A stretch of 64,000 bases of DNA, taken from contig JBAYLA010000003.1 of NCBI GenBank assembly GCA_041664285.1, positions 4,684 through 68,683 of the forward strand. Direction: 5' to 3'. The stretch is from Minisyncoccota bacterium. GTDB taxonomy: Bacteria > Patescibacteriota > Minisyncoccia > Phycocordibacterales > UBA9973. Positions 1 through 64,000 of this stretch are shown here, in pieces. How positions within the stretch are numbered: position 1 is the first letter of the stretch; every line of letters starts with the position of its first letter. The notes below the pieces were generated by a model. The model was given only the letters and a program-made list of their open reading frames with translations. It was not told where the DNA came from and ran no database searches. A program made the position numbers and the translations under genes.

Positions 1-381
1 AGTGCCGATAATTGAAACTTGTGTGCCGATTGCTAGATCAGAGATAGTTCCATCTACTGATTTTGTAACTTTTGTATTATTGTCTACGAAAACTATTTTT
101 GATCCACCAGCGAAAGGGGTTGCTGAGCCTCCTTGGCCAACTCCTTCTGCTATTAGTTGTACTGTGATGCTGTTGGTATCTTTTGCAATAATTTGTCCAA
201 TCGTAAACCCTCCTGCGCCCCTTGCACTTCCTTTTACCCCTAGGGGACCATTTTGACCAAAAGCTTGCATGCCTTGATTTTTGGTTGGTGTTTGACTCTT
301 TCCATAAACCATACCTCCATAAAATGCTCCAACCAAAATGATAATTCCTACTATTACCAAACCAATTTTTTTATTATTCAT
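1..381 (-). CDS. hypothetical small secreted/membrane-anchored protein, 3'-truncated by window edge (N-term MNNKKIGLVIVGIIILVGAFYGG... TM/signal anchor, Gly-rich)
   Basis: Reverse-strand reading frame with ATG at 379-381 running off the window start; hydrophobic N-terminus; the listed +strand ORF 2..256 lies antisense to it and is rejected. Confidence 0.45.
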   Translation of the reverse strand, partial: MNNKKIGLVIVGIIILVGAFYGGMVYGKSQTPTKNQGMQAFGQNGPLGVKGSARGAGGFTIGQIIAKDTNSITVQLIAEGVGQGGSATPFAGGSKIVFVDNNTKVTKSVDGTISDLAIGTQVSIIGT

Positions 382-421
382 ATTTTTTATTTATCATAAT
401 AATAATTAACTAATAATTTTT

Positions 422-1648
422 TTACTCATACCTTAATGCGTCTATTGGATTTAATGAAGCTGCATGTTGAGCGGGATAGTAACCAAAAACAATGCCAATC
501 ACTGTGGATACTCCAAAAGCTAGTAAGACTGAAGACAAAGAAACTTGAGCTTGCACAATTCCCAAATAAGCTAAACTAACAGATATTAGCCAACCAAGTA
601 TTATTCCTATTGTTCCCCCAACAAACGTAATAACAACTGCTTCTGTTAAGAATTGCGTATTGATGTCTTTACGTTTGGCTCCAATGGCTTTGCGTAAACC
701 TATCTCTCTCGTACGTTCTGTTACAGTGGTTAGCATCATATTCATAATTCCAATTCCTCCTACTAGAAGAGAAATACCTGCAACAGCAGCGAGAAGAGTG
801 GTGAAAGTGCTTGTAACACTTGAGGCGGTAGCGAGAATATCAGCTTGATTCATTGTGCCAAAATCAGCTTTGGTCGAATCTATAATATTATGACGATCAA
901 GCAATAATGTTGTTATGTCTACTTGGACTTGGCTAGAAGCATCAGAACTTTCTGCAGAAACATCAATTTCACTTAAATATTTATTGCCAGATAGATATCT
1001 TTGAGCGGTCGTATAAGGTATATAAACTATGTCGTCACTATTACTAAAACCAGAACCCCCTTTTGATTTTGTGATACCGATTACTTTATATTCCGAACCA
1101 GAAATACGAATTTTTTGACCAACAACATCAGTAACATTTTCGCCAAATAAATCATCTCTCGTGGTTGGTCCCAAGACAGCAACTTTTGAACCGTCTTTTA
1201 CATTTTGATCTGAAATAAAATTTCCTTCATCAATTGAAACGTTACGAACGGTTGCATAAGATGGTTCAGTCCCCATTATGCTGGTATTAGTGTTTGTTCC
1301 TGAAGCAGTTATTTGTTTACGCGAAGAAACTTCCCTTACTACTCCAGCGACATTTGAAATCTGGGTTTCTATTGCATCAGCATCTTCTAAGGTTAATGTT
1401 TGAGCTCCACCACGAGCAGCATTTGGACCACCACTAAAAGAACGAGTAGCTCCAGGAGTAATCATAATTAAATTTGCTCCAATTGATTCAATACTCGAAG
1501 AAATTGAATTTTTTGAACCTTGACCAATTGCGGTCATGGCAATAACTGAAGCAATACCAATAACAACACCAAGCATAGTAAGCCCTGTTCTAACTTTGTT
1601 TGAAAAAAGTGCACTATATGTTTCTTCTAAAATGTCTTTTATTTTCAT
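422..1648 (-). CDS. ABC transporter permease, MacB/FtsX family
   Basis: N-terminal TM helix, large periplasmic domain, C-terminal FtsX-like 3-TM bundle; translationally coupled to upstream ATPase (stop/start overlap). Confidence 0.9.
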   Translation of the reverse strand: MKIKDILEETYSALFSNKVRTGLTMLGVVIGIASVIAMTAIGQGSKNSISSSIESIGANLIMITPGATRSFSGGPNAARGGAQTLTLEDADAIETQISNVAGVVREVSSRKQITASGTNTNTSIMGTEPSYATVRNVSIDEGNFISDQNVKDGSKVAVLGPTTRDDLFGENVTDVVGQKIRISGSEYKVIGITKSKGGSGFSNSDDIVYIPYTTAQRYLSGNKYLSEIDVSAESSDASSQVQVDITTLLLDRHNIIDSTKADFGTMNQADILATASSVTSTFTTLLAAVAGISLLVGGIGIMNMMLTTVTERTREIGLRKAIGAKRKDINTQFLTEAVVITFVGGTIGIILGWLISVSLAYLGIVQAQVSLSSVLLAFGVSTVIGIVFGYYPAQHAASLNPIDALRYE

Positions 1649-2328
1649 AAAGTTTTTTTATCACTTAATATCATTCCATCTTTGATATGGATAATTCTAT
1701 CTGCATGCTCTGCAACATCTTGTTCGTGGGTGATAAGAATAATTGTACGACCCAAATCACGATTTAATTTTTGAAAGGTAGCTAAAACAATTTCTCCGGT
1801 TTTTGTATCAAGGTTTCCAGTTGGTTCATCTGCCAGAATAAGTGCTGGATTATTTACAAGGGCGCGGGCAATAGCTACACGTTGAATTTGTCCGCCGGAA
1901 AGTTGGTTGGAAAGATGTCCAAAATGACTTTCTCCCAGCCCAGCGTCAAACAACGCTTTTTTCGCACGTTGATCTCGTTCAGCGCCATGAATCCCTTCAT
2001 AAACAAGCGGTAAGGAAACATTTCGCAAAACTGTTGTGCGTGGCAAAAGATTGAATGATTGAAAAACAAATCCAATTTTATCTCTTCTGATATCTGCCAG
2101 TTCGTCGTCGGAAAGAGTGGAAACATCTTTTCCGTCAAGAAAATAAGTTCCAGAAGAAGGACTATCAAGCGCCCCTAAGATATGCATCAGAGTTGATTTA
2201 CCAGATCCGGATGGTCCCATAATGGCAACATATTCTCCATTTTTAATAGTGAAAGTTATATTATTTAGGGCTTTGAAATCTTCTTCCCCGCTTTTGTATA
2301 TTTTGGTAATATTTTTAATTTCAATCAT
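1645..2328 (-). CDS. ABC transporter ATP-binding protein (MacB/LolD-like)
   Basis: Walker [10 protein letters not shown], signature [15 protein letters not shown], Walker [13 protein letters not shown]-loop. Confidence 0.95.
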
Positions 2329-2334
2329 AAAAAA

Positions 2335-3960
2335 TTACATTCCCGGAGGACCTCCTCCACCTAACAAACTTTTAGTGCTAGTGGTACTGTTTTTAGTGGT
2401 ACTAGTGCTAGTGACAGTACGAGAAACAACCTGATCTCCTTCTTTTAGCCCTGAAATAATTTCTGTGTTGGTGTCGTCAGAAACTCCAATTTCTACTGTT
2501 ACTTGATTAGGAGCTATACTAGAAGGTGTTCCTTGGGAACCTGTACTGGGGGCGGGAAGTGGAGTAGCAAACATCAAAACATATTTCACAGTGCCTTGAG
2601 TTTTTATTGCACTAGAAGGAATCATAAGCGTATTTGTTTTTGAATCAGTAATAATTGAAGCAGAAACGCTCATACCTGGTTTTATTTGATCATTTTCTGT
2701 GTCAAAAGCAATTTTTATACTATACGACACAACACCGCTAGAAACTGTTCCCATAGTATCAATTTCTGCCACAGATCCGGTCATTGATAGATTTTCTATT
2801 GCATCAAAAGTAATTGTTGCTTTTTGTCCAAGTTTTATTTTTGCCACATCTACTTCGTTCATTGAAAGAGTAGCAATTTTTTTATTAGTGATTATTGAAC
2901 CAAGTGTACCTGAAGCAGTGTCTCCAACCTTAGCAGAGACGCTTGCAATTGTTCCATCAAAAGGTGCAGAAACATAATAATCAGCTAAAGCTTGTTGCGC
3001 ATCAGCTAAAGCATTTTGTTTTTGAGTGACAGTAATCAAAGCGTTTTGCATGTCAATATCATTACTTGGGATAGAGTCTTTATAACTTTGAATATTTTCT
3101 TTAGCGGTGAGTAAAGCAGAGCTGTGTCCATTGATCGTATTTGTATATCCAGATAAAGTACTTTGGGCTGAAGTAAAATCAGATGAGCGTCCTGTATTTT
3201 CTGCTAAATAATTAACATAATTGTTCAAATCTTTTATAGCATTGGATAAAAGTTGAGTTGTGTCGTAAGTTTTACTAATCAAGGCATCAATCTCACTTTG
3301 CTTAGAATTATAATCTAGAGTATTGAAATCATTTTTGTTTTTATCATAGGCTGTTTGGGCGGTATAATAAGCTGTTTCTGCTGTAGTTCTGTAATCTATT
3401 GCAGTTTTTCCACTGTTTCGTGCGGCATTATCTGACAGGGTTCCCTGAGCTAAAAGATTTTGAATTCCATTTAAAGTAGAAGGTAGATCTAAGAAAGTAG
3501 TCGAAACAGTGTTAAAACCATCAACATAAACTTTGGTTAAGCTTGCATTGGTGTTATCGTTAGAGTTTTGAATTTGAAGTTTCTGTAAAGATAAATTTGC
3601 ACTTTGCAAACTTATTTTGGCATCTCGGATAGTTTTTTCTGCATCAGAATTGTCGATTGAAAAAAGTGTTTTACCTTTTGTAACTTTATCACCAGCTTTT
3701 ACTCCTACATGAGTAATTGTTCCAGAAACTTTTGCAATCAAATCAATTTGGCTAGAGCTTTCTACTTGTCCACTTGCGGTAATAGAGGAGATAATCGTTC
3801 CTTTTTGTACTTTTGTTGTAATATATTGTGTTTCTCCGGCAGAACTGGTTATCTTTATATAAATTGAATATCCTCCATACAAAACAGCTATTATTATAAT
3901 TATACTAATAATTTTATGCGCAATGGCAAAGGCTTTAATCTTCAAGAAAAAGTTTTTCAT
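2335..3960 (-). CDS. efflux periplasmic adaptor (HlyD/MacA membrane-fusion family)
   Basis: N-terminal TM anchor, long coiled-coil hairpin region, lipoyl/beta-barrel-like segments; first gene of adaptor-ATPase-permease operon; C-terminal Thr/Ser/Gly/Pro-rich tail. Confidence 0.85.
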   Translation of the reverse strand: MKNFFLKIKAFAIAHKIISIIIIIAVLYGGYSIYIKITSSAGETQYITTKVQKGTIISSITASGQVESSSQIDLIAKVSGTITHVGVKAGDKVTKGKTLFSIDNSDAEKTIRDAKISLQSANLSLQKLQIQNSNDNTNASLTKVYVDGFNTVSTTFLDLPSTLNGIQNLLAQGTLSDNAARNSGKTAIDYRTTAETAYYTAQTAYDKNKNDFNTLDYNSKQSEIDALISKTYDTTQLLSNAIKDLNNYVNYLAENTGRSSDFTSAQSTLSGYTNTINGHSSALLTAKENIQSYKDSIPSNDIDMQNALITVTQKQNALADAQQALADYYVSAPFDGTIASVSAKVGDTASGTLGSIITNKKIATLSMNEVDVAKIKLGQKATITFDAIENLSMTGSVAEIDTMGTVSSGVVSYSIKIAFDTENDQIKPGMSVSASIITDSKTNTLMIPSSAIKTQGTVKYVLMFATPLPAPSTGSQGTPSSIAPNQVTVEIGVSDDTNTEIISGLKEGDQVVSRTVTSTSTTKNSTTSTKSLLGGGGPPGM

Positions 3961-3974
3961 ATAATTATAATTTA

Positions 3975-4478
3975 TTATTGTATTGGTGTTAGTGCCTGAG
4001 GGGGAGGAGGAGGGATAGGCATACCAGCTGGCATTATTCTGATAAGTTTCGCCTCTATTTGGCCTTGAGCATTTGGAGATCCGATAATCACAACAAAATC
4101 ATCAATTATAAGGTCGCTAGCCTTAATTTCTGACATCATTTTTTGTATTTTTGTATCATCTTTTAGTAGAATTACTTTTTCTGTATTATCTTTGTCCTGG
4201 ACGATGATTGTCGGCAAAGTTATTTTTATTATTTTACCAATAGCTCCATTGGCATTTGGGAAATTATCTTGACCAAACATCGGACGATTGGGCCTCATTC
4301 CGAAATTATGTTCATAATTGTCTCCCCATGCACGTCCGAAAGATGCCTTACGAAAACCGACTGTGATTCCAGCTGAAAAGATTAGCAGGGCAACTATAAT
4401 AACCCCAAGTACACACAAAACTTTTAAAGTGATTCTTGATTCAAAAACTTTTTTTATATCCTCGTATATTTTTTTCAT
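3975..4478 (-). CDS. hypothetical membrane-anchored protein
   Basis: single N-terminal TM helix; C-terminal poly-Pro tail (PIPPPPPQALTPIQ); no recognised domain. Confidence 0.5.
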   Translation of the reverse strand: MKKIYEDIKKVFESRITLKVLCVLGVIIVALLIFSAGITVGFRKASFGRAWGDNYEHNFGMRPNRPMFGQDNFPNANGAIGKIIKITLPTIIVQDKDNTEKVILLKDDTKIQKMMSEIKASDLIIDDFVVIIGSPNAQGQIEAKLIRIMPAGMPIPPPPPQALTPIQ

Positions 4479-4494
4479 TTTTTATATAGCTTAA

Positions 4495-4899
4495 TTAAGC
4501 CGTTAATAATAATTGATTTCTAATAATTTGTTTCATTAAATATTTTAATGATAAAAAGAAAATAAAAACTAAAGAAAGAGTAAAAACTATACTTAATACA
4601 GGTAAGGACTCTGCAAGAGAGAACACAAATTCTCTCCAAGCAGAAAGGATTAATCCACTATCAGAAAAAGCCAAAGATAGGTATTCATAAAAACCAGATT
4701 GGGCTAAATCACTCCCTAATATTTTAAAGGCTGGCACTAATCCAACCAAAGAGGTGATTCCCACTAAAACAAAAAGCCATAATTTTATTTGAGTATTATG
4801 TTTTTCACGCTTCACTAGAGTAAGCCAAATATTTTGACTTAAATTAAGGTTTTCTTCATACTTAGCTTTTTGAAACACCTTAGTTAATCTGTCTTGCAT
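4495..4899 (-). CDS. membrane protein, putative anti-sigma factor
   Basis: Immediately downstream (same strand) of ECF sigma gene; cytoplasmic N-term followed by TM helices; assignment by position only. Confidence 0.4.
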   Translation of the reverse strand: MQDRLTKVFQKAKYEENLNLSQNIWLTLVKREKHNTQIKLWLFVLVGITSLVGLVPAFKILGSDLAQSGFYEYLSLAFSDSGLILSAWREFVFSLAESLPVLSIVFTLSLVFIFFLSLKYLMKQIIRNQLLLTA

Positions 4900-4961
4900 A
4901 TATAGAAGGGTATACGTAACAGCAAGTCATTTTGGTGCAAGATCTTGGAAAATTATAAATT

Positions 4962-5045
4962 AAACTTTTTTCGGTACGGATTTTTTGAAGCTTAAAAAAT
5001 CCTGAAGTTTTTGCGCCGTCGCGCTCAAAACCCCTTCAAAAGTTT
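4962..5045. repeat. copy A of a ~90-110 bp intergenic repeat element (palindromic core GGATTTTTTGAAGCTTAAAAAATCC; ends AAACTTTT...AAAAGTTT)
   Basis: Near-identical to reverse complement of 45831-45912 and to 63727-63819; overlaps stop codon of sigma gene. Confidence 0.6.
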
Positions 5046-5619
5046 ATTTATAATTTTCCAACATCCTTCGCATTTCTATAATAGCTCTACGGTGAATACT
5101 TTTAACAGTATTTAGTGGTTTGTTTAAAATACGCCCTATTTCTTCAAAAGTCATTTCTTCTTGATAATGGAGAATTAAAACTTCTTGGTAACCTGGACGA
5201 AGTTTCGCTAGTATTTTATTTAAAAAAATGCTATCTTCCAATTTTTGCAGAGCTTCTTCTGGTAACAAGTTTTCATCTGGTATCTTTTCAGCTAAAGAAT
5301 CTATATCTTCATCATCTTCGTTTTTTATATCAGAAAATAATAAGCTCTTCTTTTTTCTTAAAAAATCGGTCACAGCATTTCTGGCAATAATAAAAATCCA
5401 AGTTTTAAAGCTTGCTTTTCGTAGATCAAAACGCGCAATATTTTTCCAAGCTTTTATAAAAATTTCTTGAACTAGGTCAGATGCCTCATTTTTGTTGGTG
5501 AGGCGCGCAGTAAAATTATAAAGTGGTGTTGTATAGCGAGTGATTAAAACTTTAAACGCTTCTTCGTCACCATTTTTATACAAAACAATGATTTCTTCAT
5601 CTGATTCATTTGATAGCAT
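5044..5619 (-). CDS. RNA polymerase ECF-type sigma-70 family factor
   Basis: Region 2 (LVQEIFIKAWKNIARFD...FKTWIFIIARNA) and region 4 HTH (MTFEEIGRILNKPLNTVKSIHRRAI). Confidence 0.9.
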   Translation of the reverse strand: MLSNESDEEIIVLYKNGDEEAFKVLITRYTTPLYNFTARLTNKNEASDLVQEIFIKAWKNIARFDLRKASFKTWIFIIARNAVTDFLRKKKSLLFSDIKNEDDEDIDSLAEKIPDENLLPEEALQKLEDSIFLNKILAKLRPGYQEVLILHYQEEMTFEEIGRILNKPLNTVKSIHRRAIIEMRRMLENYK

Positions 5620-5628
5620 TTTCTAAAT

Positions 5629-5681
5629 ATACCCCCACCCCTATTTAAAATCAAAGAATATAAAAATAGGTGTGGGGGTAT
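5629..5681. repeat. GC-rich palindromic hairpin element, CCCCCAC-core family (ATACCCCCACCCCTATTT / AAATAGGTGTGGGGGTAT, 18-nt loop)
   Basis: Inverted repeat seen directly; right arm plus tail GTGTGGGGGTATAACATA identical to copy at 33747-33773; lies upstream of ECF sigma start. Confidence 0.6.
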
Positions 5682-5693
5682 AACATAAAAAAA

Positions 5694-5719
5694 CTCCGAC
5701 CAGAGGTTGGAGTTTTTTT
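5694..5719. terminator. bidirectional rho-independent terminator (CTCCGACC-AGA-GGTTGGAG flanked by A6/T7)
   Basis: 8-bp stem with flanking T-run on + strand and A-run (T-run on - strand); 10 nt downstream of surface-protein gene 3' end. Confidence 0.6.
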
Positions 5720-5729
5720 ATGTTGCTTC

Positions 5730-8078
5730 TTATTGCACTGTAGTGGTTGTAGTTTTCTTACCAGATGGAAGATCAGAAATAACTGTAGTTTTTTTACGGA
5801 AAGACTGATCAAAAATGTATCTAGCTAAAAATGCAAGGATGAGGATCAAGATAAGCAATAGAAGCCATCCGAATAGATTTGTTGGAAGAAAGCCAGCTCC
5901 AAATACGTTTGCTCCAAGTGGTAAGATAGTTGTTTCATCTTTTGTTGCACTCCAGACTTGGGCAGAAACATTAGCATTGACTGATTGAGGTTGTCCAGCA
6001 GGGTCTGTATAACTTAAAGTTGCAGGGAAGTTCAAATTTGTTCCTTCAGCAATATTGTCTCGGACTCGAGTTTTGATGGTAACAGTTCCTTGACCATTGG
6101 CCTTCAGAGTTCCTAAAGTAAAGATTAAAGTATTTCCAGATCTATTTGGGTTATTTGGATTTGAAGAAATGTAATCTACTTCATAGGGAAGATCTACCCT
6201 TAGGGTAAGATTAGAAATTGCTCCTGTGCCTATATTTTGATAGCTGACGGTGTAGTTAATTTCATCTCCAGGACGTGGTCTAGTGTTGTCTATCGTCGGA
6301 ACGATTGGTTGGTTGCGATCAACAGAAGAGGTAATAAGGACAAGTGAAGTCGGAATAGGTTTTGGATTAACGATTGTTTGATTACGAACGGTTATTGTTT
6401 CTGAATCTACAGCAGTCCCGAAATTATTACTACAGGTAAGGGTAAAAGTTCTACTGCCTGTTAATGATCCAGTGTAGAAACTTCCTGGACCAATGCTTTT
6501 TGTTCCTGCCCATCCAACAGATCCTCCTGATGCATTACAATAAGTCGCATTGGTAGTAATCCAACGAAGAGTAGCAGAACCGTTGTAGGCTACATTTGTC
6601 TGATCGGAATAAAGCACTACTGTTGGACGATTGTTAACAACAATATTATATCTGCAAGGGAGTACTCCGCCGTAATTTATGGCACTTGTATCTCGGCAAG
6701 TTTGAATAATGTATGTACAAGGCAGTACACCTCCGTAATTATTAGCATTTATATCTTGGCAAGTTTGAATGTAGTTATTATATCTGCATGGCAATACTCC
6801 ACCATAATTTATAGCACTTGTATCTCGGCAAGTTTGAATGTATGTACAAGGTAATGTTCCTCCATAATTGTTGGCACTTGTGTCTTGGCAAGTCTGTTGT
6901 TGATATTGGTTTACATAAACAGTGGCTGCAGCGCTTGCTTGCTGTCCATTTGTGCCATAACAAGTGATTGTATAATTATTTGTATACGTTGGATAGACAG
7001 AAGAAGATCCGGAAGTTGCACTGCCTCCGTTCCATGAACCAGAACAATAAGATGCATTAGTAGAATTCCAAGTCAAAATTGAACTATTGCCATTCTGAAT
7101 AGAAGAAGGATTGGCATAAAGAGTGACGGTTGGAGTTTGGGTTGTTTGATTTACAGAAACAGTAGCTGAAGCACTGGCTTGCTGTCCGGTACTATTCACA
7201 CAAGTAACACTGTAAGTGGTAGTGACGTTTGGATTAACTATTCCTGATCCACTTGTAGCGGTACTGGAAGTCCAATAAGAAGAACAAGAAGTTGCGTTTG
7301 CAGAATTCCAGACTAAGGTTGAATTACCTCCATATTGAATACTAGATGGATTGGCATAAAGAGTGACGGTAGGAGTTTGCACAAAACATGCTTCATTTGT
7401 ATATGACTGAGTAGAAGATCCAGAACAATAAGCTCCACCGTTACTTGGACTTGGATTGGTGCAGGTACGAGTTTGAGTGCCTGAATATCCACATTGAGTA
7501 CTCTTAGCACTCCAGTCGCTCCAGCCACCGTTTACAGGCACTGAACATGGGGGATTTGTATATGATTGACTAGAAGGTCCAGAACAATAAGCTCCACCGT
7601 TAGCAGGAGTTGGATTGGTACAAGTACGAGTTTGAGTGCCTGAATATCCACATTGAGTACATTTAGCACTCCAATCACTCCATCCTCCGTTTACGGGAGT
7701 TGGGGCAGGGGTACAGGAAGGAGTAGTGAAATTCAAAGTATCACCAATAGCCTTGCCATATCTATTTGAAGCCATTGCTCGATAAGAATATAAACTATTT
7801 TCAGAAAGATTGTTTATTGTTGCTGAAAAAAATTGATCAGAAGAAAAAGTTTGACTTGGAGTGCTGTAGATAGTTGAATTACCTGGCCCCCAATCAAACC
7901 ATACGGTAGTAGGTGAGCCATGAGTTACAAAATCACCCTCTATTGTGGCACTATGGCAACTTAAAGCTATAGGCCCTGCCAAAGCAATTTTAGTAGGAAT
8001 TAAAGTAGAGGCAAAAAGACCAAACAGAGCAATAGCGCTTATTGTTAAAAATTTTGTTTTAAATGTTGTATTTTTCAT
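5730..8078 (-). CDS. large cell-surface protein: signal peptide, FN3-like N-domain, 2 thrombospondin type-1-like repeats, 2 Ig-like ~78-aa repeats, 4 tandem ~23-aa Cys repeats, DUF11-like domain, C-terminal TM anchor
   Basis: WSDWSAK[CS]TQCGYSGTQTRTCTNP...C x2 (TSP1 W-S-x-W-S / C-S-x-T-C-G pattern); QTC[QR]DTSA[IN]NYGG[TV]LPC[RT]Y x4; C-terminal LLLLILILILAFLA hydrophobic anchor. Confidence 0.85.
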   Translation of the reverse strand: MKNTTFKTKFLTISAIALFGLFASTLIPTKIALAGPIALSCHSATIEGDFVTHGSPTTVWFDWGPGNSTIYSTPSQTFSSDQFFSATINNLSENSLYSYRAMASNRYGKAIGDTLNFTTPSCTPAPTPVNGGWSDWSAKCTQCGYSGTQTRTCTNPTPANGGAYCSGPSSQSYTNPPCSVPVNGGWSDWSAKSTQCGYSGTQTRTCTNPSPSNGGAYCSGSSTQSYTNEACFVQTPTVTLYANPSSIQYGGNSTLVWNSANATSCSSYWTSSTATSGSGIVNPNVTTTYSVTCVNSTGQQASASATVSVNQTTQTPTVTLYANPSSIQNGNSSILTWNSTNASYCSGSWNGGSATSGSSSVYPTYTNNYTITCYGTNGQQASAAATVYVNQYQQQTCQDTSANNYGGTLPCTYIQTCRDTSAINYGGVLPCRYNNYIQTCQDINANNYGGVLPCTYIIQTCRDTSAINYGGVLPCRYNIVVNNRPTVVLYSDQTNVAYNGSATLRWITTNATYCNASGGSVGWAGTKSIGPGSFYTGSLTGSRTFTLTCSNNFGTAVDSETITVRNQTIVNPKPIPTSLVLITSSVDRNQPIVPTIDNTRPRPGDEINYTVSYQNIGTGAISNLTLRVDLPYEVDYISSNPNNPNRSGNTLIFTLGTLKANGQGTVTIKTRVRDNIAEGTNLNFPATLSYTDPAGQPQSVNANVSAQVWSATKDETTILPLGANVFGAGFLPTNLFGWLLLLILILILAFLARYIFDQSFRKKTTVISDLPSGKKTTTTTVQ
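6645..6905. repeat. four tandem ~66-69 bp coding repeats inside surface-protein gene
   Basis: DNA tandem repeats encoding QTC[QR]D...LPC[RT]Y units; coding, not CRISPR. Confidence 0.6.
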
Positions 8079-8285
8079 AATATGATTTTTATCATACTAG
8101 TTTACCTTTGTCAAGTATTACTAGATAATAATTTTAATTGTATAAAAGTAAAAATCGACATTTTTACCCTTCCGGAATTATCAATGATAAATATTAATTT
8201 CCATTAATAACTTTGGAAGGGAGAGGAGATGCATAACATCTCCTCATAGATTGATTAAAACTTATAGGAGGGATTTTAGAAGAAT

Positions 8286-8855
8286 TTAATGTGTGTTAAC
8301 GTCGGGAGGTTGTCCTCCGTCGCTACCACCTTTTGAGCCAGATAGTGCCCATACTGCTAGCCCGGTTAATATGATGCCAGCAATAGTCAACTTTCCCCAA
8401 TGCTGACTCAACAAGGATGGTTCTTCAACCTTTTTATCATCGGCGGGGATTAATGGAAGCGGGTCTTTTTTTAAAGCTTCCATTTCGCGTGTTGCGGGTT
8501 TGGTTTGCTCCTCTTTTATGAGAAACAGTTTGTTATATCCTGCGACACACCCGCAGAGATATAACTCACTTCCTTTGACCGCTACTTGAGCCTTATCAGA
8601 AAGTTCCGATAAGACTGCTTTGTTAGAACGTGTGGAATTCCAAATACGAGTCCCCACCAACTCTCCTGCTGGGGAGCACATAACACCGTCCGGCAGTTTT
8701 TTCAGTACTTGGGCTTCGGGGTATTCCACCTCCTGTCCAAACTGAAGGTACCTTCCTTGACCCGTGGGGTCAGGCCTTCCTTCTTCCGCCCAGGCTAGCA
8801 CGGAGAAGCCCAAAATTGCCGCGGCCATTATAATGGCCAAACCTAATCTTTTCAT
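8286..8855 (-). CDS. secreted/membrane-anchored hypothetical protein, compositionally atypical (GC-rich) gene
   Basis: Signal peptide MKRLGLAIIMAAAILGFSVLAWA, C-terminal TM helix; gene visibly much more GC-rich than flanks; adjacent to tRNA-Arg. Confidence 0.6.
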   Translation of the reverse strand: MKRLGLAIIMAAAILGFSVLAWAEEGRPDPTGQGRYLQFGQEVEYPEAQVLKKLPDGVMCSPAGELVGTRIWNSTRSNKAVLSELSDKAQVAVKGSELYLCGCVAGYNKLFLIKEEQTKPATREMEALKKDPLPLIPADDKKVEEPSLLSQHWGKLTIAGIILTGLAVWALSGSKGGSDGGQPPDVNTH

Positions 8856-9125
8856 CTTGTAACCTCCATTTCTAAAGAATTTTTTAGGGTTAAATCCATA
8901 ATATCGTTGGGACTATTCCCCCCCTTTTTTTGTTTTACTTACAATGTACTTTTGGGGACAACCCCCATATATTTAAAAGGATTATTCCTATTATTTTTCA
9001 AATAGAATTGTATCATAGATGGGTCAAAAAGTCAATAGTCCTAAATAGAGTATTGCTTAGCCTAAAAAATTTAATTTTTATATAAAAATCTTTGATTCTA
9101 TAATTAAATTTGAATTTTGTATTAG

Positions 9126-9197
9126 TGCCCTCGGCAGGAATCGAACCTGCATCGCAACTTCCGCAAAGTTGCGTCCTATCCATTGAACGACGAAGGC
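9126..9197 (-). tRNA. tRNA-Arg (anticodon read as GCG from my fold; 4-nt variable loop)
   Basis: Cloverleaf: acceptor GCCTTCG/CGAGGGC, D-arm GTTC-AATGGATA-GGAC, anticodon stem CAACT/AGTTG loop TTGCGGA, T-arm GCAGG-TTCGATT-CCTGC; no encoded CCA. Confidence 0.7.
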
Positions 9198-9234
9198 AAT
9201 AACTTTAGATTAACAGTTTTTTTTAAAAAGTCTA

Positions 9235-9729
9235 TCAGAACCCGAGAGCTTCCATGATTTTTTCTGAAGCGTGCTCTTTCATTTCAACTTCGGGAATATT
9301 TTTAGAAAGCATGATGGAGTGAATATCTTGCGCTATTGTTTTATCTATCGGCATAGAAATAATTGGCATGAAAGCTCTTTCTGAATGTATAAAAAATATT
9401 GGTTTTAGATCCGTTTCTTCCTTGAGGTCTACTTGAATCCAAAAAGATTTTATATTTTCATAAGGATAAAGACGATTTCTGATTGTTAAGCCCTTTTGAT
9501 TTAATTCATAAGTAACCATATCTGGTTTTTTAATGGCAAAAAATCCTAACAAGACTCCAGATAGTATTAAAAGTACTGCAAAAAAATAATTTTCAAAAAT
9601 AATAGAGGCGATGGAACTGGTTACCACAATAATTCCGAGAGCCCAAAACCAATCAGGGCTGCGATCCTTTTCTTCGTATTCTAAAGCAGACCAAATTAAT
9701 TTTTCATCAGAGTTTTCAATTATTTCCAT
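9235..9729 (-). CDS. hypothetical membrane protein
   Basis: two TM helices after acidic N-terminus; no recognised domain. Confidence 0.5.
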   Translation of the reverse strand: MEIIENSDEKLIWSALEYEEKDRSPDWFWALGIIVVTSSIASIIFENYFFAVLLILSGVLLGFFAIKKPDMVTYELNQKGLTIRNRLYPYENIKSFWIQVDLKEETDLKPIFFIHSERAFMPIISMPIDKTIAQDIHSIMLSKNIPEVEMKEHASEKIMEALGF

Positions 9730-9736
9730 AGAATAA

Positions 9737-9997
9737 TTATACTAAATTTAAACGTTTATTGCGATAGAAGAGCAAGATATCTATTGAGACCATTATACTA
9801 TTGAGAATATAAAGATAAATTACTGGATCAAAATTGTAAAAAATCTTATGTAAAATTCCCGAGATATAACCAAATAAAATTACCAATAAAAATAACAAGC
9901 TTTTTCCATTATTTTGTCGAGAAGTATAAGAACGATAAATAGAAAAAGGCCAAGCAAAACCGAAACCTAACAACATTCCAATTTCAAAAATAGACAT
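9737..9997 (-). CDS. small 3-TM membrane protein (possibly LAB_N/PQ-loop-like)
   Basis: 86 aa, three hydrophobic segments; weak resemblance to lipid-A-disaccharide-synthase N-terminal-domain-like small proteins. Confidence 0.45.
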   Translation of the reverse strand: MSIFEIGMLLGFGFAWPFSIYRSYTSRQNNGKSLLFLLVILFGYISGILHKIFYNFDPVIYLYILNSIMVSIDILLFYRNKRLNLV

Positions 9998-10077
9998 ATA
10001 TTTATTATAACATAACCTAGAGACAGGTTGTGCATTTGTCTAGGCTTCACACAAGTTTTTTGCTATACTTTATAGAT

Positions 10078-10563
10078 ATGAAAGATAAGAAATTTACACT
10101 TTTTCATTTATTTTGGGGGATTGTAGGATTATTAATTGCTCAAGCTTTTCTCTTTTGGTTTTGGCCTAATGCAAGTATAAATACAGGCTTGATTTTGATT
10201 TTTGGAATAGTGGGGGTGGGGATGAATATCTATGTGGCTATTGAAGCCATTGAAGAAGTGAGTAGTCGTTTAGAGATGCTCATTTTTTTATCTCTTATCG
10301 TTTTAGAATTTATTCTATTTTTCTCTTTTGAGTACTGGTTTCTTATTTTAGAACAACCAGCAAGTTTTCCTACACTGACGGCTGACTTTCTTAATCTTGT
10401 TTTACATAGTACTATGGTGTTTATTTTTAATCCGATTCATTTACCAGCAACCGCGGTTGGGAGTGCTCTTATCCTCATTAATACTCTTGGTACTTTAGGT
10501 CTTGTTTTATTTATTCTTCAAAATGTTTGGCAACTTCGTCCCGCTAATCCTGATTCTCTCTAA
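10078..10563 (+). CDS. hypothetical polytopic membrane protein
   Basis: ATG at 10078 (track ORF begins at an upstream GTG 10030); 4-5 TM helices. Confidence 0.5.
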   Translation: MKDKKFTLFHLFWGIVGLLIAQAFLFWFWPNASINTGLILIFGIVGVGMNIYVAIEAIEEVSSRLEMLIFLSLIVLEFILFFSFEYWFLILEQPASFPTLTADFLNLVLHSTMVFIFNPIHLPATAVGSALILINTLGTLGLVLFILQNVWQLRPANPDSL

Positions 10564-11174
10564 GTTATTTTTTGTTTTAGTGCTTGCAATTTTTTCAATA
10601 AAAATGGATGAATAATCTTTTCTTCATCGTGTTCAATGAATTCTTGGGTGGAAACTGCAAGCCCCGCTTGTTCATACTCAAAAGCTTTTTCCATAGCTTG
10701 ATATTTGTCTACTTGTCTGGCAAATGAAGATACTGAATCTTGTCCATTTTCAAATCTCATCCATAATTCAAAAATTATTTTCCCTTTCTCTCCTAGCTTT
10801 TCACAAATTCTAGTCATAGCCGAGAGTTCAAGCTCATGTTTTTCTTTTCTTAAAATTTCTTCATTTACATTAGTTTTAAGAATAGCCAAATCTCCAACTG
10901 CCGGGTCTGATTCCGGCCAGTCATGAATTTCTAACATATCTAAAAGTTCTTCTAGTTCTTTCGAAGAGAATTCTGTGAGAGAATCAATTTCAGAAATAAC
11001 TAAATTCCTAGTAGAGATAATGTGTTCTTGGACAGACTCAGGATTCTTTACATCCCTATTAACCCAGCCTGTTCTTTTTAAAGCTTGGAGATTTCTTATT
11101 ACATTAGGGGCAAGATTAGAATATTTTAACTTAAATTTATTTTTTGGGAATGGTTCCATGCGTAGCACTGGCAA
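10560..11174 (-). CDS. HD-domain phosphohydrolase (YfbR-like 5'-deoxynucleotidase family)
   Basis: RTGW...ESVQEH...IHDWPE...D motifs of HD superfamily. Confidence 0.7.
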   Translation of the reverse strand: MPVLRMEPFPKNKFKLKYSNLAPNVIRNLQALKRTGWVNRDVKNPESVQEHIISTRNLVISEIDSLTEFSSKELEELLDMLEIHDWPESDPAVGDLAILKTNVNEEILRKEKHELELSAMTRICEKLGEKGKIIFELWMRFENGQDSVSSFARQVDKYQAMEKAFEYEQAGLAVSTQEFIEHDEEKIIHPFLLKKLQALKQKIT

Positions 11175-11179
11175 TAAGG

Positions 11180-12010
11180 TTATTTCAAATTTAGTTGTAA
11201 CTTGATTTTTTGAGCAATCTCGTCAGCCGTAAAATTAGCTTTAATTAAAAAATCATTGGCTCCCAAGGATAGGGCTTTTTTTCTATCCTCTTCCTCTCCC
11301 AAATTAGTAAGCATAATAACCGGTAAGTTTTTAATTGCGTTGTTTTGATGTGAACGAATTTTTTCTAGTATCTCAAAACCATTCATAGATGGTAAGATAA
11401 TATCCAATAAAACAATTAATGGAGCAAATTCTTCAATTTTTTTTATAACAACTGCTCCATCATCTACGATAAAAACATTAAAACCATCTATTTTTAATTT
11501 TTTTAACAAAATATTAGATAAAAATGAATCATCTTCAACTAATAAAACCTTAGTACCTTCATTTGACCCATCTTCTTTTTTTATATTTATATCTTCTGAT
11601 TTACTTAAAACACTACTGATTTCTTCTTTTTTTATATTTATATCTTCTGATTCACTTAAAACATTTTTGACTTTTTCCACAATCTCTTCTACATCAATCT
11701 GGGCCTTAATCATATAATCAATTGCTCCCAATTTTTTTATTTTTTCCAGTTCAACCGGCTGACCTGAATTAGAAATGATTATTATTGGAATTTTGTTGTT
11801 CTTTTTTTGCAAATTTTCCATAACTTCATAACCATTCATCTTCGGCATAATGATGTCAAGCAGAATTATATCCGGGTTCCATTCGTTAATTTTTGCTAAG
11901 CCATCTTCACCATTAACACTAATTTTTACGTCATAACCTACTTTAGTTAATTTTGCTGACAAGACATTAGCTAATACTTCCTCGTCTTCAATTATTAATA
12001 TTTTTTTCAT
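11180..12010 (-). CDS. response regulator with two tandem receiver (REC) domains and no output domain
   Basis: Two CheY-like domains (IIEDEE..D..LLDIIMP.MNG ; LLVEDD..D..LLDIILP.MNG...K) separated by a duplicated SEDINIKKE linker. Confidence 0.85.
   Translation of the reverse strand: MKKILIIEDEEVLANVLSAKLTKVGYDVKISVNGEDGLAKINEWNPDIILLDIIMPKMNGYEVMENLQKKNNKIPIIIISNSGQPVELEKIKKLGAIDYMIKAQIDVEEIVEKVKNVLSESEDINIKKEEISSVLSKSEDINIKKEDGSNEGTKVLLVEDDSFLSNILLKKLKIDGFNVFIVDDGAVVIKKIEEFAPLIVLLDIILPSMNGFEILEKIRSHQNNAIKNLPVIMLTNLGEEEDRKKALSLGANDFLIKANFTADEIAQKIKLQLNLK
11576..11669. repeat. 2 x ~51 bp tandem direct repeat inside tandem-REC gene (encodes duplicated linker)
   Basis: TTTTTTATATTTATATCTTCTGATT[TC]ACTTAAAACA repeated. 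Confidence 0.5.
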
Positions 12011-12040
12011 ATTTATTTATGTATATTATAAACTATTTTA

Positions 12041-14149
12041 TTAAATATTTCCAACAATAGGAATAAAAAAGTCTACTTCTGTGCCCTTACCTTCTTCGCT
12101 TTTCAAACTAATCGTGCCATTATGTTTTTCTATAATATTCTTAACTAAAAATAATCCCAATCCAGATCCTTCCGTTTCCAGCTTAATCGCATTAGCTGCT
12201 CTAAAAAACTTAGAAAACAACTTTGGTTGATCAGTGTCTGGGATACCCACTCCCTGATCTTTAATTTTAACATGCAAACTCTGCTTGTCAATTTCAGCAA
12301 GAATTTGAATTTTTCCGTATTCGGGAGTGTAATTTATGGCATTACTTAATAAATTTTGCATAACCATGACCATTCTTTCTTTATCTAAAGATATTTTTGG
12401 TAGTCCGGTGGGGATTTCAACATTTAACTCTTGATGATTTTTTGCCACCAAACTATCGATATTACTAATCGCTATATCTAAAACTTCTTTAAAATCAGAA
12501 ATTTCAAAATTAAATCCGAATCTGCCTTCTTCAATACGGGAAACATTTAATAAATCATTAACTAATCTAATTACTCTCTCATTGCTTATATATCCTTTAT
12601 TTAATAATTCTTGCTGTTCCGCGTTTAATTTTCCGGCATCACCTTCTAAAACCATCTTAATTCCCCACTTAATAGCTGACAGAGGGGTTCTTAGTTGATG
12701 GGCAGCTATGGAAATAAATTCTGACTTGATTTTATCAATTCCTTTTTCGCGAGTGGTGTCATAAAATATTTTCATCACGCCAATCTGCTCGTTATTAATA
12801 TCTAATACTTTAGCTGTAATAACTTTATAGGTAGATTCTCGTTGATTTTCTTTTATAGTAATTTCTTCATTTATAAAAATTTGTTCCTTGGTATTTTCCT
12901 TAATTTCCTTAATCTCATAATATTTTTTAATAACTGATTTAAAATTGGAAATGCTAAATTTATTGTCTGTAGCTATTTGTTTATCTAAATCGGCGTTACT
13001 TAAACCAAAAACCCTAGAAGCAGCCGGGTTAATTATATTGATTTTATAATGTTTATCTAAAACAATGATTGGGTCAGTAAAATTAGCAATAATAGCCATG
13101 GTTTTATTTTTTTCCTTTTCCATTTCTTCGCGAGCCTTGGTGTTGTCTTCTAAAATATTAAGTAAAGCTTTTTTTGATTCATCTAACTCTTTTATTTTAT
13201 TTTGTAGCTCTTCAGTTTTTTTACTTACTTTTTTTTCTAAATTTAAATTTAACTCTTCTAATTCCTTGGCTAACTTTTTAGTTTTTTCTTCTTTTATAAT
13301 TTCTTGATTAGCTGATTTAATTAAAAGATAGCCGATTATTATATAAAGTAAAAATATAATTGAACTAATTATTCGTGCCTGTCCGCCTTGAGTTAAAAAT
13401 ATTTGAATAAATAAAACTAAGCCGATTAACATCGTTAGTAGTTCTGTCAAAACCAACTTAATTTCAAATAAATTATTTTTTAAAATAGCATATGCTGTGA
13501 AAATTACTAAAAAAATAGATAAATAGGGGGTTAATTCATTAGAAATAGGGTTAACGGTGCGATCAAACACCGGCCAAATTCCGCTAAAAATTAAAGGGCC
13601 AATAGTTGATAATAATACTCCCCAAATAAAATATTTTATTTGCCATTTTTTAAAGCCAGATTCTTTATAATATGCTCTAACTAAATAATAAAGTCCCAAA
13701 CAAGAAATTAAAACTACGAAAGGTTTACCTAATAAAATATTTAAAGTTCCGGTGGTTTCAGAGTTAAGGTATGGATAATCCGGACTAACGGCAGTCATAA
13801 AATATGGTGTAGCTATAGCCATATAACTCATGAGTATTCCGGTTACGTTTAAAAAAATAATTTTTAACCTTATATACTTAACGTGATTAGTAAAATAATA
13901 AACAAAAATCAGATAATAAGCGCTAAGCATAAAGGCTCCTACCCAATGGGCTCTAGACCAAAATAATTTATTGCTGTTAGGGAAATATACAGCCGCCCAA
14001 CTAAAACACAATGAAGCATAAAAGAAAAAACACCAACCTAAATGAAACGTAGCTTTGTTTTTGCCTCCTCGCCATACTATATAAGCCGCTAGAATATTCA
14101 AAAGGGCGAGAATAAACATTATAATAGCTTTGATTTTTTCAATATCCAT
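12041..14149 (-). CDS. sensor histidine kinase, polytopic N-terminal domain + coiled coil + PAS + HisKA + HATPase_c
   Basis: ~8 TM helices; H-box SIAAHQLRTPL; N, G1, G2 boxes (NLLSNAINYT, DQGVGIP, GSGLGL). Confidence 0.9.
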   Translation of the reverse strand: MDIEKIKAIIMFILALLNILAAYIVWRGGKNKATFHLGWCFFFYASLCFSWAAVYFPNSNKLFWSRAHWVGAFMLSAYYLIFVYYFTNHVKYIRLKIIFLNVTGILMSYMAIATPYFMTAVSPDYPYLNSETTGTLNILLGKPFVVLISCLGLYYLVRAYYKESGFKKWQIKYFIWGVLLSTIGPLIFSGIWPVFDRTVNPISNELTPYLSIFLVIFTAYAILKNNLFEIKLVLTELLTMLIGLVLFIQIFLTQGGQARIISSIIFLLYIIIGYLLIKSANQEIIKEEKTKKLAKELEELNLNLEKKVSKKTEELQNKIKELDESKKALLNILEDNTKAREEMEKEKNKTMAIIANFTDPIIVLDKHYKINIINPAASRVFGLSNADLDKQIATDNKFSISNFKSVIKKYYEIKEIKENTKEQIFINEEITIKENQRESTYKVITAKVLDINNEQIGVMKIFYDTTREKGIDKIKSEFISIAAHQLRTPLSAIKWGIKMVLEGDAGKLNAEQQELLNKGYISNERVIRLVNDLLNVSRIEEGRFGFNFEISDFKEVLDIAISNIDSLVAKNHQELNVEIPTGLPKISLDKERMVMVMQNLLSNAINYTPEYGKIQILAEIDKQSLHVKIKDQGVGIPDTDQPKLFSKFFRAANAIKLETEGSGLGLFLVKNIIEKHNGTISLKSEEGKGTEVDFFIPIVGNI
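12044..12790. repeat. ~750 bp direct repeat (3' end of HK gene), ~85-90% identical to 15001-15745
   Basis: Near-identical DNA and protein (HisKA+HATPase) between the two kinase genes. Confidence 0.6.
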
Positions 14150-14151
14150 GA

Positions 14152-14964
14152 CTATTTTTGATTATTTTCTGTCAATCTAGTAATTTCTTTTTTTAATTCT
14201 ATCATTTTTAATTCTCTGCCCACTACTTGTTTTTCGAATCTCTCTAGCTCAGCAACTTTATTATCTAATTCTTGATTGCTGGCAATTAATTTTTCACTAT
14301 GTTGGGCTAATTCTTTAGTTTGTTCGTTTAACTGCTGCCCTTTTTCTTTAAGTAATGCCTCTCGTTCAAATAATATTTTGGCGCTATAACCAGAAAATGA
14401 TCCAACGATGATATAAAAAATAGCTGTGGTTACTGTTTTTGTTAAAGCAATAGATAAATTTTGAAACTCAATAGTTGTTACGTCATAACGGGGGATATGG
14501 GCAATAATTCCGTAATATTCAGCTACAACTAATAAATTAATTAAAACACCAGCAACAATGGCGGTTACAATTGAGCCTCTGTACCCAAAAATTAACGAAG
14601 CGGAAACTACTGGCATAAAAAAGAAAACTGTAGAGATACTTTCAACTCCTCCGGCCGAATGCATAATTATGATAAAAAAAACCAACTCTAAAATAATCTG
14701 AACATAATTAATTAAAGTTAACAATCCTTTAGAAAAATTCTTTTGTACCTTCTTTATCGCAAAATATAATATTAAATTTATAACTCCAAAAATAATAAAT
14801 AATAAAACCATAGTGGCAAAAGGAAAGCCAACATTAGAGTGGCTGATAGTTTTAGTTAAAACACCGATTAACAAAACTGCAACCATATAAATCCAGCGAG
14901 TTTTAATAATCCACTCGCTAGTAGTGATTTTTCGTTCTAAGCTTCCGTTCACATCTTTTGACAT
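14152..14964 (-). CDS. 6-TM membrane protein with C-terminal signalling-helix/coiled coil, no kinase domain (paralog of 17184-18053)
   Basis: C-terminal ...ELERFEKQVVGRELKMIELKKEI; immediately upstream of kinase gene. Confidence 0.6.
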   Translation of the reverse strand: MSKDVNGSLERKITTSEWIIKTRWIYMVAVLLIGVLTKTISHSNVGFPFATMVLLFIIFGVINLILYFAIKKVQKNFSKGLLTLINYVQIILELVFFIIIMHSAGGVESISTVFFFMPVVSASLIFGYRGSIVTAIVAGVLINLLVVAEYYGIIAHIPRYDVTTIEFQNLSIALTKTVTTAIFYIIVGSFSGYSAKILFEREALLKEKGQQLNEQTKELAQHSEKLIASNQELDNKVAELERFEKQVVGRELKMIELKKEITRLTENNQK

Positions 14965-14997
14965 AAAATTATTTTAGCTGTCAATTAATTTTAAAAT

Positions 14998-16560
14998 CTA
15001 AGTTTTATTAATTGGTAAAGTAAAGCTTACTTCTGTGCCTTTACCTTCTTCGCTTTTCAAACTAATCGTGCCATTATGTTTTTCTATAATATTCTTAACT
15101 AAAAATAATCCCAATCCAGATCCCTCTGTTTTCATCTTAATCGCATTGGATGCTCTAAAAAACTTAGAAAACATTTTAGGTTGATCTTCTTTAGGAATAC
15201 CTACTCCTTGATCTTTAATTTTGACATTAAGATACTGCTTATCAATTTCAATAATTATTTGAATTTTGCCATATTCTGGAGTGTATTTTATAGCATTACT
15301 TAATAAATTCTGCATAACCATGACCATTCTTTCTTTATCTAAAGATATTTTTGGTAGTCCGGTGGGGATTTCAACATTTAACTCTTGATGATTTTGGGTC
15401 ACTAGACTATCAACGTTGCTAACAGCTACATTTAAAATTTCCTGAAAATCAGTTTTCTCAAAATTAAATCCAAATCTGCCTTCTTCAATACGGGAAACAT
15501 TTAATAAATCATTAACTAACAGGATAATTCTTTCATTGCTTTGATACCCTTTATTGAGTAGTTCTTGCTGTTCGGCATTTAATTTGCCCATATCGCCATC
15601 CAATATCATTTTTATTATCCACTTAATAGCCGAGAGAGGTGTTCTTAATTGATGAGCGGCGATAGAAATGAATTCAGACTTCATTTTATCAATTGCTTTT
15701 TCACGTGTTGTGTCGTAAAAGATCTTCATTAATCCGAGATAATTTAGATTTTTATCCAAAACTTTAGAAGTAACAACTTTATAAACCCTTTCTTCGTTGT
15801 TATACGTAACAATAGCTTCTTCCAGTTTGGTGCCATCCGATTCCTCAATCAATTTTTCAACCGAGAATTTATTATGAATAATGTTGGCAAAATTATTCAA
15901 ACTAAAGTTATTGCTATCTAATATTTCAATACCCAGATCATTATCACTGATGTTTAAAATTTCTTTGGCTGAGGAATTAAATAGTGCTAGCTTGTGGTAA
16001 TTATTTAAAAAAATAATCGGGGTTGAAAAACTTGATACTAAAGCCATGGTCTTCTCTTTTTCTGTTTCAGCTTTTTTCTTTTCTTCGTTGACATCCTCCA
16101 GCATATTCAGCAAAGCTTTCTGAGATTTTTGTAGCTTTCCTTCACTTTCCTTAAAACTTGTAAGATCAAAAAAACTTATAAAAAAACCAATAATTTCTCC
16201 TTGTTGATTTTTTCGCAGTAAAGTAGAAACACCGACATAAATCTGATTTGTGTCTTTAGTTTTAAAAATAACCTCTAGAGAAGACAATGACCCTTTTTCG
16301 ATTGTTGTTTTGGTTATTTGTTCAACATCTGAATTGCTGAGAAGTTTTTTTAATGTCTCGCCAACAAGTTCTTCTGTTCCATATCCAGAAATTTTTTCTA
16401 TGGATGGATTTGTTTCTAAAATAATGCCCGTCGGACTAACCATGCATATTGGTAGAGGTAAAAAAGAAAATAAATCACGCGCGTAGCTTTCTAGTAATGT
16501 CAAATCATCCAGCATAATGGCAACTTTATCTTTTTCTGAAGTGAGGTTTTTTATTTCCAT
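14998..16560 (-). CDS. cytoplasmic sensor histidine kinase (PAS - coiled coil - PAS - HisKA - HATPase_c), no TM
   Basis: H-box SIAAHQLRTPL, HATPase motifs; C-terminal ~245 aa ~88% identical to 12041-14149 product. Confidence 0.9.
   Translation of the reverse strand: MEIKNLTSEKDKVAIMLDDLTLLESYARDLFSFLPLPICMVSPTGIILETNPSIEKISGYGTEELVGETLKKLLSNSDVEQITKTTIEKGSLSSLEVIFKTKDTNQIYVGVSTLLRKNQQGEIIGFFISFFDLTSFKESEGKLQKSQKALLNMLEDVNEEKKKAETEKEKTMALVSSFSTPIIFLNNYHKLALFNSSAKEILNISDNDLGIEILDSNNFSLNNFANIIHNKFSVEKLIEESDGTKLEEAIVTYNNEERVYKVVTSKVLDKNLNYLGLMKIFYDTTREKAIDKMKSEFISIAAHQLRTPLSAIKWIIKMILDGDMGKLNAEQQELLNKGYQSNERIILLVNDLLNVSRIEEGRFGFNFEKTDFQEILNVAVSNVDSLVTQNHQELNVEIPTGLPKISLDKERMVMVMQNLLSNAIKYTPEYGKIQIIIEIDKQYLNVKIKDQGVGIPKEDQPKMFSKFFRASNAIKMKTEGSGLGLFLVKNIIEKHNGTISLKSEEGKGTEVSFTLPINKT
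15001..15745. repeat. second copy of ~750 bp HK 3'-end repeat
   Basis: see 12044-12790. Confidence 0.6.
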
Positions 16561-17162
16561 GTTACTTTATATTCATGATATTCATCTCCTCGGGAAAGAC
16601 ACTTTGTTTCTTCGAAATTGATTTCGTCGCTTTTAAATAACATATGAAAAAATCCACAAAAATAACTTCCTAGATACATACAGAAAATAGGATGTAATTC
16701 GTTGTTATTTTTTATTTGGAAAATTGAATATTTTTTTTCTTCATTAAGCTCTAAAGGGATAAGATCTCCTGAAGTATAATGTTTATGCCAAATTTTGGGG
16801 GCTTCTTCAAAAAATACCTTTTCCTTAGAAAGGAAATAATTAATAAACAATTTGAGCATTAGCGATGTTTTACTGGCAAACATTCCCATTTCTTTCATTT
16901 TTTTATCATCAAAAGAGAAAACTTTCTTTATAGCTAGCAGAGAAATAACACGTAAACCTATAGGATTAAAAGATAGTGTTTCAATTTTTTTATAATCAAT
17001 TGGACAACCAAGAGAAGCTAACTCTTCTTCTAACTTCTTTAATCCATCTTCACCCTTTTCTCTCAAAATATAGTTGCAGTCTGTTTTAAAAACTACCCCT
17101 CTAACTTCTCCCGGGGAAGCCATTAATTTATCAATCAATTCTTTATTTAATTCTTGGTTCAT
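16551..17162 (-). CDS. ~200-aa cytoplasmic protein of unknown family (paralog of 18130-18738); possible ligand-binding/sensor accessory
   Basis: Shared motifs GEVRG...KEKGE[DE]GLKK...HPI[FH]C...[KT]C..RGDEYH; no TM. Confidence 0.5.
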   Translation of the reverse strand: MNQELNKELIDKLMASPGEVRGVVFKTDCNYILREKGEDGLKKLEEELASLGCPIDYKKIETLSFNPIGLRVISLLAIKKVFSFDDKKMKEMGMFASKTSLMLKLFINYFLSKEKVFFEEAPKIWHKHYTSGDLIPLELNEEKKYSIFQIKNNNELHPIFCMYLGSYFCGFFHMLFKSDEINFEETKCLSRGDEYHEYKVTWK

Positions 17163-17183
17163 AATAATATATTAGATTAATTT

Positions 17184-18053
17184 TTAATTTGTTGTATTAA
17201 TTTTAGCGTTTGTTATTTTTTTAATTTCTTCTTTTAATTCTACCATTTTCAATTCACGATCAACAGAAAGTTCTTGAAATCTTTTTAGGTCTTTCATTTT
17301 ATTTTCTAAGTCCTCAGTTCTTTTTTGTACTTGATTGTCTAAATTATTAGCTATATCTTGTAATTCTTTTGTTCTGGCGAGAACTCTTTCTTCTAGTACA
17401 GCTTTGGATTTTTCTAATTCGACTTTTGTTTTTTCTAACTCCCCGGTTCTTTTTCTAAGAATGTCGGTAAGACCACTGGTTGCAAGGCCGGACAAAATAA
17501 ACGTTACAAAAACAAAAGAAAGAGTGGCAACAACATATTTGGGATCTAGATAGAGATTTTCCCTGAATTGAGCAAAGGGAATATAGGGAATTATCTGAAA
17601 GTATTCCAAACAGGTCAATGCTCCGAACCACAAAAAAGCAACCAGGCTTACCAAAGTTCCTTTTATTTTATCTAAAACAATATTGCAATAAATAATAGTA
17701 AAAAGATAAAAAATAACTCCTATCCATACGATGCCACCATTAGCATAGATAATAATTGTTAAAAAAAATAATTCAAATATAGTAGAATAGACAAGATATA
17801 AATTGCTGATTCCTGAAACAGTTTCCATTTTCTTGACTAGGGTTTTAAAAATAAGAGCACTTATAATCCAAAAAAAGATAATTAGAACAGTAAGCCAAGT
17901 GTATTGAGAATGGGGGAAAAAATCTAGTGACCAAATAAGCAAAACGCCCAAAAAAAATGAGATAAGCGTTACAAGTCTTAGCTTTAATGTATATGCAGTT
18001 TTATCAAGAATGTCCCTTAACTCTGGGGTTTCGTCTAAAACTTTAATTGGCAT
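17184..18053 (-). CDS. 6-TM membrane protein with C-terminal coiled coil (paralog of 14152-14964)
   Basis: C-terminal ...RFQELSVDRELKMVELKEEI mirrors paralog. Confidence 0.6.
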   Translation of the reverse strand: MPIKVLDETPELRDILDKTAYTLKLRLVTLISFFLGVLLIWSLDFFPHSQYTWLTVLIIFFWIISALIFKTLVKKMETVSGISNLYLVYSTIFELFFLTIIIYANGGIVWIGVIFYLFTIIYCNIVLDKIKGTLVSLVAFLWFGALTCLEYFQIIPYIPFAQFRENLYLDPKYVVATLSFVFVTFILSGLATSGLTDILRKRTGELEKTKVELEKSKAVLEERVLARTKELQDIANNLDNQVQKRTEDLENKMKDLKRFQELSVDRELKMVELKEEIKKITNAKINTTN

Positions 18054-18129
18054 AAAATTTCTTGATGAATTATTTTTATACTTCTATTTTAGCATATTTA
18101 AATAGGAATATATATTGAAAATTAATAAG

Positions 18130-18738
18130 CTACCATTTAATTAAAAATTGATGGTACTCATCTCCTCGGTGAACGCATTTTATCTCCTGACAATCTATTA
18201 TTGTCTTAGTGTCAGAAGCCAACTTTACTATATTTGAAAAATAACCACTAAGATGTAAGCAATGTATTGGGTGAAAATTAAAATTTTTAATGTCTACAAT
18301 TATATATTTTTTTTCCTCATTTATTTCTTCAACAACTAAATCACCAATCGTGTAATATTTTCTCCACATCTCAGGTGCCTTTTGGGCCAAAGAATTCATA
18401 GAGCCCATATAATATTGGAAAAATAATTTAATAATATAAGAAAGCTTAGAGCCTAAAATGCCAATTTCTTTCATTTTTTCATCACTAAAATTAAAAGTTT
18501 TCTTTATAACAAGTAATCCTATTATTTCTTGCCATATTGGGTAAAATTCCCACTTATTTAATTCTTTCTGTCCTCTTGTAACACCAAGACGGGCTACTGC
18601 TTCTTCAAACTTTTTTAACCCTTCTTTACCTTTTTCTTTAATAATAAAATCACTCTCGTTTATAAGAGCTATGCCTCTTACTTCACCCTTTTTGTTCATC
18701 AATTGACTTATTTCTTCTTGCAAAATTATTTCTTCCAT
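18130..18738 (-). CDS. ~200-aa cytoplasmic protein, paralog of 16551-17162
   Basis: same conserved Cys/His-containing motifs. Confidence 0.5.
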   Translation of the reverse strand: MEEIILQEEISQLMNKKGEVRGIALINESDFIIKEKGKEGLKKFEEAVARLGVTRGQKELNKWEFYPIWQEIIGLLVIKKTFNFSDEKMKEIGILGSKLSYIIKLFFQYYMGSMNSLAQKAPEMWRKYYTIGDLVVEEINEEKKYIIVDIKNFNFHPIHCLHLSGYFSNIVKLASDTKTIIDCQEIKCVHRGDEYHQFLIKW

Positions 18739-18811
18739 ATAATTTAAAAATTATTCTTTATATTTCTATTTTAACATATTTTAATAGGAATATATGGAGT
18801 TGCTTTCAATG

Positions 18812-18896
18812 CGGAGGCGGTGAGATTCGAACTCACGGTGCCTTGCGGCACTCCTGTTTTCAAGACAGGTGCACTAAACCACTATGCGACGCCTCC
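18812..18896 (-). tRNA. tRNA-Ser (anticodon TGA), long variable arm
   Basis: Acceptor GGAGGCG/CGCCTCC, anticodon stem CCTGT/ACAGG loop CTTGAAA, variable arm AGTGCCGCAAGGCACC, T-arm GTGAG-TTCGAATC-CTCAC. Confidence 0.85.
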
Positions 18897-18944
18897 GTTT
18901 ATTTAATTTTTACCGAGCTTAGTTAATCCAGAGACCTCATTGTA

Positions 18945-18966
18945 CTAAATACTATGCGACGCCTCC
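18945..18966. repeat. 22-nt direct repeat of tRNA-Ser 5' end (CTAAA..ACTATGCGACGCCTCC), 70 bp from the tRNA
   Basis: 18875-18896 vs 18945-18966, 20/22 identical. Confidence 0.5.
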
Positions 18967-19016
18967 ATACCACAAACCCTACTGTATTTTTGCTTTTTTC
19001 TCAAGTTTTTAAAACT

Positions 19017-19045
19017 AAAATACCCCAGATAATCCGGGGTATTTT
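19017..19045. terminator. rho-independent terminator hairpin AAAATACCCC-agataatcc-GGGGTATTTT
   Basis: 10-bp stem with A/T-rich flanks directly after 19054-19317 gene 3' end. Confidence 0.6.
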
Positions 19046-19053
19046 AGTTTTGT

Positions 19054-19317
19054 TTATTGATTTGATGGCTTTTCTATGGTAATGATTTCTTTGATATCAG
19101 CCCACTTCTTTTTAGCAATATAGAAAATATATATAATTTCTAATATTCCAACAGTGTTTACTACCAATAACACAAGAAACCACACTTTTTGGTTGTTTTT
19201 GCCAGCTATCCACAAAGCACAACCCTTCCAAAACAAAGACCATATTAAAATTGGTAAAATAGCCCAACCCCAACTACTCAAACCATTATACATTAACAAT
19301 GCATTATATTGTTCCAT
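19054..19317 (-). CDS. small membrane protein, unknown function
   Basis: 87 aa, two or three TM helices, Trp-rich. Confidence 0.45.
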   Translation of the reverse strand: MEQYNALLMYNGLSSWGWAILPILIWSLFWKGCALWIAGKNNQKVWFLVLLVVNTVGILEIIYIFYIAKKKWADIKEIITIEKPSNQ

Positions 19318-19364
19318 AATAGGGTATTATACCATAAATAGATTTTTATGTTAATATTCTTCAT

Positions 19365-19814
19365 ATGACTACAGGTAGATTTATGGGGATTGATTATGGA
19401 ACTAAGAGAATAGGAGTAGCAATTTCAGACGAAAACCATACCTTAGCTTTCCCGAAAGAAATTGTTTTAAATGATTTAAATACTTTTAAAAAGATTAATG
19501 ACATAATAAAGAAGGAAAAAGTGGAAGAAATCGTGGTGGGGGAGTCGGTTGATTTTTCAGGTAAATTAAATGTTTTATCAGGTAGGATTGAAGTTTTTAT
19601 TTTAGAACTTAAAGAGAGGTTCAAGTTGCCAGTGCATAAACAAAAAGAGTTTCTGACTTCAGTAGAGGCCCGAAAATCTGGAATTAATAAAAAAAGTTTA
19701 AATTCACCACAGTCACATAGTAAAGTAAAACAAATAAAATCTGGCCGAGTAGATGCATCCGCTGCGGCACTTATATTACAGAGGTATTTAGATCGAAGAA
19801 ATAAACAAAAATGA
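19365..19814 (+). CDS. ruvX: Holliday-junction resolvase-like nuclease RuvX/YqgF (pre-16S rRNA nuclease)
   Basis: N-terminal GIDYGTKRIGVAISD, ...VGES motif; RNase H-like fold family. Confidence 0.85.
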   Translation: MTTGRFMGIDYGTKRIGVAISDENHTLAFPKEIVLNDLNTFKKINDIIKKEKVEEIVVGESVDFSGKLNVLSGRIEVFILELKERFKLPVHKQKEFLTSVEARKSGINKKSLNSPQSHSKVKQIKSGRVDASAAALILQRYLDRRNKQK

Positions 19815-20140
19815 TTAATATAGAAGATTTTAAAAAAATAGATATTGTGGTTGGGGAAATTTTGTCTGTGGAGAAAGTTCCAGAGACAGATAAACTTTTG
19901 AAGCTTTCTGTTAATTTAGCTGAAGCTTTGCCGCGGCAGATAGTTTCTGGAATTTCTTTGTATTTTTCTGATTGTTCAGTTTTAGTGGGAAAGAAATGCA
20001 TGTTTGTAGCAAATTTAGAACCTAGAATGATACGAGGGATTGAAAGTAATGGGATGATCTTGGCTATTTCTACCGAAGATGGAAAGTTTTCACTTTTAGA
20101 ACCGAATGATGATATTCCAGTCGGTACCCATGCAAAGTGA
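19811..20140 (+). CDS. tRNA-binding protein (EMAP/Myf/Trbp111-like OB-fold, CsaA-like)
   Basis: IVVGEILSVEKVPETDKLLKLSVNLAE...; overlaps ruvX stop. Confidence 0.75.
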   Translation: MINIEDFKKIDIVVGEILSVEKVPETDKLLKLSVNLAEALPRQIVSGISLYFSDCSVLVGKKCMFVANLEPRMIRGIESNGMILAISTEDGKFSLLEPNDDIPVGTHAK

Positions 20141-20216
20141 TAGCGATGGAGACTTAAATATCGTATATGGAGTACTATATATCAATAGCACTCGGACATT
20201 AAACAAACTATTTAGC

Positions 20217-20246
20217 TTGTTTATGCTCCTCGTTTATTGATATAAT
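20217..20246 (+). promoter_or_regulatory. candidate sigma-70 promoter TTGTTT-18-TATAAT; -10 ends 7 nt before pilM ATG (leaderless or near-leaderless)
   Basis: hexamers seen in sequence; spacing counted by hand. Confidence 0.35.
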
Positions 20247-20252
20247 ATTACT

Positions 20253-21350
20253 ATGTTTAGTAATTCATTTAATAGAATTCTTTTCAGATTTTTTCCTCTA
20301 CCTAAAATTCTTTCAAAACCATCTTTTGGTTTAGATATTTCAGATGAATCATTAAAATTTGTAGAGCTTATTGCTAATAAAAATGGGATTAGGGTTGGAC
20401 GATATGGAGAGCGAAGTATCCCACTTGGAGTTATTGAATCTGGGAAAATTAAAGATTCAAAGAAAATAGAGGAAATTCTTTCCACTCTAAGAAAAGAAGA
20501 AGGAATAAAATCTGTACGTGTTTCTTTGCCCGAAGAACAAGTGTACCTCTTTCCTTTAAAGTTAGAAAAATCAGGTTTGAAAGATGTTCGAGAAGGAATT
20601 GAGCTTGCCTTGGAAGATCATATACCGATATTAGCCCAAGATACGATTTTTGATTTTGAAATAGTTAATGAGAATACTCAATATTTAGAGGTTCAAGTTA
20701 CAGCTATACCAAAAAATATAATTGAAAATTATTTATTAATTTTTGAACATTCTCAAATATCAGTTAAGTCTTTTGAGCTTGAGGCACAGGCAGCCTTTAG
20801 AGCTGTTATTAAAAAAAATGATATGGAGACTTATATGATTGTAGATTTTGGGAAAAAAAGAACTGGTATTTTTATTGTTTCAAAAGGTATTGTGGTATTT
20901 ACCTTTACTCTTGATTTAGGAGGAGTGATGTTGACTCAGATGATTCAAAAAAACTTCAATATAAGTTTTGAAGAAGCAGAAAAAATGAAAGAAGAATACG
21001 GCCTAGAGCGCAATACTAATAATAAAGAAATATTTGCGGTACTTTTAAATAGTGTTTCTGTTTTACGGGATGAGATAGCCAAACATTTTTTATATTGGCA
21101 TACACATAAAGACGAAGAGGGTAAAAACAATCTACCCATTAGAAAAATAATTTTTTGCGGTGGCGATTCTAATTTAAAAGGATTTCCCGATTACATTTCT
21201 GTCAGTATGAAAAGTCCTGTGGAGATGGCTAATGTTTGGATTAATATATTAAACACAGAAAATTCTGTTCCAGAAATGAGCTTTATGCAGTCACTTTCTT
21301 TTACTACTGCTTTAGGATTAGCCTTAAGAGATTTTGATGGTGATGAATAA
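20253..21350 (+). CDS. pilM: type IV pilus assembly ATPase-fold protein PilM
   Basis: actin-like fold family; FGLDISDESLKFVEL...; followed by PilN/PilO-like genes. Confidence 0.85.
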   Translation: MFSNSFNRILFRFFPLPKILSKPSFGLDISDESLKFVELIANKNGIRVGRYGERSIPLGVIESGKIKDSKKIEEILSTLRKEEGIKSVRVSLPEEQVYLFPLKLEKSGLKDVREGIELALEDHIPILAQDTIFDFEIVNENTQYLEVQVTAIPKNIIENYLLIFEHSQISVKSFELEAQAAFRAVIKKNDMETYMIVDFGKKRTGIFIVSKGIVVFTFTLDLGGVMLTQMIQKNFNISFEEAEKMKEEYGLERNTNNKEIFAVLLNSVSVLRDEIAKHFLYWHTHKDEEGKNNLPIRKIIFCGGDSNLKGFPDYISVSMKSPVEMANVWINILNTENSVPEMSFMQSLSFTTALGLALRDFDGDE

Positions 21351-21355
21351 ATTGT

Positions 21356-21898
21356 ATGATTAATTTAATTCCCAAAGAAGAAAAGAAGAAGATGGTCATA
21401 GATTTTTATTTTAGATTTGCAATTTTATTTGTAGGAATGCTTGATTTTTGTATTTTAATTGCTTTTGTTTCTCTCTTGCCATCATATTTTGTTACTTCTA
21501 TAAAATATTCTTTGATTAGTACAAAATTAGAAAACCAACAACTAGAACCATTACCTATTTTAGGACAAGAATCACTGGCTTCGGTTAAAGACATAGATAC
21601 TAAGCTTGTTTTAATTGAAAAGTTTGAAAAAAATAAATTTCTTCTTTCTGTGAAGGTAATTAATGCCGTTCTTCTTAAAAAAAGGTCTGATATTAAAATT
21701 ACCCAAATTTTATATGAAAACAATGAAAAAAATGGTAGAAAAATTAGTCTTACCGGAGTAGCTCCTTCTCGTGAGGTTTTGCTTTTGTTTCGCAAAGCAC
21801 TAGAGGATAGCCCTGATTTTAAAAATATTGTTTTGCCAATTTCAAATTTTGTGAAAGGGTCTGATATCGATTTTAATTTAAGCTTAAGTCCTTCGTAA
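21356..21898 (+). CDS. pilN: type IV pilus inner-membrane component PilN-like
   Basis: N-terminal LIPKEEKKK + single TM, periplasmic domain; position after pilM. Confidence 0.6.
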   Translation: MINLIPKEEKKKMVIDFYFRFAILFVGMLDFCILIAFVSLLPSYFVTSIKYSLISTKLENQQLEPLPILGQESLASVKDIDTKLVLIEKFEKNKFLLSVKVINAVLLKKRSDIKITQILYENNEKNGRKISLTGVAPSREVLLLFRKALEDSPDFKNIVLPISNFVKGSDIDFNLSLSPS

Positions 21899-21915
21899 GA
21901 TGATAGAATAAAATT

Positions 21916-22455
21916 ATGAAAAATAATCTTCAAAAAATATTACTTGTTATCTTTATCGCACTTTTGTTATTGGGTTGTTTGGCTTTTGTATTTTTATATA
22001 AAAAAATAAATGATAATAATCAAAAAATACAAGAGAATACAACAAGCTTTCAAACAGAGGCACGTAGACGTGAAGAAATTGCTTCTCTTGATCGAGTCCT
22101 TCAAAAAAATGCTTCAAATAGAATTTTGCTTGAAAGTCATTTTATAAAGAGTTCTGACGTTGTTCCATTTTTAAATATGATTGAAAGAGTGGGGAAGGAG
22201 GCAGGAGTTTCTTCAAAAATTAATTCTGTTGATGCCAAGGTAAATAATTCAGGATTAACGGTTGATTTAAAAATAGAAGGTAAATTTGAAGCAATTTATA
22301 AATTTTTAACCTTATTGGAAAATTCTCCATATGTGCTCGATTTTATATCAATGGATATACATAGACTCTCATCTCCAGTTACATTAGATAAAAATGTTAA
22401 AAATGAAAGCTGGGTGGCCGTTTTTAAGATACAACTTTTAAGTTTTATTCCATGA
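21916..22455 (+). CDS. pilO: type IV pilus inner-membrane component PilO-like
   Basis: single TM + coiled coil + periplasmic domain; position. Confidence 0.55.
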   Translation: MKNNLQKILLVIFIALLLLGCLAFVFLYKKINDNNQKIQENTTSFQTEARRREEIASLDRVLQKNASNRILLESHFIKSSDVVPFLNMIERVGKEAGVSSKINSVDAKVNNSGLTVDLKIEGKFEAIYKFLTLLENSPYVLDFISMDIHRLSSPVTLDKNVKNESWVAVFKIQLLSFIP

Positions 22456-22760
22456 AAATAGATTTTTTTAAAAAAGAAAAAAGTTTTAAGAAAAAAGATT
22501 TTATTTTTCATTTAAATCTTTATTGGATAGTTGTTCTTATTATTACAATTAGCATAATTTTTCTTTCTTTTATTTTTAGTTATCGTCTTTTTATGCAAAT
22601 AAATCAAGAACCTATTTTATCAGTCACGAACAAGAACGGACAACTTCCTGTAGTTAACCAAGATCGTATCGAAAAAGTATTAAATGTTTTTTCTGAAAGA
22701 GAAAGTAATTCAAAGCAAATATTAAACTCTTCTTTATCTGTCGTTGACCCTTCGCTGTAA
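22452..22760 (+). CDS. small membrane protein, possibly pilus-associated (PilP position)
   Basis: single TM; overlaps pilO stop. Confidence 0.4.
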   Translation: MKIDFFKKEKSFKKKDFIFHLNLYWIVVLIITISIIFLSFIFSYRLFMQINQEPILSVTNKNGQLPVVNQDRIEKVLNVFSERESNSKQILNSSLSVVDPSL

Positions 22761-22820
22761 AAATGGTAATTTAAATAAGTTCTAGATAAAAATTTTTAAA
22801 AGGTTGGCTGTTATATATAT

Positions 22821-22893
22821 GCGCGGTTAGCTCAGTTGGTAGAGCAACCCGTTTACACCGGGAAGGTCAGGGGTTCGAGTCCCTTACCGCGCA
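22821..22893 (+). tRNA. tRNA-Val (anticodon TAC)
   Basis: GCGCGGT acceptor, GCTC-AGTTGGTA-GAGC D-arm, loop TTTACAC, T-arm AGGGG-TTCGAGT-CCCTT. Confidence 0.85.
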
Positions 22894-22932
22894 CCCTCGG
22901 CCGTAGCCCATGGGCGAGGCATGTACCATTTT

Positions 22933-23004
22933 GCCCTTGTAGTTCAATGGATAGAACGAAGCTCTTCTAAGGCTTTGATGTAGGTTCGATTCCTACCAAG
23001 GGCA
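22933..23004 (+). tRNA. tRNA-Arg (anticodon TCT)
   Basis: GCCCTTG acceptor, GTTC-AATGGATA-GAAC D-arm, stem AAGCT/GGCTT loop CTTCTAA, T-arm GTAGG-TTCGATT-CCTAC. Confidence 0.85.
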
Positions 23005-23089
23005 CAAAACTGAAAGTTTTGTGAGTCCGCAGCGCGACGGCGCGAGGAGCGGGTCGCGAAATTTTTCAGCAGAAAAATATTTGCGACCA

Positions 23090-23749
23090 ATGAAAATTAA
23101 TATTCTATATGAAGATTCTAATATTCTAGCCATAGACAAACCATCTGGAATTTTAGTGCATCCAGATAAATGGAGCAAAGAAAAAACAATTCTTGATTTA
23201 TTTATTAAAAAATATCCCAAATTAGAAATAGTGCACCGTTTAGATAAAGATACTTCTGGAGTAATGTTATTGGCTAAAAACAAAAAGACTCACGAATTTC
23301 TCAAAAGCCAATTTCAGAATAGGGATGTAAAGAAAATTTATGTGGCAATAGTATCCGGTTCCGTAAACAATGATCGTGGAGTGATCAATAAGCCAATTGG
23401 GCGAAGCCCAAAAGATTTCCGAAGGCGTCTTGCTGGCAGAGGAGCTAGAGGTGAGATGCGAGAAGCTGTTACCGAATACCGTGTCCTCAAACGTCTAAAA
23501 AATTTTACTTATCTTGAAGTTCGTCCTAAAACTGGCCGAACACATCAGATTCGCGTGCATTTAAAATATTTAAATCATCCGGTAGTTTGTGATTCTCTTT
23601 ATAATCCAGATAACCCATGCCCAAAGGGTTTAAAACGCTTAGCCCTTCATGCAAAATCAATAGAATTTAAAAATTTGAAAGGAGAAATTATTAAAGTTGA
23701 ATCATCTATACCAAAAGAGTTTAAAGAAATGGTAAATCCACACACTTAA
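23090..23749 (+). CDS. pseudouridine synthase, RluA family
   Basis: HRLDKDTSGVMLLAKN catalytic-Asp motif; start moved to ATG 23090 (track ORF begins at GTG 23021 inside GC-rich leader). Confidence 0.85.
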   Translation: MKINILYEDSNILAIDKPSGILVHPDKWSKEKTILDLFIKKYPKLEIVHRLDKDTSGVMLLAKNKKTHEFLKSQFQNRDVKKIYVAIVSGSVNNDRGVINKPIGRSPKDFRRRLAGRGARGEMREAVTEYRVLKRLKNFTYLEVRPKTGRTHQIRVHLKYLNHPVVCDSLYNPDNPCPKGLKRLALHAKSIEFKNLKGEIIKVESSIPKEFKEMVNPHT

Positions 23750-23776
23750 TTTTTTTGCTTTAAATTAAGTGTGTGG
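23738..23776. repeat. palindromic hairpin CCACACACTTAATTT / AAATTAAGTGTGTGG overlapping rluA stop (CCCCCAC-core family member / terminator)
   Basis: 15-bp perfect inverted repeat, T-rich loop. Confidence 0.5.
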
Positions 23777-23789
23777 GTAAAATAATAAG

Positions 23790-25493
23790 ATGAAAGACGA
23801 AATTAGGAATTGCCCAAACTGTCACAAAGACTTCACTATTGAGTCGGAAGATTTTAATTTTTATGAAAAAATAAAAGTGCTTGCACCAACCTGGTGTCCA
23901 GAGTGTCGAATGATTCGACGTATGGCTTGCCAGAATTGCTGGTCTTTGTTTTATAGAAATTGCGATAAATGCGGCAAACGCACACTTTCTATGTATCCAC
24001 CTTCGCAGAAAATTACTGTCTATTGTCAGCCATGTTGGTGGGCAGATGATTGGGATGGTACAGAATTTGCCATGGATTATAAGTCAGATCGTCCATTTTT
24101 GGAACAATTAAAAGAACTTTCCGAAAAAACTCCATATCCGGCTCTAGAAACAGGGTATCTAACTTTAAAAAATTGTGACTATAGTAATTCTATTGGTTAT
24201 TCTAAAAATTGCATGCTCGCAACTTGGGCGGATAATTGTGAAAATGTTTACTTTTCTTCTTTTTTAAATGGAGCTAAGGATGTATCAGATAGTTTGCGAA
24301 TTTTTAAATCCGAATTGTGTTATGAATCTATTGGGCAGCGTAAATGTTACCGTATTTTTTATTCACAGGAATGTGATGATTGTAGTGAAGTTTGGTTTTC
24401 TCGTAATTGTTATGGGTGTATGAATTGTGTAGGTTGTGTGAATTTGCGTGGTGCGTCAAATTGTATTTTTAATATTAAATATACAAAAGAAGAATACTCG
24501 AACAAATTAAAAGAATTAAAATTAGATACTCGTTCTGGGATAAATGTTTTTCAAAAAGAAATTAAAGCATTTTGGGGAAAATTTCCTTACCGTTCTTATA
24601 CGGGAGATACTTTTAACCTACATGTTACCGGAGAGTATATTTATAAATCAAAAAATTCTAAAGAAATGTATATTACCAGCCATACGAAAGATAGTAAATG
24701 GTGCCAATTTATAACCTACAAACCGGTAGAAAATTGCATGGACTATTCTGGCTGGGGCAATAACGCAGAACTTATTTATGAAGCAACAAACGTGGGAGTT
24801 AATGTAAGTAATGTGAAATTCTCAATATATTGTTTTCCTGACGTTATGAATACGGAATATTCTTTATGGTGTATATCAGCAAAAAATAATTTTGGTTGTG
24901 CTAGTTTAAAACGTAAGAATTATTGTATTTTAAATAAAGAATACTCTAAAGAATCTTTTGATAAGCTCAAGGTACAAATAATTGAAGATATGAAAAACAA
25001 TCCATACATAGATGAAAAGGGAAGAGTGTGGAAGTATGGAGAATTATTTCAACCTGGTTTTAGTAAATTTGCTTATAATAATTCTACTGCTTATAAATTT
25101 TTCCCAAAAACCAAAGAAGAAGCATTAGCCTTAGGTTATACTTGGAATGAAGAAGTGGAACAACAAAATGAGGCAACCATAGATGGGAAAGATTTACCAG
25201 AAACTATTGAGGAGGTAGACAATTCAATTCTACAAGAAATAATTTCTTGTATTTCTTGTAGAAGAAAATATAAAATTACAAGTTTGGAATTGGATCTTCT
25301 TAAAAAAATGAACTTACCCCTTCCTCAAGAATGTCTAAAATGTAGAGAAAACAAAAGATTTAAGAGAATAAATAAACCTAAACTGTACAATAGAACTTGC
25401 ATGAAATGTGGCACCGACATTTATACCCCTTATGCACCTGAAGATCCCAGAATAGTTTATTGTGTAAAATGTTACCAAGATGAATTTTTGTAA
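23790..25493 (+). CDS. cysteine-rich multi-zinc-ribbon protein, unknown family (paralog of 26490-28238)
   Basis: N-terminal CPNC...18...CPEC and C-terminal CxxC pairs preceded by FY.K.N.P.P motif; central ~15-residue Cys-containing repeats (NC../.C..C). Confidence 0.7.
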   Translation: MKDEIRNCPNCHKDFTIESEDFNFYEKIKVLAPTWCPECRMIRRMACQNCWSLFYRNCDKCGKRTLSMYPPSQKITVYCQPCWWADDWDGTEFAMDYKSDRPFLEQLKELSEKTPYPALETGYLTLKNCDYSNSIGYSKNCMLATWADNCENVYFSSFLNGAKDVSDSLRIFKSELCYESIGQRKCYRIFYSQECDDCSEVWFSRNCYGCMNCVGCVNLRGASNCIFNIKYTKEEYSNKLKELKLDTRSGINVFQKEIKAFWGKFPYRSYTGDTFNLHVTGEYIYKSKNSKEMYITSHTKDSKWCQFITYKPVENCMDYSGWGNNAELIYEATNVGVNVSNVKFSIYCFPDVMNTEYSLWCISAKNNFGCASLKRKNYCILNKEYSKESFDKLKVQIIEDMKNNPYIDEKGRVWKYGELFQPGFSKFAYNNSTAYKFFPKTKEEALALGYTWNEEVEQQNEATIDGKDLPETIEEVDNSILQEIISCISCRRKYKITSLELDLLKKMNLPLPQECLKCRENKRFKRINKPKLYNRTCMKCGTDIYTPYAPEDPRIVYCVKCYQDEFL

Positions 25494-25534
25494 AAATTGC
25501 AAAGAAAGAAGGTTTATGTTAGATTAAATCCACT

Positions 25535-25945
25535 ATGGCAGGAAATAAAATCAATAAAATAAAATTTAGTCCAGTAGATATTGAGGAACGAAAGAAGCTT
25601 AATTTCAAGGCTGGAGATACAGTTTCTGTTTCTTCAAAGATTCTAGACGAAAAAGGTAAATTTCGTTTTCAGGCTTTTGAGGGGATTGTTCTCGCGAGGA
25701 AACACGGAACGGAAGTAGGTGCTACTTTTACTGTTAGAAAAATTGCTTCAGGAGTAGGAGTGGAAAGAATTTTTCCATTATATTCTCCGATGATAGGGAA
25801 GATTGAAATAACTAAAAAGGCTCACGCTCGCAGATCCAAGCTTTACTATATTCGTACAAAAGCTATCAAAGATGTTCGCAAAAAAATGCGTTCAGTCACT
25901 AATCAAGAAGAGGCAACGGAAGCAGTAGAGAAAGTTGTCGAATAA
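25535..25945 (+). CDS. rplS: 50S ribosomal protein L19 (with C-terminal extension)
   Basis: GDTVSVSSKI...FQAFEGIVLARKHG...RKIASGVGVERIFPLYSP. Confidence 0.9.
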   Translation: MAGNKINKIKFSPVDIEERKKLNFKAGDTVSVSSKILDEKGKFRFQAFEGIVLARKHGTEVGATFTVRKIASGVGVERIFPLYSPMIGKIEITKKAHARRSKLYYIRTKAIKDVRKKMRSVTNQEEATEAVEKVVE

Positions 25946-26000
25946 ATTTTGCCCCCGATCGCCTGCTCGTAAACTCGCATCGGCGATTCCGAAACGGATT

Positions 26001-26030
26001 GGGGGCAAAGCAAAGCAGTTTGCTTTGCCC
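26001..26030 (+). terminator. hairpin GGCAAAGCAAA-gcag-TTTGCTTTGCC after rplS (putative terminator/processing site abutting tRNA-Leu)
   Basis: 11-bp perfect stem; no long T-run, so uncertain. Confidence 0.35.
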
Positions 26031-26110
26031 AGGTGGCGAAACTGGTAGACGTACTACCTTGAGGTGGTAGCGCCCGCAAGGGCATGGGAGTTCAAATCTC
26101 CCCCTGGGCA
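26027..26110 (+). tRNA. tRNA-Leu (anticodon GAG)
   Basis: GCCCAGG acceptor, stem CTACC/GGTAG loop TTGAGGT, long variable arm, T-arm GGGAG-TTCAAAT-CTCCC. Confidence 0.85.
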
Positions 26111-26120
26111 CAAATAATTT

Positions 26121-26345
26121 ATGGATATAAATATTTTTAAATTAATAGGGGCCATTGGACTTCTTTTAATTTCTGTCGGCTTGTTGTTAAAAAATAGAAA
26201 ATACGAAGATGTTCTCTATATAGTTGGTGGTTGTTGCTTAGAAATTTACAGCATTCACATCAGAGATACTATTTTTATAGTTTTGCAAATTATTTTTATC
26301 TTATTTGCTATTTATAATCTTTTGAAAATTAAAAAAATTTTCTAA
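26121..26345 (+). CDS. small membrane protein, unknown function
   Basis: 74 aa, two or three TM helices; sits between tRNA-Leu and tRNA-His. Confidence 0.45.
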   Translation: MDINIFKLIGAIGLLLISVGLLLKNRKYEDVLYIVGGCCLEIYSIHIRDTIFIVLQIIFILFAIYNLLKIKKIF

Positions 26346-26386
26346 GTAGCATTTCTATAATTTTTTTGCTATAACTTAGAACACAT

Positions 26387-26461
26387 GGTGGTTATGGTGT
26401 AGCGGTAGCACAAAAGCTTGTGGAGCTTTTAGTTCGGGTTCGACCCCCGATAACCACCCCA
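26387..26461 (+). tRNA. tRNA-His (anticodon GTG) with encoded G-1 and encoded CCA
   Basis: Extra 5' G pairing with discriminator C; stem AAAGC/GCTTT loop TTGTGGA; 3' ...TAACCAC-C-CCA. Confidence 0.85.
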
Positions 26462-26489
26462 ATATAATTCCTGTATTATCTATAATATT

Positions 26490-28238
26490 ATGGAAACACA
26501 AATTAGAAATTGCCAGAACTGTAAAAAAGATTTCACGATAGAAGCGGAAGATTTTGATTTTTACAAGAAACTAAATGTTCCTGCTCCTACATGGTGTCCA
26601 GATTGTAGATTTATACGTAAGCTCACTTTTATAAATGAACGGTCTCTGTATAAGGGAGTTTGTGGTAATTGTAAAAAATCAATAATAACAATGTACCATC
26701 CGGATATCCCTTTTCCTTCCTGGTGTATTAAATGTCACTTAAGTGATATATGGGATGCACGTGATTATGGTAGAGAATATGATTTCTCTAGAAATTTTTT
26801 CGAACAGTTTAAAGAATTAAAATATAGTATTCCACACAGGGCACTTGATCAAAATGAAAGGAACGGAGAAGGCTGTGAGTATTCTAATCTATGCTATACC
26901 AGTAAAGATGTATATTTATCTTTTGATATTATTGCCTCAGAACATATCAAATACTCGGCACATGTTTTAAAATTTAATAAAAATTGTATGGACTCTATGA
27001 TTATAAAAGCCAATGATCGAGGGTATGAGTTGGTACAAGCGAGCCGAAATTATAATTCAACTTTTTTAGTTGAAAGCGATCAATGCATAGAATCACATTT
27101 TCTTTATGATTGTTCTAATTGTGTAAATTGTTGTTTGTCCTCGAATCTTCGAAACAAAAGCAATGTTTTCAGAAATCAGCAATTATCAAAAGAAGAATAC
27201 GAAAAAGCTGTTACTACTTTAAAACTTGAAACATATTCTGGTCAACTACGAGCTAAACAAGAATTTGCAACAATAGCTAAAAATGCTATTCATAAATATG
27301 CGCATATCAAAAATTCTGTAAATGCTATAGGAGATTTTATAGAAGATTCAAAAAATTTATACCATTGTTATGGTTTTGCAAAATCTGAAAATGTTAAATA
27401 TGGTTTTTGGGCGGCGAACATAATTAAAGATTCCCAAGATGTAATAATTCTAGGAAAAGTAGAGGAATGTTATGAATTTACTATGGGGGGCAGGGGCGGA
27501 AGTCGGCTAATTTTTTCTTTTAGCTGTGGTGGTACATGTAAAGATTTGTTTTATTGTGACAGTTGCAGGGGAAGCTCGAATTGCTTTGGCTGTATTAATT
27601 TAATTAAAAAACAGTATTGTATTTTTAATAAACAATATTCCAAAGAAGAATATTTTGAATTATTGCCTAAAATTATAAAACACATGAATGATATACCTTA
27701 CATAGATGCTTCTGGGAGAAAATATACTTTTGGTGAATTTTTTCCACCAGAAATTTCACCATTTGCTTATAATGAGACCATAGCATTTGAAGAACTTCCT
27801 CTTTCTAAAGATGAGATACTTTCTCAAGGTTACAAATGGAGAGACGAAGAATCAAAAACATATATTCCAACTTTAAAAACTGAAATGATTCCAGATAGCA
27901 TCAATGATGTAGTCGACATTATTTGCAATGAAATTATAGAATGTCCAAATAAAGGCAAAGTAGAAACACGATGCACATTAGCTTTTAGAATATTACCAGA
28001 TGAATTGTCTTTTTATCGGCAAATGAATTTACCTATTCCGAGATATTGTCCAAATTGTAGATATCATCAACGTTTAATTTGGAAAAATCCTTTCCATTTT
28101 TATAAACGACAATGCATGTGTGAATTATCAAATCATAATCATAATGAAAAATGCCAAATAGAATTTGAAACAATGTATTCACCAGATCGTCCTGAGATAA
28201 TTTATTGTAAGCAATGTTACCAGCAAGAAGTTTATTAA
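26490..28238 (+). CDS. cysteine-rich multi-zinc-ribbon protein, unknown family (paralog of 23790-25493)
   Basis: Same architecture and motifs (CQNC...CPDC; FYRQMNLPIPRYCPNCR; CKQCYQ at C-terminus). Confidence 0.7.
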   Translation: METQIRNCQNCKKDFTIEAEDFDFYKKLNVPAPTWCPDCRFIRKLTFINERSLYKGVCGNCKKSIITMYHPDIPFPSWCIKCHLSDIWDARDYGREYDFSRNFFEQFKELKYSIPHRALDQNERNGEGCEYSNLCYTSKDVYLSFDIIASEHIKYSAHVLKFNKNCMDSMIIKANDRGYELVQASRNYNSTFLVESDQCIESHFLYDCSNCVNCCLSSNLRNKSNVFRNQQLSKEEYEKAVTTLKLETYSGQLRAKQEFATIAKNAIHKYAHIKNSVNAIGDFIEDSKNLYHCYGFAKSENVKYGFWAANIIKDSQDVIILGKVEECYEFTMGGRGGSRLIFSFSCGGTCKDLFYCDSCRGSSNCFGCINLIKKQYCIFNKQYSKEEYFELLPKIIKHMNDIPYIDASGRKYTFGEFFPPEISPFAYNETIAFEELPLSKDEILSQGYKWRDEESKTYIPTLKTEMIPDSINDVVDIICNEIIECPNKGKVETRCTLAFRILPDELSFYRQMNLPIPRYCPNCRYHQRLIWKNPFHFYKRQCMCELSNHNHNEKCQIEFETMYSPDRPEIIYCKQCYQQEVY

Positions 28239-28296
28239 AGATATTATTTGTTTTTAGTTTTTAGACTATCAAGAATTGAACTGATATAATAAAAAT

Positions 28297-30845
28297 ATGG
28301 AGAAAGTTGAAAACATTCCAGGTCTTTCTCAAGTAGAGGCCGAAAAAATTTTAAAAATTGACGGTTTTAATGAATTACCCTCTCAGAAAAAACAGAGTGG
28401 TTTTTTTATTTTACTGAAAGTGTTGTCTGAGCCAATGCTTGTTTTGTTGCTTGGAGCTGGAGCAATCTATTTATTCTTAGGAGAAGCGAAAGATGCACTG
28501 ATGCTTCTGTCTTTTGTGTTCGTGGTTGTTGGTATCACATTTTATCAAGAAAGAAAAACAGAAAAAACACTTGAAGCCTTGCGTGATTTATCGAGTCCTA
28601 GAGCTTTGGTTATTAGAGATGGAGAGCAGAAAAGAATTGCAGGAAGGGAAGTTGTTAAAGGAGATATCATTATTGTTCATGAGGGGGATAGAATACCGGC
28701 TGATGCAGTTGTTCTTTCTTGTGAAAATCTTTCAGTGGATGAATCACTTTTAACAGGAGAATCAATGCCAGTTAGAAAAATGGAATGGGATGAAAAGATA
28801 ATAAAACAAAAACCAGGGGGGATGATTTACCTTTTGTTTATTCTGGGACAATGGTAGTAAATGGTCGAGGGATAGTGCAAGTAAATTTTACTGGTCTTAA
28901 TACTGAAATTGGTAAAATTGGCAGAAGTTTAGAAAATATCAAAGAAGAAGATACGCTTTTAAAGAAAGAAACAAAAAAAATTGTTCAATCAGTAGCTATT
29001 GTTGGGGTAATCCTTTGTTTACTTGTTGTTATATTTTACACGGTTGTTAAAGGTAGTTTAATTAATGGATTTTTGGCTGGAATAACATTAAGCATGGCAA
29101 TGCTCCCAGAGGAATTTCCAGTGGTACTTTTGATATTTTTAACTTTAGGTGCATGGAGAATTTCAAAAAGAAAAGTTCTTACTAGGCGACCTGCTGCTAT
29201 TGAGACATTAGGAGCAGCAACTGTTCTTTGTACAGACAAAACTGGAACACTTACATTAAATAAAATGGAATTAAGTAGTTTATACGCCAATGGTTCTTTT
29301 TGTGAAATTAAGGATCTAACTTTTAACAAACTTTTAGAAAAATTTGAAATTCTTTTGGAATTTGGAATTTTAGCTAGTAGAAAAGACCCATTTGATCCGA
29401 TTGAAAAAGAATTGAACAAAATTGGTAATTTATATCTTAAAAAAATAAAAGAAACTTATCATAATTACGATTTAGTAAGAGAGTATTCTTTGTCAAAAAA
29501 ACTTCTAGCCTTATCACATGTTTGGCAATCGAAAGATAAGAAAAATTTTATTCTTGCCTCTAAAGGAGCACCCGAAGCAATTTTAAAATTATGCAATTCA
29601 AGTGATGAGGAAAAGGAAAAAATTTTACAAAAAGTAAAAGAAATGTCTAAAAAGGGATTGCGGGTACTAGGGGTTGCTCGGGGAATATTTACGAGAGACG
29701 TTTTACCTGACCAACAACATGAATTTGATTTCGAATTTGTTGGTCTGCTTGGTTTTATTGATCCAGTACGAGCCACAGTTCCTAACGCTGTAAGAGAAGC
29801 TTATGATGCTGGAATAAAAGTAATTGTAATTACAGGAGATTACCCTGGTACGGCTCAATTTATAGCTAAAGAAATTGGAATAAAAAATATTGAAGAATAT
29901 TTAACAGGAGAAGATTTAGAAAAGATGGATCATTTAAAACTTCGAGAGAAAATAAAGACCATAAATATTTTTGCTAGAGTTGCACCAGAACAAAAATTAC
30001 TTATTGTAAACGCATTAAAAGCAAATGGTGAAATTGTTGCGATGACGGGTGATGGAGTAAATGATGCCCCAGCATTAAAGTCAGCTCATATTGGAGTTGC
30101 TATGGGAGAAAGAGGAACAGATGTGGCTCGAGAAGCTTCTTCCTTGGTTTTACTTAACGACGACTTTTCTTCAATTGTTGTCGCTGTTCGCTTGGGGCGA
30201 AGAATTTATAACAACTTAAAGAGGGCAATGGGATATATTTTAGCTGTACATGTTCCAATTGCCGGGATGTCTATTCTGCCTTTGTTTTTTAATATGCCGG
30301 TCGTATTGCTTCCAGCTCATATTGCTTTTTTAGAATTAATTATTGATCCTGCTTGCTCGACGGTTTTTGAAGCGGAAAAAGAAGATGAAAATATAATGAA
30401 AAGACCACCGAGGAACCTTCATCAGCGGATGTTTAATTTAAAAACAGTATCAATTAGTATGATGCAAGGGCTTGGTGTTTTGATAGCGACATTTGTTCTA
30501 TTTATTTTTGCCGTTAAGACGGGCAGGACTGAAATTGAAGCTCGATCAATTGCCTTTGTGGCATTAGTTTTGGGAAACTTAATGCTTATTGTTATTAACT
30601 TGTCATGGAGTAAAAATATTTTTAAAACCCTTAGATCTGCCAATAAAATATTCTATATGGTTTTCTTTGGAGCATTGTTGTGTTTAATGGCAGTATTATA
30701 TATACCGTTTTTTGCCAATCTTTTTCATTTAGGCCCACTAAATTATAAAGATTTTATTCTTGTAACTGCCGCTGTTTTATTAAGCTTAGCTTGGTTTGAA
30801 ATATTGAAATTATTTAAAAATAAAAATGAAATAAAATTTACTTGA
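28297..30845 (+). pseudogene. P-type cation-transporting ATPase (type II, Ca2+/Mg2+-like), interrupted by a frameshift in a G6 run at 28816-28821
   Basis: Two ORFs 28297-28857 and 28851-30845 in different frames; together give TGES, DKTGTLT, GDGVNDAPALK motifs and 8-10 TMs; inserting one G joins them (KPGGDDLPFVYSGTMVVNG). Confidence 0.75.
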
Positions 30846-30847
30846 TT

Positions 30848-31309
30848 TTATTTTTTTTCTTCTAGTTCTCCATCAATATGATCTAGCTTTTTTTCTAGTC
30901 TACTTAAAGTATTTTGTAAATTTTTAAGTTGGGTTTCTTCTGTTTCTATTTCACCTTCTTCTTTTTCTGTAATTTTTTTCTCACCGACAAGTCCAGTAAC
31001 AATAAGACGATTCCCAAGGAATTCAGTGACAAACAAACCAACCACTACAAGAATAGAAGTTCCAATAATAAGTGAGAAAATACTTCCTATACCCATATCA
31101 TCAGCTGTGTGCCATACTCCACGCCAAAACAGCACAATACCAGTACCCCCAATAAATGCATATAAAATAGGGTAATGACTTAACTTTATTCTAATTTTAT
31201 CTTCTAATTTATCAAAAAAGTCTACAAATTTTTTTATTGACATAGAAACTATTATACATGAAGATATGATAATATAAAAATATGGAAAAGAAGATAGTGA
31301 AAATTTCAA
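30848..31309 (-). CDS. hypothetical membrane protein with C-terminal acidic coiled coil
   Basis: two or three TM helices, then EKEEGEIETEETQLKNLQNTLSRLEKKL. Confidence 0.45.
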   Translation of the reverse strand: MKFSLSSFPYFYIIISSCIIVSMSIKKFVDFFDKLEDKIRIKLSHYPILYAFIGGTGIVLFWRGVWHTADDMGIGSIFSLIIGTSILVVVGLFVTEFLGNRLIVTGLVGEKKITEKEEGEIETEETQLKNLQNTLSRLEKKLDHIDGELEEKK

Positions 31310-31737
31310 AAAATCTTAAAGAAACCGCCGAAATAGCTAGAATGTTTTTCGATAAGATTTTAAAAGAAAAAAATAAAAATAAAGGTGCTTTGGTGATTGC
31401 TTTATCTGGAGACTTGGGTGCTGGGAAGACTTTTTTTACTCAAGTAGTGGCAAAATATCTTGGTATAAAGCATCATGTCACTAGTCCTACTTTTGTCATT
31501 ATGAAAAAATATCCAATCAAAACAAAAACACACAAATTTATTTTTCATTTTGATGCTTATCGTTTAGAAAGTTATAAAGAATTAATGCATTTAGGTTGGG
31601 AAGAAATTATTAATAATAAAGAGCATTTAGTTTTTATTGAATGGCCAGAAAATGTGAAAAAAGTTATTCCATTAGGAGCTAAATTTGTTTACATTTCACA
31701 TAAAGAAAATAACCAAAGAATTTTAGAACTTAAATAA
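31282..31737 (+). CDS. tsaE: tRNA t6A37 biosynthesis protein TsaE (YjeE P-loop ATPase)
   Basis: SGDLGAGKT P-loop, SPTF motif, HFDAYRL. Confidence 0.8.
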   Translation: MEKKIVKISKNLKETAEIARMFFDKILKEKNKNKGALVIALSGDLGAGKTFFTQVVAKYLGIKHHVTSPTFVIMKKYPIKTKTHKFIFHFDAYRLESYKELMHLGWEEIINNKEHLVFIEWPENVKKVIPLGAKFVYISHKENNQRILELK

Positions 31738-31740
31738 ATT

Positions 31741-32307
31741 ATGCAAACAAAAAAAAGTATTTGGGATAATAAGAAGTTGGTAGAAACTCTTGAAAAAGGT
31801 GGAGTTGTGGTTATGCCTACGGACACTATTTATGGGATTGCTGGGAAAGCACAGGACCTTATAACAGTAGAACATATTTATGCTTTACGAAAAAGAAGCC
31901 CTAATAAACCTTGTATTATTCTCATTGGTGATATTAATGAATTAGATAAATTTTCTATTACTCTTTCTGAAGAGCAAAAAAATGTTATAAAGAATTTTTC
32001 TTTACCTACAAGTTTTATCCTAGATTGTCCCCTTGAAGAATTTGCGTATTTGCATCGTGGAACGAAAACTTTAGCGTTTAGAATACCTCTAAACGAAGAT
32101 CTGAGGAAATTATTAATTCAAACGGGACCTCTCGTTGCACCTTCTGCAAACCCTGAAGGGTTGTCTCCGGCTAAAAGTATTATTGAAGCAAAAAAATATT
32201 TTGGCGACTCTGTTGATTTATATATAGATGGTGGAAATATTACCAACAAAGCCTCAAAAATTTTGAAATTAAATAAAGATGGAACGGTAATTGTCATTAG
32301 GGAATAA
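31741..32307 (+). CDS. tsaC: L-threonylcarbamoyladenylate synthase, TsaC/YrdC type
   Basis: YrdC-domain motifs (PTDTIYGI, KRSPNKPCIIL, APSAN). Confidence 0.8.
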   Translation: MQTKKSIWDNKKLVETLEKGGVVVMPTDTIYGIAGKAQDLITVEHIYALRKRSPNKPCIILIGDINELDKFSITLSEEQKNVIKNFSLPTSFILDCPLEEFAYLHRGTKTLAFRIPLNEDLRKLLIQTGPLVAPSANPEGLSPAKSIIEAKKYFGDSVDLYIDGGNITNKASKILKLNKDGTVIVIRE

Positions 32308-32330
32308 AAAGTAATTATTTAATTTTACAA

Positions 32331-33689
32331 TTACAAAAACGATACCAGTAGCGCTATGGCAAAAAGACCCATGACTATGAATGCAGTCCAGAGTCCAAGT
32401 TTAGAGGCTATGCCACTCTTATGTTCGCCCATTACATCACTCTTACTTGAAACCCTAGCAATAAAATAAATAAGTGGCACTGCAGCAATACCATTAAATA
32501 CGGCTGTAAAAACAAGCGCCTTAATAGGGTTAAAACCAATAAAGTTGAAAACCAATCCAACTAAAGTACCAACAATAATTACAAAATAAAAATTGCGAGA
32601 CTGTTTGAATTTACGGAACAAGCCCTCTTTCCAACTAAATGTCTCGGCTACTGCATAGGCAGAACTTCCAGCTAATACTGGGATACTTTGCAGACCAATA
32701 CCAACAACACCAATAGCAAAAATAAGTTTGGCTAAATATCCAGCATTAGGAAAAGTATGTACCAATGGTTCAAGTGCTCGGGCAGCATCAGCGGCCGTGC
32801 TTATGTTGGTTACTCCAGCTTGGTTTAAAACTACGGCTCCAACAATAATGATGAACCAAGCAGTTACATTGGAAAATAGCATTCCTATTGCATTATCAAT
32901 GCGTAAATTTTTTAAATACGATTTTGTTAACTTAGGAACACCACCATGTTGTGGAATTTTGTGTTTAGTAATTGCATCTTCAACCACATTACTTGTTTGC
33001 CAAAAGAATAAATATGGTGAAATAGTTGTACCAAAAATTCCTACGACAATGTATAAAAAAGAACTGTTTAATTGTATTTTAGGGATGAGGGTAGCTTTCA
33101 ATACTTCCATCCAAGGTACGGCAACTAAAAAAGCTGTAATAAAGTAAGCAAATAAAGCCATCGCTAACCATTTTAAAATTCGTATATAGGTGCGATAAGG
33201 AATGAGTACTTCCAGTAATATTATTAGCAAAGCAAAACCAATTGCTAAAACTGGGAATGAAAGACTGGGGATGATTAATCGGGTACTTTCTGCCATGGCT
33301 CCAATGTCAGCGCCGATATTAAGGGTGTTGGCGCATACCACTAATAACACAATTGGATATAATATTTTTTTTGGATAATGTTCACGAATAACCGCTGCTA
33401 ATCCTTTACCGGTGACAGCTCCTATTCTCATACAAGCTTCTTGTACGGCAGTCATAAGTGGAAGAGTGAAGAGCATAGTCCAAGGTAATAAAAAGCCAAA
33501 TTGTGCCCCAGCTTGAGAATAAGTAGCAATACCAGATGGATCATCATCGGCAGCACCGGTGACAATACCTGGACCAAGAATTTTCAAAAATCGCCCAAAT
33601 CGTTTTGGGGCTTTATTTTTTTTAACTATTTTGTCTAATGTATTATTCTGTTCAGAGTCAGCGATTATTTCATCAGGGAATTTGACCAT
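32331..33689 (-). CDS. mntH: NRAMP-family divalent metal (Mn2+/Fe2+) transporter MntH
   Basis: GPGIVTGAADDDPSGI... and MTAVQE motifs, 11-12 TMs; ATG at 33689 preferred over track GTG start at 33731, which lies inside the upstream palindrome. Confidence 0.9.
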   Translation of the reverse strand: MVKFPDEIIADSEQNNTLDKIVKKNKAPKRFGRFLKILGPGIVTGAADDDPSGIATYSQAGAQFGFLLPWTMLFTLPLMTAVQEACMRIGAVTGKGLAAVIREHYPKKILYPIVLLVVCANTLNIGADIGAMAESTRLIIPSLSFPVLAIGFALLIILLEVLIPYRTYIRILKWLAMALFAYFITAFLVAVPWMEVLKATLIPKIQLNSSFLYIVVGIFGTTISPYLFFWQTSNVVEDAITKHKIPQHGGVPKLTKSYLKNLRIDNAIGMLFSNVTAWFIIIVGAVVLNQAGVTNISTAADAARALEPLVHTFPNAGYLAKLIFAIGVVGIGLQSIPVLAGSSAYAVAETFSWKEGLFRKFKQSRNFYFVIIVGTLVGLVFNFIGFNPIKALVFTAVFNGIAAVPLIYFIARVSSKSDVMGEHKSGIASKLGLWTAFIVMGLFAIALLVSFL

Positions 33690-33720
33690 AAATAAAGTAT
33701 AGCTAATTTTTTTCTTTTGG

Positions 33721-33764
33721 TATACCCCCACACTTATTATTGATTAAATAAGTGTGGGGGTATA
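33721..33764. repeat. CCCCCAC-core palindrome (TATACCCCCACACTTATT / AATAAGTGTGGGGGTATA) in divergent mntH/murB promoter region
   Basis: 18-bp perfect inverted repeat; right arm + tail identical to 5664-5690. Confidence 0.6.
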
Positions 33765-33779
33765 ACATAGATACATAAT

Positions 33780-34793
33780 ATGAAAATTTTTAAGGACTAT
33801 AATTTGAAAGAGTTAAATACATTTAGGATTGAGGTGAAGGCTAAATTTTTTACTGAAATAAATAGCGAAAATGATTTAGTTGAACTTTTTAATCAAGAAG
33901 AATTTAAAAATAATCATAGAATGTTTTTGGGTGGCGGTAGTAATGTTTTATTTACAAAAGATTTTGATGGAATTGTGGTTTTAAATAAACTAAAAGGGAT
34001 AGAAACTACAAGGGAAGATTCTGAAAATGTCTTGGTCCGTTCTTTTGGAGGAGAGCTCTGGCAGGACCTTATAATGTTCGTGGTAAATAATGGATATTGG
34101 GGGATTGAAAATTTGGCTTTTATCCCAGGGACCGTTGGGGCTACTCCGATTCAAAATATTGGAGCGTATGGGATAGAACTCAAAGATATTTTGGAAAATG
34201 TTGAAACTTTTGAAGTTGGAACAGGGGAAAAGAAAATTTTTTCTAAAGAAGAGTGTGAATTAGGGTATAGAGATAGTGTTTTTAAAAATAAATTAAAGGA
34301 AAAATATTTTATCTCAGCCATAACTTTAAAGTTAAATAAAATACCAAGGCCAAATCTTTCTTATAAAATTCTATCTGATTATTTAGAAAAAAATAAAATC
34401 AAAATAAATGGTCCGAAAGATATTAGTGATGCTGTGACATTTATACGACAAAATAAATTGCCAAGTCCGAAGATGATAGGAAATGCAGGGAGCTTCTTTA
34501 AAAATGTTTTTATATCAAAAGAACAATTGAATCATTTACTAAAAATTTATCCAAATATGCCATATTTTGAGGAAGAAAAGGTTACAAAAATTCCAGCTGG
34601 ATGGCTCATTGAACAATGTGAATGGAAAGGGCATAAAGCTGGTAATGTCGGAGTTTATGAAAAACAAGCATTGGTTTTGGTTAATTATGGGGGGGCAACT
34701 GGGAGTGAAATTCTTGAATTGGCAAATAAAATTATAACATCTGTTAAAGAAAAATTTGGACTTGAATTACTCCCTGAAGTCAATATTGTGTAA
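33780..34793 (+). CDS. murB: UDP-N-acetylenolpyruvoylglucosamine reductase MurB
   Basis: FAD-binding domain GGGSNVLF; C-terminal MurB domain. Confidence 0.9.
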   Translation: MKIFKDYNLKELNTFRIEVKAKFFTEINSENDLVELFNQEEFKNNHRMFLGGGSNVLFTKDFDGIVVLNKLKGIETTREDSENVLVRSFGGELWQDLIMFVVNNGYWGIENLAFIPGTVGATPIQNIGAYGIELKDILENVETFEVGTGEKKIFSKEECELGYRDSVFKNKLKEKYFISAITLKLNKIPRPNLSYKILSDYLEKNKIKINGPKDISDAVTFIRQNKLPSPKMIGNAGSFFKNVFISKEQLNHLLKIYPNMPYFEEEKVTKIPAGWLIEQCEWKGHKAGNVGVYEKQALVLVNYGGATGSEILELANKIITSVKEKFGLELLPEVNIV

Positions 34794-34849
34794 AAAAAGT
34801 ATAAGGTTTACAATAAGGTTATTAAAAGGCTAATTAATTTTTTTTAGTT

Positions 34850-35317
34850 ATGGAAAAGAAAAATATGAATATAATTTTGGCAGTTGTTATCTGTGTAGTT
34901 TTAGTAGGAATTTTAATTTTTATTAGCATAAACAATAAAGAAAATATGGCTCCAAGTAATAATGATCTAAATAATGTCGCAAATAATACACCTACACCTG
35001 TTCCCACAGCAGGAGAAGGAGAGGTGGCAAAGGTGGGTGATGTGGTTTCAATGAATTACACTGGTCGTCTAGAAAATGGTACAGTTTTTGATTCTAATGT
35101 GGATCCAAAATTTAACCATGTGCAACCATTTGATTTTACCTTGGGTGCTGGACAAGTAATTGCTGGTTGGGATAAAGGAATAGTTGGAATGAAAGTGGGA
35201 GAAAAAAAGACACTAACAATACCACCAGCGGATGGTTATGGAGCAAATGGACAAGGTCCGATTCCTCCAAACTCCACTTTGATTTTTGATGTCGAGCTTT
35301 TAGCAATTAAAAAATAA
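34850..35317 (+). CDS. FKBP-type peptidyl-prolyl cis-trans isomerase, membrane-anchored
   Basis: N-terminal TM, then YTGRLENGTVFDSN...LGAGQVIAGWDKG...GEKKTLTIPP..GYG. Confidence 0.9.
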   Translation: MEKKNMNIILAVVICVVLVGILIFISINNKENMAPSNNDLNNVANNTPTPVPTAGEGEVAKVGDVVSMNYTGRLENGTVFDSNVDPKFNHVQPFDFTLGAGQVIAGWDKGIVGMKVGEKKTLTIPPADGYGANGQGPIPPNSTLIFDVELLAIKK

Positions 35318-35347
35318 TTTGCTCCAATATGTTGGGGACATAAATAT

Positions 35348-36169
35348 ATGGAAATATTACCAGAACAAAAAGTTAGAATATATCGTGGATTAAAAATTGC
35401 GCTCATTGTTTTCTTGGCTGTTTTGGTTGCTAATGCCTTGTTTGACGGTAGAGGGTATAGAGATGAAAACAAAACACCAAATACCATAACTTTCTCTGGT
35501 CATGGAGAAGTTACTGCTGTGCCTGATATTGCGAATGTCTATTTTACAATTAGCAAAGATGACACAACAGTTAAAGATGCTCAGGCAGGAGTGGCTGTAA
35601 TCGAGAAAAAAGCCTTAGATCTTTTGAAGGCAAAAGGAGTAGAAGATAAAGACATTAAGACAACTAATGCATCTTTCTATCCTAAATATGAATATAGAAA
35701 ATCTGTTTGTCCGCAACCAGCTCCATTAGATTCTATAACAGTGAGCGTCCCTTATTATTGTCCTAGTGGTAAACAAGTATTGATTGGTTATACAGCAAGT
35801 GAAAGCATTACAGTAAAAGTTCGCAACACAGATAGTGTTGGGGACATTATGCAAGGGCTCGGGACTACAGGTGTTTCTGATTTGAGTGGTCCAAGTTTTG
35901 CGATTGACAAAGAAGATGCATTAAAAGCACAAGCAAGGAAATTAGCTATTGATGATGCAAAAGCAAAGGCAAAAGTACTAGCCAAAGATTTAGGAGTGAG
36001 TTTAAAGAAGATTGTTTCTTTTTCTGAAAATGGGAATTACCCAATTATGTATGCTGAAAAAGCAATGACATCTTTGGATAGCGCAGGAAGTGCCCCATCC
36101 CCAGCAGTCCTTCCAAAAGGGGAGAATACAATATCTTCAGATGTAACGATAACTTACGAAATTAGATAA
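35348..36169 (+). CDS. SIMPL-domain (DUF541 / BP26-like) secreted protein
   Basis: N-terminal TM/signal; SIMPL-family pattern ITFSGHGEV...; inferred from family resemblance. Confidence 0.7.
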   Translation: MEILPEQKVRIYRGLKIALIVFLAVLVANALFDGRGYRDENKTPNTITFSGHGEVTAVPDIANVYFTISKDDTTVKDAQAGVAVIEKKALDLLKAKGVEDKDIKTTNASFYPKYEYRKSVCPQPAPLDSITVSVPYYCPSGKQVLIGYTASESITVKVRNTDSVGDIMQGLGTTGVSDLSGPSFAIDKEDALKAQARKLAIDDAKAKAKVLAKDLGVSLKKIVSFSENGNYPIMYAEKAMTSLDSAGSAPSPAVLPKGENTISSDVTITYEIR

Positions 36170-36222
36170 ATAATGTCTTTTTCTTTGGTTGATTGACTAT
36201 ATTGAGCAAATAGAGTATTATA

Positions 36223-36250
36223 AAAAAAGCCCTTGAAAGGGGGCTTTTTT
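36223..36250 (+). terminator. rho-independent terminator AAGCCC-ttgaaagg-GGGCTTTTTT
   Basis: GC stem followed by T6. Confidence 0.6.
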
Positions 36251-36275
36251 AAAAGAATTAAAATATTTTATTAAT

Positions 36276-36461
36276 ATGTCAAAAATAATCGAGTATTTTC
36301 AAGAAACAAAGACAGAATTGAAACATGTAATTTGGCCATCTCGAAACCAGACTTTGTACTATACGATAATAGTTATTATTTTATCTTTAGTTATCTCATA
36401 CTATTTGGGTATTTTTGATTTTATTTTTTCTCAAGGCTTACAAAAAATAATTACCCCATAA
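36276..36461 (+). CDS. secE: preprotein translocase subunit SecE
   Basis: 61 aa, single TM, position upstream of nusG-rplK. Confidence 0.8.
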
Positions 36462-36465
36462 ATCC

Positions 36466-37011
36466 ATGGCAAAACAAGAAACATTGGGAGTCAGAAATTG
36501 GTACGCAATACATACTTACGCTGGATACGAGAACGTTGTTCTTCGTAATTTAAAACAGCGCATTGACTCTCTTGGGATGAATGACAAGATTTTCAATGTG
36601 ATTGTTCCAGTTGAAAAGAAAATAAAAATTAAAGCAGGTAAACGAGTAGAAGTGGAAGAAAAAATTTATCCAGGCTATGTGTTAGTGGATATGATTGTAA
36701 CTGACGATTCTTGGTATGTAGTGAGGAATACTCCTCGAGTGACTGGCTTCGTAGGTGCAGGAGTGAACCCTGTTCCACTAAAAAGTGACGAAGTTGAATT
36801 TTTATTTAAGAAAATGAACGTAGGTACCACTAAGCATAATATTGATATGGTGGTTGGAGAAACTGTTTTGATTAATGATGGTCCTTTTAAAGATCTAGAG
36901 GGGAAAATAAGTTCTGTCGATCAGGATCGTGGAAAAGTTAAAGTCCTTGTTTCAATGTTTGGTCGCGAAACTCCAGTGGAGCTCGATTTCTTGCAAGTTA
37001 AGAAGATTTAA
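36466..37011 (+). CDS. nusG: transcription termination/antitermination factor NusG
   Basis: NGN domain ([11 protein letters not shown]), C-terminal KOW. Confidence 0.9.
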
Positions 37012-37029
37012 GTTAATCTGTATATTCAT

Positions 37030-37455
37030 ATGGCAAAGAAAATAACTAAAAAAATAAAACTACAAATTCAAGCTGCTAAAGCAACTCCAGCGCCTCCTTT
37101 AGGTCCAGCGCTTGGCCAGGCGGGTATTAACATTGGAGACTTTGTCACTAAATTTAATGCAGCGACACAAAAAATGGCTGGGGATAAAGTATCTGTAAAA
37201 ATCACTGTCTACGAAGATCGCAGTTATGATTTTATTGTTAAAACCCCTCCCGTAACAGGACTTATTTTAAAAGCAGCTGGAGTAGAAAAAGGTTCTGGTA
37301 AAAATGCTGCCACGAAAGCTGGGAAAATTACTCGTGCACAAGCCTTAGAGATAGCAAAGAAAAAAATGGCTGATTTGAATGCAAAAGACGATGAAGGCGC
37401 TATCAATATTATTGCTGGCTCTGCTCGCTCGATGGGGATTGAAGTGAAAGATTAG
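37030..37455 (+). CDS. rplK: 50S ribosomal protein L11
   Basis: [28 protein letters not shown]... Confidence 0.95.
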
Positions 37456-37471
37456 TTTCTTAATTAAAAAC

Positions 37472-38143
37472 ATGCAAACACTTACAGAAAAGGATTATAA
37501 AAAGATTCTCATTTGTTTAACTCTTTACATTACCTCTCTTTTTGCTGCCAACACACTTGGTATTAAAACTATGCCTTTTCTTTTTAGCACTCATCTTTCG
37601 GTGGCTGTTTTTTCTTTTCCGATTGTTTTCATTATGACAGACGTTATTGGAGAAGTTTATGGAAAAAAAATGGCGAATAATTTTGTTTTTGCTGGAGTAA
37701 TCTCTATTTTACTTTTTTTGTTTTATTCTTTTATCTCTGATGTTGCACCATGGTCACAGAATAGTTCATGGGCCAAAGATTCTTTCAGCACTATTTTTGG
37801 AATTTCTGCTCGTTTTTCCATAGCATCTATTGTTGCTTTTATTATTGCAGAATATCAAGATGTTTTATCTTTCTTTTTTTTAAAGAAAAAAATTGGTGAA
37901 AAACAATTTTGGCTTCGTTCAAATCTTTCAAATGTTTGGTCACAGTTTTTTGATAGTGCTATTTTTATACTTATTGCTTTTGTAGGCACTGGGAGATACT
38001 CAGGAAAGGATATGTTGCTGATGATTATTGCTTGGTGGATTTACAAAGTCTTTATGGGATTTCTCTTTACTCCACTTTCATATTTGGGAATTCGTTTACT
38101 AAGGGGGAAACAAAGTAATGCAAGTTATATCAATCAAAACTAA
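37472..38143 (+). CDS. YhhQ/DUF165-family (queuosine-precursor transporter-like) membrane protein
   Basis: 6 TMs; ...MTDVIGEVYG... and RSNLSNVWSQFFDSAIFILIAFVG motifs typical of the family. Confidence 0.7.
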   Translation: MQTLTEKDYKKILICLTLYITSLFAANTLGIKTMPFLFSTHLSVAVFSFPIVFIMTDVIGEVYGKKMANNFVFAGVISILLFLFYSFISDVAPWSQNSSWAKDSFSTIFGISARFSIASIVAFIIAEYQDVLSFFFLKKKIGEKQFWLRSNLSNVWSQFFDSAIFILIAFVGTGRYSGKDMLLMIIAWWIYKVFMGFLFTPLSYLGIRLLRGKQSNASYINQN

Positions 38144-38828
38144 AATATTTCAGGAGAATGAAGATTTATTTGCATTTATTTTGAAATACGTTAAGAAAAT
38201 TCCTGATAATTCTGTTTTAGTTGTAACTTCTAAGATAGTAGCTTTGTCTGAGGGGAGAACTTCGGAGTATAAAAACAAAAAGCAAAAATCTGAATTAATT
38301 AAAAAAGAAAGTGAATTTTCTTTAAAAACTAAAATTGTTTGGTTAACCGTTAAAGATGGCATGGTGTTAGCAAATGCTGGCATTGATGAATCAAATGCAA
38401 AAAATAAAATAATTCTTTTACCAAAAAATAGTTTTGAGAGTGCAGAAATTTTGCGTAAAAAACTGATGAAAAAATTTCGTTTAAAGAATTTTGGTGTTTT
38501 AATAACAGACTCACGATTAATGCCGTTTCGTGTTGGAGCCGTAGGGATAGCCTTAGGTTATGCCGGTTTCAAGGGTGTTAAAAATTATATAGGGAAAAAA
38601 GATATTTTTGGTAGAGTTTTTAAAATATCAAAAACTAATATTGCTGATGGTTTAGCCACAACTGCAGTGCTCTGCATGGGAGAAGGAAAAGAACAACAAC
38701 CACTGGCCTTAATAACAGATGCACCAGTTGTTTTTACTAAAAAAATAAAAACAAACGAGCTTGTTGTTAATTTTGCAAAAGACATTTACGCTCCATTTTT
38801 TACCAATTTAAAAAATGAAAGAAAATAA
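38118..38828 (+). CDS. CofE-like gamma-glutamyl ligase family protein (F420-0:gamma-glutamyl ligase fold)
   Basis: VVTSKIVALSEGR and LANAGIDESNA motifs; overlaps upstream and downstream genes. Confidence 0.7.
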   Translation: MQVISIKTKIFQENEDLFAFILKYVKKIPDNSVLVVTSKIVALSEGRTSEYKNKKQKSELIKKESEFSLKTKIVWLTVKDGMVLANAGIDESNAKNKIILLPKNSFESAEILRKKLMKKFRLKNFGVLITDSRLMPFRVGAVGIALGYAGFKGVKNYIGKKDIFGRVFKISKTNIADGLATTAVLCMGEGKEQQPLALITDAPVVFTKKIKTNELVVNFAKDIYAPFFTNLKNERK

Positions 38829-39831
38829 ATTACCATACTTAACCAAACTTATTCAAAAGCTTGCACCTAAAATAGGCGCAAGAGTTGTTGTAGAACCAGA
38901 ATGGGGAATCGCATCACAAATTATTTTTAAAAACGGTGTAGTGAGATCAGCACGAATGTATTCTCTCGATCTTAACTATATTGCTTCATCTGACATTGCT
39001 CGAGATAAAGATTTTGCAAAGTTTTTTATGAAGAAAAAAGGCTATCCTGTAGCGGAGGGAAAAACAATCTTTGAAAATAATTGGGCTAAGATAGTAAAAA
39101 GTAAGCGTACTGTTTTTTATGCTTCCAAATATGCCAAACAACTTGGTTATCCAGTTATTGTAAAACCCAATAGTAAAAGTCAGGGATTGGGAGTATGTTT
39201 GGCTTGGAATAAAAAAGAATTACATCATGCCTTGCTCGAAGTATTTAAAGAAGATAAGGTTGCCATTGTTGAACAATATTTGCCGGGGCGTGATTATCGG
39301 GTAGTTGTTTTAGATGGGGAAATAATCTCTGCTTATGAAAGAATTCCACTTTCTATTGTTGGTGATGGGACAAATTCTATTTTTTATCTTCTAAAGAAAA
39401 AACAAATACTTTTTGACAAACAAAATCGTGATACAAAAATAAATTTTAATGATAAAAGAATAAAATTAAAATTACAAAGGCAGAAATATTCTTTTCGAAC
39501 TATTTTACCAAAAGGTATAAAAATTTTTTTACTTGATAATGCCAATTTGTCGACGGGTGGAGATGCTTTTGATGTAACGAAAAAAATTCACTTAAGTTTT
39601 AAAAAAATTGCTACTAAACTTACAAAAAATATGGGACTTCGGATGGCTGGAGTAGATATTATGGTTACCAAAGGGGATATTACAAAAGATTCTAAAAATT
39701 GCAGTTATTATATTATTGAAATCAACGCTGCTCCAGGCTTAGACCATTATGTAACAACTGGTCAAACTCAACGTAAAAATATTGAAGCGATGTATTTGAA
39801 AGTTTTAAAAGCGCTTGGCAAAAAAGATTAG
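38815..39831 (+). CDS. ATP-grasp ligase, RimK / CofF / MptN-like (alpha-L-glutamate ligase family)
   Basis: VIVKPNSKSQGLGV, DYRVVVLDGEII.AYER, NLSTGGDA, IIEINAAPGL. Confidence 0.7.
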   Translation: MKENKLPYLTKLIQKLAPKIGARVVVEPEWGIASQIIFKNGVVRSARMYSLDLNYIASSDIARDKDFAKFFMKKKGYPVAEGKTIFENNWAKIVKSKRTVFYASKYAKQLGYPVIVKPNSKSQGLGVCLAWNKKELHHALLEVFKEDKVAIVEQYLPGRDYRVVVLDGEIISAYERIPLSIVGDGTNSIFYLLKKKQILFDKQNRDTKINFNDKRIKLKLQRQKYSFRTILPKGIKIFLLDNANLSTGGDAFDVTKKIHLSFKKIATKLTKNMGLRMAGVDIMVTKGDITKDSKNCSYYIIEINAAPGLDHYVTTGQTQRKNIEAMYLKVLKALGKKD

Positions 39832-39849
39832 CGGGAGTATATTAAAGAA

Positions 39850-40356
39850 ATGAAAAAGACCGAGAAAAAACTTACTAAAAACAGAAGACCTTCTTGGGAT
39901 GAATACTTTTTGGATATGGTTGAAATGGTTGGTTCACGTGGTACTTGTGATCGTGGTCGTTCGGGCGCAGTTTTAGTGAAAGATAAAAGAATTTTAGCTA
40001 CTGGGTATGTTGGTTCACCTGTTGGAATTGCTCATTGTGATGATGTGGGTCATGAAATGCATTCTGTTACCAGAGAAGATGGAACAACATCTCGCCATTG
40101 TCTTCGAACAGCTCATGCAGAATTAAATGCGATTGCTAATGCTGCACGTTTTGGTGTTGCTATTGATGGGGCAACTTTATACTGCAAAATGACTCCTTGT
40201 TATACTTGCGCTAAAACGATTATCAATGCTGGGATAAAACGAGTTTTTGTTTTGAAAGATTATCATATAACCAAACAAACAAAAAACATTTTTAAAAAAG
40301 CAAAAGTAAAGTTAGAAATTTTTAATAAGGAAATTGAATCTTACGAAGACCAATAA
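39850..40356 (+). CDS. comEB: dCMP deaminase (ComEB-type cytidine/deoxycytidylate deaminase)
   Basis: HAELNAI...PCYTCAK zinc-binding motifs. Confidence 0.9.
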   Translation: MKKTEKKLTKNRRPSWDEYFLDMVEMVGSRGTCDRGRSGAVLVKDKRILATGYVGSPVGIAHCDDVGHEMHSVTREDGTTSRHCLRTAHAELNAIANAARFGVAIDGATLYCKMTPCYTCAKTIINAGIKRVFVLKDYHITKQTKNIFKKAKVKLEIFNKEIESYEDQ

Positions 40357-40359
40357 TTT

Positions 40360-40689
40360 ATGGTTGATCTAAAAGCATTACAAAAAGAAGTGATGAGGAA
40401 TAAGGTAGAAAAAGGATTTAACACGACAGATGTAGCGCGAGAATTTTGTCGAGCTTACGAAGAGCTTTCTGAGGCCTTTTCTAAACATGATAAAAATCAA
40501 CCCGGGGTGGCTGAAGAATTTGCTGATGTGGTGATTTTTATTCTTGGGATGTGTGAAAAGCTCGGTTTTGATTTAGAAAAAGAACTTGTTAGAAAAATTG
40601 AAATAAATAAAAATAGAAAATATGTTAAAACAAAATCCCCTGAAGGGAAAGATGTTTTTATTCGAGTAAAAACAGACGAGGATCCTTAG
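40360..40689 (+). CDS. MazG-like nucleotide pyrophosphohydrolase (all-alpha NTP-PPase)
   Basis: E..E...E.ADV motif pattern (EELSEAF...EEFADVVIF). Confidence 0.75.
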   Translation: MVDLKALQKEVMRNKVEKGFNTTDVAREFCRAYEELSEAFSKHDKNQPGVAEEFADVVIFILGMCEKLGFDLEKELVRKIEINKNRKYVKTKSPEGKDVFIRVKTDEDP

Positions 40690-41210
40690 ATTTTCTCGTA
40701 AACTGAGAAAGTGTAATCAAAAGCATTTTCTTTATCTTTTTTATGTTCTTCGTGAGATATTTCATTCCAAACAACAGGGATAATCTCTGGGAAAAATACT
40801 TCAGCGTCAGGAAATGATGCATTGACGTGTGTAATATAAAGTTTGTCTGCTTTGTCTATAAATAATTTATATATTTGTCCTCCACCAATAATAAAATTCT
40901 CTTCATTTTTGTTTGAAGTTTTTTCGAGTAGATCCATAAGCTCTGGAACAGAATGTACAATTTCTGCACCCTCTTTTTTAAATGTTTTATCTTGAGTTAA
41001 AATAATGTTTCTACGATTAGGGAGTAGTCGCCCTATTTGTTTACCGTTTTCATCTTTACCTAAAGATTCAAATGTTTTCTGACCCATTATCACGGTGCGT
41101 CCTTTTGTTGTTTCTCGAAAATGTTTCATATCAGCAGGCAAATTCCACAAAAGATCATTTTTCTTCCCGAGTTCATTATTTTTACCAATGGCTGCGATGA
41201 TAGATATCAT
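40686..41210 (-). CDS. folA: dihydrofolate reductase
   Basis: IIAAIGKNNELG...LLW...MGQKTFESLG...IIGGGQIY. Confidence 0.9.
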   Translation of the reverse strand: MISIIAAIGKNNELGKKNDLLWNLPADMKHFRETTKGRTVIMGQKTFESLGKDENGKQIGRLLPNRRNIILTQDKTFKKEGAEIVHSVPELMDLLEKTSNKNEENFIIGGGQIYKLFIDKADKLYITHVNASFPDAEVFFPEIIPVVWNEISHEEHKKDKENAFDYTFSVYEKI

Positions 41211-41213
41211 AAT

Positions 41214-42086
41214 TTATATTGCAATTTCAAAAGGAATTCTATGATAACTTTCATAATTAAGTACTTCTGTGTCAGGAGCTTTCCAATCAAAAATCGATTT
41301 CCAATTTTTTGTTTCTATTTTAGATAATGAATATTTACTGGGGTCTCGAGACAATTGTTCTCTTGCTCCATCTACATGGTTTTCAAAAAGATGGATGTCA
41401 GCTAAGAATCCAACAAGTTTTCCTTCTTTTAGTCCAGATTCTTTTGCGAGTAAGCTAAGAAGTAGGGCATAGCTAGCAATATTAAAAGGTAAACCCAACA
41501 TAATATCGACTGAACGTTGATTCCACATCAAATTAAGTTTTCCATTTATTGTGGTGACTTGAAAAGAGTAATGGCAAGGGGGAAGCCCCATTTCTTCTAA
41601 TTGTAGAGGATTCCATGCACTCACAATCATTCTGCGATCACGCGGGTTTGTTTTTAATATTTCTACTAGTCTTTTTAATTGATCTACTCCTTTTCCTGTG
41701 TAATCAGTATTATAACTTTCATATTTTGCATTAAAATGTCTCCATTGAAAACCATAGATAGGTCCAAGATCACGTTCTTCAAGCATCCTCTTTTTTGAAA
41801 TTTCATCATGACCGTATGGAGCCTTTTTGGGGCTTGCCCATTCATCCCAAATATGATTATTTCGATCTAAGAGCCATTGTTTATCAGTAACACCATTTAT
41901 AAAAAATTCTAATTCTGTTGAAATTAAACGGAAGGGCATTTTTTTGGTTGTTAACAATGGAAAACCTTTTGACATATCATGTTCAAAAATAGCTCCAGCG
42001 ATAGTATGCGCAGCTGTACCTTGGCGGGTGCTAATTTTTTCACCATTTTCCAAAACATTTTTTACAATATCTAAATAAGCCTTCAT
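41214..42086 (-). CDS. thyA: thymidylate synthase ThyA
   Basis: PPCHYSFQ active-site Cys motif, canonical ThyA length and motifs. Confidence 0.95.
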   Translation of the reverse strand: MKAYLDIVKNVLENGEKISTRQGTAAHTIAGAIFEHDMSKGFPLLTTKKMPFRLISTELEFFINGVTDKQWLLDRNNHIWDEWASPKKAPYGHDEISKKRMLEERDLGPIYGFQWRHFNAKYESYNTDYTGKGVDQLKRLVEILKTNPRDRRMIVSAWNPLQLEEMGLPPCHYSFQVTTINGKLNLMWNQRSVDIMLGLPFNIASYALLLSLLAKESGLKEGKLVGFLADIHLFENHVDGAREQLSRDPSKYSLSKIETKNWKSIFDWKAPDTEVLNYESYHRIPFEIAI

Positions 42087-42124
42087 GTTTTCATTGTAAC
42101 CTTTTTTATTATTTTACGTAATCA

Positions 42125-42153
42125 TTGACAAAATAAGCTAGAAATGCTATTCT
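42125..42153 (+). promoter_or_regulatory. candidate promoter TTGACA-17-TATTCT upstream of helicase gene (GGGAG SD before ATG)
   Basis: hexamers seen in sequence. Confidence 0.3.
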
Positions 42154-42200
42154 TTTTATATCATTCTCATCTATACATAACATATTGGGAGTGACCCGAT

Positions 42201-43544
42201 ATGCAAAAAAATAATTCATCTGCCTCGAAGAAATTCGGCAGACATACTTCTACGTTAAAAAAACCAGCTCGTCATTCTTTTGGTAGCAGGCCTGTTCGAG
42301 TTGGTGGTTTTAGTAAAAGTTCTCGTTCACCCTCCTCTTCGGCCGGCAGACATTTCAGGAGTTCTGGGGGGAGGCCAACATTTAAATTTAAAAAGAGAAG
42401 TTCGAGTGGGGGCAGGGGGAAAAGAGGTGATCGTATAGATTTCTCTCGTTTCATTAAAAAAAATGTTTACGTCGAGGAAAAGCCTTATGTGTCTAAACAT
42501 GGCTTTGCTGATTTTCCTTTTAATCCTCAGCTTCACAAAAATATTACAAGAGCTGGATTTAAAAATCCTAGACCTATTCAAGATCAAGCTATTATCTCTG
42601 TAATGGAAGGTAAGGATGTTTTCGGTATGGCCAATACCGGCACCGGTAAAACGGCAGCATTCTTATTACCTTTAATTGAAAAAATTTCTAAAACCAAAGG
42701 ACAAGCTAAAAGAGAAACCGTTTTAATAATGGCACCTACCCGTGAACTTGCTCTTCAGATAGAATCTGATTTTAAAAATCTAGCTTTTGGCCTTGGTATG
42801 TTTTCGGTGGCTTGTGTAGGAGGGTTGCCGATCATGAAACAAATTAGAGAAATAAAACTCGGGGTTTCGTTTGTCATTGGTACTCCAGGACGTTTGCGAG
42901 ATTTAATTGAGAAAAAAGTTTTAGATTTATCTACTTGTCATTCAGTAGTGCTCGACGAAGCAGACAGAATGCTCGATATGGGATTTCGTGATGATATGGT
43001 TTATATAATTGGTAAAACTGCTAAAGATCGTCAAACACTTTTCTTTTCCGCGACCTTGTCTCCGGAGATTAGAAAATTAACCGAACAATATTTAAAAAAT
43101 CCAATTTTTATTTCTGTCATTTCTGGGGAGACTTTAAAAAATATTGATCAAGATGTAGTTCGAGTGAAAAGTAAAGAAGAAAAATTAGAAAAACTGCATG
43201 AAGTTTTAACTAAAGACGGATCAGACAAAGTTTTAATTTTTAGAGAAATGAAACATAGTGTGGATACCTTAGCCAAAGAACTTGCGCAAAGAGGTTTCAA
43301 AGTTGGGGGTATTCATGGTGACAAAAGAAGTCGAGAGCGTATTCGTATTTTGGATTCTTTTAAAAAAGATCACATTAATGTTTTGATTGCGACTGATGTT
43401 GCCGCACGTGGATTGGATATTCCAGACGTTACTCATGTCATCAACTACGACGTACCACAAACTTATGATACTTACATACACCGCATAGGCCGTACTGGCC
43501 GAAGTGGCAAAAAAGGCACAGCCTTAACCTTCGTGCCGGTGTAA
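42201..43544 (+). CDS. DEAD-box ATP-dependent RNA helicase with ~100-aa N-terminal Arg/Ser/Gly-rich extension
   Basis: Q-motif, AxTGTGKT, PTRELA, VLDEADRMLDMGF, SAT, HRIGRTGRSG. Confidence 0.9.
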   Translation: MQKNNSSASKKFGRHTSTLKKPARHSFGSRPVRVGGFSKSSRSPSSSAGRHFRSSGGRPTFKFKKRSSSGGRGKRGDRIDFSRFIKKNVYVEEKPYVSKHGFADFPFNPQLHKNITRAGFKNPRPIQDQAIISVMEGKDVFGMANTGTGKTAAFLLPLIEKISKTKGQAKRETVLIMAPTRELALQIESDFKNLAFGLGMFSVACVGGLPIMKQIREIKLGVSFVIGTPGRLRDLIEKKVLDLSTCHSVVLDEADRMLDMGFRDDMVYIIGKTAKDRQTLFFSATLSPEIRKLTEQYLKNPIFISVISGETLKNIDQDVVRVKSKEEKLEKLHEVLTKDGSDKVLIFREMKHSVDTLAKELAQRGFKVGGIHGDKRSRERIRILDSFKKDHINVLIATDVAARGLDIPDVTHVINYDVPQTYDTYIHRIGRTGRSGKKGTALTFVPV

Positions 43545-43582
43545 AAAAATTAGCTATTAATATAAATTAAGGGTAATTATAT

Positions 43583-44908
43583 ATGAAGAAAAGCAATATA
43601 AAATCACCACTAGATATTGCATATAATCGCCTCGACGAAGCTCATAGAGCTTGGCATCTTGCTCTGAATGGTTATCATAAAATTGATGATTTTAGAGCTG
43701 GGATTAATTCCGCTATTCAATCTTTAAGGAATCTAACTTTTGCCCTACAAAGCGAAAAAAGTAATTTTTCTAACTTTGATAGTTGGTATGAATCTTGGCG
43801 AATAAAAATGAGGGATGATCTTGTATTAAAAGAATTAAATGGTGCCAGGAATATTATTGTAAAACAAGAAGATCTAAAACTAAAAAGCAAAGCTACAGCT
43901 CAGGTAAAAGGCTGGGAGAATTACAAATCTTTATGTTTTGAATTTGATCCTATGTCTGACAGCTATGCTGTGGCTAAAGGATTTTATAATAACTATGTTG
44001 TGTATTTACCAGTATCAAAAGAAAATAAAAGTAGATTTATTTTTAATTTTGAAAGAAAATGGATTTACGAAAAGTTACCTGACGTTGAATTACTTGAAGC
44101 GGTAGCCTATAGTTATCATTTTTTTTGGGAAATGCTTAAAGATGCAGAAAAAGTATTTTCTTTACCCCAAAAAAATTCTTTAAGTAGTGGAGATTTTTGC
44201 CAAAGTGAAATAATCGATAATAAGTTCTTAAGGTGCATGGCAATTACTCGTCAAGAAAGGTCATTGATTTTTAGCTTAGAAAATGGTGGAGTCGTTTACA
44301 GTGGAAAAACATCTTCGTGGATTCCAACAGAAGATATAAAACAAAAAACAAAAAAAAGATATGGTGATATGTGGAAATCAAAGGAAATTATATCTATGTT
44401 GAACGGTATCTTTGTAAATAAATATCCATTTGACCAAGTAAAAAAGCTTATTCAAATAGCAATAGCAAGTATTAAAAGAGATAAATACCTTGTTCCAATG
44501 TCGTTTATTTTTACCGAAAAGCACAAGCCTCCTATGATCATTTCTCACACTTTCCAAAATCAACAAAGTAAAATTATAGCAATAAATAAAGTTGCGGATG
44601 AAATTATTAAGATTAAGGGGACCTCAATACTTCAGCTAGGAGAAGCATGGCTAGCACCGCTTAAAAAAGATGGTCATAATTTTCCATTACAAGATAGAAA
44701 AGATACAAAAGATGTTGTGCTTATACATTGGGTTTCTAGTGAAATGGGTAAAGTTATTACTATTCCTTTTAAGAAAAATATTTTTAATCAAATTATTTTT
44801 TCAAAAATAGAAGTTGAAGATTTTGATACAAATCAACCTCATAAAAATTTTCTACTTTTGCCGTTAATAGAAGCTTTACAAAAGGTTAAAAATAAAAATC
44901 CCCGATAA
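43583..44908 (+). CDS. hypothetical protein, 441 aa, no recognisable domain
   Basis: long uninterrupted ORF with SD-like spacing; orphan. Confidence 0.55.
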   Translation: MKKSNIKSPLDIAYNRLDEAHRAWHLALNGYHKIDDFRAGINSAIQSLRNLTFALQSEKSNFSNFDSWYESWRIKMRDDLVLKELNGARNIIVKQEDLKLKSKATAQVKGWENYKSLCFEFDPMSDSYAVAKGFYNNYVVYLPVSKENKSRFIFNFERKWIYEKLPDVELLEAVAYSYHFFWEMLKDAEKVFSLPQKNSLSSGDFCQSEIIDNKFLRCMAITRQERSLIFSLENGGVVYSGKTSSWIPTEDIKQKTKKRYGDMWKSKEIISMLNGIFVNKYPFDQVKKLIQIAIASIKRDKYLVPMSFIFTEKHKPPMIISHTFQNQQSKIIAINKVADEIIKIKGTSILQLGEAWLAPLKKDGHNFPLQDRKDTKDVVLIHWVSSEMGKVITIPFKKNIFNQIIFSKIEVEDFDTNQPHKNFLLLPLIEALQKVKNKNPR

Positions 44909-44916
44909 GGGGATTT

Positions 44917-45165
44917 TTATTTTGCTTTTACTAGTCCAGTTTTGAGGAGGGTAGCGTAGGTGCCACGCTTTTTCATGGTGCGCATGCCACGAGCGGATAC
45001 TTCTATATTGACTGTTTTATTAAGTTCCGGAACAAAAATCTTCTTTTTTTGAAGATTTGGGTATTTTCTTTTCTTGCCAGTTGGGTTAAATTTAGTCGCA
45101 CGGGTTCTATTAGAATATCCGCCTCCAACCACTGAACTCTTTTTTGTTATCATACATGTTTTCAT
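44917..45165 (-). CDS. rpmB: 50S ribosomal protein L28
   Basis: MKTCMITKK...RTRATKFNP...VSARGMRTMKKRG pattern. Confidence 0.8.
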   Translation of the reverse strand: MKTCMITKKSSVVGGGYSNRTRATKFNPTGKKRKYPNLQKKKIFVPELNKTVNIEVSARGMRTMKKRGTYATLLKTGLVKAK

Positions 45166-45197
45166 ATGTAGTTCTCACATGCTATCATATAATTTAT

Positions 45198-45818
45198 ATG
45201 GACGCAACCAATTCAATCTTTTATATCCTTATCCTTGTTATGTCTATCGTGATTCACGAAATCTCGCATGGTTTTATGGCGGAATATTTCGGTGATGATA
45301 CTGCGCGTAATGCTGGGAGACTAACACTGAATCCTATTTCACACATAGACTTATTCGGCTCAATTCTTTTACCAGCAGTTCTTATTTTAAGTAGCACTGG
45401 TTTTATTTTTGGTTGGGCCAAGCCCGTTCCCTATAATCCAAATAATTTAAGCAATAGAAAATGGGGAACAATTGCTGTTGCGGCAGCTGGTGTTCTGGCG
45501 AACTTTTTTATTGCTATTATTTTTGGAATTATAATACGTTTAACATCTGGTATGACCTTGCAACCTAATTTTTATTTTATAACTTCTGCCATTGTAATTG
45601 TAAATCTGGCTCTAGCTATTTTTAATCTTGTCCCGATTCCACCCCTCGATGGCTCTAAAATACTTTTTTCTTTCTTACCCGAGAGAGCTTTTTCTTTTAT
45701 TCTTGACTACGAACAATACTCTTTAATCCTATTACTTGTTTTTATTGTTTTCTTTTCTGATTATTTATATCCAATTTTAGCTTTTCTTTTTCATTTAATT
45801 ACTGGGCTTGCGCTTTAA
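45198..45818 (+). CDS. site-2-protease-family zinc metalloprotease (peptidase M50)
   Basis: HEISHG HExxH in TM helix, LNPISHIDLFG second metal ligand region; start moved to ATG 45198 to avoid overlap with rpmB start. Confidence 0.75.
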   Translation: MDATNSIFYILILVMSIVIHEISHGFMAEYFGDDTARNAGRLTLNPISHIDLFGSILLPAVLILSSTGFIFGWAKPVPYNPNNLSNRKWGTIAVAAAGVLANFFIAIIFGIIIRLTSGMTLQPNFYFITSAIVIVNLALAIFNLVPIPPLDGSKILFSFLPERAFSFILDYEQYSLILLLVFIVFFSDYLYPILAFLFHLITGLAL

Positions 45819-45926
45819 ATTTTAAAATACAACTTTTGAAGGGGTTTCGAGGCTGACGAGCCGAGAACTTCAGGATTTTTTAAGCTTCAAAAAATCTGTA
45901 CCGAAAAAAGTTGTATTTTAAAATTT
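45817..45926. repeat. copy B (inverted orientation) of the ~90-110 bp repeat element, with 21-bp terminal inverted repeats AAATTTTAAAATACAACTTTT / AAAAGTTGTATTTTAAAATTT
   Basis: reverse complement of 45831-45912 matches 4962-5045; directly upstream of rpsL. Confidence 0.6.
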
Positions 45927-45988
45927 GCATTTTTTGTGTGATTATAGTACATTGTTCACATAGTCCTGTAGGGCTATTTTATTTAGTA

Positions 45989-46414
45989 ATGCCAACAATC
46001 AATCAATTAATAAAGAAAAATAGAACCAAAATGCACGCTAAGCACAAGACCGTGGCTTTGGCTCGTGGTTTTAATGTTCTTAAAAACAAGCCGGTATTTT
46101 TCCCTTCACCTTTTAAGCGTGGAGTTTGCACTAAAGTTTCTACCACTACTCCTAAAAAGCCAAACTCAGCTCTTCGAAAAATTGCGAGAGTGCGTTTAAC
46201 TAATGGAATGGAAGTAACTGCTTATATCCCTGGAGAAGGTCATAATTTACAGGAACACTCTGTGGTTATGCTTCGTGGAGGACGTGTGAAAGACTTGATC
46301 GGAGTAAGATATCACATTGTTCGCGGAGTTCTAGATACTCAAGGAGTAGAAAAGAGACGACAATCCAGATCGCTTTATGGAAATAAAAAACCTAAGAAAG
46401 AAGTAAAGAAATAA
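45989..46414 (+). CDS. rpsL: 30S ribosomal protein S12
   Basis: [10 protein letters not shown]...[10 protein letters not shown]; track ORF N-extension (TTG 45911) rejected. Confidence 0.95.
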
Positions 46415-46421
46415 AAAATTT

Positions 46422-46892
46422 ATGCGAAGAAAAGTAAAAAATAGAAATATAGCACAGCCTGATTTCGTTTATAACTCTCAAAAATTAGAGAAGTTTATTA
46501 ACTATGTTATGTGGTCTGGGAAGAAAGAAACTTCCAGAAAAATAATGTATAAGGCTTTTGATATAATTAAGGAGAAAACAGGGAATCCAAATCCATTAGA
46601 GATTTTTGATTTAGCGATGAAAAATGCTGGTCCTTTAACGGAAGTACGTTCTAAGCGTATCGGAGGGGCCAACTATCAAGTTCCTAGAGAAGTACGTCCT
46701 GAAAGGAGACTTGCGCTTGCTATGCGATGGATTCGTGATGCGGCTCGAAGTAAAAAGGGTTCTCCTATGCACGTAAAATTGGCTGATGAATTAATTGCCG
46801 CTTCCAAGAACGAAGGTTCTGCTATTAAAAAGAAAGAAGATACTCACAAAATGGCTGAGGCCAACAAAGCTTTTGCTCATTTTGCTTGGTAA
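46422..46892 (+). CDS. rpsG: 30S ribosomal protein S7
   Basis: canonical S7 sequence and position. Confidence 0.95.
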   Translation: MRRKVKNRNIAQPDFVYNSQKLEKFINYVMWSGKKETSRKIMYKAFDIIKEKTGNPNPLEIFDLAMKNAGPLTEVRSKRIGGANYQVPREVRPERRLALAMRWIRDAARSKKGSPMHVKLADELIAASKNEGSAIKKKEDTHKMAEANKAFAHFAW

Positions 46893-46898
46893 TTATTT

Positions 46899-49049
46899 AT
46901 GGAACGAGACTATCCTTTAGAAAAAGTTAGAAATATTGGAATTATTGCGCACATTGATGCGGGAAAAACAACAACGACCGAGCGGGTGCTTTTTTATACT
47001 GGAGTGTCGCACAAAATCGGTGAAGTGCATGATGGGGAGACGACTACAGACTGGATGGAACAAGAACGAGAACGTGGAATCACTATTACTTCAGCAGCGG
47101 TAACTTGTTTCTGGACTCCTACCTACGCAGACCCAAAAGATAAAAGTAAAAAACATCGTTTTAACATTATTGATACTCCTGGGCACATTGATTTCACCGT
47201 TGAAGTGAAGAGATCATTGCGTGTGCTCGATGGCGCTGTAGTTGTATTTGACGGAGTAGCAGGAGTGGAACCACAATCTGAAACAAATTGGCGTTATGCA
47301 GACGAGGCGAAAGTTCCTCGTGTTTGTTTTGTGAACAAGCTGGACCGCACGGGTGCTTCCTTTGAACATTCATATGCAACTATTTTAGATAGATTGACCA
47401 AAAAAGCTATTCGTATGCAGATTCCCATTGGACTGGAAGAGAAACACGAAGGAGTGGTTGATTTATTAAGGATGAAAGCTTATTACTTTGAGGGAGAAAT
47501 GGGTAATAAGGTTATTGAAAAAGAAATTCCAGAAGAATTAAAAGCTGATGCAGAAAAATATCATAGTGCCTTGATTGAGAAAATAGTGGAGACGGATGAG
47601 GTGATGATGACTGAATACTTAGAGGGAATTGTCCCAAATCTAGATGTTCTAAAGAAAACTCTACGTAAGGCTGTTATTAATAATGAAATTTTCCCAGTGT
47701 TTGCTGGTTCAGCATTAAAGAACAAGGGTGTGCAACTTGTGCTTGATGCTGTCGTTGATTATTTACCAGCTCCGACAGATATTCCACCAATCGAAGGTAT
47801 CAATCCAGACAATGACGAGCCTGTTCTTCGTCATGCTTCTGACGCAGAGCCTTTTTCGGCTTTGGCTTTCAAGGTAGCGACTGATCCATTCGTTGGACAA
47901 ATTATTTTCTTCCGTGTTTATTCAGGAAGCTTGATGGCTGGAAGTTATATTTATAATCCTCGTACTCGTAACAAAGAACGTATTGGCCGAATATTGCGCA
48001 TGCATGCTAATGACAGAGAAGAAGTGAAACAAGTTTTTGCCGGAGAAATAGCCGCTGCCGTGGGATTAAAAGATACCATTACTTCAGATACTTTGTGTGA
48101 TGAGGACAGTCCTGTTGAATTAAACCGCATTGTTTTTCCTGAACCAGTTATTCAACTTCGCATTGAACCAAAAACAAAAGCCGACCAAGAAAAAATGGGA
48201 ATGGCACTTAATCGTCTGGCGCAAGAAGACCCAACCTTTAAAGTTACGACTGATCAAGAAACAGGGGAGACTATTATTGCGGGAATGGGAGAATTGCATC
48301 TTGAAATTATTGTGGATCGTATGAAAAGAGAATTTACTGTTGAGGCTAATGTTGGTAAACCACAAGTAGCTTACCGAGAAACAATTACTGGAAATTCAGA
48401 GGCTGAAGGAAAATACATCAAGCAATCAGGTGGACGTGGAAACTATGGACATGTGAAGATTAAAGTTAAACCAATGGTCATGCTCACAAAGGAAGAAGTG
48501 GAAGATTTACCAAAAAACACAAAGAGATCACCTGGTTTTGAATTTATAAATACTATTAAAGGAGGGGTAATTCCACAAGAGTATATTGCGCCTTGTGAAA
48601 AGGGATTCAAAGAAGGGCTCGATAGGGGAATTTTAGCTGGATTCAAAATAGTAAATGTTTCAGTAGAACTTTGGGATGGAAGTTATCATGAAGTTGACTC
48701 AAATGAAATGGCTTTCAAAATTGCATCCAGTATGGCTGTTCAAGATGCTTGTCGTCGTGCCAATCCGGTAATTTTGGAACCAATGATGAAAGTGGAAGTT
48801 GTTACTCCAGATAAATTCATGGGAGACGTTACAGGAAATCTTTCTTCTAAGCGTGGATTAATTGAAGGGATGGAAGATCGTGGAATGAACAAGGTAATTA
48901 AAGCAATTGTGCCTCTGTCAGAAATGTTTGGTTACATGACAGGTTTGCGTTCGATGACCGAAGGCCGTGCGTCTTTCACTATGGAATTCTTCCGTTACGA
49001 CATTGTGCCAAATAATGTCGCTGAAACTATCATCGCTGCAAGGAAATAA
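46899..49049 (+). CDS. fusA: elongation factor G
   Basis: [22 protein letters not shown]-motifs; domains II-V. Confidence 0.97.
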
Positions 49050-49062
49050 ACCTTTTCTCTAT

Positions 49063-49090
49063 TTGACAATGTTTTTTAATCTGCTATTAT
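49063..49090 (+). promoter_or_regulatory. candidate sigma-70 promoter TTGACA-16-TATTAT in fusA-tuf spacer; palindrome ACTGCA-ctttc-TGCAGT just downstream
   Basis: hexamers and spacing counted directly. Confidence 0.4.
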
Positions 49091-49225
49091 CTTAATAACT
49101 GCACTTTCTGCAGTTTTTATATTGGTTTTTTTTAATTATTAGCAATTATTAGTTAATTTAGTTAGTAATCAAGCCTTAGTGACTGGTTATCGTACATTAA
49201 GTTTTGACTATTAATCAATAATATT

Positions 49226-50422
49226 ATGGCAGCAGAAGAATTTAAAAGAGATAAGCCGCACATTAATGTCGGCACCATCGGTCACGTTGACCATGGAAAG
49301 ACCACTTTAACAGCTGCAATTTTGCATGTGTTAAGTATGGCTGGCAAGACCGTTCGTCTTCGAGGAGTTGATCAAATCGACAATGCTCCTGAAGAAAAAG
49401 CTAGAGGAATTACGATTAATATTTCTCATAACGAATATGCAACTGATGCTCGTCACTACGCACACATCGATGCTCCTGGACACGCGGACTACATTAAAAA
49501 CATGATTACTGGTGCCGCTCAAATGGACGGTGCTATTTTGGTGGTAGCAGCGACAGATGGCGCGATGCCTCAGACTCGTGAACACGTTCTTTTAGCAAAA
49601 CAAGTTGGGGTGCCAAAGATGATTGTTTTCTTGAACAAATGCGATATGGTTGATGATAAAGACATGATTGATATGGTTGAAGAAGAAATTCGTGAACTTC
49701 TTACTAAGCAAGGTTTTGACGGTGCTAATGCTCCTGTTATTCGTGGTTCAGCACTCAAAGCTCTTGAGTCCAAATCTGTGGATGATGAATGGGCAAAAAA
49801 GATTCTTGAATTAACAAATGCTCTTGATACTTATATTCCTGTTCCAGTTCGAGATACAGCTAAACCATTCCTTATGCCAGTTGAAGATATCTTTTCAATT
49901 GAAGGACGTGGTACTGTTGTAACTGGTAAAATTGACCGAGGAGTCATAAAAGTTGGAGAAGAAGTTGAAATCGTTGGAATTAAACCTACACAGAAAACAG
50001 TAGTGACTGGTATTGAAATGTTCAATAAAAATCTTCAAGAAGGTATGGCTGGAGACAATGCTGGAATTTTACTCCGAGGTCTCAAGAAAGAAGACATCAC
50101 TCGTGGACAAGTTTTAGCAAAACCAGGAACTGTTACTCCACACGATAACTTTACGGCTGAAATATATGTTTTGAAAAAAGAAGAGGGTGGACGTCATACG
50201 CCTTTCTTTAAAGGTTATAAGCCTCAGTTTTATATTCGTACAACAGACGTGACTGGTGATGTGACTTTGGCTGAAGGTACAGAAATGGTTATGCCAGGTG
50301 ATACAGTACAAATTACAGTAAAGTTAGTTACCCCAGTTGCTCTTGAAGAAACACAGAAGTTTGCTATTCGTGAAGGAGGCAAGACTGTCGGGGCAGGAGT
50401 CGTTATCAAAATTCTTGGTTAA
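49226..50422 (+). CDS. tuf: elongation factor Tu
   Basis: [22 protein letters not shown] motifs. Confidence 0.97.
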
Positions 50423-50428
50423 AAAATA

Positions 50429-50471
50429 CCACAGGCCAAGCCTAAGGGAAACCCTTAGGCTTGGCCTGTGG
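50429..50471 (+). terminator. 20-bp perfect GC-rich hairpin CCACAGGCCAAGCCTAAGGG-aaa-CCCTTAGGCTTGGCCTGTGG between tuf and rpsJ (terminator/attenuator)
   Basis: perfect inverted repeat seen directly; overlaps the S10 leader. Confidence 0.6.
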
Positions 50472-50482
50472 AACAAAAGTTC

Positions 50483-50923
50483 ATGGCAACAACAGAAAAA
50501 AAAATAAAAAAACCAAAAGTGGCAAAAACCGCAGTAGAGAAATCTACAAAGATACCAAAAGTATCGAAGGTTTCTTCTAAAAAAGAAAAGTCTACTCACG
50601 CAAGTGGTAGCGAAAGTAAAATTATACTTCGTATCAGAGTTCGTGCTTACGAGAGTAAGATTTTAGATGCATCTGTTAAACAAATTATGGATACTGCTAT
50701 CCGTTACGATGCGCAAATAATAGGTCCTGTGCCACTACCAACTGAAATAAAAAAGTATACAGTCAATCGTTCTGCTTTTATTTACAAAAATACCAGAGAA
50801 CAATTTGAAATAAGAGTACACAAAAGATTAATTGACATTATAAATCCGAATGCAAAAACAGTAGAAGCTCTGACTAATCTAACATTACCTTCTGGTGTTG
50901 ATATTGATGTGAAAATGATGTAA
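50483..50923 (+). CDS. rpsJ: 30S ribosomal protein S10 with ~45-aa Lys-rich N-terminal extension
   Basis: ILRIRVRAYESKILD...; ATG 50483 chosen (track start is GTG 50468 inside the hairpin). Confidence 0.9.
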   Translation: MATTEKKIKKPKVAKTAVEKSTKIPKVSKVSSKKEKSTHASGSESKIILRIRVRAYESKILDASVKQIMDTAIRYDAQIIGPVPLPTEIKKYTVNRSAFIYKNTREQFEIRVHKRLIDIINPNAKTVEALTNLTLPSGVDIDVKMM

Positions 50924-50949
50924 TACGAGTTTAACACCACAGCAAAAAT

Positions 50950-51564
50950 ATGAAATTTATATTAGGAACAAAAGAAAATATGGCAGAATACTTTTCCGAG
51001 ACAGGAGAAGTTATTCCAGTTTCTATTGTTTCTGCTCCACCAAGTGTTGTGACTAGAATTTTTGAGAAATCTAAAGATGGCTACAATTCTGTCCAAGTTG
51101 GGTTCGGAATACAAAAAAAGGAAAGAATTACAAAATCCCGAGCTGGCGCCATGAAAGGGGGTTTTTACAAAAACCTTAAAGAATTTAAACTAAAGAGTGC
51201 AGATACAATTAGTGTAAAAGAAGGCGACAACATTGATGTTTCTATTTTTGCTCCTGGTGATAAGATAATCGTATCTAGTATTTCTAAAGGTAAAGGTTTT
51301 CAAGGAGTCGTGAAGCGTCATGGTTTCAGCGGTGGACCACGTTCTCATGGACAGAAGCATTCAGAAAGGGAACCCGGAAGTATTGGAGGTGGACTTCGAA
51401 CTCACGTTCCAAAAGGAATGAGAATGGCAGGTAGAATGGGCGGAGATCGTATTACCCAGAAAAATCTTCAAGTTGTTTTTGTAGATAAAGAAAATAATTT
51501 AATTTTGATTAAGGGAGCAATTGCTGGTCGTCGTGGGACTTTAGTGGAAATAGTTAGTAGATAA
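50950..51564 (+). CDS. rplC: 50S ribosomal protein L3
   Basis: canonical L3 motifs. Confidence 0.95.
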   Translation: MKFILGTKENMAEYFSETGEVIPVSIVSAPPSVVTRIFEKSKDGYNSVQVGFGIQKKERITKSRAGAMKGGFYKNLKEFKLKSADTISVKEGDNIDVSIFAPGDKIIVSSISKGKGFQGVVKRHGFSGGPRSHGQKHSEREPGSIGGGLRTHVPKGMRMAGRMGGDRITQKNLQVVFVDKENNLILIKGAIAGRRGTLVEIVSR

Positions 51565-51565
51565 T

Positions 51566-52252
51566 ATGGCAACAGCAAAAATACAAAATAAAATATCAGC
51601 AAAAATATACAACCAAAAAGGAGCCGAGGCTGGAGTCATTGATCTTCCCGCAAAAGTTTTTGCCGCTAAGTGGCGAGCAGATTTGGTGCATCAAGTGGTA
51701 GAGGGTATGCGTTCCAATAAACGTGCTGGCACAGCTGATACCAAGGATCGCGGAGAAGTACGTGGTGGTGGTAAGAAACCTTGGAAACAAAAGGGAACTG
51801 GCCGTGCCCGACATGGGTCTAGTAGAAGTCCTATTTGGGTTGGTGGAGGTGTTACCCACGGACCACTTGCTGAGAAAAATTATAAAAGAAAAATTTCTAA
51901 AAAGATGCGTGCTCAAGCATTATTTTCTGTACTTTCAAAAAAGTTTAAAGATGGAGAAATTATTTTTATTGATACGCTTTCAGTGTCTTCAATAAAAACA
52001 AAAAATGCAGTTGAAGTTATGAAAAGCCTAGCGAAAGCTTCTGGCTTGAAAGCACTTGGAGGTTCTAAGAAAGCTCGAGTTCTAACAGCCCTTTTTGGAC
52101 GCAACGAACAAGCAGAAAAGAGCTTTAGGAATTTACCACAGCTTGAAATAGTTTTCTTAAAGAATTTAAATCCGCTTGACGTTTTAAATCACCAATATCT
52201 TTTAATAGAGAATCCGGTCGAAAGTATAAAATTTTTAGAAAGCAGAGGATAG
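51566..52252 (+). CDS. rplD: 50S ribosomal protein L4
   Basis: canonical. Confidence 0.95.
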   Translation: MATAKIQNKISAKIYNQKGAEAGVIDLPAKVFAAKWRADLVHQVVEGMRSNKRAGTADTKDRGEVRGGGKKPWKQKGTGRARHGSSRSPIWVGGGVTHGPLAEKNYKRKISKKMRAQALFSVLSKKFKDGEIIFIDTLSVSSIKTKNAVEVMKSLAKASGLKALGGSKKARVLTALFGRNEQAEKSFRNLPQLEIVFLKNLNPLDVLNHQYLLIENPVESIKFLESRG

Positions 52253-52283
52253 AGAATTTTTTAAAAAAATTTTTTAAAACGAC

Positions 52284-52553
52284 ATGACAACAATAATCAA
52301 AAATCCAAGAATCACCGAGAAAGCATCTTTTTCCCTTGAACAAAATGTTTATACTTTTGATATTACTGCTTCTGCTAATAAGACAGAAATAAAAAAAGCT
52401 ATCTTTGCACTCTATAAAGTAAAACCAATTAAAGTGAATGTCTTAACTATTCCTAGGAAAAAAATTATGTCCAAAGGCAAAGTTGGGAAAAAGGGTGGAG
52501 GTCGCAAAGCTTTTGTTTATTTAAAAAAGGGCGATAAGTTAGAATTTATATAG
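52284..52553 (+). CDS. rplW: 50S ribosomal protein L23
   Basis: canonical. Confidence 0.9.
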   Translation: MTTIIKNPRITEKASFSLEQNVYTFDITASANKTEIKKAIFALYKVKPIKVNVLTIPRKKIMSKGKVGKKGGGRKAFVYLKKGDKLEFI

Positions 52554-52579
52554 TCTTTCAGTAGGCTCAAGATAAAATT

Positions 52580-53419
52580 ATGAAAACATATAAACCAACA
52601 ACAAAATCTCGAAGACAAATGACTAATGTGAATTACAGAGGAGTTTTGACCACTTCGACACCTACCAAATCTCTTACCCACGGCTTTAGACGCAGTGTAG
52701 GAAGAAATAGCGCAGGGCGTATTACCATGAGACACAAAGGCAGTGGGCACAAGCGTCTTTTCAGAGAAGTTGATTTTTTATATGACAAAAAAGAAATACC
52801 AGCAAAAATAAAAACTATCGAATACGATCCAAATCGCTCAGCTTTTATTGGATTGGCTGTTTACAAAGATGGAGAGAAAAGATATGTGGTTGTACCCAAG
52901 GCTGTCAAAGTAGGGGACTCTTTCATTGTCTCTGAAAAAGCAGAAATTAAAACAGGCAACAGGCTTCCTTTGAAAAGTATCCCAGTTGGAACCTTTGTTT
53001 ATAATGTTGAAATCAAAAGACACGGCGGTGCTAAGATTGGCCGTAGTGCAGGAATTTTTGCCCAAGTGGTCGCAAATGCTGATGGATATACCAATTTGAA
53101 AATGCCTTCAACCGAAGTAAGAAAAATAAATGAAAATTGCTGGGCTTGTGTCGGGACTGTTTCTAACGAAGAACATCACTTAGAAAATTACGGTAAAGCG
53201 GGCCGAAGTCGCTGGAAAGGAATTCGTCCGACTGTTCGTGGTACTGCGATGAACCCAGTAGATCATCCATACGGAGGGGGAGAAGGCAGACAAGGCAGAG
53301 GAACCAAAAGACCGAAAACAATGTGGGGTAAAGTGACTGGAGGAAGGAAAACCCGTAGTCCGAAGAAATATTCAAATGTATTTTTGGTCTCTCGTAGGAA
53401 AACTGGAAAGAATAAATAA
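52580..53419 (+). CDS. rplB: 50S ribosomal protein L2
   Basis: canonical (GGEGRQ, RNxxxxxG motifs). Confidence 0.95.
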   Translation: MKTYKPTTKSRRQMTNVNYRGVLTTSTPTKSLTHGFRRSVGRNSAGRITMRHKGSGHKRLFREVDFLYDKKEIPAKIKTIEYDPNRSAFIGLAVYKDGEKRYVVVPKAVKVGDSFIVSEKAEIKTGNRLPLKSIPVGTFVYNVEIKRHGGAKIGRSAGIFAQVVANADGYTNLKMPSTEVRKINENCWACVGTVSNEEHHLENYGKAGRSRWKGIRPTVRGTAMNPVDHPYGGGEGRQGRGTKRPKTMWGKVTGGRKTRSPKKYSNVFLVSRRKTGKNK

Positions 53420-53430
53420 AAATAAACAAA

Positions 53431-53458
53431 AAACCTCCCAAACGGGAGGTTTTGTTTT
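53431..53458 (+). terminator. rho-independent terminator CCTCCC-aaac-GGGAGG + T-run after rplB
   Basis: seen directly. Confidence 0.6.
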
Positions 53459-53581
53459 CCCCCATATTTTATTGCCTTTTTCTATATAAATGGTATAAAC
53501 ATAAATGAATCTGCTCTTTGGTATTTTTTCTCTAGCCGGAGAAGCGGGTATCTTTAACTTTTTTTAAGGAGGGTTCCATAG

Positions 53582-53740
53582 ATGACAAAAAAAGAAAGGG
53601 TGGCGCGTATTAAAGCGCAAAACGATGCAGCCAAGAGGGCTATAGAGAAACAAAAGGCAATATCCAGAGCCACAACAGGAGGGTTATTGTTTACCACAAA
53701 TAAGAATCGGATTGAAGTCAAGAAATTCGTTCTTATCTGA
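53582..53740 (+). CDS. small basic protein (52 aa) with strong SD AAGGAGG; possibly a divergent ribosomal protein L33
   Basis: Not in ORF track (<60 aa). MTKKERVARIKAQNDAAKRAIEKQKAISRATTGGLLFTTNKNRIEVKKFVLI; ...FTTNKNR..EVKKF resembles L33 core YTTTKNKR...LELKKY. Confidence 0.4.
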   Translation: MTKKERVARIKAQNDAAKRAIEKQKAISRATTGGLLFTTNKNRIEVKKFVLI

Positions 53741-53826
53741 TGGAGTTGTTAATTTTAGTAAAGTTAAGGTTTCCGAGTAAGTTGTTTGGAAGTCTTACGA
53801 ATTTTTAATTCAAGGTATCTTTTTTA

Positions 53827-53869
53827 CGGAGGTTTCAACATTTTATCGTTGAGACCTCCGAGCTTTTTT
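53827..53869 (+). terminator. rho-independent terminator CGGAGGTTTCAAC-attttatc-GTTGAGACCTCCG + T6
   Basis: 13-bp stem (one G-U) with T-run. Confidence 0.65.
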
Positions 53870-53919
53870 ATATCTCCAAACGGCTCATTTCCCACTGTTT
53901 GAGCCATTCACTGTTTTAC

Positions 53920-53947
53920 TTGCATTTTTATATATATTTGTTAGTAT
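53920..53947 (+). promoter_or_regulatory. candidate promoter TTGCAT-16-TAGTAT upstream of rpsS
   Basis: hexamers seen; restart of r-protein transcription after terminator. Confidence 0.35.
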
Positions 53948-53997
53948 GATTTAAGGCTCAAATGAGAGCCATTTTGTTTATATAAGAAGAAAAATTC

Positions 53998-54345
53998 ATG
54001 ACCAGAAGTATCAAAAAAGGATTATATGTCGACGAAAGGCTCTTAAAAAAGATTGCCGGTAAAAACCCGTTGCAGACTCCAATGGTGAAGACTTGGAAAA
54101 GAGCTTGCGTGATTTCTCCCGAGATGCTTGGTTTCACTTTCGGTGTTTATAATGGCAAAGTTCATGTGGAAGTTTTAGTGACTGAAGATATGGTAGGTCA
54201 CAGACTTGGAGAATTTTCTCCAACCAAGAAATTTATGAAACATGGAGGAAAGATGCAGAAAGAGCTTGAACAAAAGAAAAAAGAAGCAGAAATAACAGCT
54301 GCTAAAGGGGCGACCGCAGCTGCAGCTGACGCTAAGAAAAAATAA
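53998..54345 (+). CDS. rpsS: 30S ribosomal protein S19 (with Lys/Ala-rich C-terminal extension)
   Basis: canonical. Confidence 0.95.
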   Translation: MTRSIKKGLYVDERLLKKIAGKNPLQTPMVKTWKRACVISPEMLGFTFGVYNGKVHVEVLVTEDMVGHRLGEFSPTKKFMKHGGKMQKELEQKKKEAEITAAKGATAAAADAKKK

Positions 54346-54356
54346 TTATCAAAACA

Positions 54357-54749
54357 ATGAAAGCATTTTTAAAAAACTACAGACAATCTCCAAGAAAAGT
54401 TCGTTTAGTCGCGGAACTTATCAAAGGTAAAAAAGTATCCGAGGCAATTGCGGAGCTTGATTTTTTAGCTAAACGCGCAGGATTACCGATTAAGAAGCTT
54501 TTACTCTCTGCTGTAGCTAATGCAAAAAGTACTGGAGTAGAAGTAGAGAACTTATTTGTAAAAGAATTGCGAGTAGACAAAGGTATTACCATGAAGAGAA
54601 TGATGCCGGCAGCGATGGGTACAGGACACCGAATAAACAAACGCACTAGCCACCTCAACCTTCTTTTAGCAGAAAAAGTTGTCGCTGTAAAAAAATCCCG
54701 CGGTCATAAACCTAAGGGCGAAACAAAAGCTAAAAAAGCAAATAAATAA
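54357..54749 (+). CDS. rplV: 50S ribosomal protein L22
   Basis: canonical. Confidence 0.95.
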   Translation: MKAFLKNYRQSPRKVRLVAELIKGKKVSEAIAELDFLAKRAGLPIKKLLLSAVANAKSTGVEVENLFVKELRVDKGITMKRMMPAAMGTGHRINKRTSHLNLLLAEKVVAVKKSRGHKPKGETKAKKANK

Positions 54750-54753
54750 TTTT

Positions 54754-55503
54754 ATGTCAAAAATAGTTCACCCATATGCACATAGATTGATAATACTGAG
54801 AGACTGGAAGTCTCGTTGGTTTGCTGATCCGAAAAAATATATCTCTTATTTAAAAGGGGATGTTTTAATACGTCAATATTTAGAAAAGAAATTACGAGGG
54901 ATGTATGTTTCTAGTATTGAAATTGAAAGAAGCCGAAAAGCTACTCGTTTTATAATTAAAACTTCTCGCCCAGGCCTTCTGATTGGCAGAAGTGGTGAAG
55001 GAGCGACTAAACTTAAAGAAGACATTTTAAAGAAAATGGATAAGTTAAAATTAGTCCGACCAGAAGACTTCAAACTTGAAATTGTAGAAGTTTCAAATCC
55101 AGAAGCTGATGCCGCTATTGTTGCTTATATGATTGCCGAAGGATTAGAAAAAAGAATGCCTTATCGCCGAGTCATCAAGCAAATTATAGAAAAAGTTATG
55201 CAGACCAACGGCGTTGAAGGTGCCAGGATTGTGTTATCAGGTCGTTTGGGTGGAGCTGAAATTGCTCGTACTGAAGAGCTGAAGCGTGGCTCTATTCCAC
55301 TTCAGAGTTTTAGGGCAGATATTGATTTCAAACGTGAACGTGCGACCCTTTCATATGGTGTGGTTGGTATAAAAGTTTGGATTTATCGTGGTAAAATTTT
55401 TGCTGACAAGAAACCCGCACGCAGTACTTATGTTTCTGCTGGTGCAGCTGATGCAAAAGAGAACGCTTCCGGTTCATTAAAAGGTTTAGAAAAGACAGAT
55501 TAA
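54754..55503 (+). CDS. rpsC: 30S ribosomal protein S3
   Basis: KH domain. Confidence 0.95.
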   Translation: MSKIVHPYAHRLIILRDWKSRWFADPKKYISYLKGDVLIRQYLEKKLRGMYVSSIEIERSRKATRFIIKTSRPGLLIGRSGEGATKLKEDILKKMDKLKLVRPEDFKLEIVEVSNPEADAAIVAYMIAEGLEKRMPYRRVIKQIIEKVMQTNGVEGARIVLSGRLGGAEIARTEELKRGSIPLQSFRADIDFKRERATLSYGVVGIKVWIYRGKIFADKKPARSTYVSAGAADAKENASGSLKGLEKTD

Positions 55504-55506
55504 TTT

Positions 55507-55935
55507 ATGTTAACTCCTAAAAAAGTAAAATTTAGAAAATGGCAAACTGGACGTTCAAATCCAAAAGCACGAACTGCAGATACTCGTGGCGTTAAATTGG
55601 CTTTTGGTTCTTTTGGTTTAAAATCTGAAACTCAAGCACGCATAAAGTCAACTCAAATTGAATCTGCTCGAAAAGTTATTTCTCGTACCTTAACCAAAAC
55701 TGGTAAATATTGGATTCGTATTTTTCCAGACCGTCCTTTTACTTCTAAGGCAGCTGAGGTGGGCATGGGAAAAGGGAAAGGGGATCCACAAGGATATTGT
55801 TTTGATGTTTTACCAGGACGAATTATTTTCGAAGTAGATGGAGTGGATGAAGCTATCGCTCGTGAAGCTTTACGAAAAGCAGGCAGTAAGCTTCCAATTA
55901 AAACTCGAATTGTTTCGAGAGCCCATAAACAATAA
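55507..55935 (+). CDS. rplP: 50S ribosomal protein L16
   Basis: canonical. Confidence 0.95.
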   Translation: MLTPKKVKFRKWQTGRSNPKARTADTRGVKLAFGSFGLKSETQARIKSTQIESARKVISRTLTKTGKYWIRIFPDRPFTSKAAEVGMGKGKGDPQGYCFDVLPGRIIFEVDGVDEAIAREALRKAGSKLPIKTRIVSRAHKQ

Positions 55936-55938
55936 TAT

Positions 55939-56127
55939 ATGAAAAACAACAAAGTAAATTTCAAAGAAATGAAAAAAGATGAATTAGAAAAGAAATTAAT
56001 TTCTTTAAGAGAAGAAATTAGAGTTATAAAATTTAGAACAGAAGGTTCAAAATCAAAAAATGTTAAAGAACTTGCGACCCTAAGAAAACAAATTGCTAAG
56101 GTCTTAACTGAAATAAATAAAAAATAA
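55939..56127 (+). CDS. rpmC: 50S ribosomal protein L29
   Basis: canonical. Confidence 0.9.
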
Positions 56128-56131
56128 TTAT

Positions 56132-56413
56132 ATGGCAAATAAAGTAAAAAAAGAAATAACAGAAAAGAAAGGCAATATTTTAAAAGGTGTTGTTGTTTCT
56201 GATAAAATGGACAAGACCATTGTTGTTTCTGTGTCCAGATTTGTTAAGCATCCACTTTATGGAAAATTTTATAAAATCAGCAAAAAATACAAAGCACACG
56301 ATAGCAATAATCAATTTAAAATAGGTGATAAAGTAGAAATAGTTGAAACTCGACCAATTTCTAAAGATAAAAGATTTAAAGTAGTTACCCACGCTAAAGC
56401 GGGGCAAGAATAA
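56132..56413 (+). CDS. rpsQ: 30S ribosomal protein S17
   Basis: canonical. Confidence 0.95.
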
Positions 56414-56417
56414 TTTT

Positions 56418-56789
56418 ATGATTCAAAATGAAACTTTAGTAAAAATAACAGACAATGCTGGAGGCACCGTTGGAAAGGTGTTTAAGATTTTAGGGTCTTC
56501 TAAGAAAAGATATGCCAGACTTGGCGAGTTGGTTATTATTTCTGTAAAAGTGGCTAGTCCTAGAAAGGGAGTTAAAAAGAAAGATGTTCATCAAGCTGTA
56601 GTTGTGCGTACCAGAGGTGCCTATAGACGTAAAGATGGTTCCTATATTCGTTTTGATGATAATGCTGTAGTTATTTTAGAAAAAGGAAAGAAAGATCCGA
56701 AAGCTGGTCGCGTCTTTGGCCCGATTCCGAGAGAATTAGCTGAGAAAGGATTCCAGAAAATAATTTCTTTAGCACAAGAAGTAATTTAA
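56418..56789 (+). CDS. rplN: 50S ribosomal protein L14
   Basis: canonical. Confidence 0.95.
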   Translation: MIQNETLVKITDNAGGTVGKVFKILGSSKKRYARLGELVIISVKVASPRKGVKKKDVHQAVVVRTRGAYRRKDGSYIRFDDNAVVILEKGKKDPKAGRVFGPIPRELAEKGFQKIISLAQEVI

Positions 56790-56799
56790 TAATAAATTT

Positions 56800-57018
56800 A
56801 TGAAAATCAAAAAAGGAGATAATGTAAAAATTATTACTGGTAAAGACAAAGGAAAATCTGGAAAGATTGTCCGTGTTTTAGTTAAAGAAAATAAAGTGGT
56901 GGTAGAAGGATTGAATATGATGAAGAAACATCAGCGTCCCAGAAAAACTAACGAGAAAGGAAGTATGGTTAATATAGCTATGCCTATTGCTGCTTCTAAT
57001 GTTAAAAAAGTAGAATAA
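56800..57018 (+). CDS. rplX: 50S ribosomal protein L24 (short, 72 aa)
   Basis: KOW motif. Confidence 0.9.
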   Translation: MKIKKGDNVKIITGKDKGKSGKIVRVLVKENKVVVEGLNMMKKHQRPRKTNEKGSMVNIAMPIAASNVKKVE

Positions 57019-57035
57019 TTTATCAAAAGAAATAT

Positions 57036-57602
57036 ATGAAACATTTAACCGTAAAAGAAAAAGAAAAGGAAAGTTTTGAAAAAATGAAAAGTGTTTTTCA
57101 TTACAAAAACGCCTTAGCCACACCAAAGATGGAAAAGATTGTCATCAATGTTGGTACTGGAACGATGGTGAAAAAAGATAAGAATAAAAATGAAGCCATT
57201 GGTGATCGTTTAGCAAAAATTACTGGTCAAAAGACTGCTTTACGTGGAGCCAAACAATCTATCTCATCTTTCAAAATTCGTCAGGGTGACCCTGTTGGAG
57301 TGGTGGTTACCTTACGTGGTAAAAGAATGTATGTCTTTTTAGAAAAGCTTATTAATATTGCTCTTCCTCGAACTAAAGACTTTAGAGGTATTAATCGTAA
57401 TGCTGTAGACAATATTGGCAATCTTACTATCGGTATAAAGGAACATACAATCTTTCCAGAAACAGCAGATGAAGATATCAGAGATATTTTTGGAATGTCT
57501 ATCACCTTAGTTTCTTCTGCTAAAAATAAAAAAGAAGGTACAGCCTTTTTTGAAATTTTAGGTATTCCTTTTAAGAAAGAAGAGGATTCTAAGAAGAAAT
57601 AA
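57036..57602 (+). CDS. rplE: 50S ribosomal protein L5
   Basis: canonical. Confidence 0.95.
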   Translation: MKHLTVKEKEKESFEKMKSVFHYKNALATPKMEKIVINVGTGTMVKKDKNKNEAIGDRLAKITGQKTALRGAKQSISSFKIRQGDPVGVVVTLRGKRMYVFLEKLINIALPRTKDFRGINRNAVDNIGNLTIGIKEHTIFPETADEDIRDIFGMSITLVSSAKNKKEGTAFFEILGIPFKKEEDSKKK

Positions 57603-57603
57603 A

Positions 57604-57644
57604 GTCAAACCCCCACACCTTTTAAAAAGGTGTGGGGGTTTGAC
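57604..57644. repeat. CCCCCAC-core perfect palindrome GTCAAACCCCCACACCTTTT/AAAAGGTGTGGGGGTTTGAC directly after rplE stop
   Basis: 20-bp perfect inverted repeat with no loop; atypical ~180 bp gap before rpsZ. Confidence 0.6.
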
Positions 57645-57781
57645 TAATCTATGTTTTTTTGTTAGTATCTTAGGTAAGGGAAGATAGCTTTAATTAATCC
57701 ATTTTTCTCCTTTAACTCTTTATTTGTAAAGATTTAAAGAAAAAAAGTGAGATATTGTAAGGCTTTCCCATATATTATTTT

Positions 57782-57967
57782 ATGGCTAAAACATCAGTTG
57801 TCGCAAGAAGTAAAAAGAAACCTAAATTTTCTACTCGAGCTAAGAATCGATGTTTTCGCTGTGGCCGAGGAAATGCTTTTATGAGGGACTTCGGCTTGTG
57901 TCGTATTTGTTTTAGAGAATTAGCAAACGAAGGAATGTTGCCAGGAGTTAGGAAATCAAGTTGGTAG
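57782..57967 (+). CDS. rpsZ: 30S ribosomal protein S14 type Z (zinc-binding)
   Basis: CFRCGRGNA...CRIC. Confidence 0.95.
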
Positions 57968-57988
57968 TTAAACAAGTTCACTAAATTT

Positions 57989-58375
57989 ATGGATTCAATT
58001 TCAAACATGATAATAATAATGAAGAACGGATCACTTGCAGGCAAGGAGTCTGTATTAATTCCATATTCAAAGATGAAAAATGCTATTGGTGAGTGTTTGA
58101 AAAAAGCAGGATATATTTCTGAAATTTCCAAAAAAGTAAAAAAAGGTCAGCCTTTGTTGGAAGTGGGTTTGATTTACATAGACAAGAAACCAAAAATTAC
58201 AGAAGTAGAAAGAATTTCTAAGCAGTCCAGACGAGTTTACTTTGGGATGAAGGATATTCATTCTGTCCGAAACGGGACAGGGATACTTGTGCTTTCAACG
58301 CCTAAAGGGATTTTATCAGGGAAAGAAGCTCGCAAGGAGCAAGTCGGAGGAGAAGCATTATTCAGGCTTTGGTAA
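57989..58375 (+). CDS. rpsH: 30S ribosomal protein S8
   Basis: canonical. Confidence 0.95.
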   Translation: MDSISNMIIIMKNGSLAGKESVLIPYSKMKNAIGECLKKAGYISEISKKVKKGQPLLEVGLIYIDKKPKITEVERISKQSRRVYFGMKDIHSVRNGTGILVLSTPKGILSGKEARKEQVGGEALFRLW

Positions 58376-58407
58376 TTGGAATAAATTAAATTTTATAAAG
58401 AAAATAT

Positions 58408-58941
58408 ATGAGTAGAATAGGCAAACAAGAAATACAAATACCAGCAGGAGTCAAAGTCACCCAAGATGGCAATACTGTTACAGTTGTTGGGCCAAAGGGT
58501 ACCTTGAGTAGAGTTTTTAGAGATGATATTACGATTATTATTTCTGATAAAAATATAACTTTGAATATAAAAAGGAACGATAAGTTTTCCAAGTCTCTTT
58601 GGGGTACTTATGCTTCTCATCTAAAAAATATGATTGTGGGAGTAGTCACACCATATCAAAAGAAATTAATTTTAGAAGGGGTGGGGTTCAAGTCAGAAGT
58701 TAAAGGCAAAGAATTTAATTTTGCTTTAGGGTTTTCTCATCCAGTGATTGTTAAAATACCAGAAGGCATTACTGCGACTGCTGAGAAAAATAACATTACG
58801 ATTACCGGAATTGATAAGGAATTAGTTGGAAGTTTTACAGCAGCCATTCGCGCCTTGAAAAAGCCTGAGCCTTATAAGGGTAAAGGTATGCGTTACGAAG
58901 GTGAAGTTATAAGAAGAAAACAAGGTAAAAAGACAGTATAG
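58408..58941 (+). CDS. rplF: 50S ribosomal protein L6
   Basis: canonical. Confidence 0.95.
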   Translation: MSRIGKQEIQIPAGVKVTQDGNTVTVVGPKGTLSRVFRDDITIIISDKNITLNIKRNDKFSKSLWGTYASHLKNMIVGVVTPYQKKLILEGVGFKSEVKGKEFNFALGFSHPVIVKIPEGITATAEKNNITITGIDKELVGSFTAAIRALKKPEPYKGKGMRYEGEVIRRKQGKKTV

Positions 58942-58968
58942 TATAGTTAAAAAAGTTCATAAATTAAA

Positions 58969-59310
58969 ATGCAAACAAAACAAGACAAAAGAATAAGACT
59001 GAAAAAGAAGATAAGGGTAAAAATCCAAGGTACGGCAGCACGCCCAAGGCTTACAGTCTTTCGTTCAAATAAATTTATCTATGCTCAAGTTATCAATGAC
59101 CTAACTGGCAAGACTTTGGCGCAAGCAAGCGATGTGAAGATAACTAAGGGGACAAAGAGTGAAAGAGCCAAAGAAGTAGGACGAGCAATCGGAGCTGCTT
59201 GTTTAAAAGCTAAAATCAAGAAAGTTATTTTTGATCGTAATGGATTTAAATATACTGGACGAATTAAATTAGTAGCGGATGAGGCTCGAGCAGGGGGATT
59301 AGAATTTTAA
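58969..59310 (+). CDS. rplR: 50S ribosomal protein L18
   Basis: canonical. Confidence 0.95.
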   Translation: MQTKQDKRIRLKKKIRVKIQGTAARPRLTVFRSNKFIYAQVINDLTGKTLAQASDVKITKGTKSERAKEVGRAIGAACLKAKIKKVIFDRNGFKYTGRIKLVADEARAGGLEF

Positions 59311-59318
59311 CCAAGTAG

Positions 59319-59915
59319 GTGATTTTATCAAATCATATGGATAAACCAAAAGACAACATAAGAGACAACAAAAAGAATTCTGGTCGTCGCGGATCATCTT
59401 TTAACAGAGTGAAGCCAGAATTTGATCAAAAGATCTTGAACATTCGTCGTGTTACCCGTGTGGTGGCTGGCGGAAGAAGATTTTCTTTTAGTGTTGCTAT
59501 CGTTGCAGGGGATAGAAAAGGAAGTGTTGGTTTAGGTTTAGGAAAAGCTGGAGATACAGCCTTAGCAATCAACAAAGCGCTTCGAAATGCCAAGAAAAAT
59601 ATGGTTAGATTGAATCTTACAAAAACCATGTCTATTCCTCATGAACTTTCTGCTAAATTTTCAAGTTCCTATATTATGCTTATGCCGAACAAGGGGCGTG
59701 GGCTTGTAGCGGGTTCAGTTGTTCGTGATATTGTGAAACTTTCTGGAGTGAAAGATGTCACAGGCAAGATTCTTTCTAATAGTAAAAATAAGTTAAACAA
59801 TGCGAAAGCAGTGATGGCAGCCCTTTCTCAAATTTCTTCCAAATACACAAAGATAGTTCCAGAAAGTGTCGTGATTGCCAATAAAGAAGTTGTTATTCCT
59901 GAAGTAGAAAAATAA
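59319..59915 (+). CDS. rpsE: 30S ribosomal protein S5 (N-terminal extension)
   Basis: canonical. Confidence 0.95.
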   Translation: MILSNHMDKPKDNIRDNKKNSGRRGSSFNRVKPEFDQKILNIRRVTRVVAGGRRFSFSVAIVAGDRKGSVGLGLGKAGDTALAINKALRNAKKNMVRLNLTKTMSIPHELSAKFSSSYIMLMPNKGRGLVAGSVVRDIVKLSGVKDVTGKILSNSKNKLNNAKAVMAALSQISSKYTKIVPESVVIANKEVVIPEVEK

Positions 59916-59916
59916 T

Positions 59917-60219
59917 ATGCAAATACATAATTTAAAAAGAAAACATAAGAACAAAAAAGATAGACTTGTTGGCCGTGGAGGTAAACATGCAAAAACTTCT
60001 GGCCGTGGAGGCAAGGGACAGACAGCTCGTGCTGGAAACAAGCGTCGTCCTGAACTTCGTGATATCATAAAGAAGTTACCTAAGAATCGTGGTTATCAAT
60101 TCAAATCCATTCAGAAAGTCTTTATCTTAGGAAAGGATAAGCTTACCACGAAAGAAGAAAAGTTTTCTGAGATCAGAAAAAGACTAGGAATCAAAGGGAA
60201 GAAGATTAAAATTAAGTAA
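59917..60219 (+). CDS. rplO: 50S ribosomal protein L15 (short, 100 aa); no L30 gene between rpsE and rplO
   Basis: GRGGK...GRGGKGQ Gly-rich N-terminal motif, position. Confidence 0.8.
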   Translation: MQIHNLKRKHKNKKDRLVGRGGKHAKTSGRGGKGQTARAGNKRRPELRDIIKKLPKNRGYQFKSIQKVFILGKDKLTTKEEKFSEIRKRLGIKGKKIKIK

Positions 60220-60236
60220 TTTTAAAAACATAAAAC

Positions 60237-61508
60237 ATGCAGAATTTCTGGAATAAAATAAAATTAATTTGGACAGACACAACCTTACGCAATAAAGTTT
60301 TATTTGTTTTTTTTGCATTGATAATTTTTAGATTACTTTCTGCTATTCCAATTCCAGGAATTGATGCTGTGGAGCTTAGTAGATTTCTCTCTAATAACCA
60401 ATTTTTTGGGATTTTAAATATATTCTCTGGAGGTGGACTTTCTAATCTTTCTATCATCATGCTTGGAGTGGGTCCATATATTACTGGTTCTATTATCATG
60501 CAGCTTCTTACTATCATGGTTCCTTCTTTGAAGAGGATTTATCACGAGGAAGGAGAAGCAGGGAGAAAGAAGTTTTCTCAATATTCTAGATTACTCACTG
60601 TTCCACTTGCGGCCATTCAGGGTTTTAGTCTTTTGTATATTCTTGAACAGCAAAATATTTTAGTTAATTTAACCACCTTTGATCGTATTACCAACTTGCT
60701 AATAGTAGTTGCTGGTTCAGTATTGATTATGTGGGTGGGTGAACTCATTTCTGAGTTTGGTATTGGTAATGGAGTGTCACTTATAATTTTTGCTGGTATT
60801 GTCTCTAGGCTTCCGTCTTGGGTTAATGAGCATATTTTCACTTTTGATGTTTCTCAAATTCCTATGTATTTAGTATTTGCCGTAGTGGCGATAATTATTT
60901 TGGCGGGTATTGTATTGGTCACTGAAGCAGAACGTCCAATTCCTGTTACTTATGCGAAACGTGTCCGAGGAATGAAAATGTATGGTGGAGGCTCTACTTA
61001 TTTGCCTTTACGTGTTAACCAAGCTGGAGTTATTCCAATAATTTTTGCGCTTTCTATTTTGCTTTTTCCGCAAATGATTGGGGCTTTCTTGTCTCGTTTT
61101 AGCAATCCAATTATTTCAAGTATCTCTGATTTCCTTATGGCCTTTACTCAAACGAGTGTGATTTATGCAATATTTTATTTTATTTTTGTCTTTCTCTTTA
61201 CTTACTTTTACACAGCTGTTACTTTTGACCCTGAAGCGCTTTCCACTAATTTACAAAAAAATGGTGCCTTTATTCCAGGTATTCGTCCGGGTGTTTCTAC
61301 CTCTGAATACATTTCGAAAGTATTGAGTCGGATAACTCTTTTAGGAGCTACATTCTTAGGAATTGTTGCCATCCTGCCTTTAGTTATGCAATTCATCACT
61401 GGGAACACTTCTTTTGCCCTAGGAGGTACGTCTATCCTGATCGTTGTTTCTGTTGTTCTAGACTTAATCAAAAAAGTCGACGCACAGATCTCCATGCGAG
61501 AGTATTAA
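60237..61508 (+). CDS. secY: preprotein translocase subunit SecY
   Basis: 10 TMs, canonical. Confidence 0.95.
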   Translation: MQNFWNKIKLIWTDTTLRNKVLFVFFALIIFRLLSAIPIPGIDAVELSRFLSNNQFFGILNIFSGGGLSNLSIIMLGVGPYITGSIIMQLLTIMVPSLKRIYHEEGEAGRKKFSQYSRLLTVPLAAIQGFSLLYILEQQNILVNLTTFDRITNLLIVVAGSVLIMWVGELISEFGIGNGVSLIIFAGIVSRLPSWVNEHIFTFDVSQIPMYLVFAVVAIIILAGIVLVTEAERPIPVTYAKRVRGMKMYGGGSTYLPLRVNQAGVIPIIFALSILLFPQMIGAFLSRFSNPIISSISDFLMAFTQTSVIYAIFYFIFVFLFTYFYTAVTFDPEALSTNLQKNGAFIPGIRPGVSTSEYISKVLSRITLLGATFLGIVAILPLVMQFITGNTSFALGGTSILIVVSVVLDLIKKVDAQISMREY

Positions 61509-61569
61509 AAGACTAGGTAAGTTTTTAACCAAAAAAATAATTTGTTCTAATAAATAAAGAAAAATTTTT

Positions 61570-61752
61570 ATGGAAAGTAATGGTATTGAAAAAAACAAAA
61601 GAAGAGTTGAAATAAGTAATAGAATGAAAGCTATAGAGCAAGAGAGGATAGCTTTAAATGAAATAATAAAACAAAAAGCTGCCGAAGAATTTAGCAAGTT
61701 ACAGCAATTAGATGTTGAATATAAACAACTTGATAAAGAATTAAAAAGCTAA
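61570..61752 (+). CDS. hypothetical small coiled-coil protein (60 aa)
   Basis: ORF only; no SD; low support. Confidence 0.3.
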   Translation: MESNGIEKNKRRVEISNRMKAIEQERIALNEIIKQKAAEEFSKLQQLDVEYKQLDKELKS

Positions 61753-61772
61753 AATTTTAAGTTAAGTTCTAT

Positions 61773-62372
61773 CTAACGCAACTTCTTGTACTCCTCAATC
61801 TCTTTTAGAATATCCTTTGCAACTTTTGGGATAGGCTGATTGCCGTTGATTATTTTTATTTTATTTAAACTCTTAAAATATTTTACAGTTTTACTGACTT
61901 GTTTTTTGTGATAATTAATTCTTTTAGCGATAATTTTTTTTGTATCAAGCACTCTATAAATAGCTTTCATTTTTCCCTTACTTCGTTTTAATGAACGTCT
62001 ATAAACTTCCTTATCGGGTAGGTTAATATAAAAAGCTAAAAAGTCTTCCTTGCGTGAATCCAGCATTTTTTTTAAGAGTTGGGCTTCTGGTTTTAGTCTT
62101 CCCCCTAGAAAAAGTAAGTTCTTGTTTTTAGGTTTATTGTTTATTTCTTTAATTAAAAATTTTTTTATCAAAACAACCGGCAATGGTAGACCTTTTCCTG
62201 TTGTTCTTCTAGCTAAATCACCATTTTTGCTTTTTTCTTTTAAAAGATTACGAGAATACACCCCTGTTTCTACAAATTTTAAAGCATATTTCTTTTTTAG
62301 AATATTAGCTTGGGTTTCTTTGCCGGAGGCTATCATTCCTAGAAGTACTATGTTAAATCCAAGCTTTTTCAT
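61773..62372 (-). CDS. divergent adenylate-kinase-like NMP-kinase family protein (paralog, opposite strand to adk)
   Basis: P-loop LLGMIASGKETQ (cf. GxPGxGKGTQ), GGRLKP in place of GFPRT; rest highly Lys-rich. Confidence 0.5.
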   Translation of the reverse strand: MKKLGFNIVLLGMIASGKETQANILKKKYALKFVETGVYSRNLLKEKSKNGDLARRTTGKGLPLPVVLIKKFLIKEINNKPKNKNLLFLGGRLKPEAQLLKKMLDSRKEDFLAFYINLPDKEVYRRSLKRSKGKMKAIYRVLDTKKIIAKRINYHKKQVSKTVKYFKSLNKIKIINGNQPIPKVAKDILKEIEEYKKLR

Positions 62373-62433
62373 AATAAAGTCATTCTATTACAAAACCCTT
62401 GATTATTCAAGCTAAATTTTGTATTGTTAACTT

Positions 62434-63024
62434 ATGCAAACGCAAACTTTCGTATTTTTTGGAATCATTGGCTCCGGCAAGGGAACTCAGGTTGATTTGT
62501 TGCGAAAATATCTAAAAGACAAGAACATAGCTTCTGATATTTTATATACATCTACAGGTGATGAATTCAGAAAGGTTATTGGGAGTGGTAGTTATACTGG
62601 ACAAATAATAAAAGAAACTCTTGAAAAAGGATTTTTACAGCCTAACTTTATTACCACCAGTTTATTTACCAACATACTGATTTCCGGAATGAAAAATGAC
62701 ACCTGCCTGATCGCTGATGGATATCCACGAACTATTGCGCAGTCAGAAAGTTTTGAAGCAATGATGAAGTTTTATAAAAGAGAAAATATAAAAATTATTT
62801 ACATTGAATTATCCGAGCAAGAAGCGATGAAAAGAAATTTACTACGAGGCAGAACTGATGATACAGAAGAAGGAATTAAGAAAAGATTTGATGAATACAT
62901 AAATAACGTAGTTCCTTCCTTAAATTATTTCAAAGGAAAAGAGAATTATACAATTTTCACGATCAATGGAGAGCAAACGGTAGAAAATGTGCACCAAGAT
63001 ATCATTAAGGCCTTGAATTTTTAA
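62434..63024 (+). CDS. adk: adenylate kinase (short-LID type)
   Basis: GIIGSGKGTQ, STGDEFRK, DGYPRT, RxxD..E. Confidence 0.9.
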   Translation: MQTQTFVFFGIIGSGKGTQVDLLRKYLKDKNIASDILYTSTGDEFRKVIGSGSYTGQIIKETLEKGFLQPNFITTSLFTNILISGMKNDTCLIADGYPRTIAQSESFEAMMKFYKRENIKIIYIELSEQEAMKRNLLRGRTDDTEEGIKKRFDEYINNVVPSLNYFKGKENYTIFTINGEQTVENVHQDIIKALNF

Positions 63025-63025
63025 T

Positions 63026-63706
63026 ATGGAAGAAACAATTGTAATTTCACTTGGAGGTTCGCTCATCATCCCTGATGAACTAGACATCAATTTTTTAAAA
63101 GAATTCAGAACTCTAATCCTTTCTCAAGTTGCAAAAGGTAAAAAGTTTGTGATTATTACTGGAGGAGGAAAAATTAATAGAAAATACAATGAAGCAGCCA
63201 AGGAAATTACTAATCCTTCCCACGAAGATCTAGATTGGATCGGCATAGCGGCTCTTAAATTAAATGCAGAGTTGTTAAGAGTTATATTTGGTGAATATGC
63301 ATACAAAGAAGTGATTTCTAATCTTTCTAATAAATTTCCCTTTGAAAAATCAATTATTATTGGTTCGGCTTATAAACCGGGAAGTAGTTCTGATTTGGAT
63401 GCAGTATTGGCTGCCAAGACAATTGGAGCAAAAAAAATAATTAATCTATCAAATATTGATTATGTTTACGATTCTGATCCTAAAAAAAATCCAGATGCTA
63501 AAAAAATTGAAAATATATCTTGGGTAGATTATCGAACTCTAATTCCTACTGACTGGACTCCCAGACTTAATTCGCCACTTGATCCTATTGCTTCAAAGAT
63601 GGCAGAAGAGGCAGGCTTAGAAGTGATGATTATGAATGGCAAACCAATTGACAATCTGGCTAAATGCTTAAATGGAGAGAAATTTCAGGGAACTATTATT
63701 TCATAG
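63026..63706 (+). CDS. amino-acid-kinase-family protein, putative archaeal-type UMP kinase (PyrH-like)
   Basis: IVISLGGSLI... and ITGGG motifs; size 226 aa. Confidence 0.6.
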   Translation: MEETIVISLGGSLIIPDELDINFLKEFRTLILSQVAKGKKFVIITGGGKINRKYNEAAKEITNPSHEDLDWIGIAALKLNAELLRVIFGEYAYKEVISNLSNKFPFEKSIIIGSAYKPGSSSDLDAVLAAKTIGAKKIINLSNIDYVYDSDPKKNPDAKKIENISWVDYRTLIPTDWTPRLNSPLDPIASKMAEEAGLEVMIMNGKPIDNLAKCLNGEKFQGTIIS

Positions 63707-63710
63707 CAGC

Positions 63711-63834
63711 AAAACTTTTAAAAATCAAATTTTTTTCGGCACAGAATTTTCAAGAAACATTCAGCCTTAAAAATCTTGGAGTTCAGAGCTCGACAGCCTC
63801 GAAACCCCTGCAAAAGTTTATTTTAAAAAGTTTT
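63711..63834. repeat. copy C of the ~90-110 bp repeat element (AAAACTTTT...AAAAGTTTT ends)
   Basis: aligns with 4962-5045 along its full length (TTTTTTCGG[CT]ACAGA...AAAAATC[CT]TG.AGTT...CTCGAAACCCCT.CAAAAGTTT). Confidence 0.6.
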
Positions 63835-63846
63835 ACAAAAATTTTT

Positions 63847-64000
63847 ATGATAATTATAAAAACACCAAAAGAGATAGAAATCATTCGCGAAGGTGGCAAG
63901 CACTTAGCAACCGTTCTTTATAAAATAAAAGAAATGGTGAAGCCGGGTATTTCTACGAAAGACTTAGATATTTATGCGGAAAAACTAATTCGGGACATAG
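63847..64000 (+). CDS. map: methionine aminopeptidase type I, 3'-truncated by window end
   Basis: MIIIKTPKEIEIIREGGKHLA...; canonical position after adk. Confidence 0.8.
   Translation, partial: MIIIKTPKEIEIIREGGKHLATVLYKIKEMVKPGISTKDLDIYAEKLIRDI

Follow-up and report, generated by a model that had tools for sequence, protein, structure and literature searches.

A candidate modular two-component cassette with sensors, kinases and receivers on separate proteins in Patescibacteria

Introduction

The locus described here raises the question of how a tiny-genome CPR/Patescibacteria bacterium comes to encode a sensor kinase system in separate pieces, with sensing, membrane anchoring and kinase activity apparently distributed over different polypeptides. 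It lies within a 64,000-nucleotide stretch of DNA (hereafter the window), in which eight co-directional genes occupy positions 10560-18738 of the minus strand; both the ORF coordinates and the Pfam calls agree with an earlier note on this DNA, which had listed the same genes and domains. We consider it probable, with some reserve, that the window holds an expanded copy of a modular, split two-component cassette that is spread across CPR/Patescibacteria and has a non-transcriptional, CheY-like output, acting by a mechanism that we infer. Judged from sequence, the conserved unit comprises an input domain followed by a terminal S-helix/RELKM coiled coil (CC), an H-NOX/V4R-fold zinc-site protein in one to three copies (joined in some cases by a PAS1-CC or FIST protein), a class-I histidine kinase with an S..ALLNxLED helix before its last PAS domain, and two CheY-like receivers without an output domain. 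Its recurrence in related genomes suggests a genuine variant of two-component signaling that has so far gone undescribed.

Results

Table 1. Features of the signaling gene cluster, in order of transcription
Feature	Length	Position	Strand	Description and basis
Promoter-like direct repeat, copy 1	39 nt	18757..18795	-	Upstream of V4R-like gene 1, just downstream of tRNA-Ser; repeat family D3
V4R/H-NOX-fold small sensor protein, paralog 1 (putative)	202 aa	18130..18738	-	43% identity to paralog 2 (E 9e-60); family-invariant W, C, E, C, H kept
Promoter-like direct repeat, copy 2	39 nt	18075..18113	-	Upstream of 6TM-CC gene 1; repeat family D3
Membrane sensor/anchor 1 (TM1, putative)	289 aa	17184..18053	-	6 TM, then unbroken cytoplasmic helix ending in RELKMVELKEEI; AF2, homolog alignment
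V4R/H-NOX-fold small sensor protein, paralog 2 (V4R2, putative)	203 aa	16551..17162	-	Stop overlaps HK1 start by 10 nt
HK1, soluble histidine kinase	520 aa	14998..16560	-	PAS1, S..ALLNMLED helix, PAS2, HisKA, HATPase_c; Pfam, locus comparison
Membrane sensor/anchor 2 (TM2, putative)	270 aa	14152..14964	-	6TM (PilS-like), coiled coil, GRELKMIELKKEI; 2 nt upstream of HK2; Pfam, TM1 paralogy
HK2, membrane histidine kinase	702 aa	12041..14149	-	HisKA_7TM, S-helix, ALLNILED, PAS, HisKA, HATPase_c; Pfam, HK1 paralogy
REC-REC protein	276 aa	11180..12010	-	Two Response_reg, no output domain; Pfam; fusion of two receiver genes
HD_3 (YfbR-like) phosphohydrolase		10560..11174	-	Pfam HD_3, E 3.6e-18

Gene organization and the two kinases

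The genes are closely packed, with intergenic gaps along the cluster of 76, 21, -10 (an overlap), 33, 2, 30 and 5 nt, and they form two input/kinase sets (TM1-V4R2-HK1 and TM2-HK2), to which an extra V4R copy and the fused receivers are added. The two D3 repeat copies, 92% identical by repeat finder, contain a TGnTAAAAT (extended -10-like) element 25-45 nt ahead of the ATG and are putative promoters; a consensus scan proved uninformative in DNA this rich in AT. Pfam places PAS, PAS_10, HisKA and HATPase_c domains in HK1, with no TM domain, while HK2 lacks PAS1 and has no V4R gene ahead of it. The two proteins share 68% identity over 378 aa, covering the C-terminal part of HK2. The 3' ~750 bp of their genes, previously described as near-identical, turned out to be 83% identical (624/751; 86% over 300 nt in the repeat-finder match), forming a mosaic of short identical patches, the longest of 85 nt (15311-15395 = 12357-12441), on a background of ~75-85%. 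An ALLN[IM]LED motif precedes the H-box by ~145 aa in all 15 cassette kinases examined; used as a search query, the ALLNxLED segment returned zero matches, which provides no measure of its specificity to these kinases.

Conservation of the cassette across genomes

The interpretation offered in the earlier note hinged on whether the 6TM-CC and ~200-aa proteins are linked to kinases elsewhere, and this linkage is kept: of 12 species-level genome loci retrieved by means of the ~200-aa protein, 10 have the order sensor-CC, V4R (1-3 copies), PAS-HK, REC, REC, the PAS-HK being an HK1 ortholog. The same order was seen again on further independent metagenome contigs, including variants with dCache-HAMP-CC or HAMP-CC as membrane protein and with PAS-CC, FIST or PocR as cytoplasmic accessory protein. 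The stop of the V4R gene overlaps the start of the next gene by 10 nt in the window as well as in L001, L002, L003, L006, L007, L009, L016, L017 and L018. In 9 of the 10 ordered loci the first gene after V4R that is not itself a V4R gene has its alignment to HK1 starting at one of its first nine residues, and thus carries the first PAS domain; the exception is L004, whose ORF as called begins to align only at residue 30. Most loci have a PAS-HK after the last V4R gene, and L016-L020, L022 and L011 have a PAS1-CC or PAS-only protein there; nearly all of these genes likewise begin to align to HK1 within nine residues of their start. The window and L001 both have an extra V4R copy ahead of the 6TM gene, the L001 ortholog of paralog 1 being 88% identical and in the matching position.

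These could still be ordinary two-component genes, with 6TM-CC and ~200-aa proteins that work independently of the kinase and are linked to it only by synteny inherited among closely related reduced genomes. In many CPR genomes, indeed, the housekeeping genes around the cassette are strongly syntenic (T2SSE / TsaE, exonuclease / cassette / Fpg, HolA, S20), so that adjacency could be inherited and not selected, and some CC and V4R genes stand alone, away from any kinase (L024, L012, L011). However, the logic of the slots stays constant while the parts swap (6TM, dCache-HAMP or HAMP before the CC; V4R, PAS-CC or FIST behind it), the window cassette has left the canonical slot with its internal order intact, the V4R/PAS1 start-stop overlaps are conserved, and the accessory proteins are all recognized signaling input domains without an output of their own. 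We regard inherited synteny as an unlikely explanation, if one to be taken seriously.

Six other loci have a T2SSE ATPase gene 2-3 genes ahead of the cassette (in L019 with a fourth small gene intervening), and PilM is found 1.5 kb upstream in the window. Such closeness hints at a type IV pilus output, though it may be plain conserved synteny, with the housekeeping genes TsaE and 5'-3' exonuclease in between.

The ~200-aa V4R-like proteins

Both paralogs contain the motifs HPI[FH]C and KC..RGDEYH, from which a cofactor- or ligand-binding module had earlier been proposed; that proposal is supported by a predicted H-NOX/V4R/Bet3 fold (AF2 model, pLDDT 92.8) and by a zinc-site pattern like that of DmpR/MopR. 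In the family alignment W125, C161, E185, C188 and H196 are invariant, and they correspond to the DmpR zinc ligands C151/E172/C177/C185 and to its strictly conserved W128 (PMC7264223); the direct alignment to MopR is weak (E 0.21) and spans the Cys..Glu..Cys part of the motif. Pfam V4R matches were obtained for 21 of 38 family members, the window protein scoring 15.2 bits, under the gathering score of 31. The same alignment contains no conserved heme ligand, both the heme-ligating His and the Y-x-S-x-R motif being absent.

Alternatively, these proteins might not be upstream sensors at all but lie downstream of the single-domain receivers, which once phosphorylated would use them as targets or effectors. 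Archaea offer a precedent: in methanogens the HNOB/V4R-like domain MetOD1, which has a cluster of conserved Cys residues, serves as output domain fused to the C-terminal side of REC (PMC5847659), and the receivers in the window do lack such a domain. Against this, the V4R genes lie upstream of the PAS1-bearing gene, are translationally coupled to it and never adjoin the REC genes; their number varies from 1 to 3, whereas REC domains are always two; and among the matches listed, all of 181-213 aa, there is no REC-V4R fusion, nor does any Pfam family besides V4R match at E<=0.1. We give a downstream role only a slim chance.

Receivers and the HD gene

In other loci, two separate REC genes of ~122 aa align to residues 2-122 and 144-273 of the REC-REC protein, which on this comparison is a lineage-specific fusion of two single-domain receiver genes; the receivers of L003 are fused too. 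The linker region contains a 51-nt tandem duplication (11571-11672, repeat D2), and both halves keep the acidic pocket, the LLDIxxP Asp, the Ser/Thr and the Lys, as read from the sequence.

The earlier note had placed the HD gene within the cluster and suggested that the output may be enzymatic; in such a model REC-REC would control the adjacent phosphohydrolase, much as in REC-HD-GYP proteins. The gene does sit on the same strand, 5 nt from REC-REC, it is probably co-transcribed with the cluster, and its H..HD..D catalytic residues read as intact. The protein is, however, HD_3/YfbR-like (5'-nucleotidase type) and not HD-GYP, and tblastn turned up no HD homolog beside the cassette in any of 24 related loci, where Fpg or other housekeeping genes follow REC; its absence there argues against a general role. 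Adjacency in the window thus stands, and membership does not: by this comparison the HD gene is a neighbor, neither a conserved member of the system nor its output, and the HD-output model is very unlikely.

Membrane proteins and the terminal RELKM module

TM1, which is 100% identical to Candidatus Paceibacterota MAG protein P0121, and TM2 are paralogs (26% identity, E 7e-21) whose C-termini share the pattern RELKM[VI]ELK[EK]EI. In the AF2 model of TM1 (pLDDT 81.5), a helix of residues 171-288 runs on from TM6 to the C-terminus; it consists of repeated S-helix units (ERT, xRTxEL) with no kinase core, in line with the earlier description of this coiled coil as signaling-helix-like. Sub-threshold Pfam 6TM_PilS matches occur in TM2 (E 7.7e-6, 26.2 bits vs a cut-off of 27) and in 8 of 26 family members. 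Residues R266, E267, L268, K269, M270, L273 and K274 of TM1 are invariant across 26 homologs. Of 120 homologs, 113 fit the motif pattern and have the terminal module at 5-32 residues from their end; a further six end in a variant of it. At E<=1e-10 the module was present in about 1,947 protein cluster representatives, almost always at the extreme C-terminus, behind input domains that include dCache-HAMP, HAMP, PAS, GAF, CHASE and 7TM, among others; a few proteins carry two copies. No relation between the CC module and kinase DHp was detected by hhalign.

One might take the 6TM-CC proteins for histidine kinases that have decayed or been truncated, as pseudogenes, through frameshifts or by artefacts of assembly, and that play no part of their own in signaling. 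Fusions of the 6TM domain do occur, with a HisKA_3/HATPase core in P0165 and with PAS in P0157, and an S-helix is normally flanked by a domain on either side (PMC1592074). This reading is nonetheless hardly credible: a kinase core was never seen after the module among the ~1,950 cluster representatives, almost all of which stop ~5-30 residues past the invariant motif or repeat it in tandem (e.g. the duplications in P0241 and P0242), the module is conserved across genomes at identities from 100% down to ~25%, and in the window the next gene follows directly, with no kinase remnants past the stop. Some CC proteins are labelled 'methyl-accepting chemotaxis protein' by JGI.

Discussion

In the split cassette that we favor, the V4R-like protein would bind a small ligand, probably hydrophobic or aromatic, in a pocket beside a structural zinc site, and would then modulate kinase autophosphorylation by binding PAS1 of its translationally coupled gene. 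This step is modelled on the control of co-cistronic kinases by stand-alone H-NOX and NosP proteins; H-NOX regulates co-encoded kinases (PMC4436077), NosP inhibits the co-cistronic VpsS (PMC6769237), and PAS(PYP)-V4R fusions are known (PMC12826048). The 6TM protein may sense or report a membrane-associated state and relay it in trans along a long, dimeric stalk of S-helix, whose invariant RELKM end would dock on the kinase, so that several sensors could converge on one kinase, as chemoreceptors do on CheA. Phosphate would pass to the two single-domain receivers, which may act by protein-protein interaction, or one of which may be a phosphate sink, on a target other than transcription; the type IV pilus machinery is, tentatively, the most plausible candidate.

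The known systems closest to the cassette include the proteobacterial H-NOX/HnoK accessory-sensor kinases (and HahK, HqsK). The window V4R proteins differ in lacking both H-NOX heme signatures and carrying the V4R Cys/Glu/Cys/His zinc pattern instead, in having a PAS1 domain as partner and a membrane S-helix protein encoded separately alongside, and in being confined to CPR bacteria. The V4R sensory (A) domains of DmpR, MopR, PoxR and XylR are N-terminal in AAA+ sigma-54 activators, whereas here the proteins are free-standing and coupled to histidine kinases, their Pfam V4R scores are sub-threshold, and the phenol-positioning His is not established. In sister CPR cassettes the V4R position is taken by FIST proteins, FIST also being the annotated domain of NosP, whereas the window itself has V4R-fold proteins. 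The resemblance to NosP/NahK-VpsS also lies in the arrangement, a co-cistronic stand-alone sensor inhibiting a sensor-less kinase (PMC6769237).

Chemosensory arrays (MCP-CheW-CheA-CheY, and Pil-Chp with PilG/PilH) are similar in that varied inputs (dCache, HAMP, PAS) share one cytoplasmic coiled-coil module, receptors are separate from the kinase polypeptide, the outputs are two single-domain CheY-like receivers, and T4P genes are nearby. Unlike these arrays, the cassette has no MCPsignal domain, CheA, CheW, CheR or CheB, its kinase is class-I HisKA, and its coiled coil is modelled by AF2 as a straight S-helix stalk, not a hairpin. PilS, the 6TM sensor kinase of type IV pilin expression, likewise has a 6TM intramembrane input domain with short loops, and here too pilus genes are nearby; in contrast, the 6TM_PilS matches are sub-threshold, the kinase core is not fused, and an NtrC-type PilR partner is absent. 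The S-helix of Anantharaman, Balaji and Aravind (2006) shares the repeated xRTxEL ('ERT') signature and a predicted long helix directly after TM/HAMP, whereas here the protein itself ends in 2-3 tandem units and the extra invariant RELKMxELK, and no further domain follows.

Organization of the gene array

The cluster is a conserved, modular cassette of several genes, in which sensor proteins without a transmitter end in an S-helix coiled coil closed by a RELKM motif (the CC module), and in which the two receivers carry no output. Its gene set comprises a sensor bearing the module (sensor-CC), a V4R-like protein, a PAS histidine kinase and two receivers (REC). In the window, eight ORFs run head-to-tail on the minus strand from 18738 to 10560, separated in transcription order by 76, 21, -10, 33, 2, 30 and 5 nt, with a tRNA-Ser gene upstream and a convergent ORF downstream. 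This agrees with the earlier note, which had described eight co-directional genes and proposed a split-sensor two-component system. Its two sets of paralogs also held up, with 43% identity between the ~200-aa proteins V4R1 and V4R2, and 26% between the 6TM and coiled-coil proteins TM1 and TM2, and since TM1 is 100% identical to a Candidatus Paceibacterota MAG protein (P0121), its guess of a CPR (Patescibacteria) origin was right.

The kinase HK2 lacks PAS1, the first PAS domain of the kinase HK1, has no V4R gene in front of it and follows TM2 after only 2 nt. Two input/kinase sets (TM1-V4R2-HK1 and TM2-HK2) can thus be told apart in the window, with one V4R copy left over. A direct repeat of 39 nt, its copies 92% identical and placed 25-45 nt before the start codons of TM1 and V4R1, includes the extended -10-like element TGnTAAAAT and the palindrome TATTTAAATA; it appears promoter-like and could represent duplication of a promoter or operator. 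Sigma-70 and terminator scans did no better than on shuffled sequence in this AT-rich DNA. Upstream of the tRNA-Ser gene, a fragment repeats its first ~16 nt (GGAGGCGTCGCATAGT) before the sequence diverges, which might be what is left of a tRNA pseudogene, or else a scar of integration or rearrangement.

Features of the window, with the cassette genes numbered in order of transcription
Feature	Position	Strand	Description
Cys-rich surface protein	5730-8078	minus	782 aa
HD protein	10560-11174	minus	204 aa, 8th
REC-REC protein	11180-12010	minus	276 aa, 7th
Tandem duplication in REC-REC linker	11571-11672		51-nt unit, 90% identical
HK2 kinase	12041-14149	minus	702 aa, 6th
TM2, polytopic protein	14152-14964	minus	270 aa, 5th
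HK1 kinase	14998-16560	minus	520 aa, 4th
Run shared by the kinase genes	15311-15395 = 12357-12441		85 nt, perfectly identical
V4R2, V4R-like protein 2	16551-17162	minus	203 aa, 3rd
TM1, polytopic protein	17184-18053	minus	289 aa, 2nd
39-nt repeat, copies	18075-18113; 18757-18795		before TM1; before V4R1
V4R1, V4R-like protein 1	18130-18738	minus	202 aa, 1st
tRNA-Ser	18811-18896		upstream border
tRNA-Ser fragment	18935-18975	minus	upstream of tRNA-Ser
PilM cluster	20253-22455	plus	PilM and two ~180-aa proteins
TsaE	31282-31737

Conservation of the gene neighborhood

A genome scan for the V4R family, with a 10-sequence alignment as query, yielded 12 species-level loci, and the order sensor-CC, V4R (one to three copies), PAS-HK, REC, REC was kept in 10 of the 12, up to contig ends. 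The linkage of the V4R-like and 6TM coiled-coil proteins to kinases, on which the earlier note had staked its interpretation, is thus conserved in other genomes. The other two loci hold the most divergent V4R members, one accompanied by a PAS-only protein and the other an orphan between Nudix genes. Independent metagenome contigs carry the same cassette, and in variant loci the membrane protein is swapped, with the same CC module at the end of its replacement and in the same slot. Loci L019 and L020 read SBP, dCache-HAMP-CC, V4R, PAS-CC, FIST, HK, REC, REC; L022 reads PocR, V4R, PAS-CC, FIST, HAMP-CC, FIST, HK; and L021 reads FIST, HAMP-CC, inserted genes, HK, REC, REC. The insertion in L021 (7014-9814; an AAA_14/DUF4143 gene, TusA and a sulfur-transporter gene) lies between the HAMP-CC sensor and the kinase, so the cassette tolerates insertions.

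The V4R genes are translationally coupled to genes bearing PAS1. Behind the last V4R lies, in nearly all loci, a gene whose alignment to HK1 starts within its first nine residues and which therefore carries PAS1, be it a full PAS1-PAS2 kinase, a ~185-aa PAS1-CC protein or the PAS-only protein of L011; the ORF called in L004 aligns from residue 30 onwards only. The V4R stop overlaps the start of the next gene by exactly 10 nt in nine loci, as it does in the window, where the V4R2/HK1 overlap is ATGGAAATAA and its ATG is built from the codons of a conserved V4R C-terminal Thr-Trp. An extra V4R copy precedes the 6TM gene in the window and in L001. Inherited synteny, with no functional linkage among the cassette genes, would explain neighbors that stay together, and fits this conserved order and these overlaps less well than a split sensor does.

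The surroundings are also syntenic in L013, L016, L019, L021, L022 and L023, running from a T2SSE ATPase (opposite strand) through TsaE and a 5'-3' exonuclease or PolA to the cassette, and on to Fpg, HolA and S20; dnaA-dnaN lies ~7 kb upstream in L016. The cassette of the window sits outside this slot used in other CPR genomes, and is not adjacent to TsaE. In L013 (Nealsonbacteria; 19023-20609), an intein (Pfam Intein_splicing) separates two RtcB halves of an RNA ligase gene.

V4R-like proteins

V4R1 and V4R2 matched no Pfam or NCBIfam model at threshold, and their sole sub-threshold family match was Pfam V4R (E 0.023), with PF02830 scoring 15.2 bits on V4R2 against a gathering cut-off of 31 and giving no match on V4R1. 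Across the family, 21 of 38 members match this model at E<=1 (best 7.5e-6), and one homolog bears the database name '4-vinyl reductase'. We found 157 homologs; among the matches listed, all are 181-213 aa long, and the organism names they carry are without exception Patescibacteria lineages or unclassified bacteria. The AlphaFold2 model, made with the 38-member alignment (pLDDT 92.8, pTM 0.88), predicts an H-NOX/V4R/Bet3-type fold, which also qualifies as an H-NOX fold; comparison with known structures gave 14.5 for H-NOX, 12.2 for the VirS sensor domain, 12.0 for DmpR, 11.1 for PoxR, 10.8 for the V4R protein MJ1460 and ~10 for TRAPP subunits.

Seven alignment columns are invariant (G22, G93, W125, C161, E185, C188 and H196). 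A single-sequence search against PDB sequences gave no match, and the family profile found only MopR, weakly (E 0.21), over residues 154-188, a stretch that spans Cys..Glu-x-x-Cys and stops just short of H196. In DmpR, zinc is held by C151, E172, C177 and C185, and the strictly conserved W128 lies between zinc and phenol (PMC7264223); the invariant W/C/E/C/H set of the V4R-like proteins reproduces this arrangement, giving a putative Cys-Glu-Cys-Cys/His zinc-site pattern with a pocket-side Trp. We infer that V4R1 and V4R2 bind ligands as V4R-type modules that are proteins in their own right, and that their zinc site is structural. A heme H-NOX was considered and rejected, as the fold fits but the conserved heme ligands are absent: with H196, inside the zinc motif, as the only invariant His, and a YxSxR motif in none of the 38 aligned sequences, these are not heme proteins of that class. 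The mid-protein His128 is Tyr or Asn in several members, and Pfam HNOB (H-NOX PF07700) matches none of them. The V4R protein could instead be a downstream target of the receivers, for which archaeal REC-MetOD1 offers a precedent (PMC5847659), a role that sits less well with the overlap of V4R and PAS1 genes.

Membrane proteins and the terminal CC module

The 6TM_PilS model (PF25323) scored 26.2 bits on TM2, against a gathering cut-off of 27, and did not match TM1; it is matched by 8 of 26 family members at E<=0.01, and precomputed matches exist for the homologs P0157, P0159 and P0172. The AlphaFold2 model of TM1 (pLDDT 81.5) shows six membrane-spanning helices joined by short loops, and the last of them is predicted to run unbroken from residue 171 to 288. 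Its stalk consists of two to three repeats of LExxVxARTKEL (A/E-R-T-K-E-L units), with T228 invariant and R245/T246 nearly so, followed by ELERFxxLxV-[G/D/N]-RELKMxELKxEI, of which R-E-L-K-M..L-K is invariant. The S-helix spans ~40 helical residues around a central 'ERT' signature and has been described as 'almost always between two signaling domains' (PMC1592074). The stalk repeats carry this signature in a helix modelled as continuous, in support of the signalling-helix-like coiled coil proposed previously, whereas the CC module, contrary to the usual position, ends its protein.

This terminal position is widespread. The module lies 5-32 residues from the C-terminus in 113 of 120 homologs, those that match the motif pattern, and six more have a variant of the motif at the protein end. 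Among 1.84 billion cluster representatives searched with a profile, 1,947 proteins have the module at E<=1e-10, and it is at the extreme C-terminus in almost all of the best 150 of these. Upstream domains include 6TM, dCache-HAMP, HAMP, PAS, GAF, CHASE, CHASE4, HisKA_7TM and even transglutaminase, and a kinase core follows the module in none of these proteins. As an account of the 6TM-CC proteins, truncated pseudo-kinases fit these statistics less well than transmitter-less sensors. No Pfam model covers the module. When 101 CC modules were compared with 15 cassette DHp regions by hhalign, the idea that the RELKM end is a degenerate DHp/H-box helix (VGRELKM vs VSHELRTP) received a probability of 0.1%. 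Two homologs, P0241 and P0242, carry the module twice in tandem at the C-terminus.

Kinases, receivers and the HD gene

Pfam assigns PAS, PAS_10, HisKA (1.7e-16) and HATPase_c (8.9e-31) to HK1, and HisKA_7TM, PAS, HisKA (9.5e-15) and HATPase_c (1.4e-26) to HK2; the H-box AAHQLRTPL, with its phospho-acceptor His, and the N and G boxes are visible in the kinase sequence. The two proteins are 68% identical over the C-terminal 378 aa. The 3' ~750 bp of their genes, previously called near-identical, are in fact 83% identical, as a mosaic of ~75-85% background and 95-98% patches that includes one perfectly shared run, a pattern consistent with an older duplication and gene conversion over short stretches. 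A helix with the signature S..ALLN[IM]LED.EEA...EKNKT occurs ~145 residues before the H-box in 15 of 15 cassette kinases, preceded by PAS1, by 7TM and an S-helix (HK2), or by an S-helix alone.

The REC-REC protein has two Response_reg domains (Pfam, E 7.3e-46), and both halves keep the phospho-acceptor Asp (in LLDIIMP and LLDILP), the acidic pocket and the Lys. Judged by these motifs, kinases and receivers together form a class I HisKA two-component system. In other loci the cassette ends in two separate ~122-aa receiver genes, one matching the N-terminal half of the fusion and the other the C-terminal half; the fusion recurs in L003, and an output domain was seen on the receivers of none of the loci compared. 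The tandem duplication in the REC-REC linker encodes a repeated SxSEDINIKKE segment. The HD protein, which the earlier note had suggested as a possible enzymatic output, is HD_3/YfbR-like (Pfam 3.6e-18) with an intact H..HD..D motif rather than HD-GYP, and has no homolog in any of the 24 related loci, Fpg and HolA being the genes that follow the receivers elsewhere; as an output it was rejected, not being conserved beside the cassette, and the gene is best treated as a neighbor.

Proposed mechanism and significance

In the mechanism we propose, the V4R protein would sense a small ligand and act on the kinase via PAS1. NosP belongs to the FIST-domain class, and FIST proteins take the V4R position in sister cassettes. 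Co-cistronic kinases are regulated in trans by H-NOX (PMC4436077) and by NosP (PMC6769237), and PAS(PYP)-V4R fusions exist (PMC12826048). The membrane and other CC proteins would signal in trans to the kinase through the stalk and the RELKM end, which would allow several sensors to feed into a single kinase, and the receivers would act by protein-protein contact. Although these protein-protein steps are all ones that we infer, the split-sensor model outperforms the alternatives on conserved order, overlaps and the terminal-module statistics. Such convergence would follow the logic of chemoreceptors, but without Che proteins (MCPsignal, CheA and CheW had no matches in the window genes or neighboring loci), and in the model the stalk forms one straight helix, unlike the MCP hairpin.

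The type IV pilus is a possible target of the receivers, to which only gene proximity points. PilM (PF11104, 2.3e-36) and two ~180-aa single-TM proteins in PilN/PilO positions lie 1.5 kb from the cassette and divergent from it, and in six other loci a T2SSE ATPase lies two or three genes upstream of the cassette, with one more small gene in L019; this T2SSE/PilM proximity may be plain synteny. The sign of the GC skew switches near 19-20 kb, where the genes also change orientation, and a DnaA-box scan around the skew minimum found no cluster and nothing above chance.

Each component falls within a known superfamily (HisKA kinase, REC, PAS, V4R/H-NOX fold, S-helix), and accessory-sensor kinases are a known principle; what is new is their combination, the pairing of a stand-alone V4R protein with a kinase, and the large family of sensors with a terminal S-helix/RELKM end. 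We found no description of the cassette in the searchable literature. A broader and still tentative proposal is that RELKM-terminated proteins (~2,000 clusters, mostly CPR) could be unrecognised transmitter-less receptors with a tandem S-helix stalk that docks in trans on a class I kinase, so that interchangeable 6TM, dCache-HAMP, PAS, GAF, V4R and FIST sensors would feed one kinase and two CheY-like outputs, chemoreceptor-like without Che proteins, perhaps as the chief sensory apparatus of these reduced episymbionts, and perhaps controlling type IV pili.

CPR bacteria have very small genomes with few regulators; the cassette appears conserved and is possibly the principal sensory system of Paceibacteria-type lineages. 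Functions joined in one chain in textbook kinases are separate here, which makes signal transmission by the S-helix testable in trans with purified parts. Two unannotated families are defined, a stand-alone sensor with the V4R/H-NOX fold and a putative zinc site, and the C-terminal S-helix/RELKM module, and the database labels 'hypothetical protein' and 'methyl-accepting chemotaxis protein' are corrected. Should type IV pili prove to be what the receivers act on, sensing would be tied to attachment or DNA uptake in episymbionts.

Elsewhere in the window, a Cys-rich surface protein has a signal peptide, a DUF11 domain, a C-terminal membrane anchor and repeats of thrombospondin type-1-like (TSP_1, E 1.8e-4) and 'CxDxxAxNYGGxLPC' units, and could be an episymbiont adhesin.

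Follow-up and report, generated by a model that had tools for sequence, protein, structure and literature searches.

What are the two large cysteine-rich proteins whose genes bracket rplS and two tRNA genes in a Minisyncoccota genome, and what might they do in the cell? The window analyzed is a 64,000-nucleotide stretch of GCA_041664285.1, in which a sequence-only reading had described the genes, here called A and B, as encoding paralogous multi-zinc-ribbon proteins of one architecture. Both ORFs are present on the + strand, with rplS, tRNA-Leu, a small membrane ORF and tRNA-His between them (Table 1), and their products are paralogues that match over the full length (BLASTP, 35% identity, E 1e-109) and share one architecture. 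The gene A product is identical to the NCBI entry ‘hypothetical protein WCW93_01855 [Candidatus Paceibacterota bacterium]’, and that of gene B to WCW93_01880. They belong to a large unnamed family that tiny genomes keep in multiple copies.

Table 1. Features of the locus, with positions counted from the first nucleotide of the window.
Feature	Position	Strand	Description
RluA-type pseudouridine synthase gene	23021..23749	+	PF00849, E 6.8e-35; conserved upstream neighbor of A-type genes
Gene A	23790..25493	+	ORF, 567 aa; family subtype between RluA-type pseudouridine synthase gene and rplS
A ZF1 (C8, C11, C36, C39)	23811..23906	+	CxxC-x24-CxxC predicted treble-clef-type finger with F.FY.K..VP.PT.CP.CR..RR helix
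A ZF2 (C58, C61, C79, C82)	23961..24035	+	CxxC-x17-CxxC predicted finger
A solenoid 1 (residues 127-236)	24168..24497	+	predicted; about eight 12-residue coils; cap C.nCfGCvNLRnK-sYciFN.qYsKEEY at end
A basic helical linker (residues 237-280)	24498..24629	+	most variable segment; pI 9.6; helices 233-262
A solenoid 2 (residues 281-390)	24630..24959	+	predicted; duplicate of solenoid 1; cap FGCvgLrkK.YCILNKQYsKEEY
A post-solenoid segment (residues 404-480)	24999..25229	+	conserved; YGEFFP...SPFAYNE(T/S)...GY.W; acidic, pI 4.5
A ZF3 (C487, C490, C515, C518)	25248..25343	+	C487/C490-x24-C515/C518; copy of ZF1 by hhalign
A ZF4 (C537, C540, C558, C561)	25398..25472	+	CxxC-x17-CxxC predicted finger; PF23477 zf_Tbcl_2 match
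Span between A and B	25535..26461	+	rplS, structured GC-rich spacer, tRNA-Leu(gag), 74-aa membrane ORF, tRNA-His
rplS	25535-25945		Ribosomal_L19, E 1.7e-31
tRNA-Leu(gag)	26027-26111
74-aa hydrophobic membrane ORF	26121-26345
tRNA-His	26388-26461
Gene B	26490..28238	+	ORF, 582 aa; family member of a different, ancient subtype
B ZF1 (C8, C11, C36, C39) and ZF2 (C58, C61, C79, C82)	26511..26735	+
B ZF3 (C485, C495, C520, C523) and ZF4 (C542/C544, C555, C573, C576)	27942..28217	+	first knuckles expanded

The domain order in the family is [ZF1-ZF2]-solenoid 1-helices-solenoid 2-conserved segment-[ZF3-ZF4], with two internal duplications per protein, one of the finger pair (hhalign E 4e-28) and one of the solenoid (hhalign E 3e-36). 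From sequence, each protein has a pair of putative treble-clef-type zinc fingers at either end, four in all. ZF1 and ZF2 are two different finger types, 18 residues apart. The N-terminal region had been described as a CxxC-x18-CxxC ribbon; instead, the fingers have spacers of x24 and x17, and the F.FY.K...P.P..CP.CR motif of A lies between the first (C8/C11) and second (C36/C39) knuckles of ZF1. The recurrence of an FY..MNLP.P..C..CR module near the C-terminus, also pointed out from the sequence, was confirmed by alignment of the N- and C-terminal finger pairs (99.8% probability), and the C.KCYQ[DQ]E[FV][LY] ends are present as CVKCYQDEFL in A and CKQCYQQEVY in B. The expanded knuckles of B are C485-x9-C495 in ZF3 and C542/C544-x10-C555 in ZF4, the latter insert with extra His residues.

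Cysteine conservation among family members is 96-99% in ZF1 and 99-100% in ZF4, and ZF2 is missing from about half of the family subtypes. Among 621 non-redundant members, cysteines of the same finger tend to be lost together, with r of 0.5-0.92 in ZF1 (0.92 for C11-C39), 0.95-1.0 among C61/C79/C82 of ZF2, 0.96 for C490-C518 of ZF3 and 0.73-0.76 for C540 with C558/C561 of ZF4. This co-loss supports, beyond chance, the four Cys4 sets as predicted zinc ligand sets. The Arg that directly follows the second knuckle (R40, R519) has a conservation of 95-99%, also in members that have lost the cysteines. A protein with 35-36 cysteines (6% of residues in A and B), encoded in multiple copies and in some arrays adjoining NRAMP and CutA genes, might be thought to store or buffer metal, keeping zinc or iron sequestered within such tiny cells. 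This is highly improbable, as the non-finger cysteines are mostly poorly conserved, some subtypes lose whole fingers yet keep the protein, and the highly ordered, conserved 570-aa architecture with subtype-specific orthology is unlike that of metallothionein-type proteins.

The fingers have relatives in the databases. ZF1 and ZF3 bear the signature of zf_Tbcl (PF13451), CxxC...FY..K...P..C..CR, but A and B each score 16.5 bits, below the gathering cut-off of 24; the best match among members has E 0.0017, and a precomputed PF13451 match exists for some distant homologues. ZF2 and ZF4 of A have two CxxC knuckles 17 residues apart, as do zf_Tbcl_2 (PF23477) and TIGR04272, and ZF4 of A is the only part of the protein above a Pfam cut-off (PF23477, 27.4 bits vs 27; TIGR04272, 24.2 vs 36). 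PF23477 is matched by 12 of 25 members; in B, where ZF2 is spaced as in A and the second half of ZF4 keeps x17, the match is lost because of the expanded knuckle. Small Methanosarcina mazei proteins with this finger type bind zinc (PMC12704099). These Pfam and TIGR families comprise small stand-alone or tandem fingers, probably treble-clef, whereas in A and B the finger pairs account for only ~170 of 570 residues, one pair on each side of a ~400-aa core without family assignment. Over 41-44 residues, phage ‘zinc-ribbon domain’ proteins superpose on the fingers with an rmsd of 0.8 A.

Among solved structures, the x17 finger is closest to the C-terminal zinc module of LIM domains (CRP1/CRP2/MLP; PDB 1CTL, 1IBI, 1B8T), with which ZF2 and ZF4 share C..C-x17-C..CY spacing and sequence at borderline profile significance (E 0.007-0.04); of 25 members, 2 have a weak match to Pfam LIM (PF00412), at E 0.035. 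A LIM domain consists of two contiguous fingers (C2HC and C4) 2 residues apart, defined as C-x2-C-x16-23-H-x2-C, then x2, then C-x2-C-x16-21-C-x2-C/H/D. Membership was rejected on the x24 spacer of ZF1, its lack of a His ligand and its 18-residue distance from ZF2.

The ~400-aa core has no match in Pfam, NCBIfam, PDB, BFVD, PADLOC or PHROGs, so that the family, which the sequence-only reading did not recognize, is still uncovered by models over most of its length. Models of anti-phage defence systems (PADLOC) and of phage proteins (PHROG) likewise had no match for A, B or P0370, and 50,697 phage records gave one weak tblastn match, to the fingers only. Autocorrelation of the central region peaks at 12, 36, 18, 24 and 6, which gives a repeat period of 12 residues in place of the ~15-residue units, each with a Cys, proposed earlier; Cys positions are variable, and the central cysteines are mostly not conserved between A and B. 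Solenoids 1 and 2 align over residues 133-243 and 282-395 (hhalign, 99.9% probability, E 2.8e-36). The AF2 model of gene A has pLDDT 76.9 and pTM 0.79. In a model of the core, strands of 4 residues recur every 6 residues in solenoid 1 with pLDDT 81-95, and solenoid 2 has lower values (64-75). The modeling predicts that the two duplicated 12-residue-repeat segments are narrow beta-solenoids (beta-helices).

Small residues occupy every third position of the repeats, as Cys/Ser ladders at positions 3, 6, 9 and 12. Small residues likewise recur at every third position in the repeat of the Tenebrio molitor antifreeze protein, TCTxSxxCxxAx. This right-handed beta-helix (PDB 1L1I) has a 12-residue coil with inward small residues, both of which are found in the family, and the Foldseek comparison to the core was not significant (target-normalized TM-score 0.41, E = 1.5). 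Unlike the antifreeze protein, which is secreted and disulfide-bonded, the family has no Thr-x-Thr ice-binding face, no signal peptide and a cytoplasmic setting, and its two solenoids, which have a conserved cap motif and helix, lie inside a zinc-finger protein. Signal peptides and TM segments were found in neither A nor B, with a borderline hydrophobic stretch in 1 of 164 family members; given the cytoplasmic setting, thiols or metal ligands are the probable state of the cysteines, not disulfides. All weak Foldseek matches to the core are beta-helices, none with E < 0.06. The core periodicity is a multiple of 6, and fold class is all that is shared with parallel beta-helix proteins, be they left-handed hexapeptide acyltransferases (LpxD, PglD, DapD) or right-handed helices of the pectate-lyase or tailspike type. 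These proteins differ in having coils of 18-25 rather than 12 residues and catalytic residues that the family does not share, and there is no Pectate_lyase Pfam match. A left-handed hexapeptide acyltransferase was rejected (no Hexapep Pfam match, Foldseek E 3.7-9.6, coil of 12 not 18 residues).

Sequence entropy has its lowest values in ZF1, ZF4, both solenoid caps and residues 403-442; the linker and the bodies of the solenoids have the highest. What stays constant across the family are the fingers, both caps and the segment after the solenoids (G417 99%, Y429 97%, N430 96%, W452 94%), whereas the bodies of the solenoids vary, as does the basic helical linker. Within the solenoids, N382 is 100% conserved, and C210 (93%), C213 (97%) and C370 (97%) are conserved across 621 sequences. 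C207/C210/C213, with or without C216, and C370/C379 could form a fifth, catalytic metal centre (Zn, Fe or [4Fe-4S]), CxxCxxC lying in the final coil of solenoid 1; the protein would then be a metallo-enzyme or redox protein acting on RNA, DNA or nucleotides, with the fingers positioning the substrate. The P0370 branch, whose fingers are decayed (ZF2 in 0%, ZF3 in 36%), keeps the triplet complete in 92% and Cys at C370 in 97%, and the neighbors of family genes include RluA, SpoU, RuvX, UvrABC, Fpg, GuaB/GuaA and a cytidylyltransferase. A [4Fe-4S] site of the ferredoxin type would show CxxCxxCxxxCP or a Fer4 match, with four co-conserved ligands. We consider an enzyme unlikely, since the family sequences searched had no match to Fer4, radical-SAM or other catalytic families, and the core cysteines, CxxCxxCxxC (C207/210/213/216) included, form no co-loss quartet (r <= 0.55), although these residues are too invariant for the co-loss test. 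Lying on the inward every-third-residue ladder, they may simply be packing residues. The conserved core residues are also nearly all paired symmetrically across the two solenoid halves (K139/K288, D167/D318, Y178/Y330, C216/C370, N228/N382), which is expected of fold determinants rather than of a single active site.

At 50% identity the family falls into 4,935 clusters, almost all with lengths of 550-600 aa, and it is largely confined to Patescibacteria (Paceibacteria/Parcubacteria and Gracilibacteria/Peregrinibacteria, plus a GNAT-fused branch), a restriction that the sequence-only reading had suggested checking. Tiny genomes hold up to seven or more copies, usually in same-strand tandem arrays of 2-6 genes. 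Paralogues are conserved at the level of housekeeping genes, A-type proteins having 53-72% identity vs 56-73% for RluA in the same genome pairs. The position of A and B, same-strand paralogues within 4.5 kb that flank tRNA genes, had been read as a segmental duplication or a conserved hotspot. Either a recent duplication or an insertion hotspot at the rplS/tRNA cluster is exceedingly improbable. With 35% mutual identity and membership in separate orthologue groups (60-83% identity within each group, with B orthologues from 50% to 83%), A and B are ancient paralogues. The block RluA-A-rplS is conserved in 9 loci, and locus L001 has it without B. Elsewhere, B orthologues are found in the order uvrB-uvrA-uvrC-B-SpoU, so that only this lineage has rplS and the tRNA genes bracketed in this way; across the family as a whole, no enrichment of tRNA genes was seen near members.

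In other genomes, family genes recur in a tight cassette of DnaK, a long VirD4/HerA-like soluble ATPase, 1-3 family genes, a short ATPase and DnaJ, with intergenic gaps of 0-100 nt between linked family and ATPase genes. The linkage was found in 24 of 83 loci centered on the family and in 12 of 16 centered on close ATPase relatives. The ATPases match PF10412, PF12696 and PF02534, and the long ones carry the same finger type (PF23477, 48.7 bits). They share the NTPase domain of VirD4/TrwB/TraD; however, 30 of 32 are without a TM-like segment, and hence without the N-terminal anchor of coupling proteins, and they form a long/short pair that brackets family genes between dnaK and dnaJ. Family members might accordingly be substrates, substrate receptors or co-chaperones of the paired ATPases and DnaK/DnaJ, in quality control or in signal-peptide-free export towards a host. 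The LIM-like finger suggests protein-protein contacts, and only 148 of 5,713 Patescibacteria type IV coupling protein homologues are near virB4, for which exaptation has been proposed (PMC12102498). Even so, such a role is improbable: without the anchor the ATPases do not qualify as canonical coupling proteins of a secretion channel, the family is conserved like housekeeping genes, unlike effectors, A, B and many other members do not adjoin the ATPases, and the L097 cassette frame holds no family gene.

The reading we tentatively prefer, as one possibility, is that A and B are specialized paralogues of a family of cytoplasmic, zinc-stabilized, non-enzymatic adaptors or scaffolds. The constant modules would attach every member to one shared partner or class of ligand, the likeliest candidates being nucleic acid or the soluble VirD4/HerA-type ATPases with the same finger, and the variable solenoid faces would select a separate client for each paralogue. 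Some paralogues of many Paceibacteria may act in the cassette with two such ATPases between dnaK and dnaJ; A and B would be ‘stand-alone’ subtypes, surrounded by genes of RNA maturation (RluA/rplS) and, in the case of B in other genomes, of DNA repair (uvrABC). Docking on nucleic acid is at odds with the near-neutral overall pI (7.9 for A, 6.6 for B) and the acidic N-terminal finger pair of A (pI 5.8), which are not typical of nucleic-acid binders, and with the nearest solved relative, the LIM C-terminal module, being a protein-protein module. Against an adaptor in general, the 64-kb window contains no VirD4/HerA-like ATPase, information-processing genes dominate the neighborhoods of such reduced genomes in any case, gene context is not conserved in non-Paceibacteria members, solenoid 2 is modeled at the lower confidence given above, and C207/C210/C213 and C370, near-invariant at 92-97% and in one branch retained more faithfully than the fingers, could be the sign of a metal site with a catalytic or redox role. 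Two kinds of domain are fused onto the same family body, an N-terminal GNAT (nine clusters) and an IMPase-family domain, as would be expected for a platform.

A and B are paralogs that align end to end (35% identity across their full length, E 1e-109), as the sequence-only reading of this region had proposed. Their sequences are identical to WCW93_01855 and WCW93_01880, respectively, which NCBI lists as hypothetical proteins of a Candidatus Paceibacterota MAG; no third family member was found across the window. Genes for tRNA-Val, tRNA-Arg and a pseudouridine synthase of the RluA type lie 5' of A, and a P-type ATPase gene lies 3' of B.

Positions of the features discussed (window nucleotides unless a locus, L001-L111, from another genome or metagenome is named; ZF, zinc finger, in residues of A)
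Feature	Position	Strand	Description
A	23790-25493	+	ORF, 567 aa
B	26490-28238	+	ORF, 582 aa
rplS	25535-25945		between A and B; Ribosomal_L19, E 1.7e-31
tRNA-Leu(gag)			between A and B
tRNA-His			between A and B
Hydrophobic ORF	26121-26345	+	74 aa, two TM segments; between tRNA-Leu and tRNA-His
Homologs of the 74-aa ORF	L002 9748-9966; L003 6778-6996		
RluA-type ORF as listed	23021-23749	+	
Hairpin element	25948-26028	+	between rplS stop codon and tRNA-Leu
P-type cation ATPase, first ORF	28297-28857	+	186 aa
P-type cation ATPase, second ORF	28851-30845	+	664 aa
Conserved RluA-A-rplS/tRNA block	22820-26461; L001, L004, L007, L008, L010, L013, L066		Paceibacteria genomes
ZF1	C8/C11, C36/C39		spacer x24
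ZF2	C58/C61, C79/C82		spacer x17
ZF3	C487/C490, C515/C518		spacer x24
ZF4	C537/C540, C558/C561		spacer x17
Long-form ATPases with finger	L048 216-2516; L031 6779-9031; L075 3727-5970; L070 3816-5999; others		
DnaK-DnaJ cassettes	L094 324-9512; L096 4089-9536; L098 1728-9102; L111 1687-9530; also L070, L075		
GNAT-fused proteins	L084 8001-10196		P0370, P0389-P0396
IMPase/CysQ/HisN-family fusion	L088 3687-6185		P0403
Family gene with four 550-579-aa neighbors	L086 1-17674		on a 1.39-Mb contig

The family splits into many subtypes, each with its own synteny. In 9 loci the subtype of A occurs between RluA and rplS genes (RluA-A-rplS), as part of a conserved block ordered tRNA-Val(tac), tRNA-Arg(tct), RluA, A-type gene, rplS, tRNA-Leu(gag) and sometimes tRNA-His, the placement of which relative to the P-type ATPase gene varies among the genomes carrying the block. 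B orthologs (71-77% identical) occur in two other genomes in the order uvrB-uvrA-uvrC-B-SpoU...fpg-ruvA-rpsT, and a remoter B-like gene is one of a tandem pair flanked by ruvX and a gene encoding a tRNA-binding domain. Since B orthologs reside in this uvrBAC-SpoU context elsewhere, the bracketing of rplS and the tRNA genes by A and B is lineage-specific and not the conserved hotspot that had been suggested. A segmental duplication, the other origin put forward, would explain two related copies flanking one gene cluster; with the copies at 35% identity and their subtypes in distinct neighborhoods, we regard it as highly improbable. The window also hinted at a link to tRNA genes, but these occur only within the rplS synteny block, most arrays have none, and no overall enrichment of tRNA genes near the family was found. 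A hint of ribosome biogenesis or tRNA modification (from IscS-like, MnmA, MiaB-like, RNase III, Der and GNAT-family genes around a non-Paceibacteria member) was dropped because three other non-Paceibacteria members failed to reproduce the context. Conservation of A is comparable to that of RluA (53-72% vs. 56-73%) and somewhat below that of L19.

This very large family is multi-copy. A total of 178 family ORFs occur in 83 loci, nearly always adjacent and on the same strand, with one member in 32 loci, two in 26, three in 11, four in 11, five in one and six in two; tblastn spans of 2.0-2.3 kb, which had raised the idea of inteins or insertions, correspond to adjacent paralogs. The MAG JTS-AC38 has at least seven copies (L012, L034, L037) and CAZKRG01 at least six. 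Word-indexed searches gave >4,100 relatives for A and >5,500 for B, and an exhaustive profile search gave 4,935 clusters (50% identity) at E ≤ 1e-3 and 2,064 at E ≤ 1e-30, almost all full length (550-600 aa). Named hosts of the species-representative genomes (Nomura-, Jorgensen-, Giovannoni-, Staskawicz-, Lipton- and Sungbacteria, Paceibacterota) are all within the Parcubacteria group, and a search from a divergent member placed the family in Gracilibacteria and Peregrinibacteria as well. An N-terminal GNAT fusion recurs in nine clusters (725-734 aa), one labeled Bdellovibrionales, and in one protein the family body is fused to an IMPase/CysQ/HisN-family domain. The contigs bearing these fusions look non-CPR, and several finger cysteines are substituted in the fused proteins; Ser/Thr kinases, DsbD and similar genes are present on the contigs with the GNAT fusion. 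The family is thus largely patescibacterial, though perhaps not exclusively so. On L086, the queried family gene (557 aa) is accompanied by four 550-579-aa neighbors with no Pfam match, interspersed with TrmB-type regulator genes; the four may belong to the family as well, in what would be a Gracilibacteria/Peregrinibacteria-type genome.

Sixteen cysteines are invariant or near-invariant in an alignment of 25 A- and B-type proteins and form four CxxC...CxxC sites; ZF3 and ZF4 of B each have an expanded first knuckle. Over 621 non-redundant family members, cysteines of the same finger tend to be lost together (C11-C39, r = 0.92; C490-C518, r = 0.96; C61/C79/C82, r = 0.95-1.0; C540 with C558/C561, r = 0.73-0.76), and some subtypes are entirely without ZF2 or ZF3. 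The quartets are kept or lost as units and so behave like metal-ligand sets, which indicates four zinc-type sites and suggests that the protein binds zinc. ZF4 of A matches PF23477 (zf_Tbcl_2) at 27.4 bits (cut-off 27), while matches to PF13451 (zf_Tbcl, 16.5 bits) and TIGR04272 (24.2 bits) fall under their cut-offs of 24 and 36. The finger-pair profile bears a weak resemblance to the C-terminal zinc module of LIM domains (E 0.007), and the only BFVD matches are phage ‘zinc-ribbon domain’ proteins (0.8 Å rmsd on one finger). The x17 finger type binds zinc in small proteins of Methanosarcina (PMC12704099). A metal-storage role for the family is very unlikely. R40 and R519 are kept even where finger cysteines are gone.

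The two finger pairs are homologous to each other (residues 3-86 vs. 482-565, hhalign probability 99.8%, E 4e-28), as are the two halves of the ~400-residue core between them (133-243 vs. 282-395, 99.9%, E 2.8e-36). These profile matches indicate two internal duplications and a domain order of fingers-solenoid-solenoid-fingers. Autocorrelation maxima at lags 12, 36, 18, 24, 30 and 6 show a core repeat of 12 residues, in which K and E alternate at position 1 (K/E/K/E), position 5 carries an aromatic residue and positions 3, 6, 9 and 12 carry small Cys/Ser residues; each solenoid closes with nCfGCvNLRnK-sYCiFN-qYsKEEY followed by a helix. AlphaFold2 models of full-length A (pLDDT 76.9, pTM 0.79) and of the core alone (145-sequence alignment; pLDDT 80.4, pTM 0.84) suggest a narrow beta-solenoid; the core model has 4-residue strands every 6 residues over approximately residues 125-225 of A (pLDDT 81-95) and lower confidence in solenoid 2 (pLDDT 64-75). 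A Foldseek search of the PDB returned nothing under E 0.06; the weak matches are all parallel beta-helices (LpxD, PglD, tailspikes, pectate lyase, AlgE4, NosD, TBCC/RP2), among them the Tenebrio antifreeze protein, which has a 12-residue coil (TM-score 0.41 on the target). That known example of the geometry is secreted and disulfide-bonded, whereas the beta-helix predicted here is Cys/Ser-lined and, based on the absence of a signal peptide and TM segment, probably cytoplasmic.

The core had no Pfam match in 35 diverse members and none in NCBIfam, PADLOC, PHROGs or, by sequence or profile, the PDB; searches of Pfam, NCBIfam and the PDB with full proteins (single sequences, a 25-sequence profile and the 35 members) yielded weak finger matches only. 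A defense or phage origin was rejected given the absence of PADLOC and PHROG matches, with one finger-only match in a phage collection. We found no published description of the family in literature searches that also covered its Pfam identifiers and zinc-ribbon or cysteine-rich families of Parcubacteria; Méheust et al. (2019) described Parcubacteria-enriched families as ‘primarily hypothetical proteins’ and nothing beyond. The building blocks, treble-clef fingers and, as modeled, the beta-solenoid class of fold, are already known.

In the divergent (P0370) branch the fingers decay and the core persists: all cysteines are present in 51% of members for ZF1, 0% for ZF2, 36% for ZF3 and 69% for ZF4, and in 92% for core C207/C210/C213 and 97% for C370. 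A metallo-enzyme or redox role at the near-invariant CxxCxxC plus C370 site is the main rival to the function that we favor, and we consider it unlikely. The core was also considered as the site of a fifth zinc quartet; this was not retained, there being no co-loss signal in a test that near-invariant residues leave without power. Conserved core residues are mirrored across the halves (K139/K288, D167/D318, Y178/Y330, C216/C370, N228/N382); the fingers, the caps and the segment after the solenoids stay constant, and solenoid bodies and linker vary. Together with the retention of R40/R519 despite cysteine loss and the fusion of unrelated enzyme domains onto the same body, this suggests that the protein is probably a non-catalytic platform. 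We therefore tentatively favor a zinc-stabilized adaptor, in which the constant modules would dock to a common ligand class (nucleic acid or finger-bearing ATPases) and the variable faces would give each paralog its own client.

Some paralogs are linked to VirD4/HerA-like ATPases. The commonest neighbor (24 of the 83 loci) encodes a P-loop ATPase matching TrwB_AAD_bind, TraG-D_C, T4SS-DNA_transf and HerA/DUF87, in a short (~500 aa) or a long (600-770 aa) form; every long form bears, beyond the NTPase domain, the CxxC-x17-CxxC finger of the family itself (C.NCGK.T.VPF.P..GRPVYCK.C; PF23477, 48.7 bits). In a reverse test with 80 ATPase-centered metagenome loci (counts from contigs ≥10 kb), family genes lay alongside in 12/16 loci of close ATPase relatives (≥65% identity) and 5/27 of distant ones (≤55%). 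A recurrent cassette has the order DnaK, long ATPase, 1-3 family genes, short ATPase, DnaJ and a ~195-aa membrane protein, with intergenic gaps of 0-100 nt and CysRS on the other strand; this frame recurs in L097 without any family gene. A 598-aa gene in the L094 cassette was rejected as a family member (no family HMM match even at E 10) and looks like an ABC transporter (hydrophobic segments, with Walker A and ABC-signature motifs seen by eye). No VirD4/HerA-like ATPase was found in the window. TM-like segments are absent from 30 of 32 ATPases, which sets them apart from canonical coupling proteins and fits patescibacterial T4CP homologs, only 148 of 5,713 of which are near virB4 and which may be exapted (PMC12102498).

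These neighborhoods raise the reading that the family serves the ATPase/DnaK-DnaJ system as a client or co-factor, which ranks next after the enzymatic one and is likewise doubtful; the remaining probability goes to something else. More speculative, and improbable as a whole, is an undescribed cytoplasmic machine central to Paceibacteria, in which interchangeable finger-solenoid adaptors would hand distinct nucleic acids or proteins to two paired, exapted and soluble motor ATPases of the VirD4/HerA type with DnaK/DnaJ, the narrow 12-residue beta-helices of the adaptors held by internal thiol or metal ladders, not a hydrophobic core. If true, it would explain the role of thousands of ‘orphan’ Patescibacteria coupling-protein homologs. 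The cassette, with its paired soluble ATPases, is a concrete, testable lead on the question, raised in 2025, of the role of the ~5,700 such homologs that lack an associated type IV secretion system.

Genomes of Paceibacteria and other Patescibacteria are roughly 0.6-1.4 Mb, with most metabolism discarded. At least one such reduced genome retains at least seven copies of this 1.7-kb gene (at least 12 kb), and conservation of each subtype is roughly on a par with that of a pseudouridine synthase. With nearly 5,000 clusters, 70% of the length outside any domain model and no structural relative found, the family ranks among the larger blind spots of the Patescibacteria radiation, and its predicted cytoplasmic, 12-residue-per-coil beta-helix is unusual.

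Other features of the window concern the neighbors of A and B. A homolog of the 74-aa ORF (46% identity, E 4e-15) lies directly 3' of a B-like family gene in L002/L003, and none was found beside the B orthologs in L092/L093; a link to B-like genes is possible but weakly supported. The GC-rich nested hairpin element (RNA MFE -39.2 kcal/mol; z = -4.5 vs. shuffles) has no Rfam match and may act as a terminator or processing signal or be an unknown RNA. The P-type ATPase is divided between two overlapping ORFs and its syntenic counterpart in L001 has one 883-aa product, which points to a frameshift, sequencing error or pseudogene. The RluA ORF as listed has a GTG start 16 nt past tRNA-Arg and an Arg/Ser-rich stretch (residues 1-43), with the Pfam match running from residue 34 onward; an internal ATG (MKINILYED...) is probably the true start.

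Follow-up and report, generated by a model that had tools for sequence, protein, structure and literature searches.

A putative folate acquisition and tailing cassette in a thymidylate gene cluster of Candidatus Paceibacterota

CPR/Patescibacteria are abundant bacteria, most of them uncultured, and rely on neighbouring cells for nutrients. In a contig from a Candidatus Paceibacterota (CPR) genome, three overlapping genes encode a membrane protein of the Vut_1/YhhQ family, a protein with the fold of F420-0:gamma-glutamyl ligase (hereafter CofE-like) and an ATP-grasp ligase. This order raises the question of which compound is taken up and ligated. We addressed it in the 64,000-nucleotide stretch that surrounds the genes (the window) and in related loci. 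A study from 2025 reported that CPR/Patescibacteria, Paceibacteria included, widely encode folA, glyA and folD, but it did not detect any homologue of a folate transporter in the CPR genomes under study (PMC11974145). Its supplement has no folC or cofE entries, and in the literature that we searched the single paper to mention both folylpolyglutamate and Patescibacteria deals with an anammox consortium.

With moderate confidence, we favour the interpretation that the three genes form a cassette for folate acquisition and tailing, located within a thymidylate/one-carbon gene cluster of a Paceibacterota genome. The scavenged cofactor is most likely folate, and not F420 or methanopterin; the cargo of Vut_1, the substrate of the ATP-grasp ligase and the absence of FolC are what we infer.

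The triad and its genomic surroundings

All three genes lie on the forward strand (Table 1), in the order given by the sequence-only reading of this DNA. The ATG of the CofE-like gene is located 26 nt ahead of the Vut_1 stop, and the ATP-grasp gene starts 14 nt ahead of the CofE-like stop. The AGGGGGA run upstream of the CofE-like ATG supports position 38118 as the true start, as well as translational coupling. Overall, the data support a single translationally coupled unit.

Table 1. Features of the triad and of its neighbourhood (positions within the window).
Feature	Position	Strand	Evidence and remarks
rplK (ribosomal protein L11)	37030..37455	+	Pfam Ribosomal_L11, precomputed annotation
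Vut_1/YhhQ (QPTR, COG1738) multi-pass membrane protein, 223 aa	37472..38143	+	PF02592, E 2.8e-39
Shine-Dalgarno-like AGGGGGA	38102..38108	+	Sequence reading; within Vut_1 3' end, 10 nt 5' of CofE-like ATG
CofE-fold gamma-glutamate ligase, nearest to FolC2 (CT611) type, 236 aa	38118..38828	+	PF01996, E 8.5e-41
Stand-alone ATP-grasp ligase, 338 aa	38815..39831	+	Several ATP-grasp Pfam matches
dCMP deaminase (dUMP supply)	39850..40356	+	PF00383, E 6e-23; ComEB-type TIGR02571, 130 bits
Small MazG-like nucleotide pyrophosphohydrolase	40360..40689	+	PF12643, E 1.8e-6
FolA, canonical dihydrofolate reductase	40686..41210	-	PF00186, E 2e-53; convergent with the cassette
ThyA, thymidylate synthase	41214..42086	-	PF00303, E 4e-88

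The cassette is inserted directly behind rplK of a secE-nusG-rplK unit, and the 16 nt between the rplK stop and the Vut_1 ATG contain no terminator-like site. On its own strand, the ATP-grasp gene is directly followed by the dCMP deaminase gene, which is kept downstream in most syntenic loci; its arrangement beside the MazG-like gene is also conserved. ThyA is the chief folate consumer of the cluster; some relatives have ThyX in place of DHFR-ThyA at the same position and retain the triad. In the annotated parts of the window we found no F420, methanopterin or queuosine genes, which bears out the earlier remark that no other F420 or methanopterin genes are visible. We also considered a role in anti-phage defence and rejected it, as neither the ATP-grasp ligase nor the MazG-like or the neighbouring Ea47-like protein has a PADLOC match.

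Variation of the cassette in related loci

We surveyed the gene context of about 90 related loci, including 49 syntenic species loci and 29 loci without rplK synteny. The loci are related by descent, so that their counts do not represent independent events, which weighs against the folate reading. In the 49 syntenic loci, the space from rplK to the ATP-grasp gene (the slot) is empty in 18, holds Vut_1 and the CofE-like gene in 16, and holds these two with a DHFR-family gene in 8. Another membrane protein, with or without a DHFR-family gene, precedes the CofE-like gene in four; FolP, CADD and the CofE-like gene, Vut_1 without other genes, and a single unassigned ORF occur in one locus each. The sequence-only reading had asked whether the triad co-occurs in other genomes, and the second and third of these states show that it does.

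The states of the slot are interspersed across the ATP-grasp tree, and two regularities are detectable. In the syntenic species loci, a CofE-like gene in the slot is always preceded by a supply gene, and Vut_1 is accompanied by a CofE-like gene in all species loci except one. With start codons set to the first ATG, the ATP-grasp gene overlaps the CofE-like stop in 28 out of 30 species loci, and Vut_1 overlaps the following cassette gene in 23 out of 26. In many species Vut_1 and the CofE-like gene are separated by a DHFR-family gene of the RibD_C type, and an overlap of 11 nt is present in 11 out of 11 loci.

The genes that take the place of Vut_1 are also informative. In one locus (L034) the slot hosts FolP (PF00809, E 1e-80) and a protein of the CADD/CT610 family (TIGR04305, 194 bits), while in four others (L013, L016, L039 and L044) it hosts a multi-pass membrane protein that is unrelated to Vut_1 and bears the UniRef name 'ECF transporter S component'. 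Homology between this alternative membrane protein and Vut_1 was rejected, as none was found by hhalign, Pfam, NCBIfam or PDB profile. The alternative protein is also found on contigs labelled Yonathbacteria or Taylorbacteria, between unrelated flanks; there the ATP-grasp gene comes first, followed by the alternative membrane protein, a RibD_C-type reductase and the CofE-like gene.

Across Paceibacteria, the neighbours of the ATP-grasp gene are DHFR, ThyA/ThyX, FolD, GlyA, 5-formyl-THF cyclo-ligase and CofE-like genes, also after the loss of synteny. In 17 of the 29 loci without rplK synteny, it lies within three genes of DHFR, ThyA, CofE-like, FolD or GlyA, in arrangements such as Dcd-GlyA-FolD-ATPgrasp, ATPgrasp-DHFR-ThyA-Dcd-Tmk-GlyA, ATPgrasp-CofElike-DHFR and ATPgrasp-(5-FTHF cyclo-ligase)-CofElike. 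The ATP-grasp gene has equally close ties to folate genes and to thymidylate genes (dCMP/dCTP deaminase, MazG-like, Tmk), which counts against the folate reading. The CofE-like gene clusters with DHFR and ThyA in the window, and with FolP, FolD, GlyA and 5-FTHF cyclo-ligase in relatives.

Family assignment of the two ligases and of the transporter

The CofE-like protein has both the SKIVALSEGR and the NAGIDESN motifs and, with its PF01996 match, retains the ligase fold originally assigned to it. Its top model is TIGR04132 (FolC2/CT611 type) with 206 bits, approximately 60 bits above the CofE models (143-146 bits), and it falls below the cutoffs of both CofE equivalogs (143.5 versus 180.65 bits for TIGR01916 and 146 versus 274 bits for NF009809). 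TIGR04132 is also the best model of eight relatives from several Paceibacteria lineages, with 186-235 bits compared to 117-142 bits for the CofE models. Because these scores are lower than the trusted cutoff of TIGR04132 (350 bits), we consider the CofE-like proteins as a subfamily apart from CT611; that the protein of the window itself stays under this cutoff counts against the folate reading. In E. coli, CT611 rescues a folC mutant (PMC1971073). A local search for FolC by its Mur-ligase P-loop found this motif neither in the window nor in 88 loci. We propose that the CofE-like protein is a putative folate gamma-glutamyl ligase. The best match of this first ligase to TIGR04132 and the folate/thymidylate contexts of about 90 loci point to folate as the cofactor. 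The original suggestion that a scavenged cofactor is imported and (poly)glutamylated thus remains the best reading and is narrowed to folate.

When aligned with Af-CofE (E 6e-25), residues D90, D131, S132 and E189 of the CofE-like protein correspond to the catalytic and metal/nucleotide-site residues D109, D150, T151 and E208. These kept residues, the PF01996 fold, the PGAP label 'coenzyme F420-0:L-glutamate ligase' and the resemblance of a gamma-ligase paired with an ATP-grasp protein to CofE plus CofF would all fit the glutamylation of a scavenged F420 or methanopterin-type cofactor, which was the leading analogy of the sequence-only reading. The deazaflavin-binding residues of Af-CofE are F92, G153-C155 and R234 (PMC10861534). 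In the alignment, which is the sole basis of this comparison and has an indel beside these positions, I73 and L134-M135-P136 stand in place of F92 and G153-C155, so that these isoalloxazine contacts are not kept, and R234 falls outside the aligned region. Moreover, we found no cof or mpt genes (cofC, cofD, cofG and cofH among them) in the window or in any of about 90 related loci, each of up to 21 kb, where folate genes are constant neighbours, and the ATP-grasp partner scores far below the CofF and MptN cutoffs (see below). Together with the ranking of the CofE models, these data make an F420 or methanopterin substrate very improbable, and we rejected it on HMM cutoffs, chromophore contacts and folate-only contexts. 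It had also been anticipated that a reassignment of the first ligase would make the locus routine. Reassignment to the FolC2 type does so for that gene only, and its Vut_1 and ATP-grasp partners are still undescribed.

The best NCBIfam matches of the ATP-grasp protein are cyanophycin synthetase CphA, with 182 bits over positions 207-463 of the 862 of the model (cutoff 850), and the C-terminal domain of GshF, with 158 bits. The earlier assignment to RimK-type ligases, as in CofF/MptN, did not hold: the scores are 58.7 bits for the RimK family TIGR00768 (cutoff 143.4), 30 for RimK NF007764 (cutoff 331), 36.2 for CofF (cutoff 300) and 40.1 for MptN (cutoff 350). In agreement with this, phmmer against the PDB returned CphA1 (7txv) at E 1e-31 (1e-31 to 1e-26 over the CphA and GshF relatives) and RimK at E 4e-4. 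Foldseek searches with an AF2 model (pLDDT 70.8) returned CphA2 7ta5 (E 2e-21), GshAB 3ln6 (E 1e-20) and CphA1 (E 1e-20), with an overall range of 2e-21 to 1e-15 for CphA/GshAB and approximately 1e-10 for Ddl and RimK. RimK/CofF/MptN identity was therefore rejected on the HMM scores, phmmer and Foldseek. By sequence and predicted structure, the protein is a homologue of the cyanophycin synthetase G domain and of the GshF C-terminal domain.

PGAP labels the ATP-grasp protein 'cyanophycin synthetase'. This is an over-annotation, because the N and M domains are missing and the context is that of folate and thymidylate genes; a true cyanophycin synthetase or GshF was rejected, as the protein has neither the N and M domains nor a glutamate-cysteine ligase domain. 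The literature that we searched holds no link between CPR and cyanophycin synthetase. Ten long representatives of the family revealed no fusion to a folate enzyme. They contain multiple ATP-grasp copies, in some cases along with acylphosphatase or lysyltransferase domains; one is just N-terminally extended.

The relationship with enzymes that form peptide bonds in cyanophycin and glutathione raises the possibility that the ATP-grasp ligase acts apart from folate, either producing a small peptide of a similar kind or modifying a protein as RimK does with S6. Its position directly after rplK in the 18 species with neither transporter nor CofE-like gene would be consistent with such a role. These 18 loci also indicate that its substrate need not be the product of the CofE-like protein. 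However, the protein is a single 338-residue unit that matches only part of the CphA model (positions 207-463), no Mur-ligase P-loop accompanies it in the window or in the loci, and the adjacency to rplK characterizes one synteny group, while elsewhere folate-type neighbours occur in at least five arrangements. The frequent overlap of its start with the CofE-like stop also argues against a separate function. We consider a peptide or protein substrate improbable; the sequence-only reading had listed protein or peptide glutamylation as an alternative, and we found no positive evidence for it. We propose instead that the ATP-grasp protein is a putative ligase that adds an amino acid to the folate tail.

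The transporter was correctly recognized from the sequence alone as a DUF165/YhhQ membrane protein. In addition to PF02592 it matches TIGR00697 (queuosine precursor transporter) with 117 bits, above the cutoff of 50.95, and it reaches 48 bits with the E. coli-type equivalog NF008406, below the cutoff of 252. All characterised members of the YhhQ family carry preQ0, preQ1 or queuine (PMC5372724, PMC11130926), and they operate without ECF energising modules (PMC5372724). Both the curated threshold and the known cargoes count against the folate reading. The ligases alone might act on folate and Vut_1 might be an ordinary 7-deazaguanine importer that shares the operon by chance, the more so as unrelated genes commonly share operons in small genomes. 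This explanation faces the low NF008406 score and the gene content of the loci: the annotated window and the scanned loci yielded neither tgt nor que genes. THF and preQ1 riboswitches were likewise missing from the window and from eight related loci, where the only Rfam matches were tRNAs; the scan of the related loci took in the 205-nt spacer 5' of the alternative transporter (L091). The lack of a preQ1 riboswitch argues against a queuosine importer, and the lack of a THF riboswitch counts against the folate reading. Furthermore, the gain and loss of Vut_1 parallel those of the CofE-like gene, it overlaps the following cassette gene in most species, and its position is taken elsewhere by the unrelated S-component-like protein or by FolP and CADD. 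The former also accompanies the reductase, the CofE-like protein and the ATP-grasp ligase in distant lineages. We therefore regard chance association of a queuosine-precursor importer as unlikely, and propose Vut_1 as a candidate importer for a compound of the folate or pteroate type. In the literature that we searched, we found no link between COG1738/YhhQ and folate, and no folate or pteroate cargo reported for the family.

Proposed pathway and comparison with known systems

In the pathway that we propose, the Vut_1/YhhQ protein would act like an S-component and take up a vitamin of the pterin type, which could be folate or a precursor resembling pteroate. Reduction would be carried out by the adjacent canonical FolA and, in many relatives, by the RibD_C-type DHFR-family reductase encoded between transporter and ligase. 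By analogy with the genetics of CT611/FolC2, the CofE-fold ligase would then add a gamma-linked glutamate, which would trap and activate the cofactor. The ATP-grasp ligase may further activate the tail carboxylate as an acyl phosphate and join one more amino acid. Alpha-linked addition is most plausible because its nearest characterised relatives, the CphA1 G domain and the C-terminal domain of GshF, lengthen their substrates at alpha-carboxylates, and because of the analogy with methanogens, in which the gamma-glutamyl ligase CofE is followed by the alpha-L-glutamate ATP-grasp ligase CofF. The product would be used by ThyA and DHFR here and by GlyA and FolD in relatives, with dUMP probably supplied by the dCMP deaminase and the MazG-like protein.

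The cassette thus offers candidates for three steps, namely vitamin entry, retention by glutamylation and completion of the tail. It is possible, although we hold it only tentatively, that Paceibacteria have an unrecognised folate kit composed of an S-component-like importer (Vut_1 or the unannotated membrane-protein family), a FolC2-type ligase and a CphA-G/GshF-type ATP-grasp ligase. If so, this kit would account for the folate transporter and the folate-glutamate ligase that have been missing in Paceibacteria, and the substrates of the YhhQ family would extend from 7-deazaguanines to pterins; the queuosine-precursor transporter family perhaps holds members with pterin-type cargo. Equally tentative is the extension that the ATP-grasp ligase represents a third, non-homologous class of folate-tail ligases, with an alpha-capping role or, where it occurs alone, a DHFS/FPGS role. 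Alpha-linked folylpolyglutamates have been described from E. coli and, to our knowledge, the gene of the enzyme that forms them has never been identified; an alpha-linking folate-tail ATP-grasp ligase would bear on these compounds. The analysis also flags the two PGAP labels as systematic mis-annotations in public records, and provides a substrate hypothesis for more than 700 clusters (50% identity, E <= 1e-30), mostly of stand-alone ATP-grasp proteins.

Each component of the cassette resembles a known system and departs from it. The transporter shares with QPTR/YhhQ proteins (COG1738, TCDB 2.A.88 VUT) the family HMM and the architecture of a small multi-pass membrane protein. It differs from them in having no association with Q genes or a preQ1 riboswitch, in being co-inherited with putative folate-tail ligases and in being swappable with another S-component-like protein. 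Both by sequence and by predicted fold, the ATP-grasp ligase is closest to the CphA1 G domain, CphA2 and the C-terminal domain of GshF (GshAB), which proceed through an acyl phosphate and join an amino acid to the alpha-carboxylate of a peptide. Unlike these, it stands alone, with no N, Mur-ligase-like M or glutamate-cysteine ligase domain (full-length CphA1 has approximately 870 residues), and its context is folate and thymidylate rather than nitrogen storage or thiol metabolism.

The CofE-like ligase resembles FolC2/CT611 of Chlamydia (COG1478; TIGR04132) in its fold, in its best model and in its clustering with folate genes, and the FolP, CADD/CT610-like and CofE-like neighbourhood of the Chlamydia folate cluster is matched by relative L034. 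In contrast to CT611, it accompanies a transporter, as in salvage, instead of a de novo pathway, and its translation is coupled to that of an ATP-grasp ligase; we know of no such ligase beside CT611. Finally, the pair of ligases recalls CofE with CofF (and MptN) of methanogens, where a CofE-fold ligase and an ATP-grasp amino-acid ligase also build the tail of a cofactor. There the head group is F420 or tetrahydromethanopterin and the ATP-grasp ligase belongs to the RimK clade, while here the chromophore contacts of CofE are not kept, the ATP-grasp ligase belongs to the CphA G-domain/GshF clade and the head group is probably folate.

Arrangement and conservation of the locus

The contig hosting the window has a low GC content, about 0.29-0.40. 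Its open reading frames include three co-directional genes exactly where the sequence-only reading had placed them, encoding a Vut_1/YhhQ-family membrane protein, a CofE-like protein and an ATP-grasp protein (see the table). Only 16 nt separate the rplK stop from the Vut_1 start, the CofE-like gene begins 26 nt ahead of the Vut_1 stop and is preceded by an AGGGGGA run, and the ATP-grasp gene begins 14 nt ahead of the CofE-like stop. A dCMP deaminase and a small MazG-like pyrophosphohydrolase lie downstream on the same strand, and canonical folA and thyA lie on the opposite strand, convergent with the triad. The contigs of close homologues keep the order secE-nusG-rplK, triad, dCMP deaminase, MazG-like gene, folA and thyA. 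Some relatives have thyX in place of folA-thyA and retain the triad, and many carry a RibD_C-type DHFR-family reductase between the Vut_1 and CofE-like genes.

Elsewhere in the window, the Ea47-like protein gave no PADLOC match, and its position looks like a variable insertion site, since relatives have other genes or none there. The P-type cation ATPase, a single 866-aa gene in the related locus L006, is divided between two overlapping ORFs; it may be genuinely split, frameshifted or a pseudogene. Two adjoining, divergent adenylate-kinase-family genes follow secY, and a 582-aa ORF has no Pfam match at E <= 1e-4.

Features of the window and of related loci in other genomes (L-numbers; positions within each locus)
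Feature	Locus	Position	Strand	Size	Match or context
Vut_1/YhhQ-family membrane protein	window	37472-38143	+	223 aa	PF02592, E 2.8e-39; TIGR00697, 117 bits (cutoff 51)
F420_ligase-fold (CofE-like) protein	window	38118-38828	+	236 aa	PF01996, E 8.5e-41
ATP-grasp protein	window	38815-39831	+	338 aa	Pfam and NCBIfam matches
ORF	window	26490-28238	+	582 aa	
P-type cation ATPase, two ORFs	window	28297-28857; 28851-30845	+	186 aa; 664 aa	
Ea47-like protein	window	43583-44908	+	441 aa	Phage_lambda_Ea47 (Pfam); between DEAD-box helicase and rpmB
Adenylate-kinase-family gene	window	61773-62372	-		
Adenylate-kinase-family gene	window	62434-63024	+		weak thymidylate kinase match too
In-cassette RibD_C-type reductase	L004	9478-10011			equivalents in L006, L009, L011, L020, L022, L026, L032, L036, L047
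In-cassette RibD_C-type reductase	L091	6692-7243			
FolP and CADD/CT610-family (PqqC-like) genes	L034	7728-9978			in the slot
Alternative membrane protein	L013	8592-9299			
Alternative membrane protein	L016	8636-9319			
Alternative membrane protein	L044	8108-8812			
Alternative membrane protein	L089, L091, L092	6001-6729			
Alternative membrane protein	L093	183-911			
Alternative membrane protein	L094	1563-2291			
Ferredoxin-NADP-reductase-like oxidoreductase	L074	9122-9832			FAD_binding_6 / NAD_binding_1
Ferredoxin-NADP-reductase-like oxidoreductase	L068	12429-13127			FAD_binding_6 / NAD_binding_1
NUDIX hydrolase	L068	11789-12289			beside the oxidoreductase

Family assignment of the two ligases

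The top NCBIfam model for the CofE-like protein is TIGR04132, 'putative folate metabolism gamma-glutamate ligase' (206 bits), as compared with 109-146 bits for three CofE/FbiB models, all of these scores being under the curated cutoffs. Eight more homologues, from Paceibacteria of various lineages, show the same preference, at 186-235 bits with TIGR04132 and 117-142 bits with the CofE models. To this family belongs Chlamydia CT611 (FolC2), a CofE homologue encoded in the folate cluster of that organism and able to complement a folC mutant of E. coli (PMC1971073). In an alignment with Archaeoglobus CofE (E 6e-25), D109, D150, T151 and E208 are retained in the window protein as D90, D131, S132 and E189, and in the same alignment the residues that hold the F420 chromophore are changed (F92 to I73 and G153-R154-C155 to L134-M135-P136). 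Judged from its sequence, the first ligase is FolC2-like and not CofE, and its substrate is quite probably folate. An F420 or methanopterin role is unlikely, since TIGR04132 outscores the CofE models in the window protein and its eight relatives and the chromophore contacts are changed.

The second ligase had been read as a RimK/CofF/MptN-type enzyme, an assignment that does not hold: the three models yield 59, 36 and 40 bits, where their cutoffs are 143, 300 and 350. Its best family matches are to the G domain of cyanophycin synthetase (182 bits; positions 207-463 of the 862 in the model) and, in bifunctional GshF, to the C-terminal ATP-grasp domain (158 bits). CphA1, CphA2 and GshAB lead both the PDB sequence search (best E 1e-31) and the Foldseek search with an AF2 model of moderate quality (pLDDT 70.8; best E 2e-21), with Ddl and RimK far lower. 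Unlike CphA1, the 338-aa protein has no N and M domains and, unlike GshF, no glutamate-cysteine ligase domain. The PGAP label 'cyanophycin synthetase' is therefore an over-annotation. Across Patescibacteria MAGs, databases use this name for the ATP-grasp protein and 'coenzyme F420-0:L-glutamate ligase' for the CofE-like protein, and both names fall short of the cutoffs or the domain content that their own families call for. In one JGI record (P0107), the name given to a homologue is 'dihydrofolate synthase / folylpolyglutamate synthase'.

Searching 1.8 billion representatives with a profile returned 702 ATP-grasp clusters at E <= 1e-30, in which stand-alone proteins 320-360 aa in length predominate. 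Of the long representatives that we scanned, most have at least two ATP-grasp domains each, and fusion to a folate enzyme occurs in none. Using one genome per GTDB species, we found relatives encoded in 365 genomes. The best 80 of these 365 are Paceibacteria-type Patescibacteria (Nomura-, Kaiser-, Lipton-, Colwell-, Vogel- and Taylorbacteria labels among them), with one labelled Sumerlaeia. The related locus L069 (JBDKRG010000018.1), binned as 'Candidatus Sumerlaeia' and with a GC content of 0.61, encodes a protein 56% identical to that of the window, and no recognised folate genes lie beside it; this could reflect mis-binning or horizontal transfer.

Gene content around the ATP-grasp gene

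We mapped gene families onto the loci with locally built HMMs and took a census of the slot between rplK and the ATP-grasp gene in the 49 species loci with rplK synteny. The slot is empty in 18 loci, holds Vut_1 and CofE-like genes in 16, and Vut_1, DHFR-family and CofE-like genes in 8. An unrelated multi-pass membrane protein precedes the CofE-like gene in two loci, and a DHFR-family gene plus the CofE-like gene in two more. The remaining three slots contain FolP, a CADD/CT610-like protein and the CofE-like protein; Vut_1 alone; and one unassigned ORF. In all these syntenic loci, a CofE-like gene in the slot is preceded by a putative substrate-supplying gene. The slot states are interspersed on a single-gene neighbour-joining tree of the ATP-grasp protein, which suggests that the cassette was gained and lost repeatedly as one unit. 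With gene starts set at the first ATG, on which the counts depend, start-stop overlaps are conserved: 28 of 30 loci have one at the junction of the CofE-like and ATP-grasp genes, 23 of 26 where Vut_1 meets the gene that follows it, and all 11 at the junction of the reductase and CofE-like genes. The conserved overlap of the two ligase genes hints that their products may form a complex.

The reductase inside the cassette is a second DHFR-superfamily member (PF01872, E 9e-16; PF00186, E 1.6e-8). Its presence in genomes that also carry canonical folA beside thyA suggests a dedicated step reducing the imported compound.

The alternative membrane protein, which takes the place of Vut_1 in the cassette, belongs to a conserved multi-pass family (227-242 aa) with no matches in Pfam, NCBIfam or PDB and no detected similarity to Vut_1. 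In UniRef it bears the name 'ECF transporter S component'. Its relatives in the database number 1,836, and the named ones among the matches listed are all Patescibacterial; besides two identical entries, the listed relatives share 71-87% identity with the protein of locus L013. The family also accompanies the other cassette genes in distant lineages: in contigs labelled Yonathbacteria and Taylorbacteria, with unrelated flanks, the ATP-grasp gene is followed, in this order, by the alternative membrane protein, RibD_C-type reductase and CofE-like genes, the last three overlapping by 38 and 4 nt.

These data bear on the cargo of Vut_1, which may be an ordinary queuosine-precursor transporter: it exceeds the cutoff of the corresponding model, and all characterised members of the family carry 7-deazaguanines. 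Three observations speak against such a role: Vut_1 is inherited together with the CofE-like gene, either another S-component-like protein or FolP plus CADD can stand in its place, and neither Q genes nor preQ1 riboswitches lie nearby. We give folate or pteroate an even chance of being the cargo.

The ATP-grasp gene is the most persistent member of the triad, and roughly one in three of the syntenic species has it but neither of its partners. The protein may thus act independently of the CofE-like product, and could be the DHFS/FPGS of the genomes having only this gene of the triad. Among the loci outside rplK synteny, 17 of 29 have DHFR, ThyA, CofE-like, FolD or GlyA genes at most three genes away, where by our estimate chance would give a few per cent (~800 genes per genome, ~6 of them of this kind), the loci being related and the trials not independent. 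Arrangements include Dcd, GlyA, FolD and ATP-grasp followed by CofE-like on the opposite strand; ATP-grasp, DHFR, ThyA, Dcd, Tmk and GlyA; ATP-grasp, CofE-like and DHFR; and ATP-grasp, 5-formyl-THF cyclo-ligase and CofE-like. The protein may instead be a peptide or protein ligase unrelated to folate, but this would leave its recurrent folate neighbours unexplained. On balance we favour a folate-related role, and have low confidence in any exact reaction. In two distant lineages, a ferredoxin-NADP-reductase-like oxidoreductase adjoins the ATP-grasp and CofE-like pair.

A putative folate module and its known counterparts

Taken together, homology and gene context point to a four-part module working for the thymidylate and one-carbon enzymes whose genes surround it. 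Its parts would be an S-component-like transporter, a reductase (optional) and two ligases, one FolC2-like and the other of the ATP-grasp type. Most likely, a compound of the folate or pteroate type would be brought in and reduced, the CofE-fold enzyme would attach a gamma-glutamate, and the ATP-grasp enzyme would join a further residue to a carboxylate of the tail via an acyl phosphate. The chemistry of the nearest relatives of the ATP-grasp enzyme and the CofE-then-CofF precedent suggest that this last linkage may be alpha. A local search found no Mur-ligase P-loop in the window or in 88 loci.

In a Nomurabacteria genome (locus L034), FolP (PF00809, E 1e-80) and a CADD-like protein (TIGR04305, 194 bits, cutoff 200) lie upstream of the CofE-like and ATP-grasp genes. 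The FolP/CADD-like/CofE-like arrangement reproduces the Chlamydia folate cluster and gives this CPR bacterium a de novo branch to dihydropteroate in the style of Chlamydia. FolC2 itself was already known (PMC1971073). A 2025 survey of CPR folate genes reported no transporter homologues in the CPR genomes under study, and folC does not appear in its text (PMC11974145). Relative to the literature searched, three features are previously undescribed: that a FolC2-like ligase is coupled to an S-component-like transporter, of the YhhQ family or another, that it is also coupled to an ATP-grasp enzyme of the stand-alone CphA-G/GshF type, and that the module is spread across Paceibacteria.
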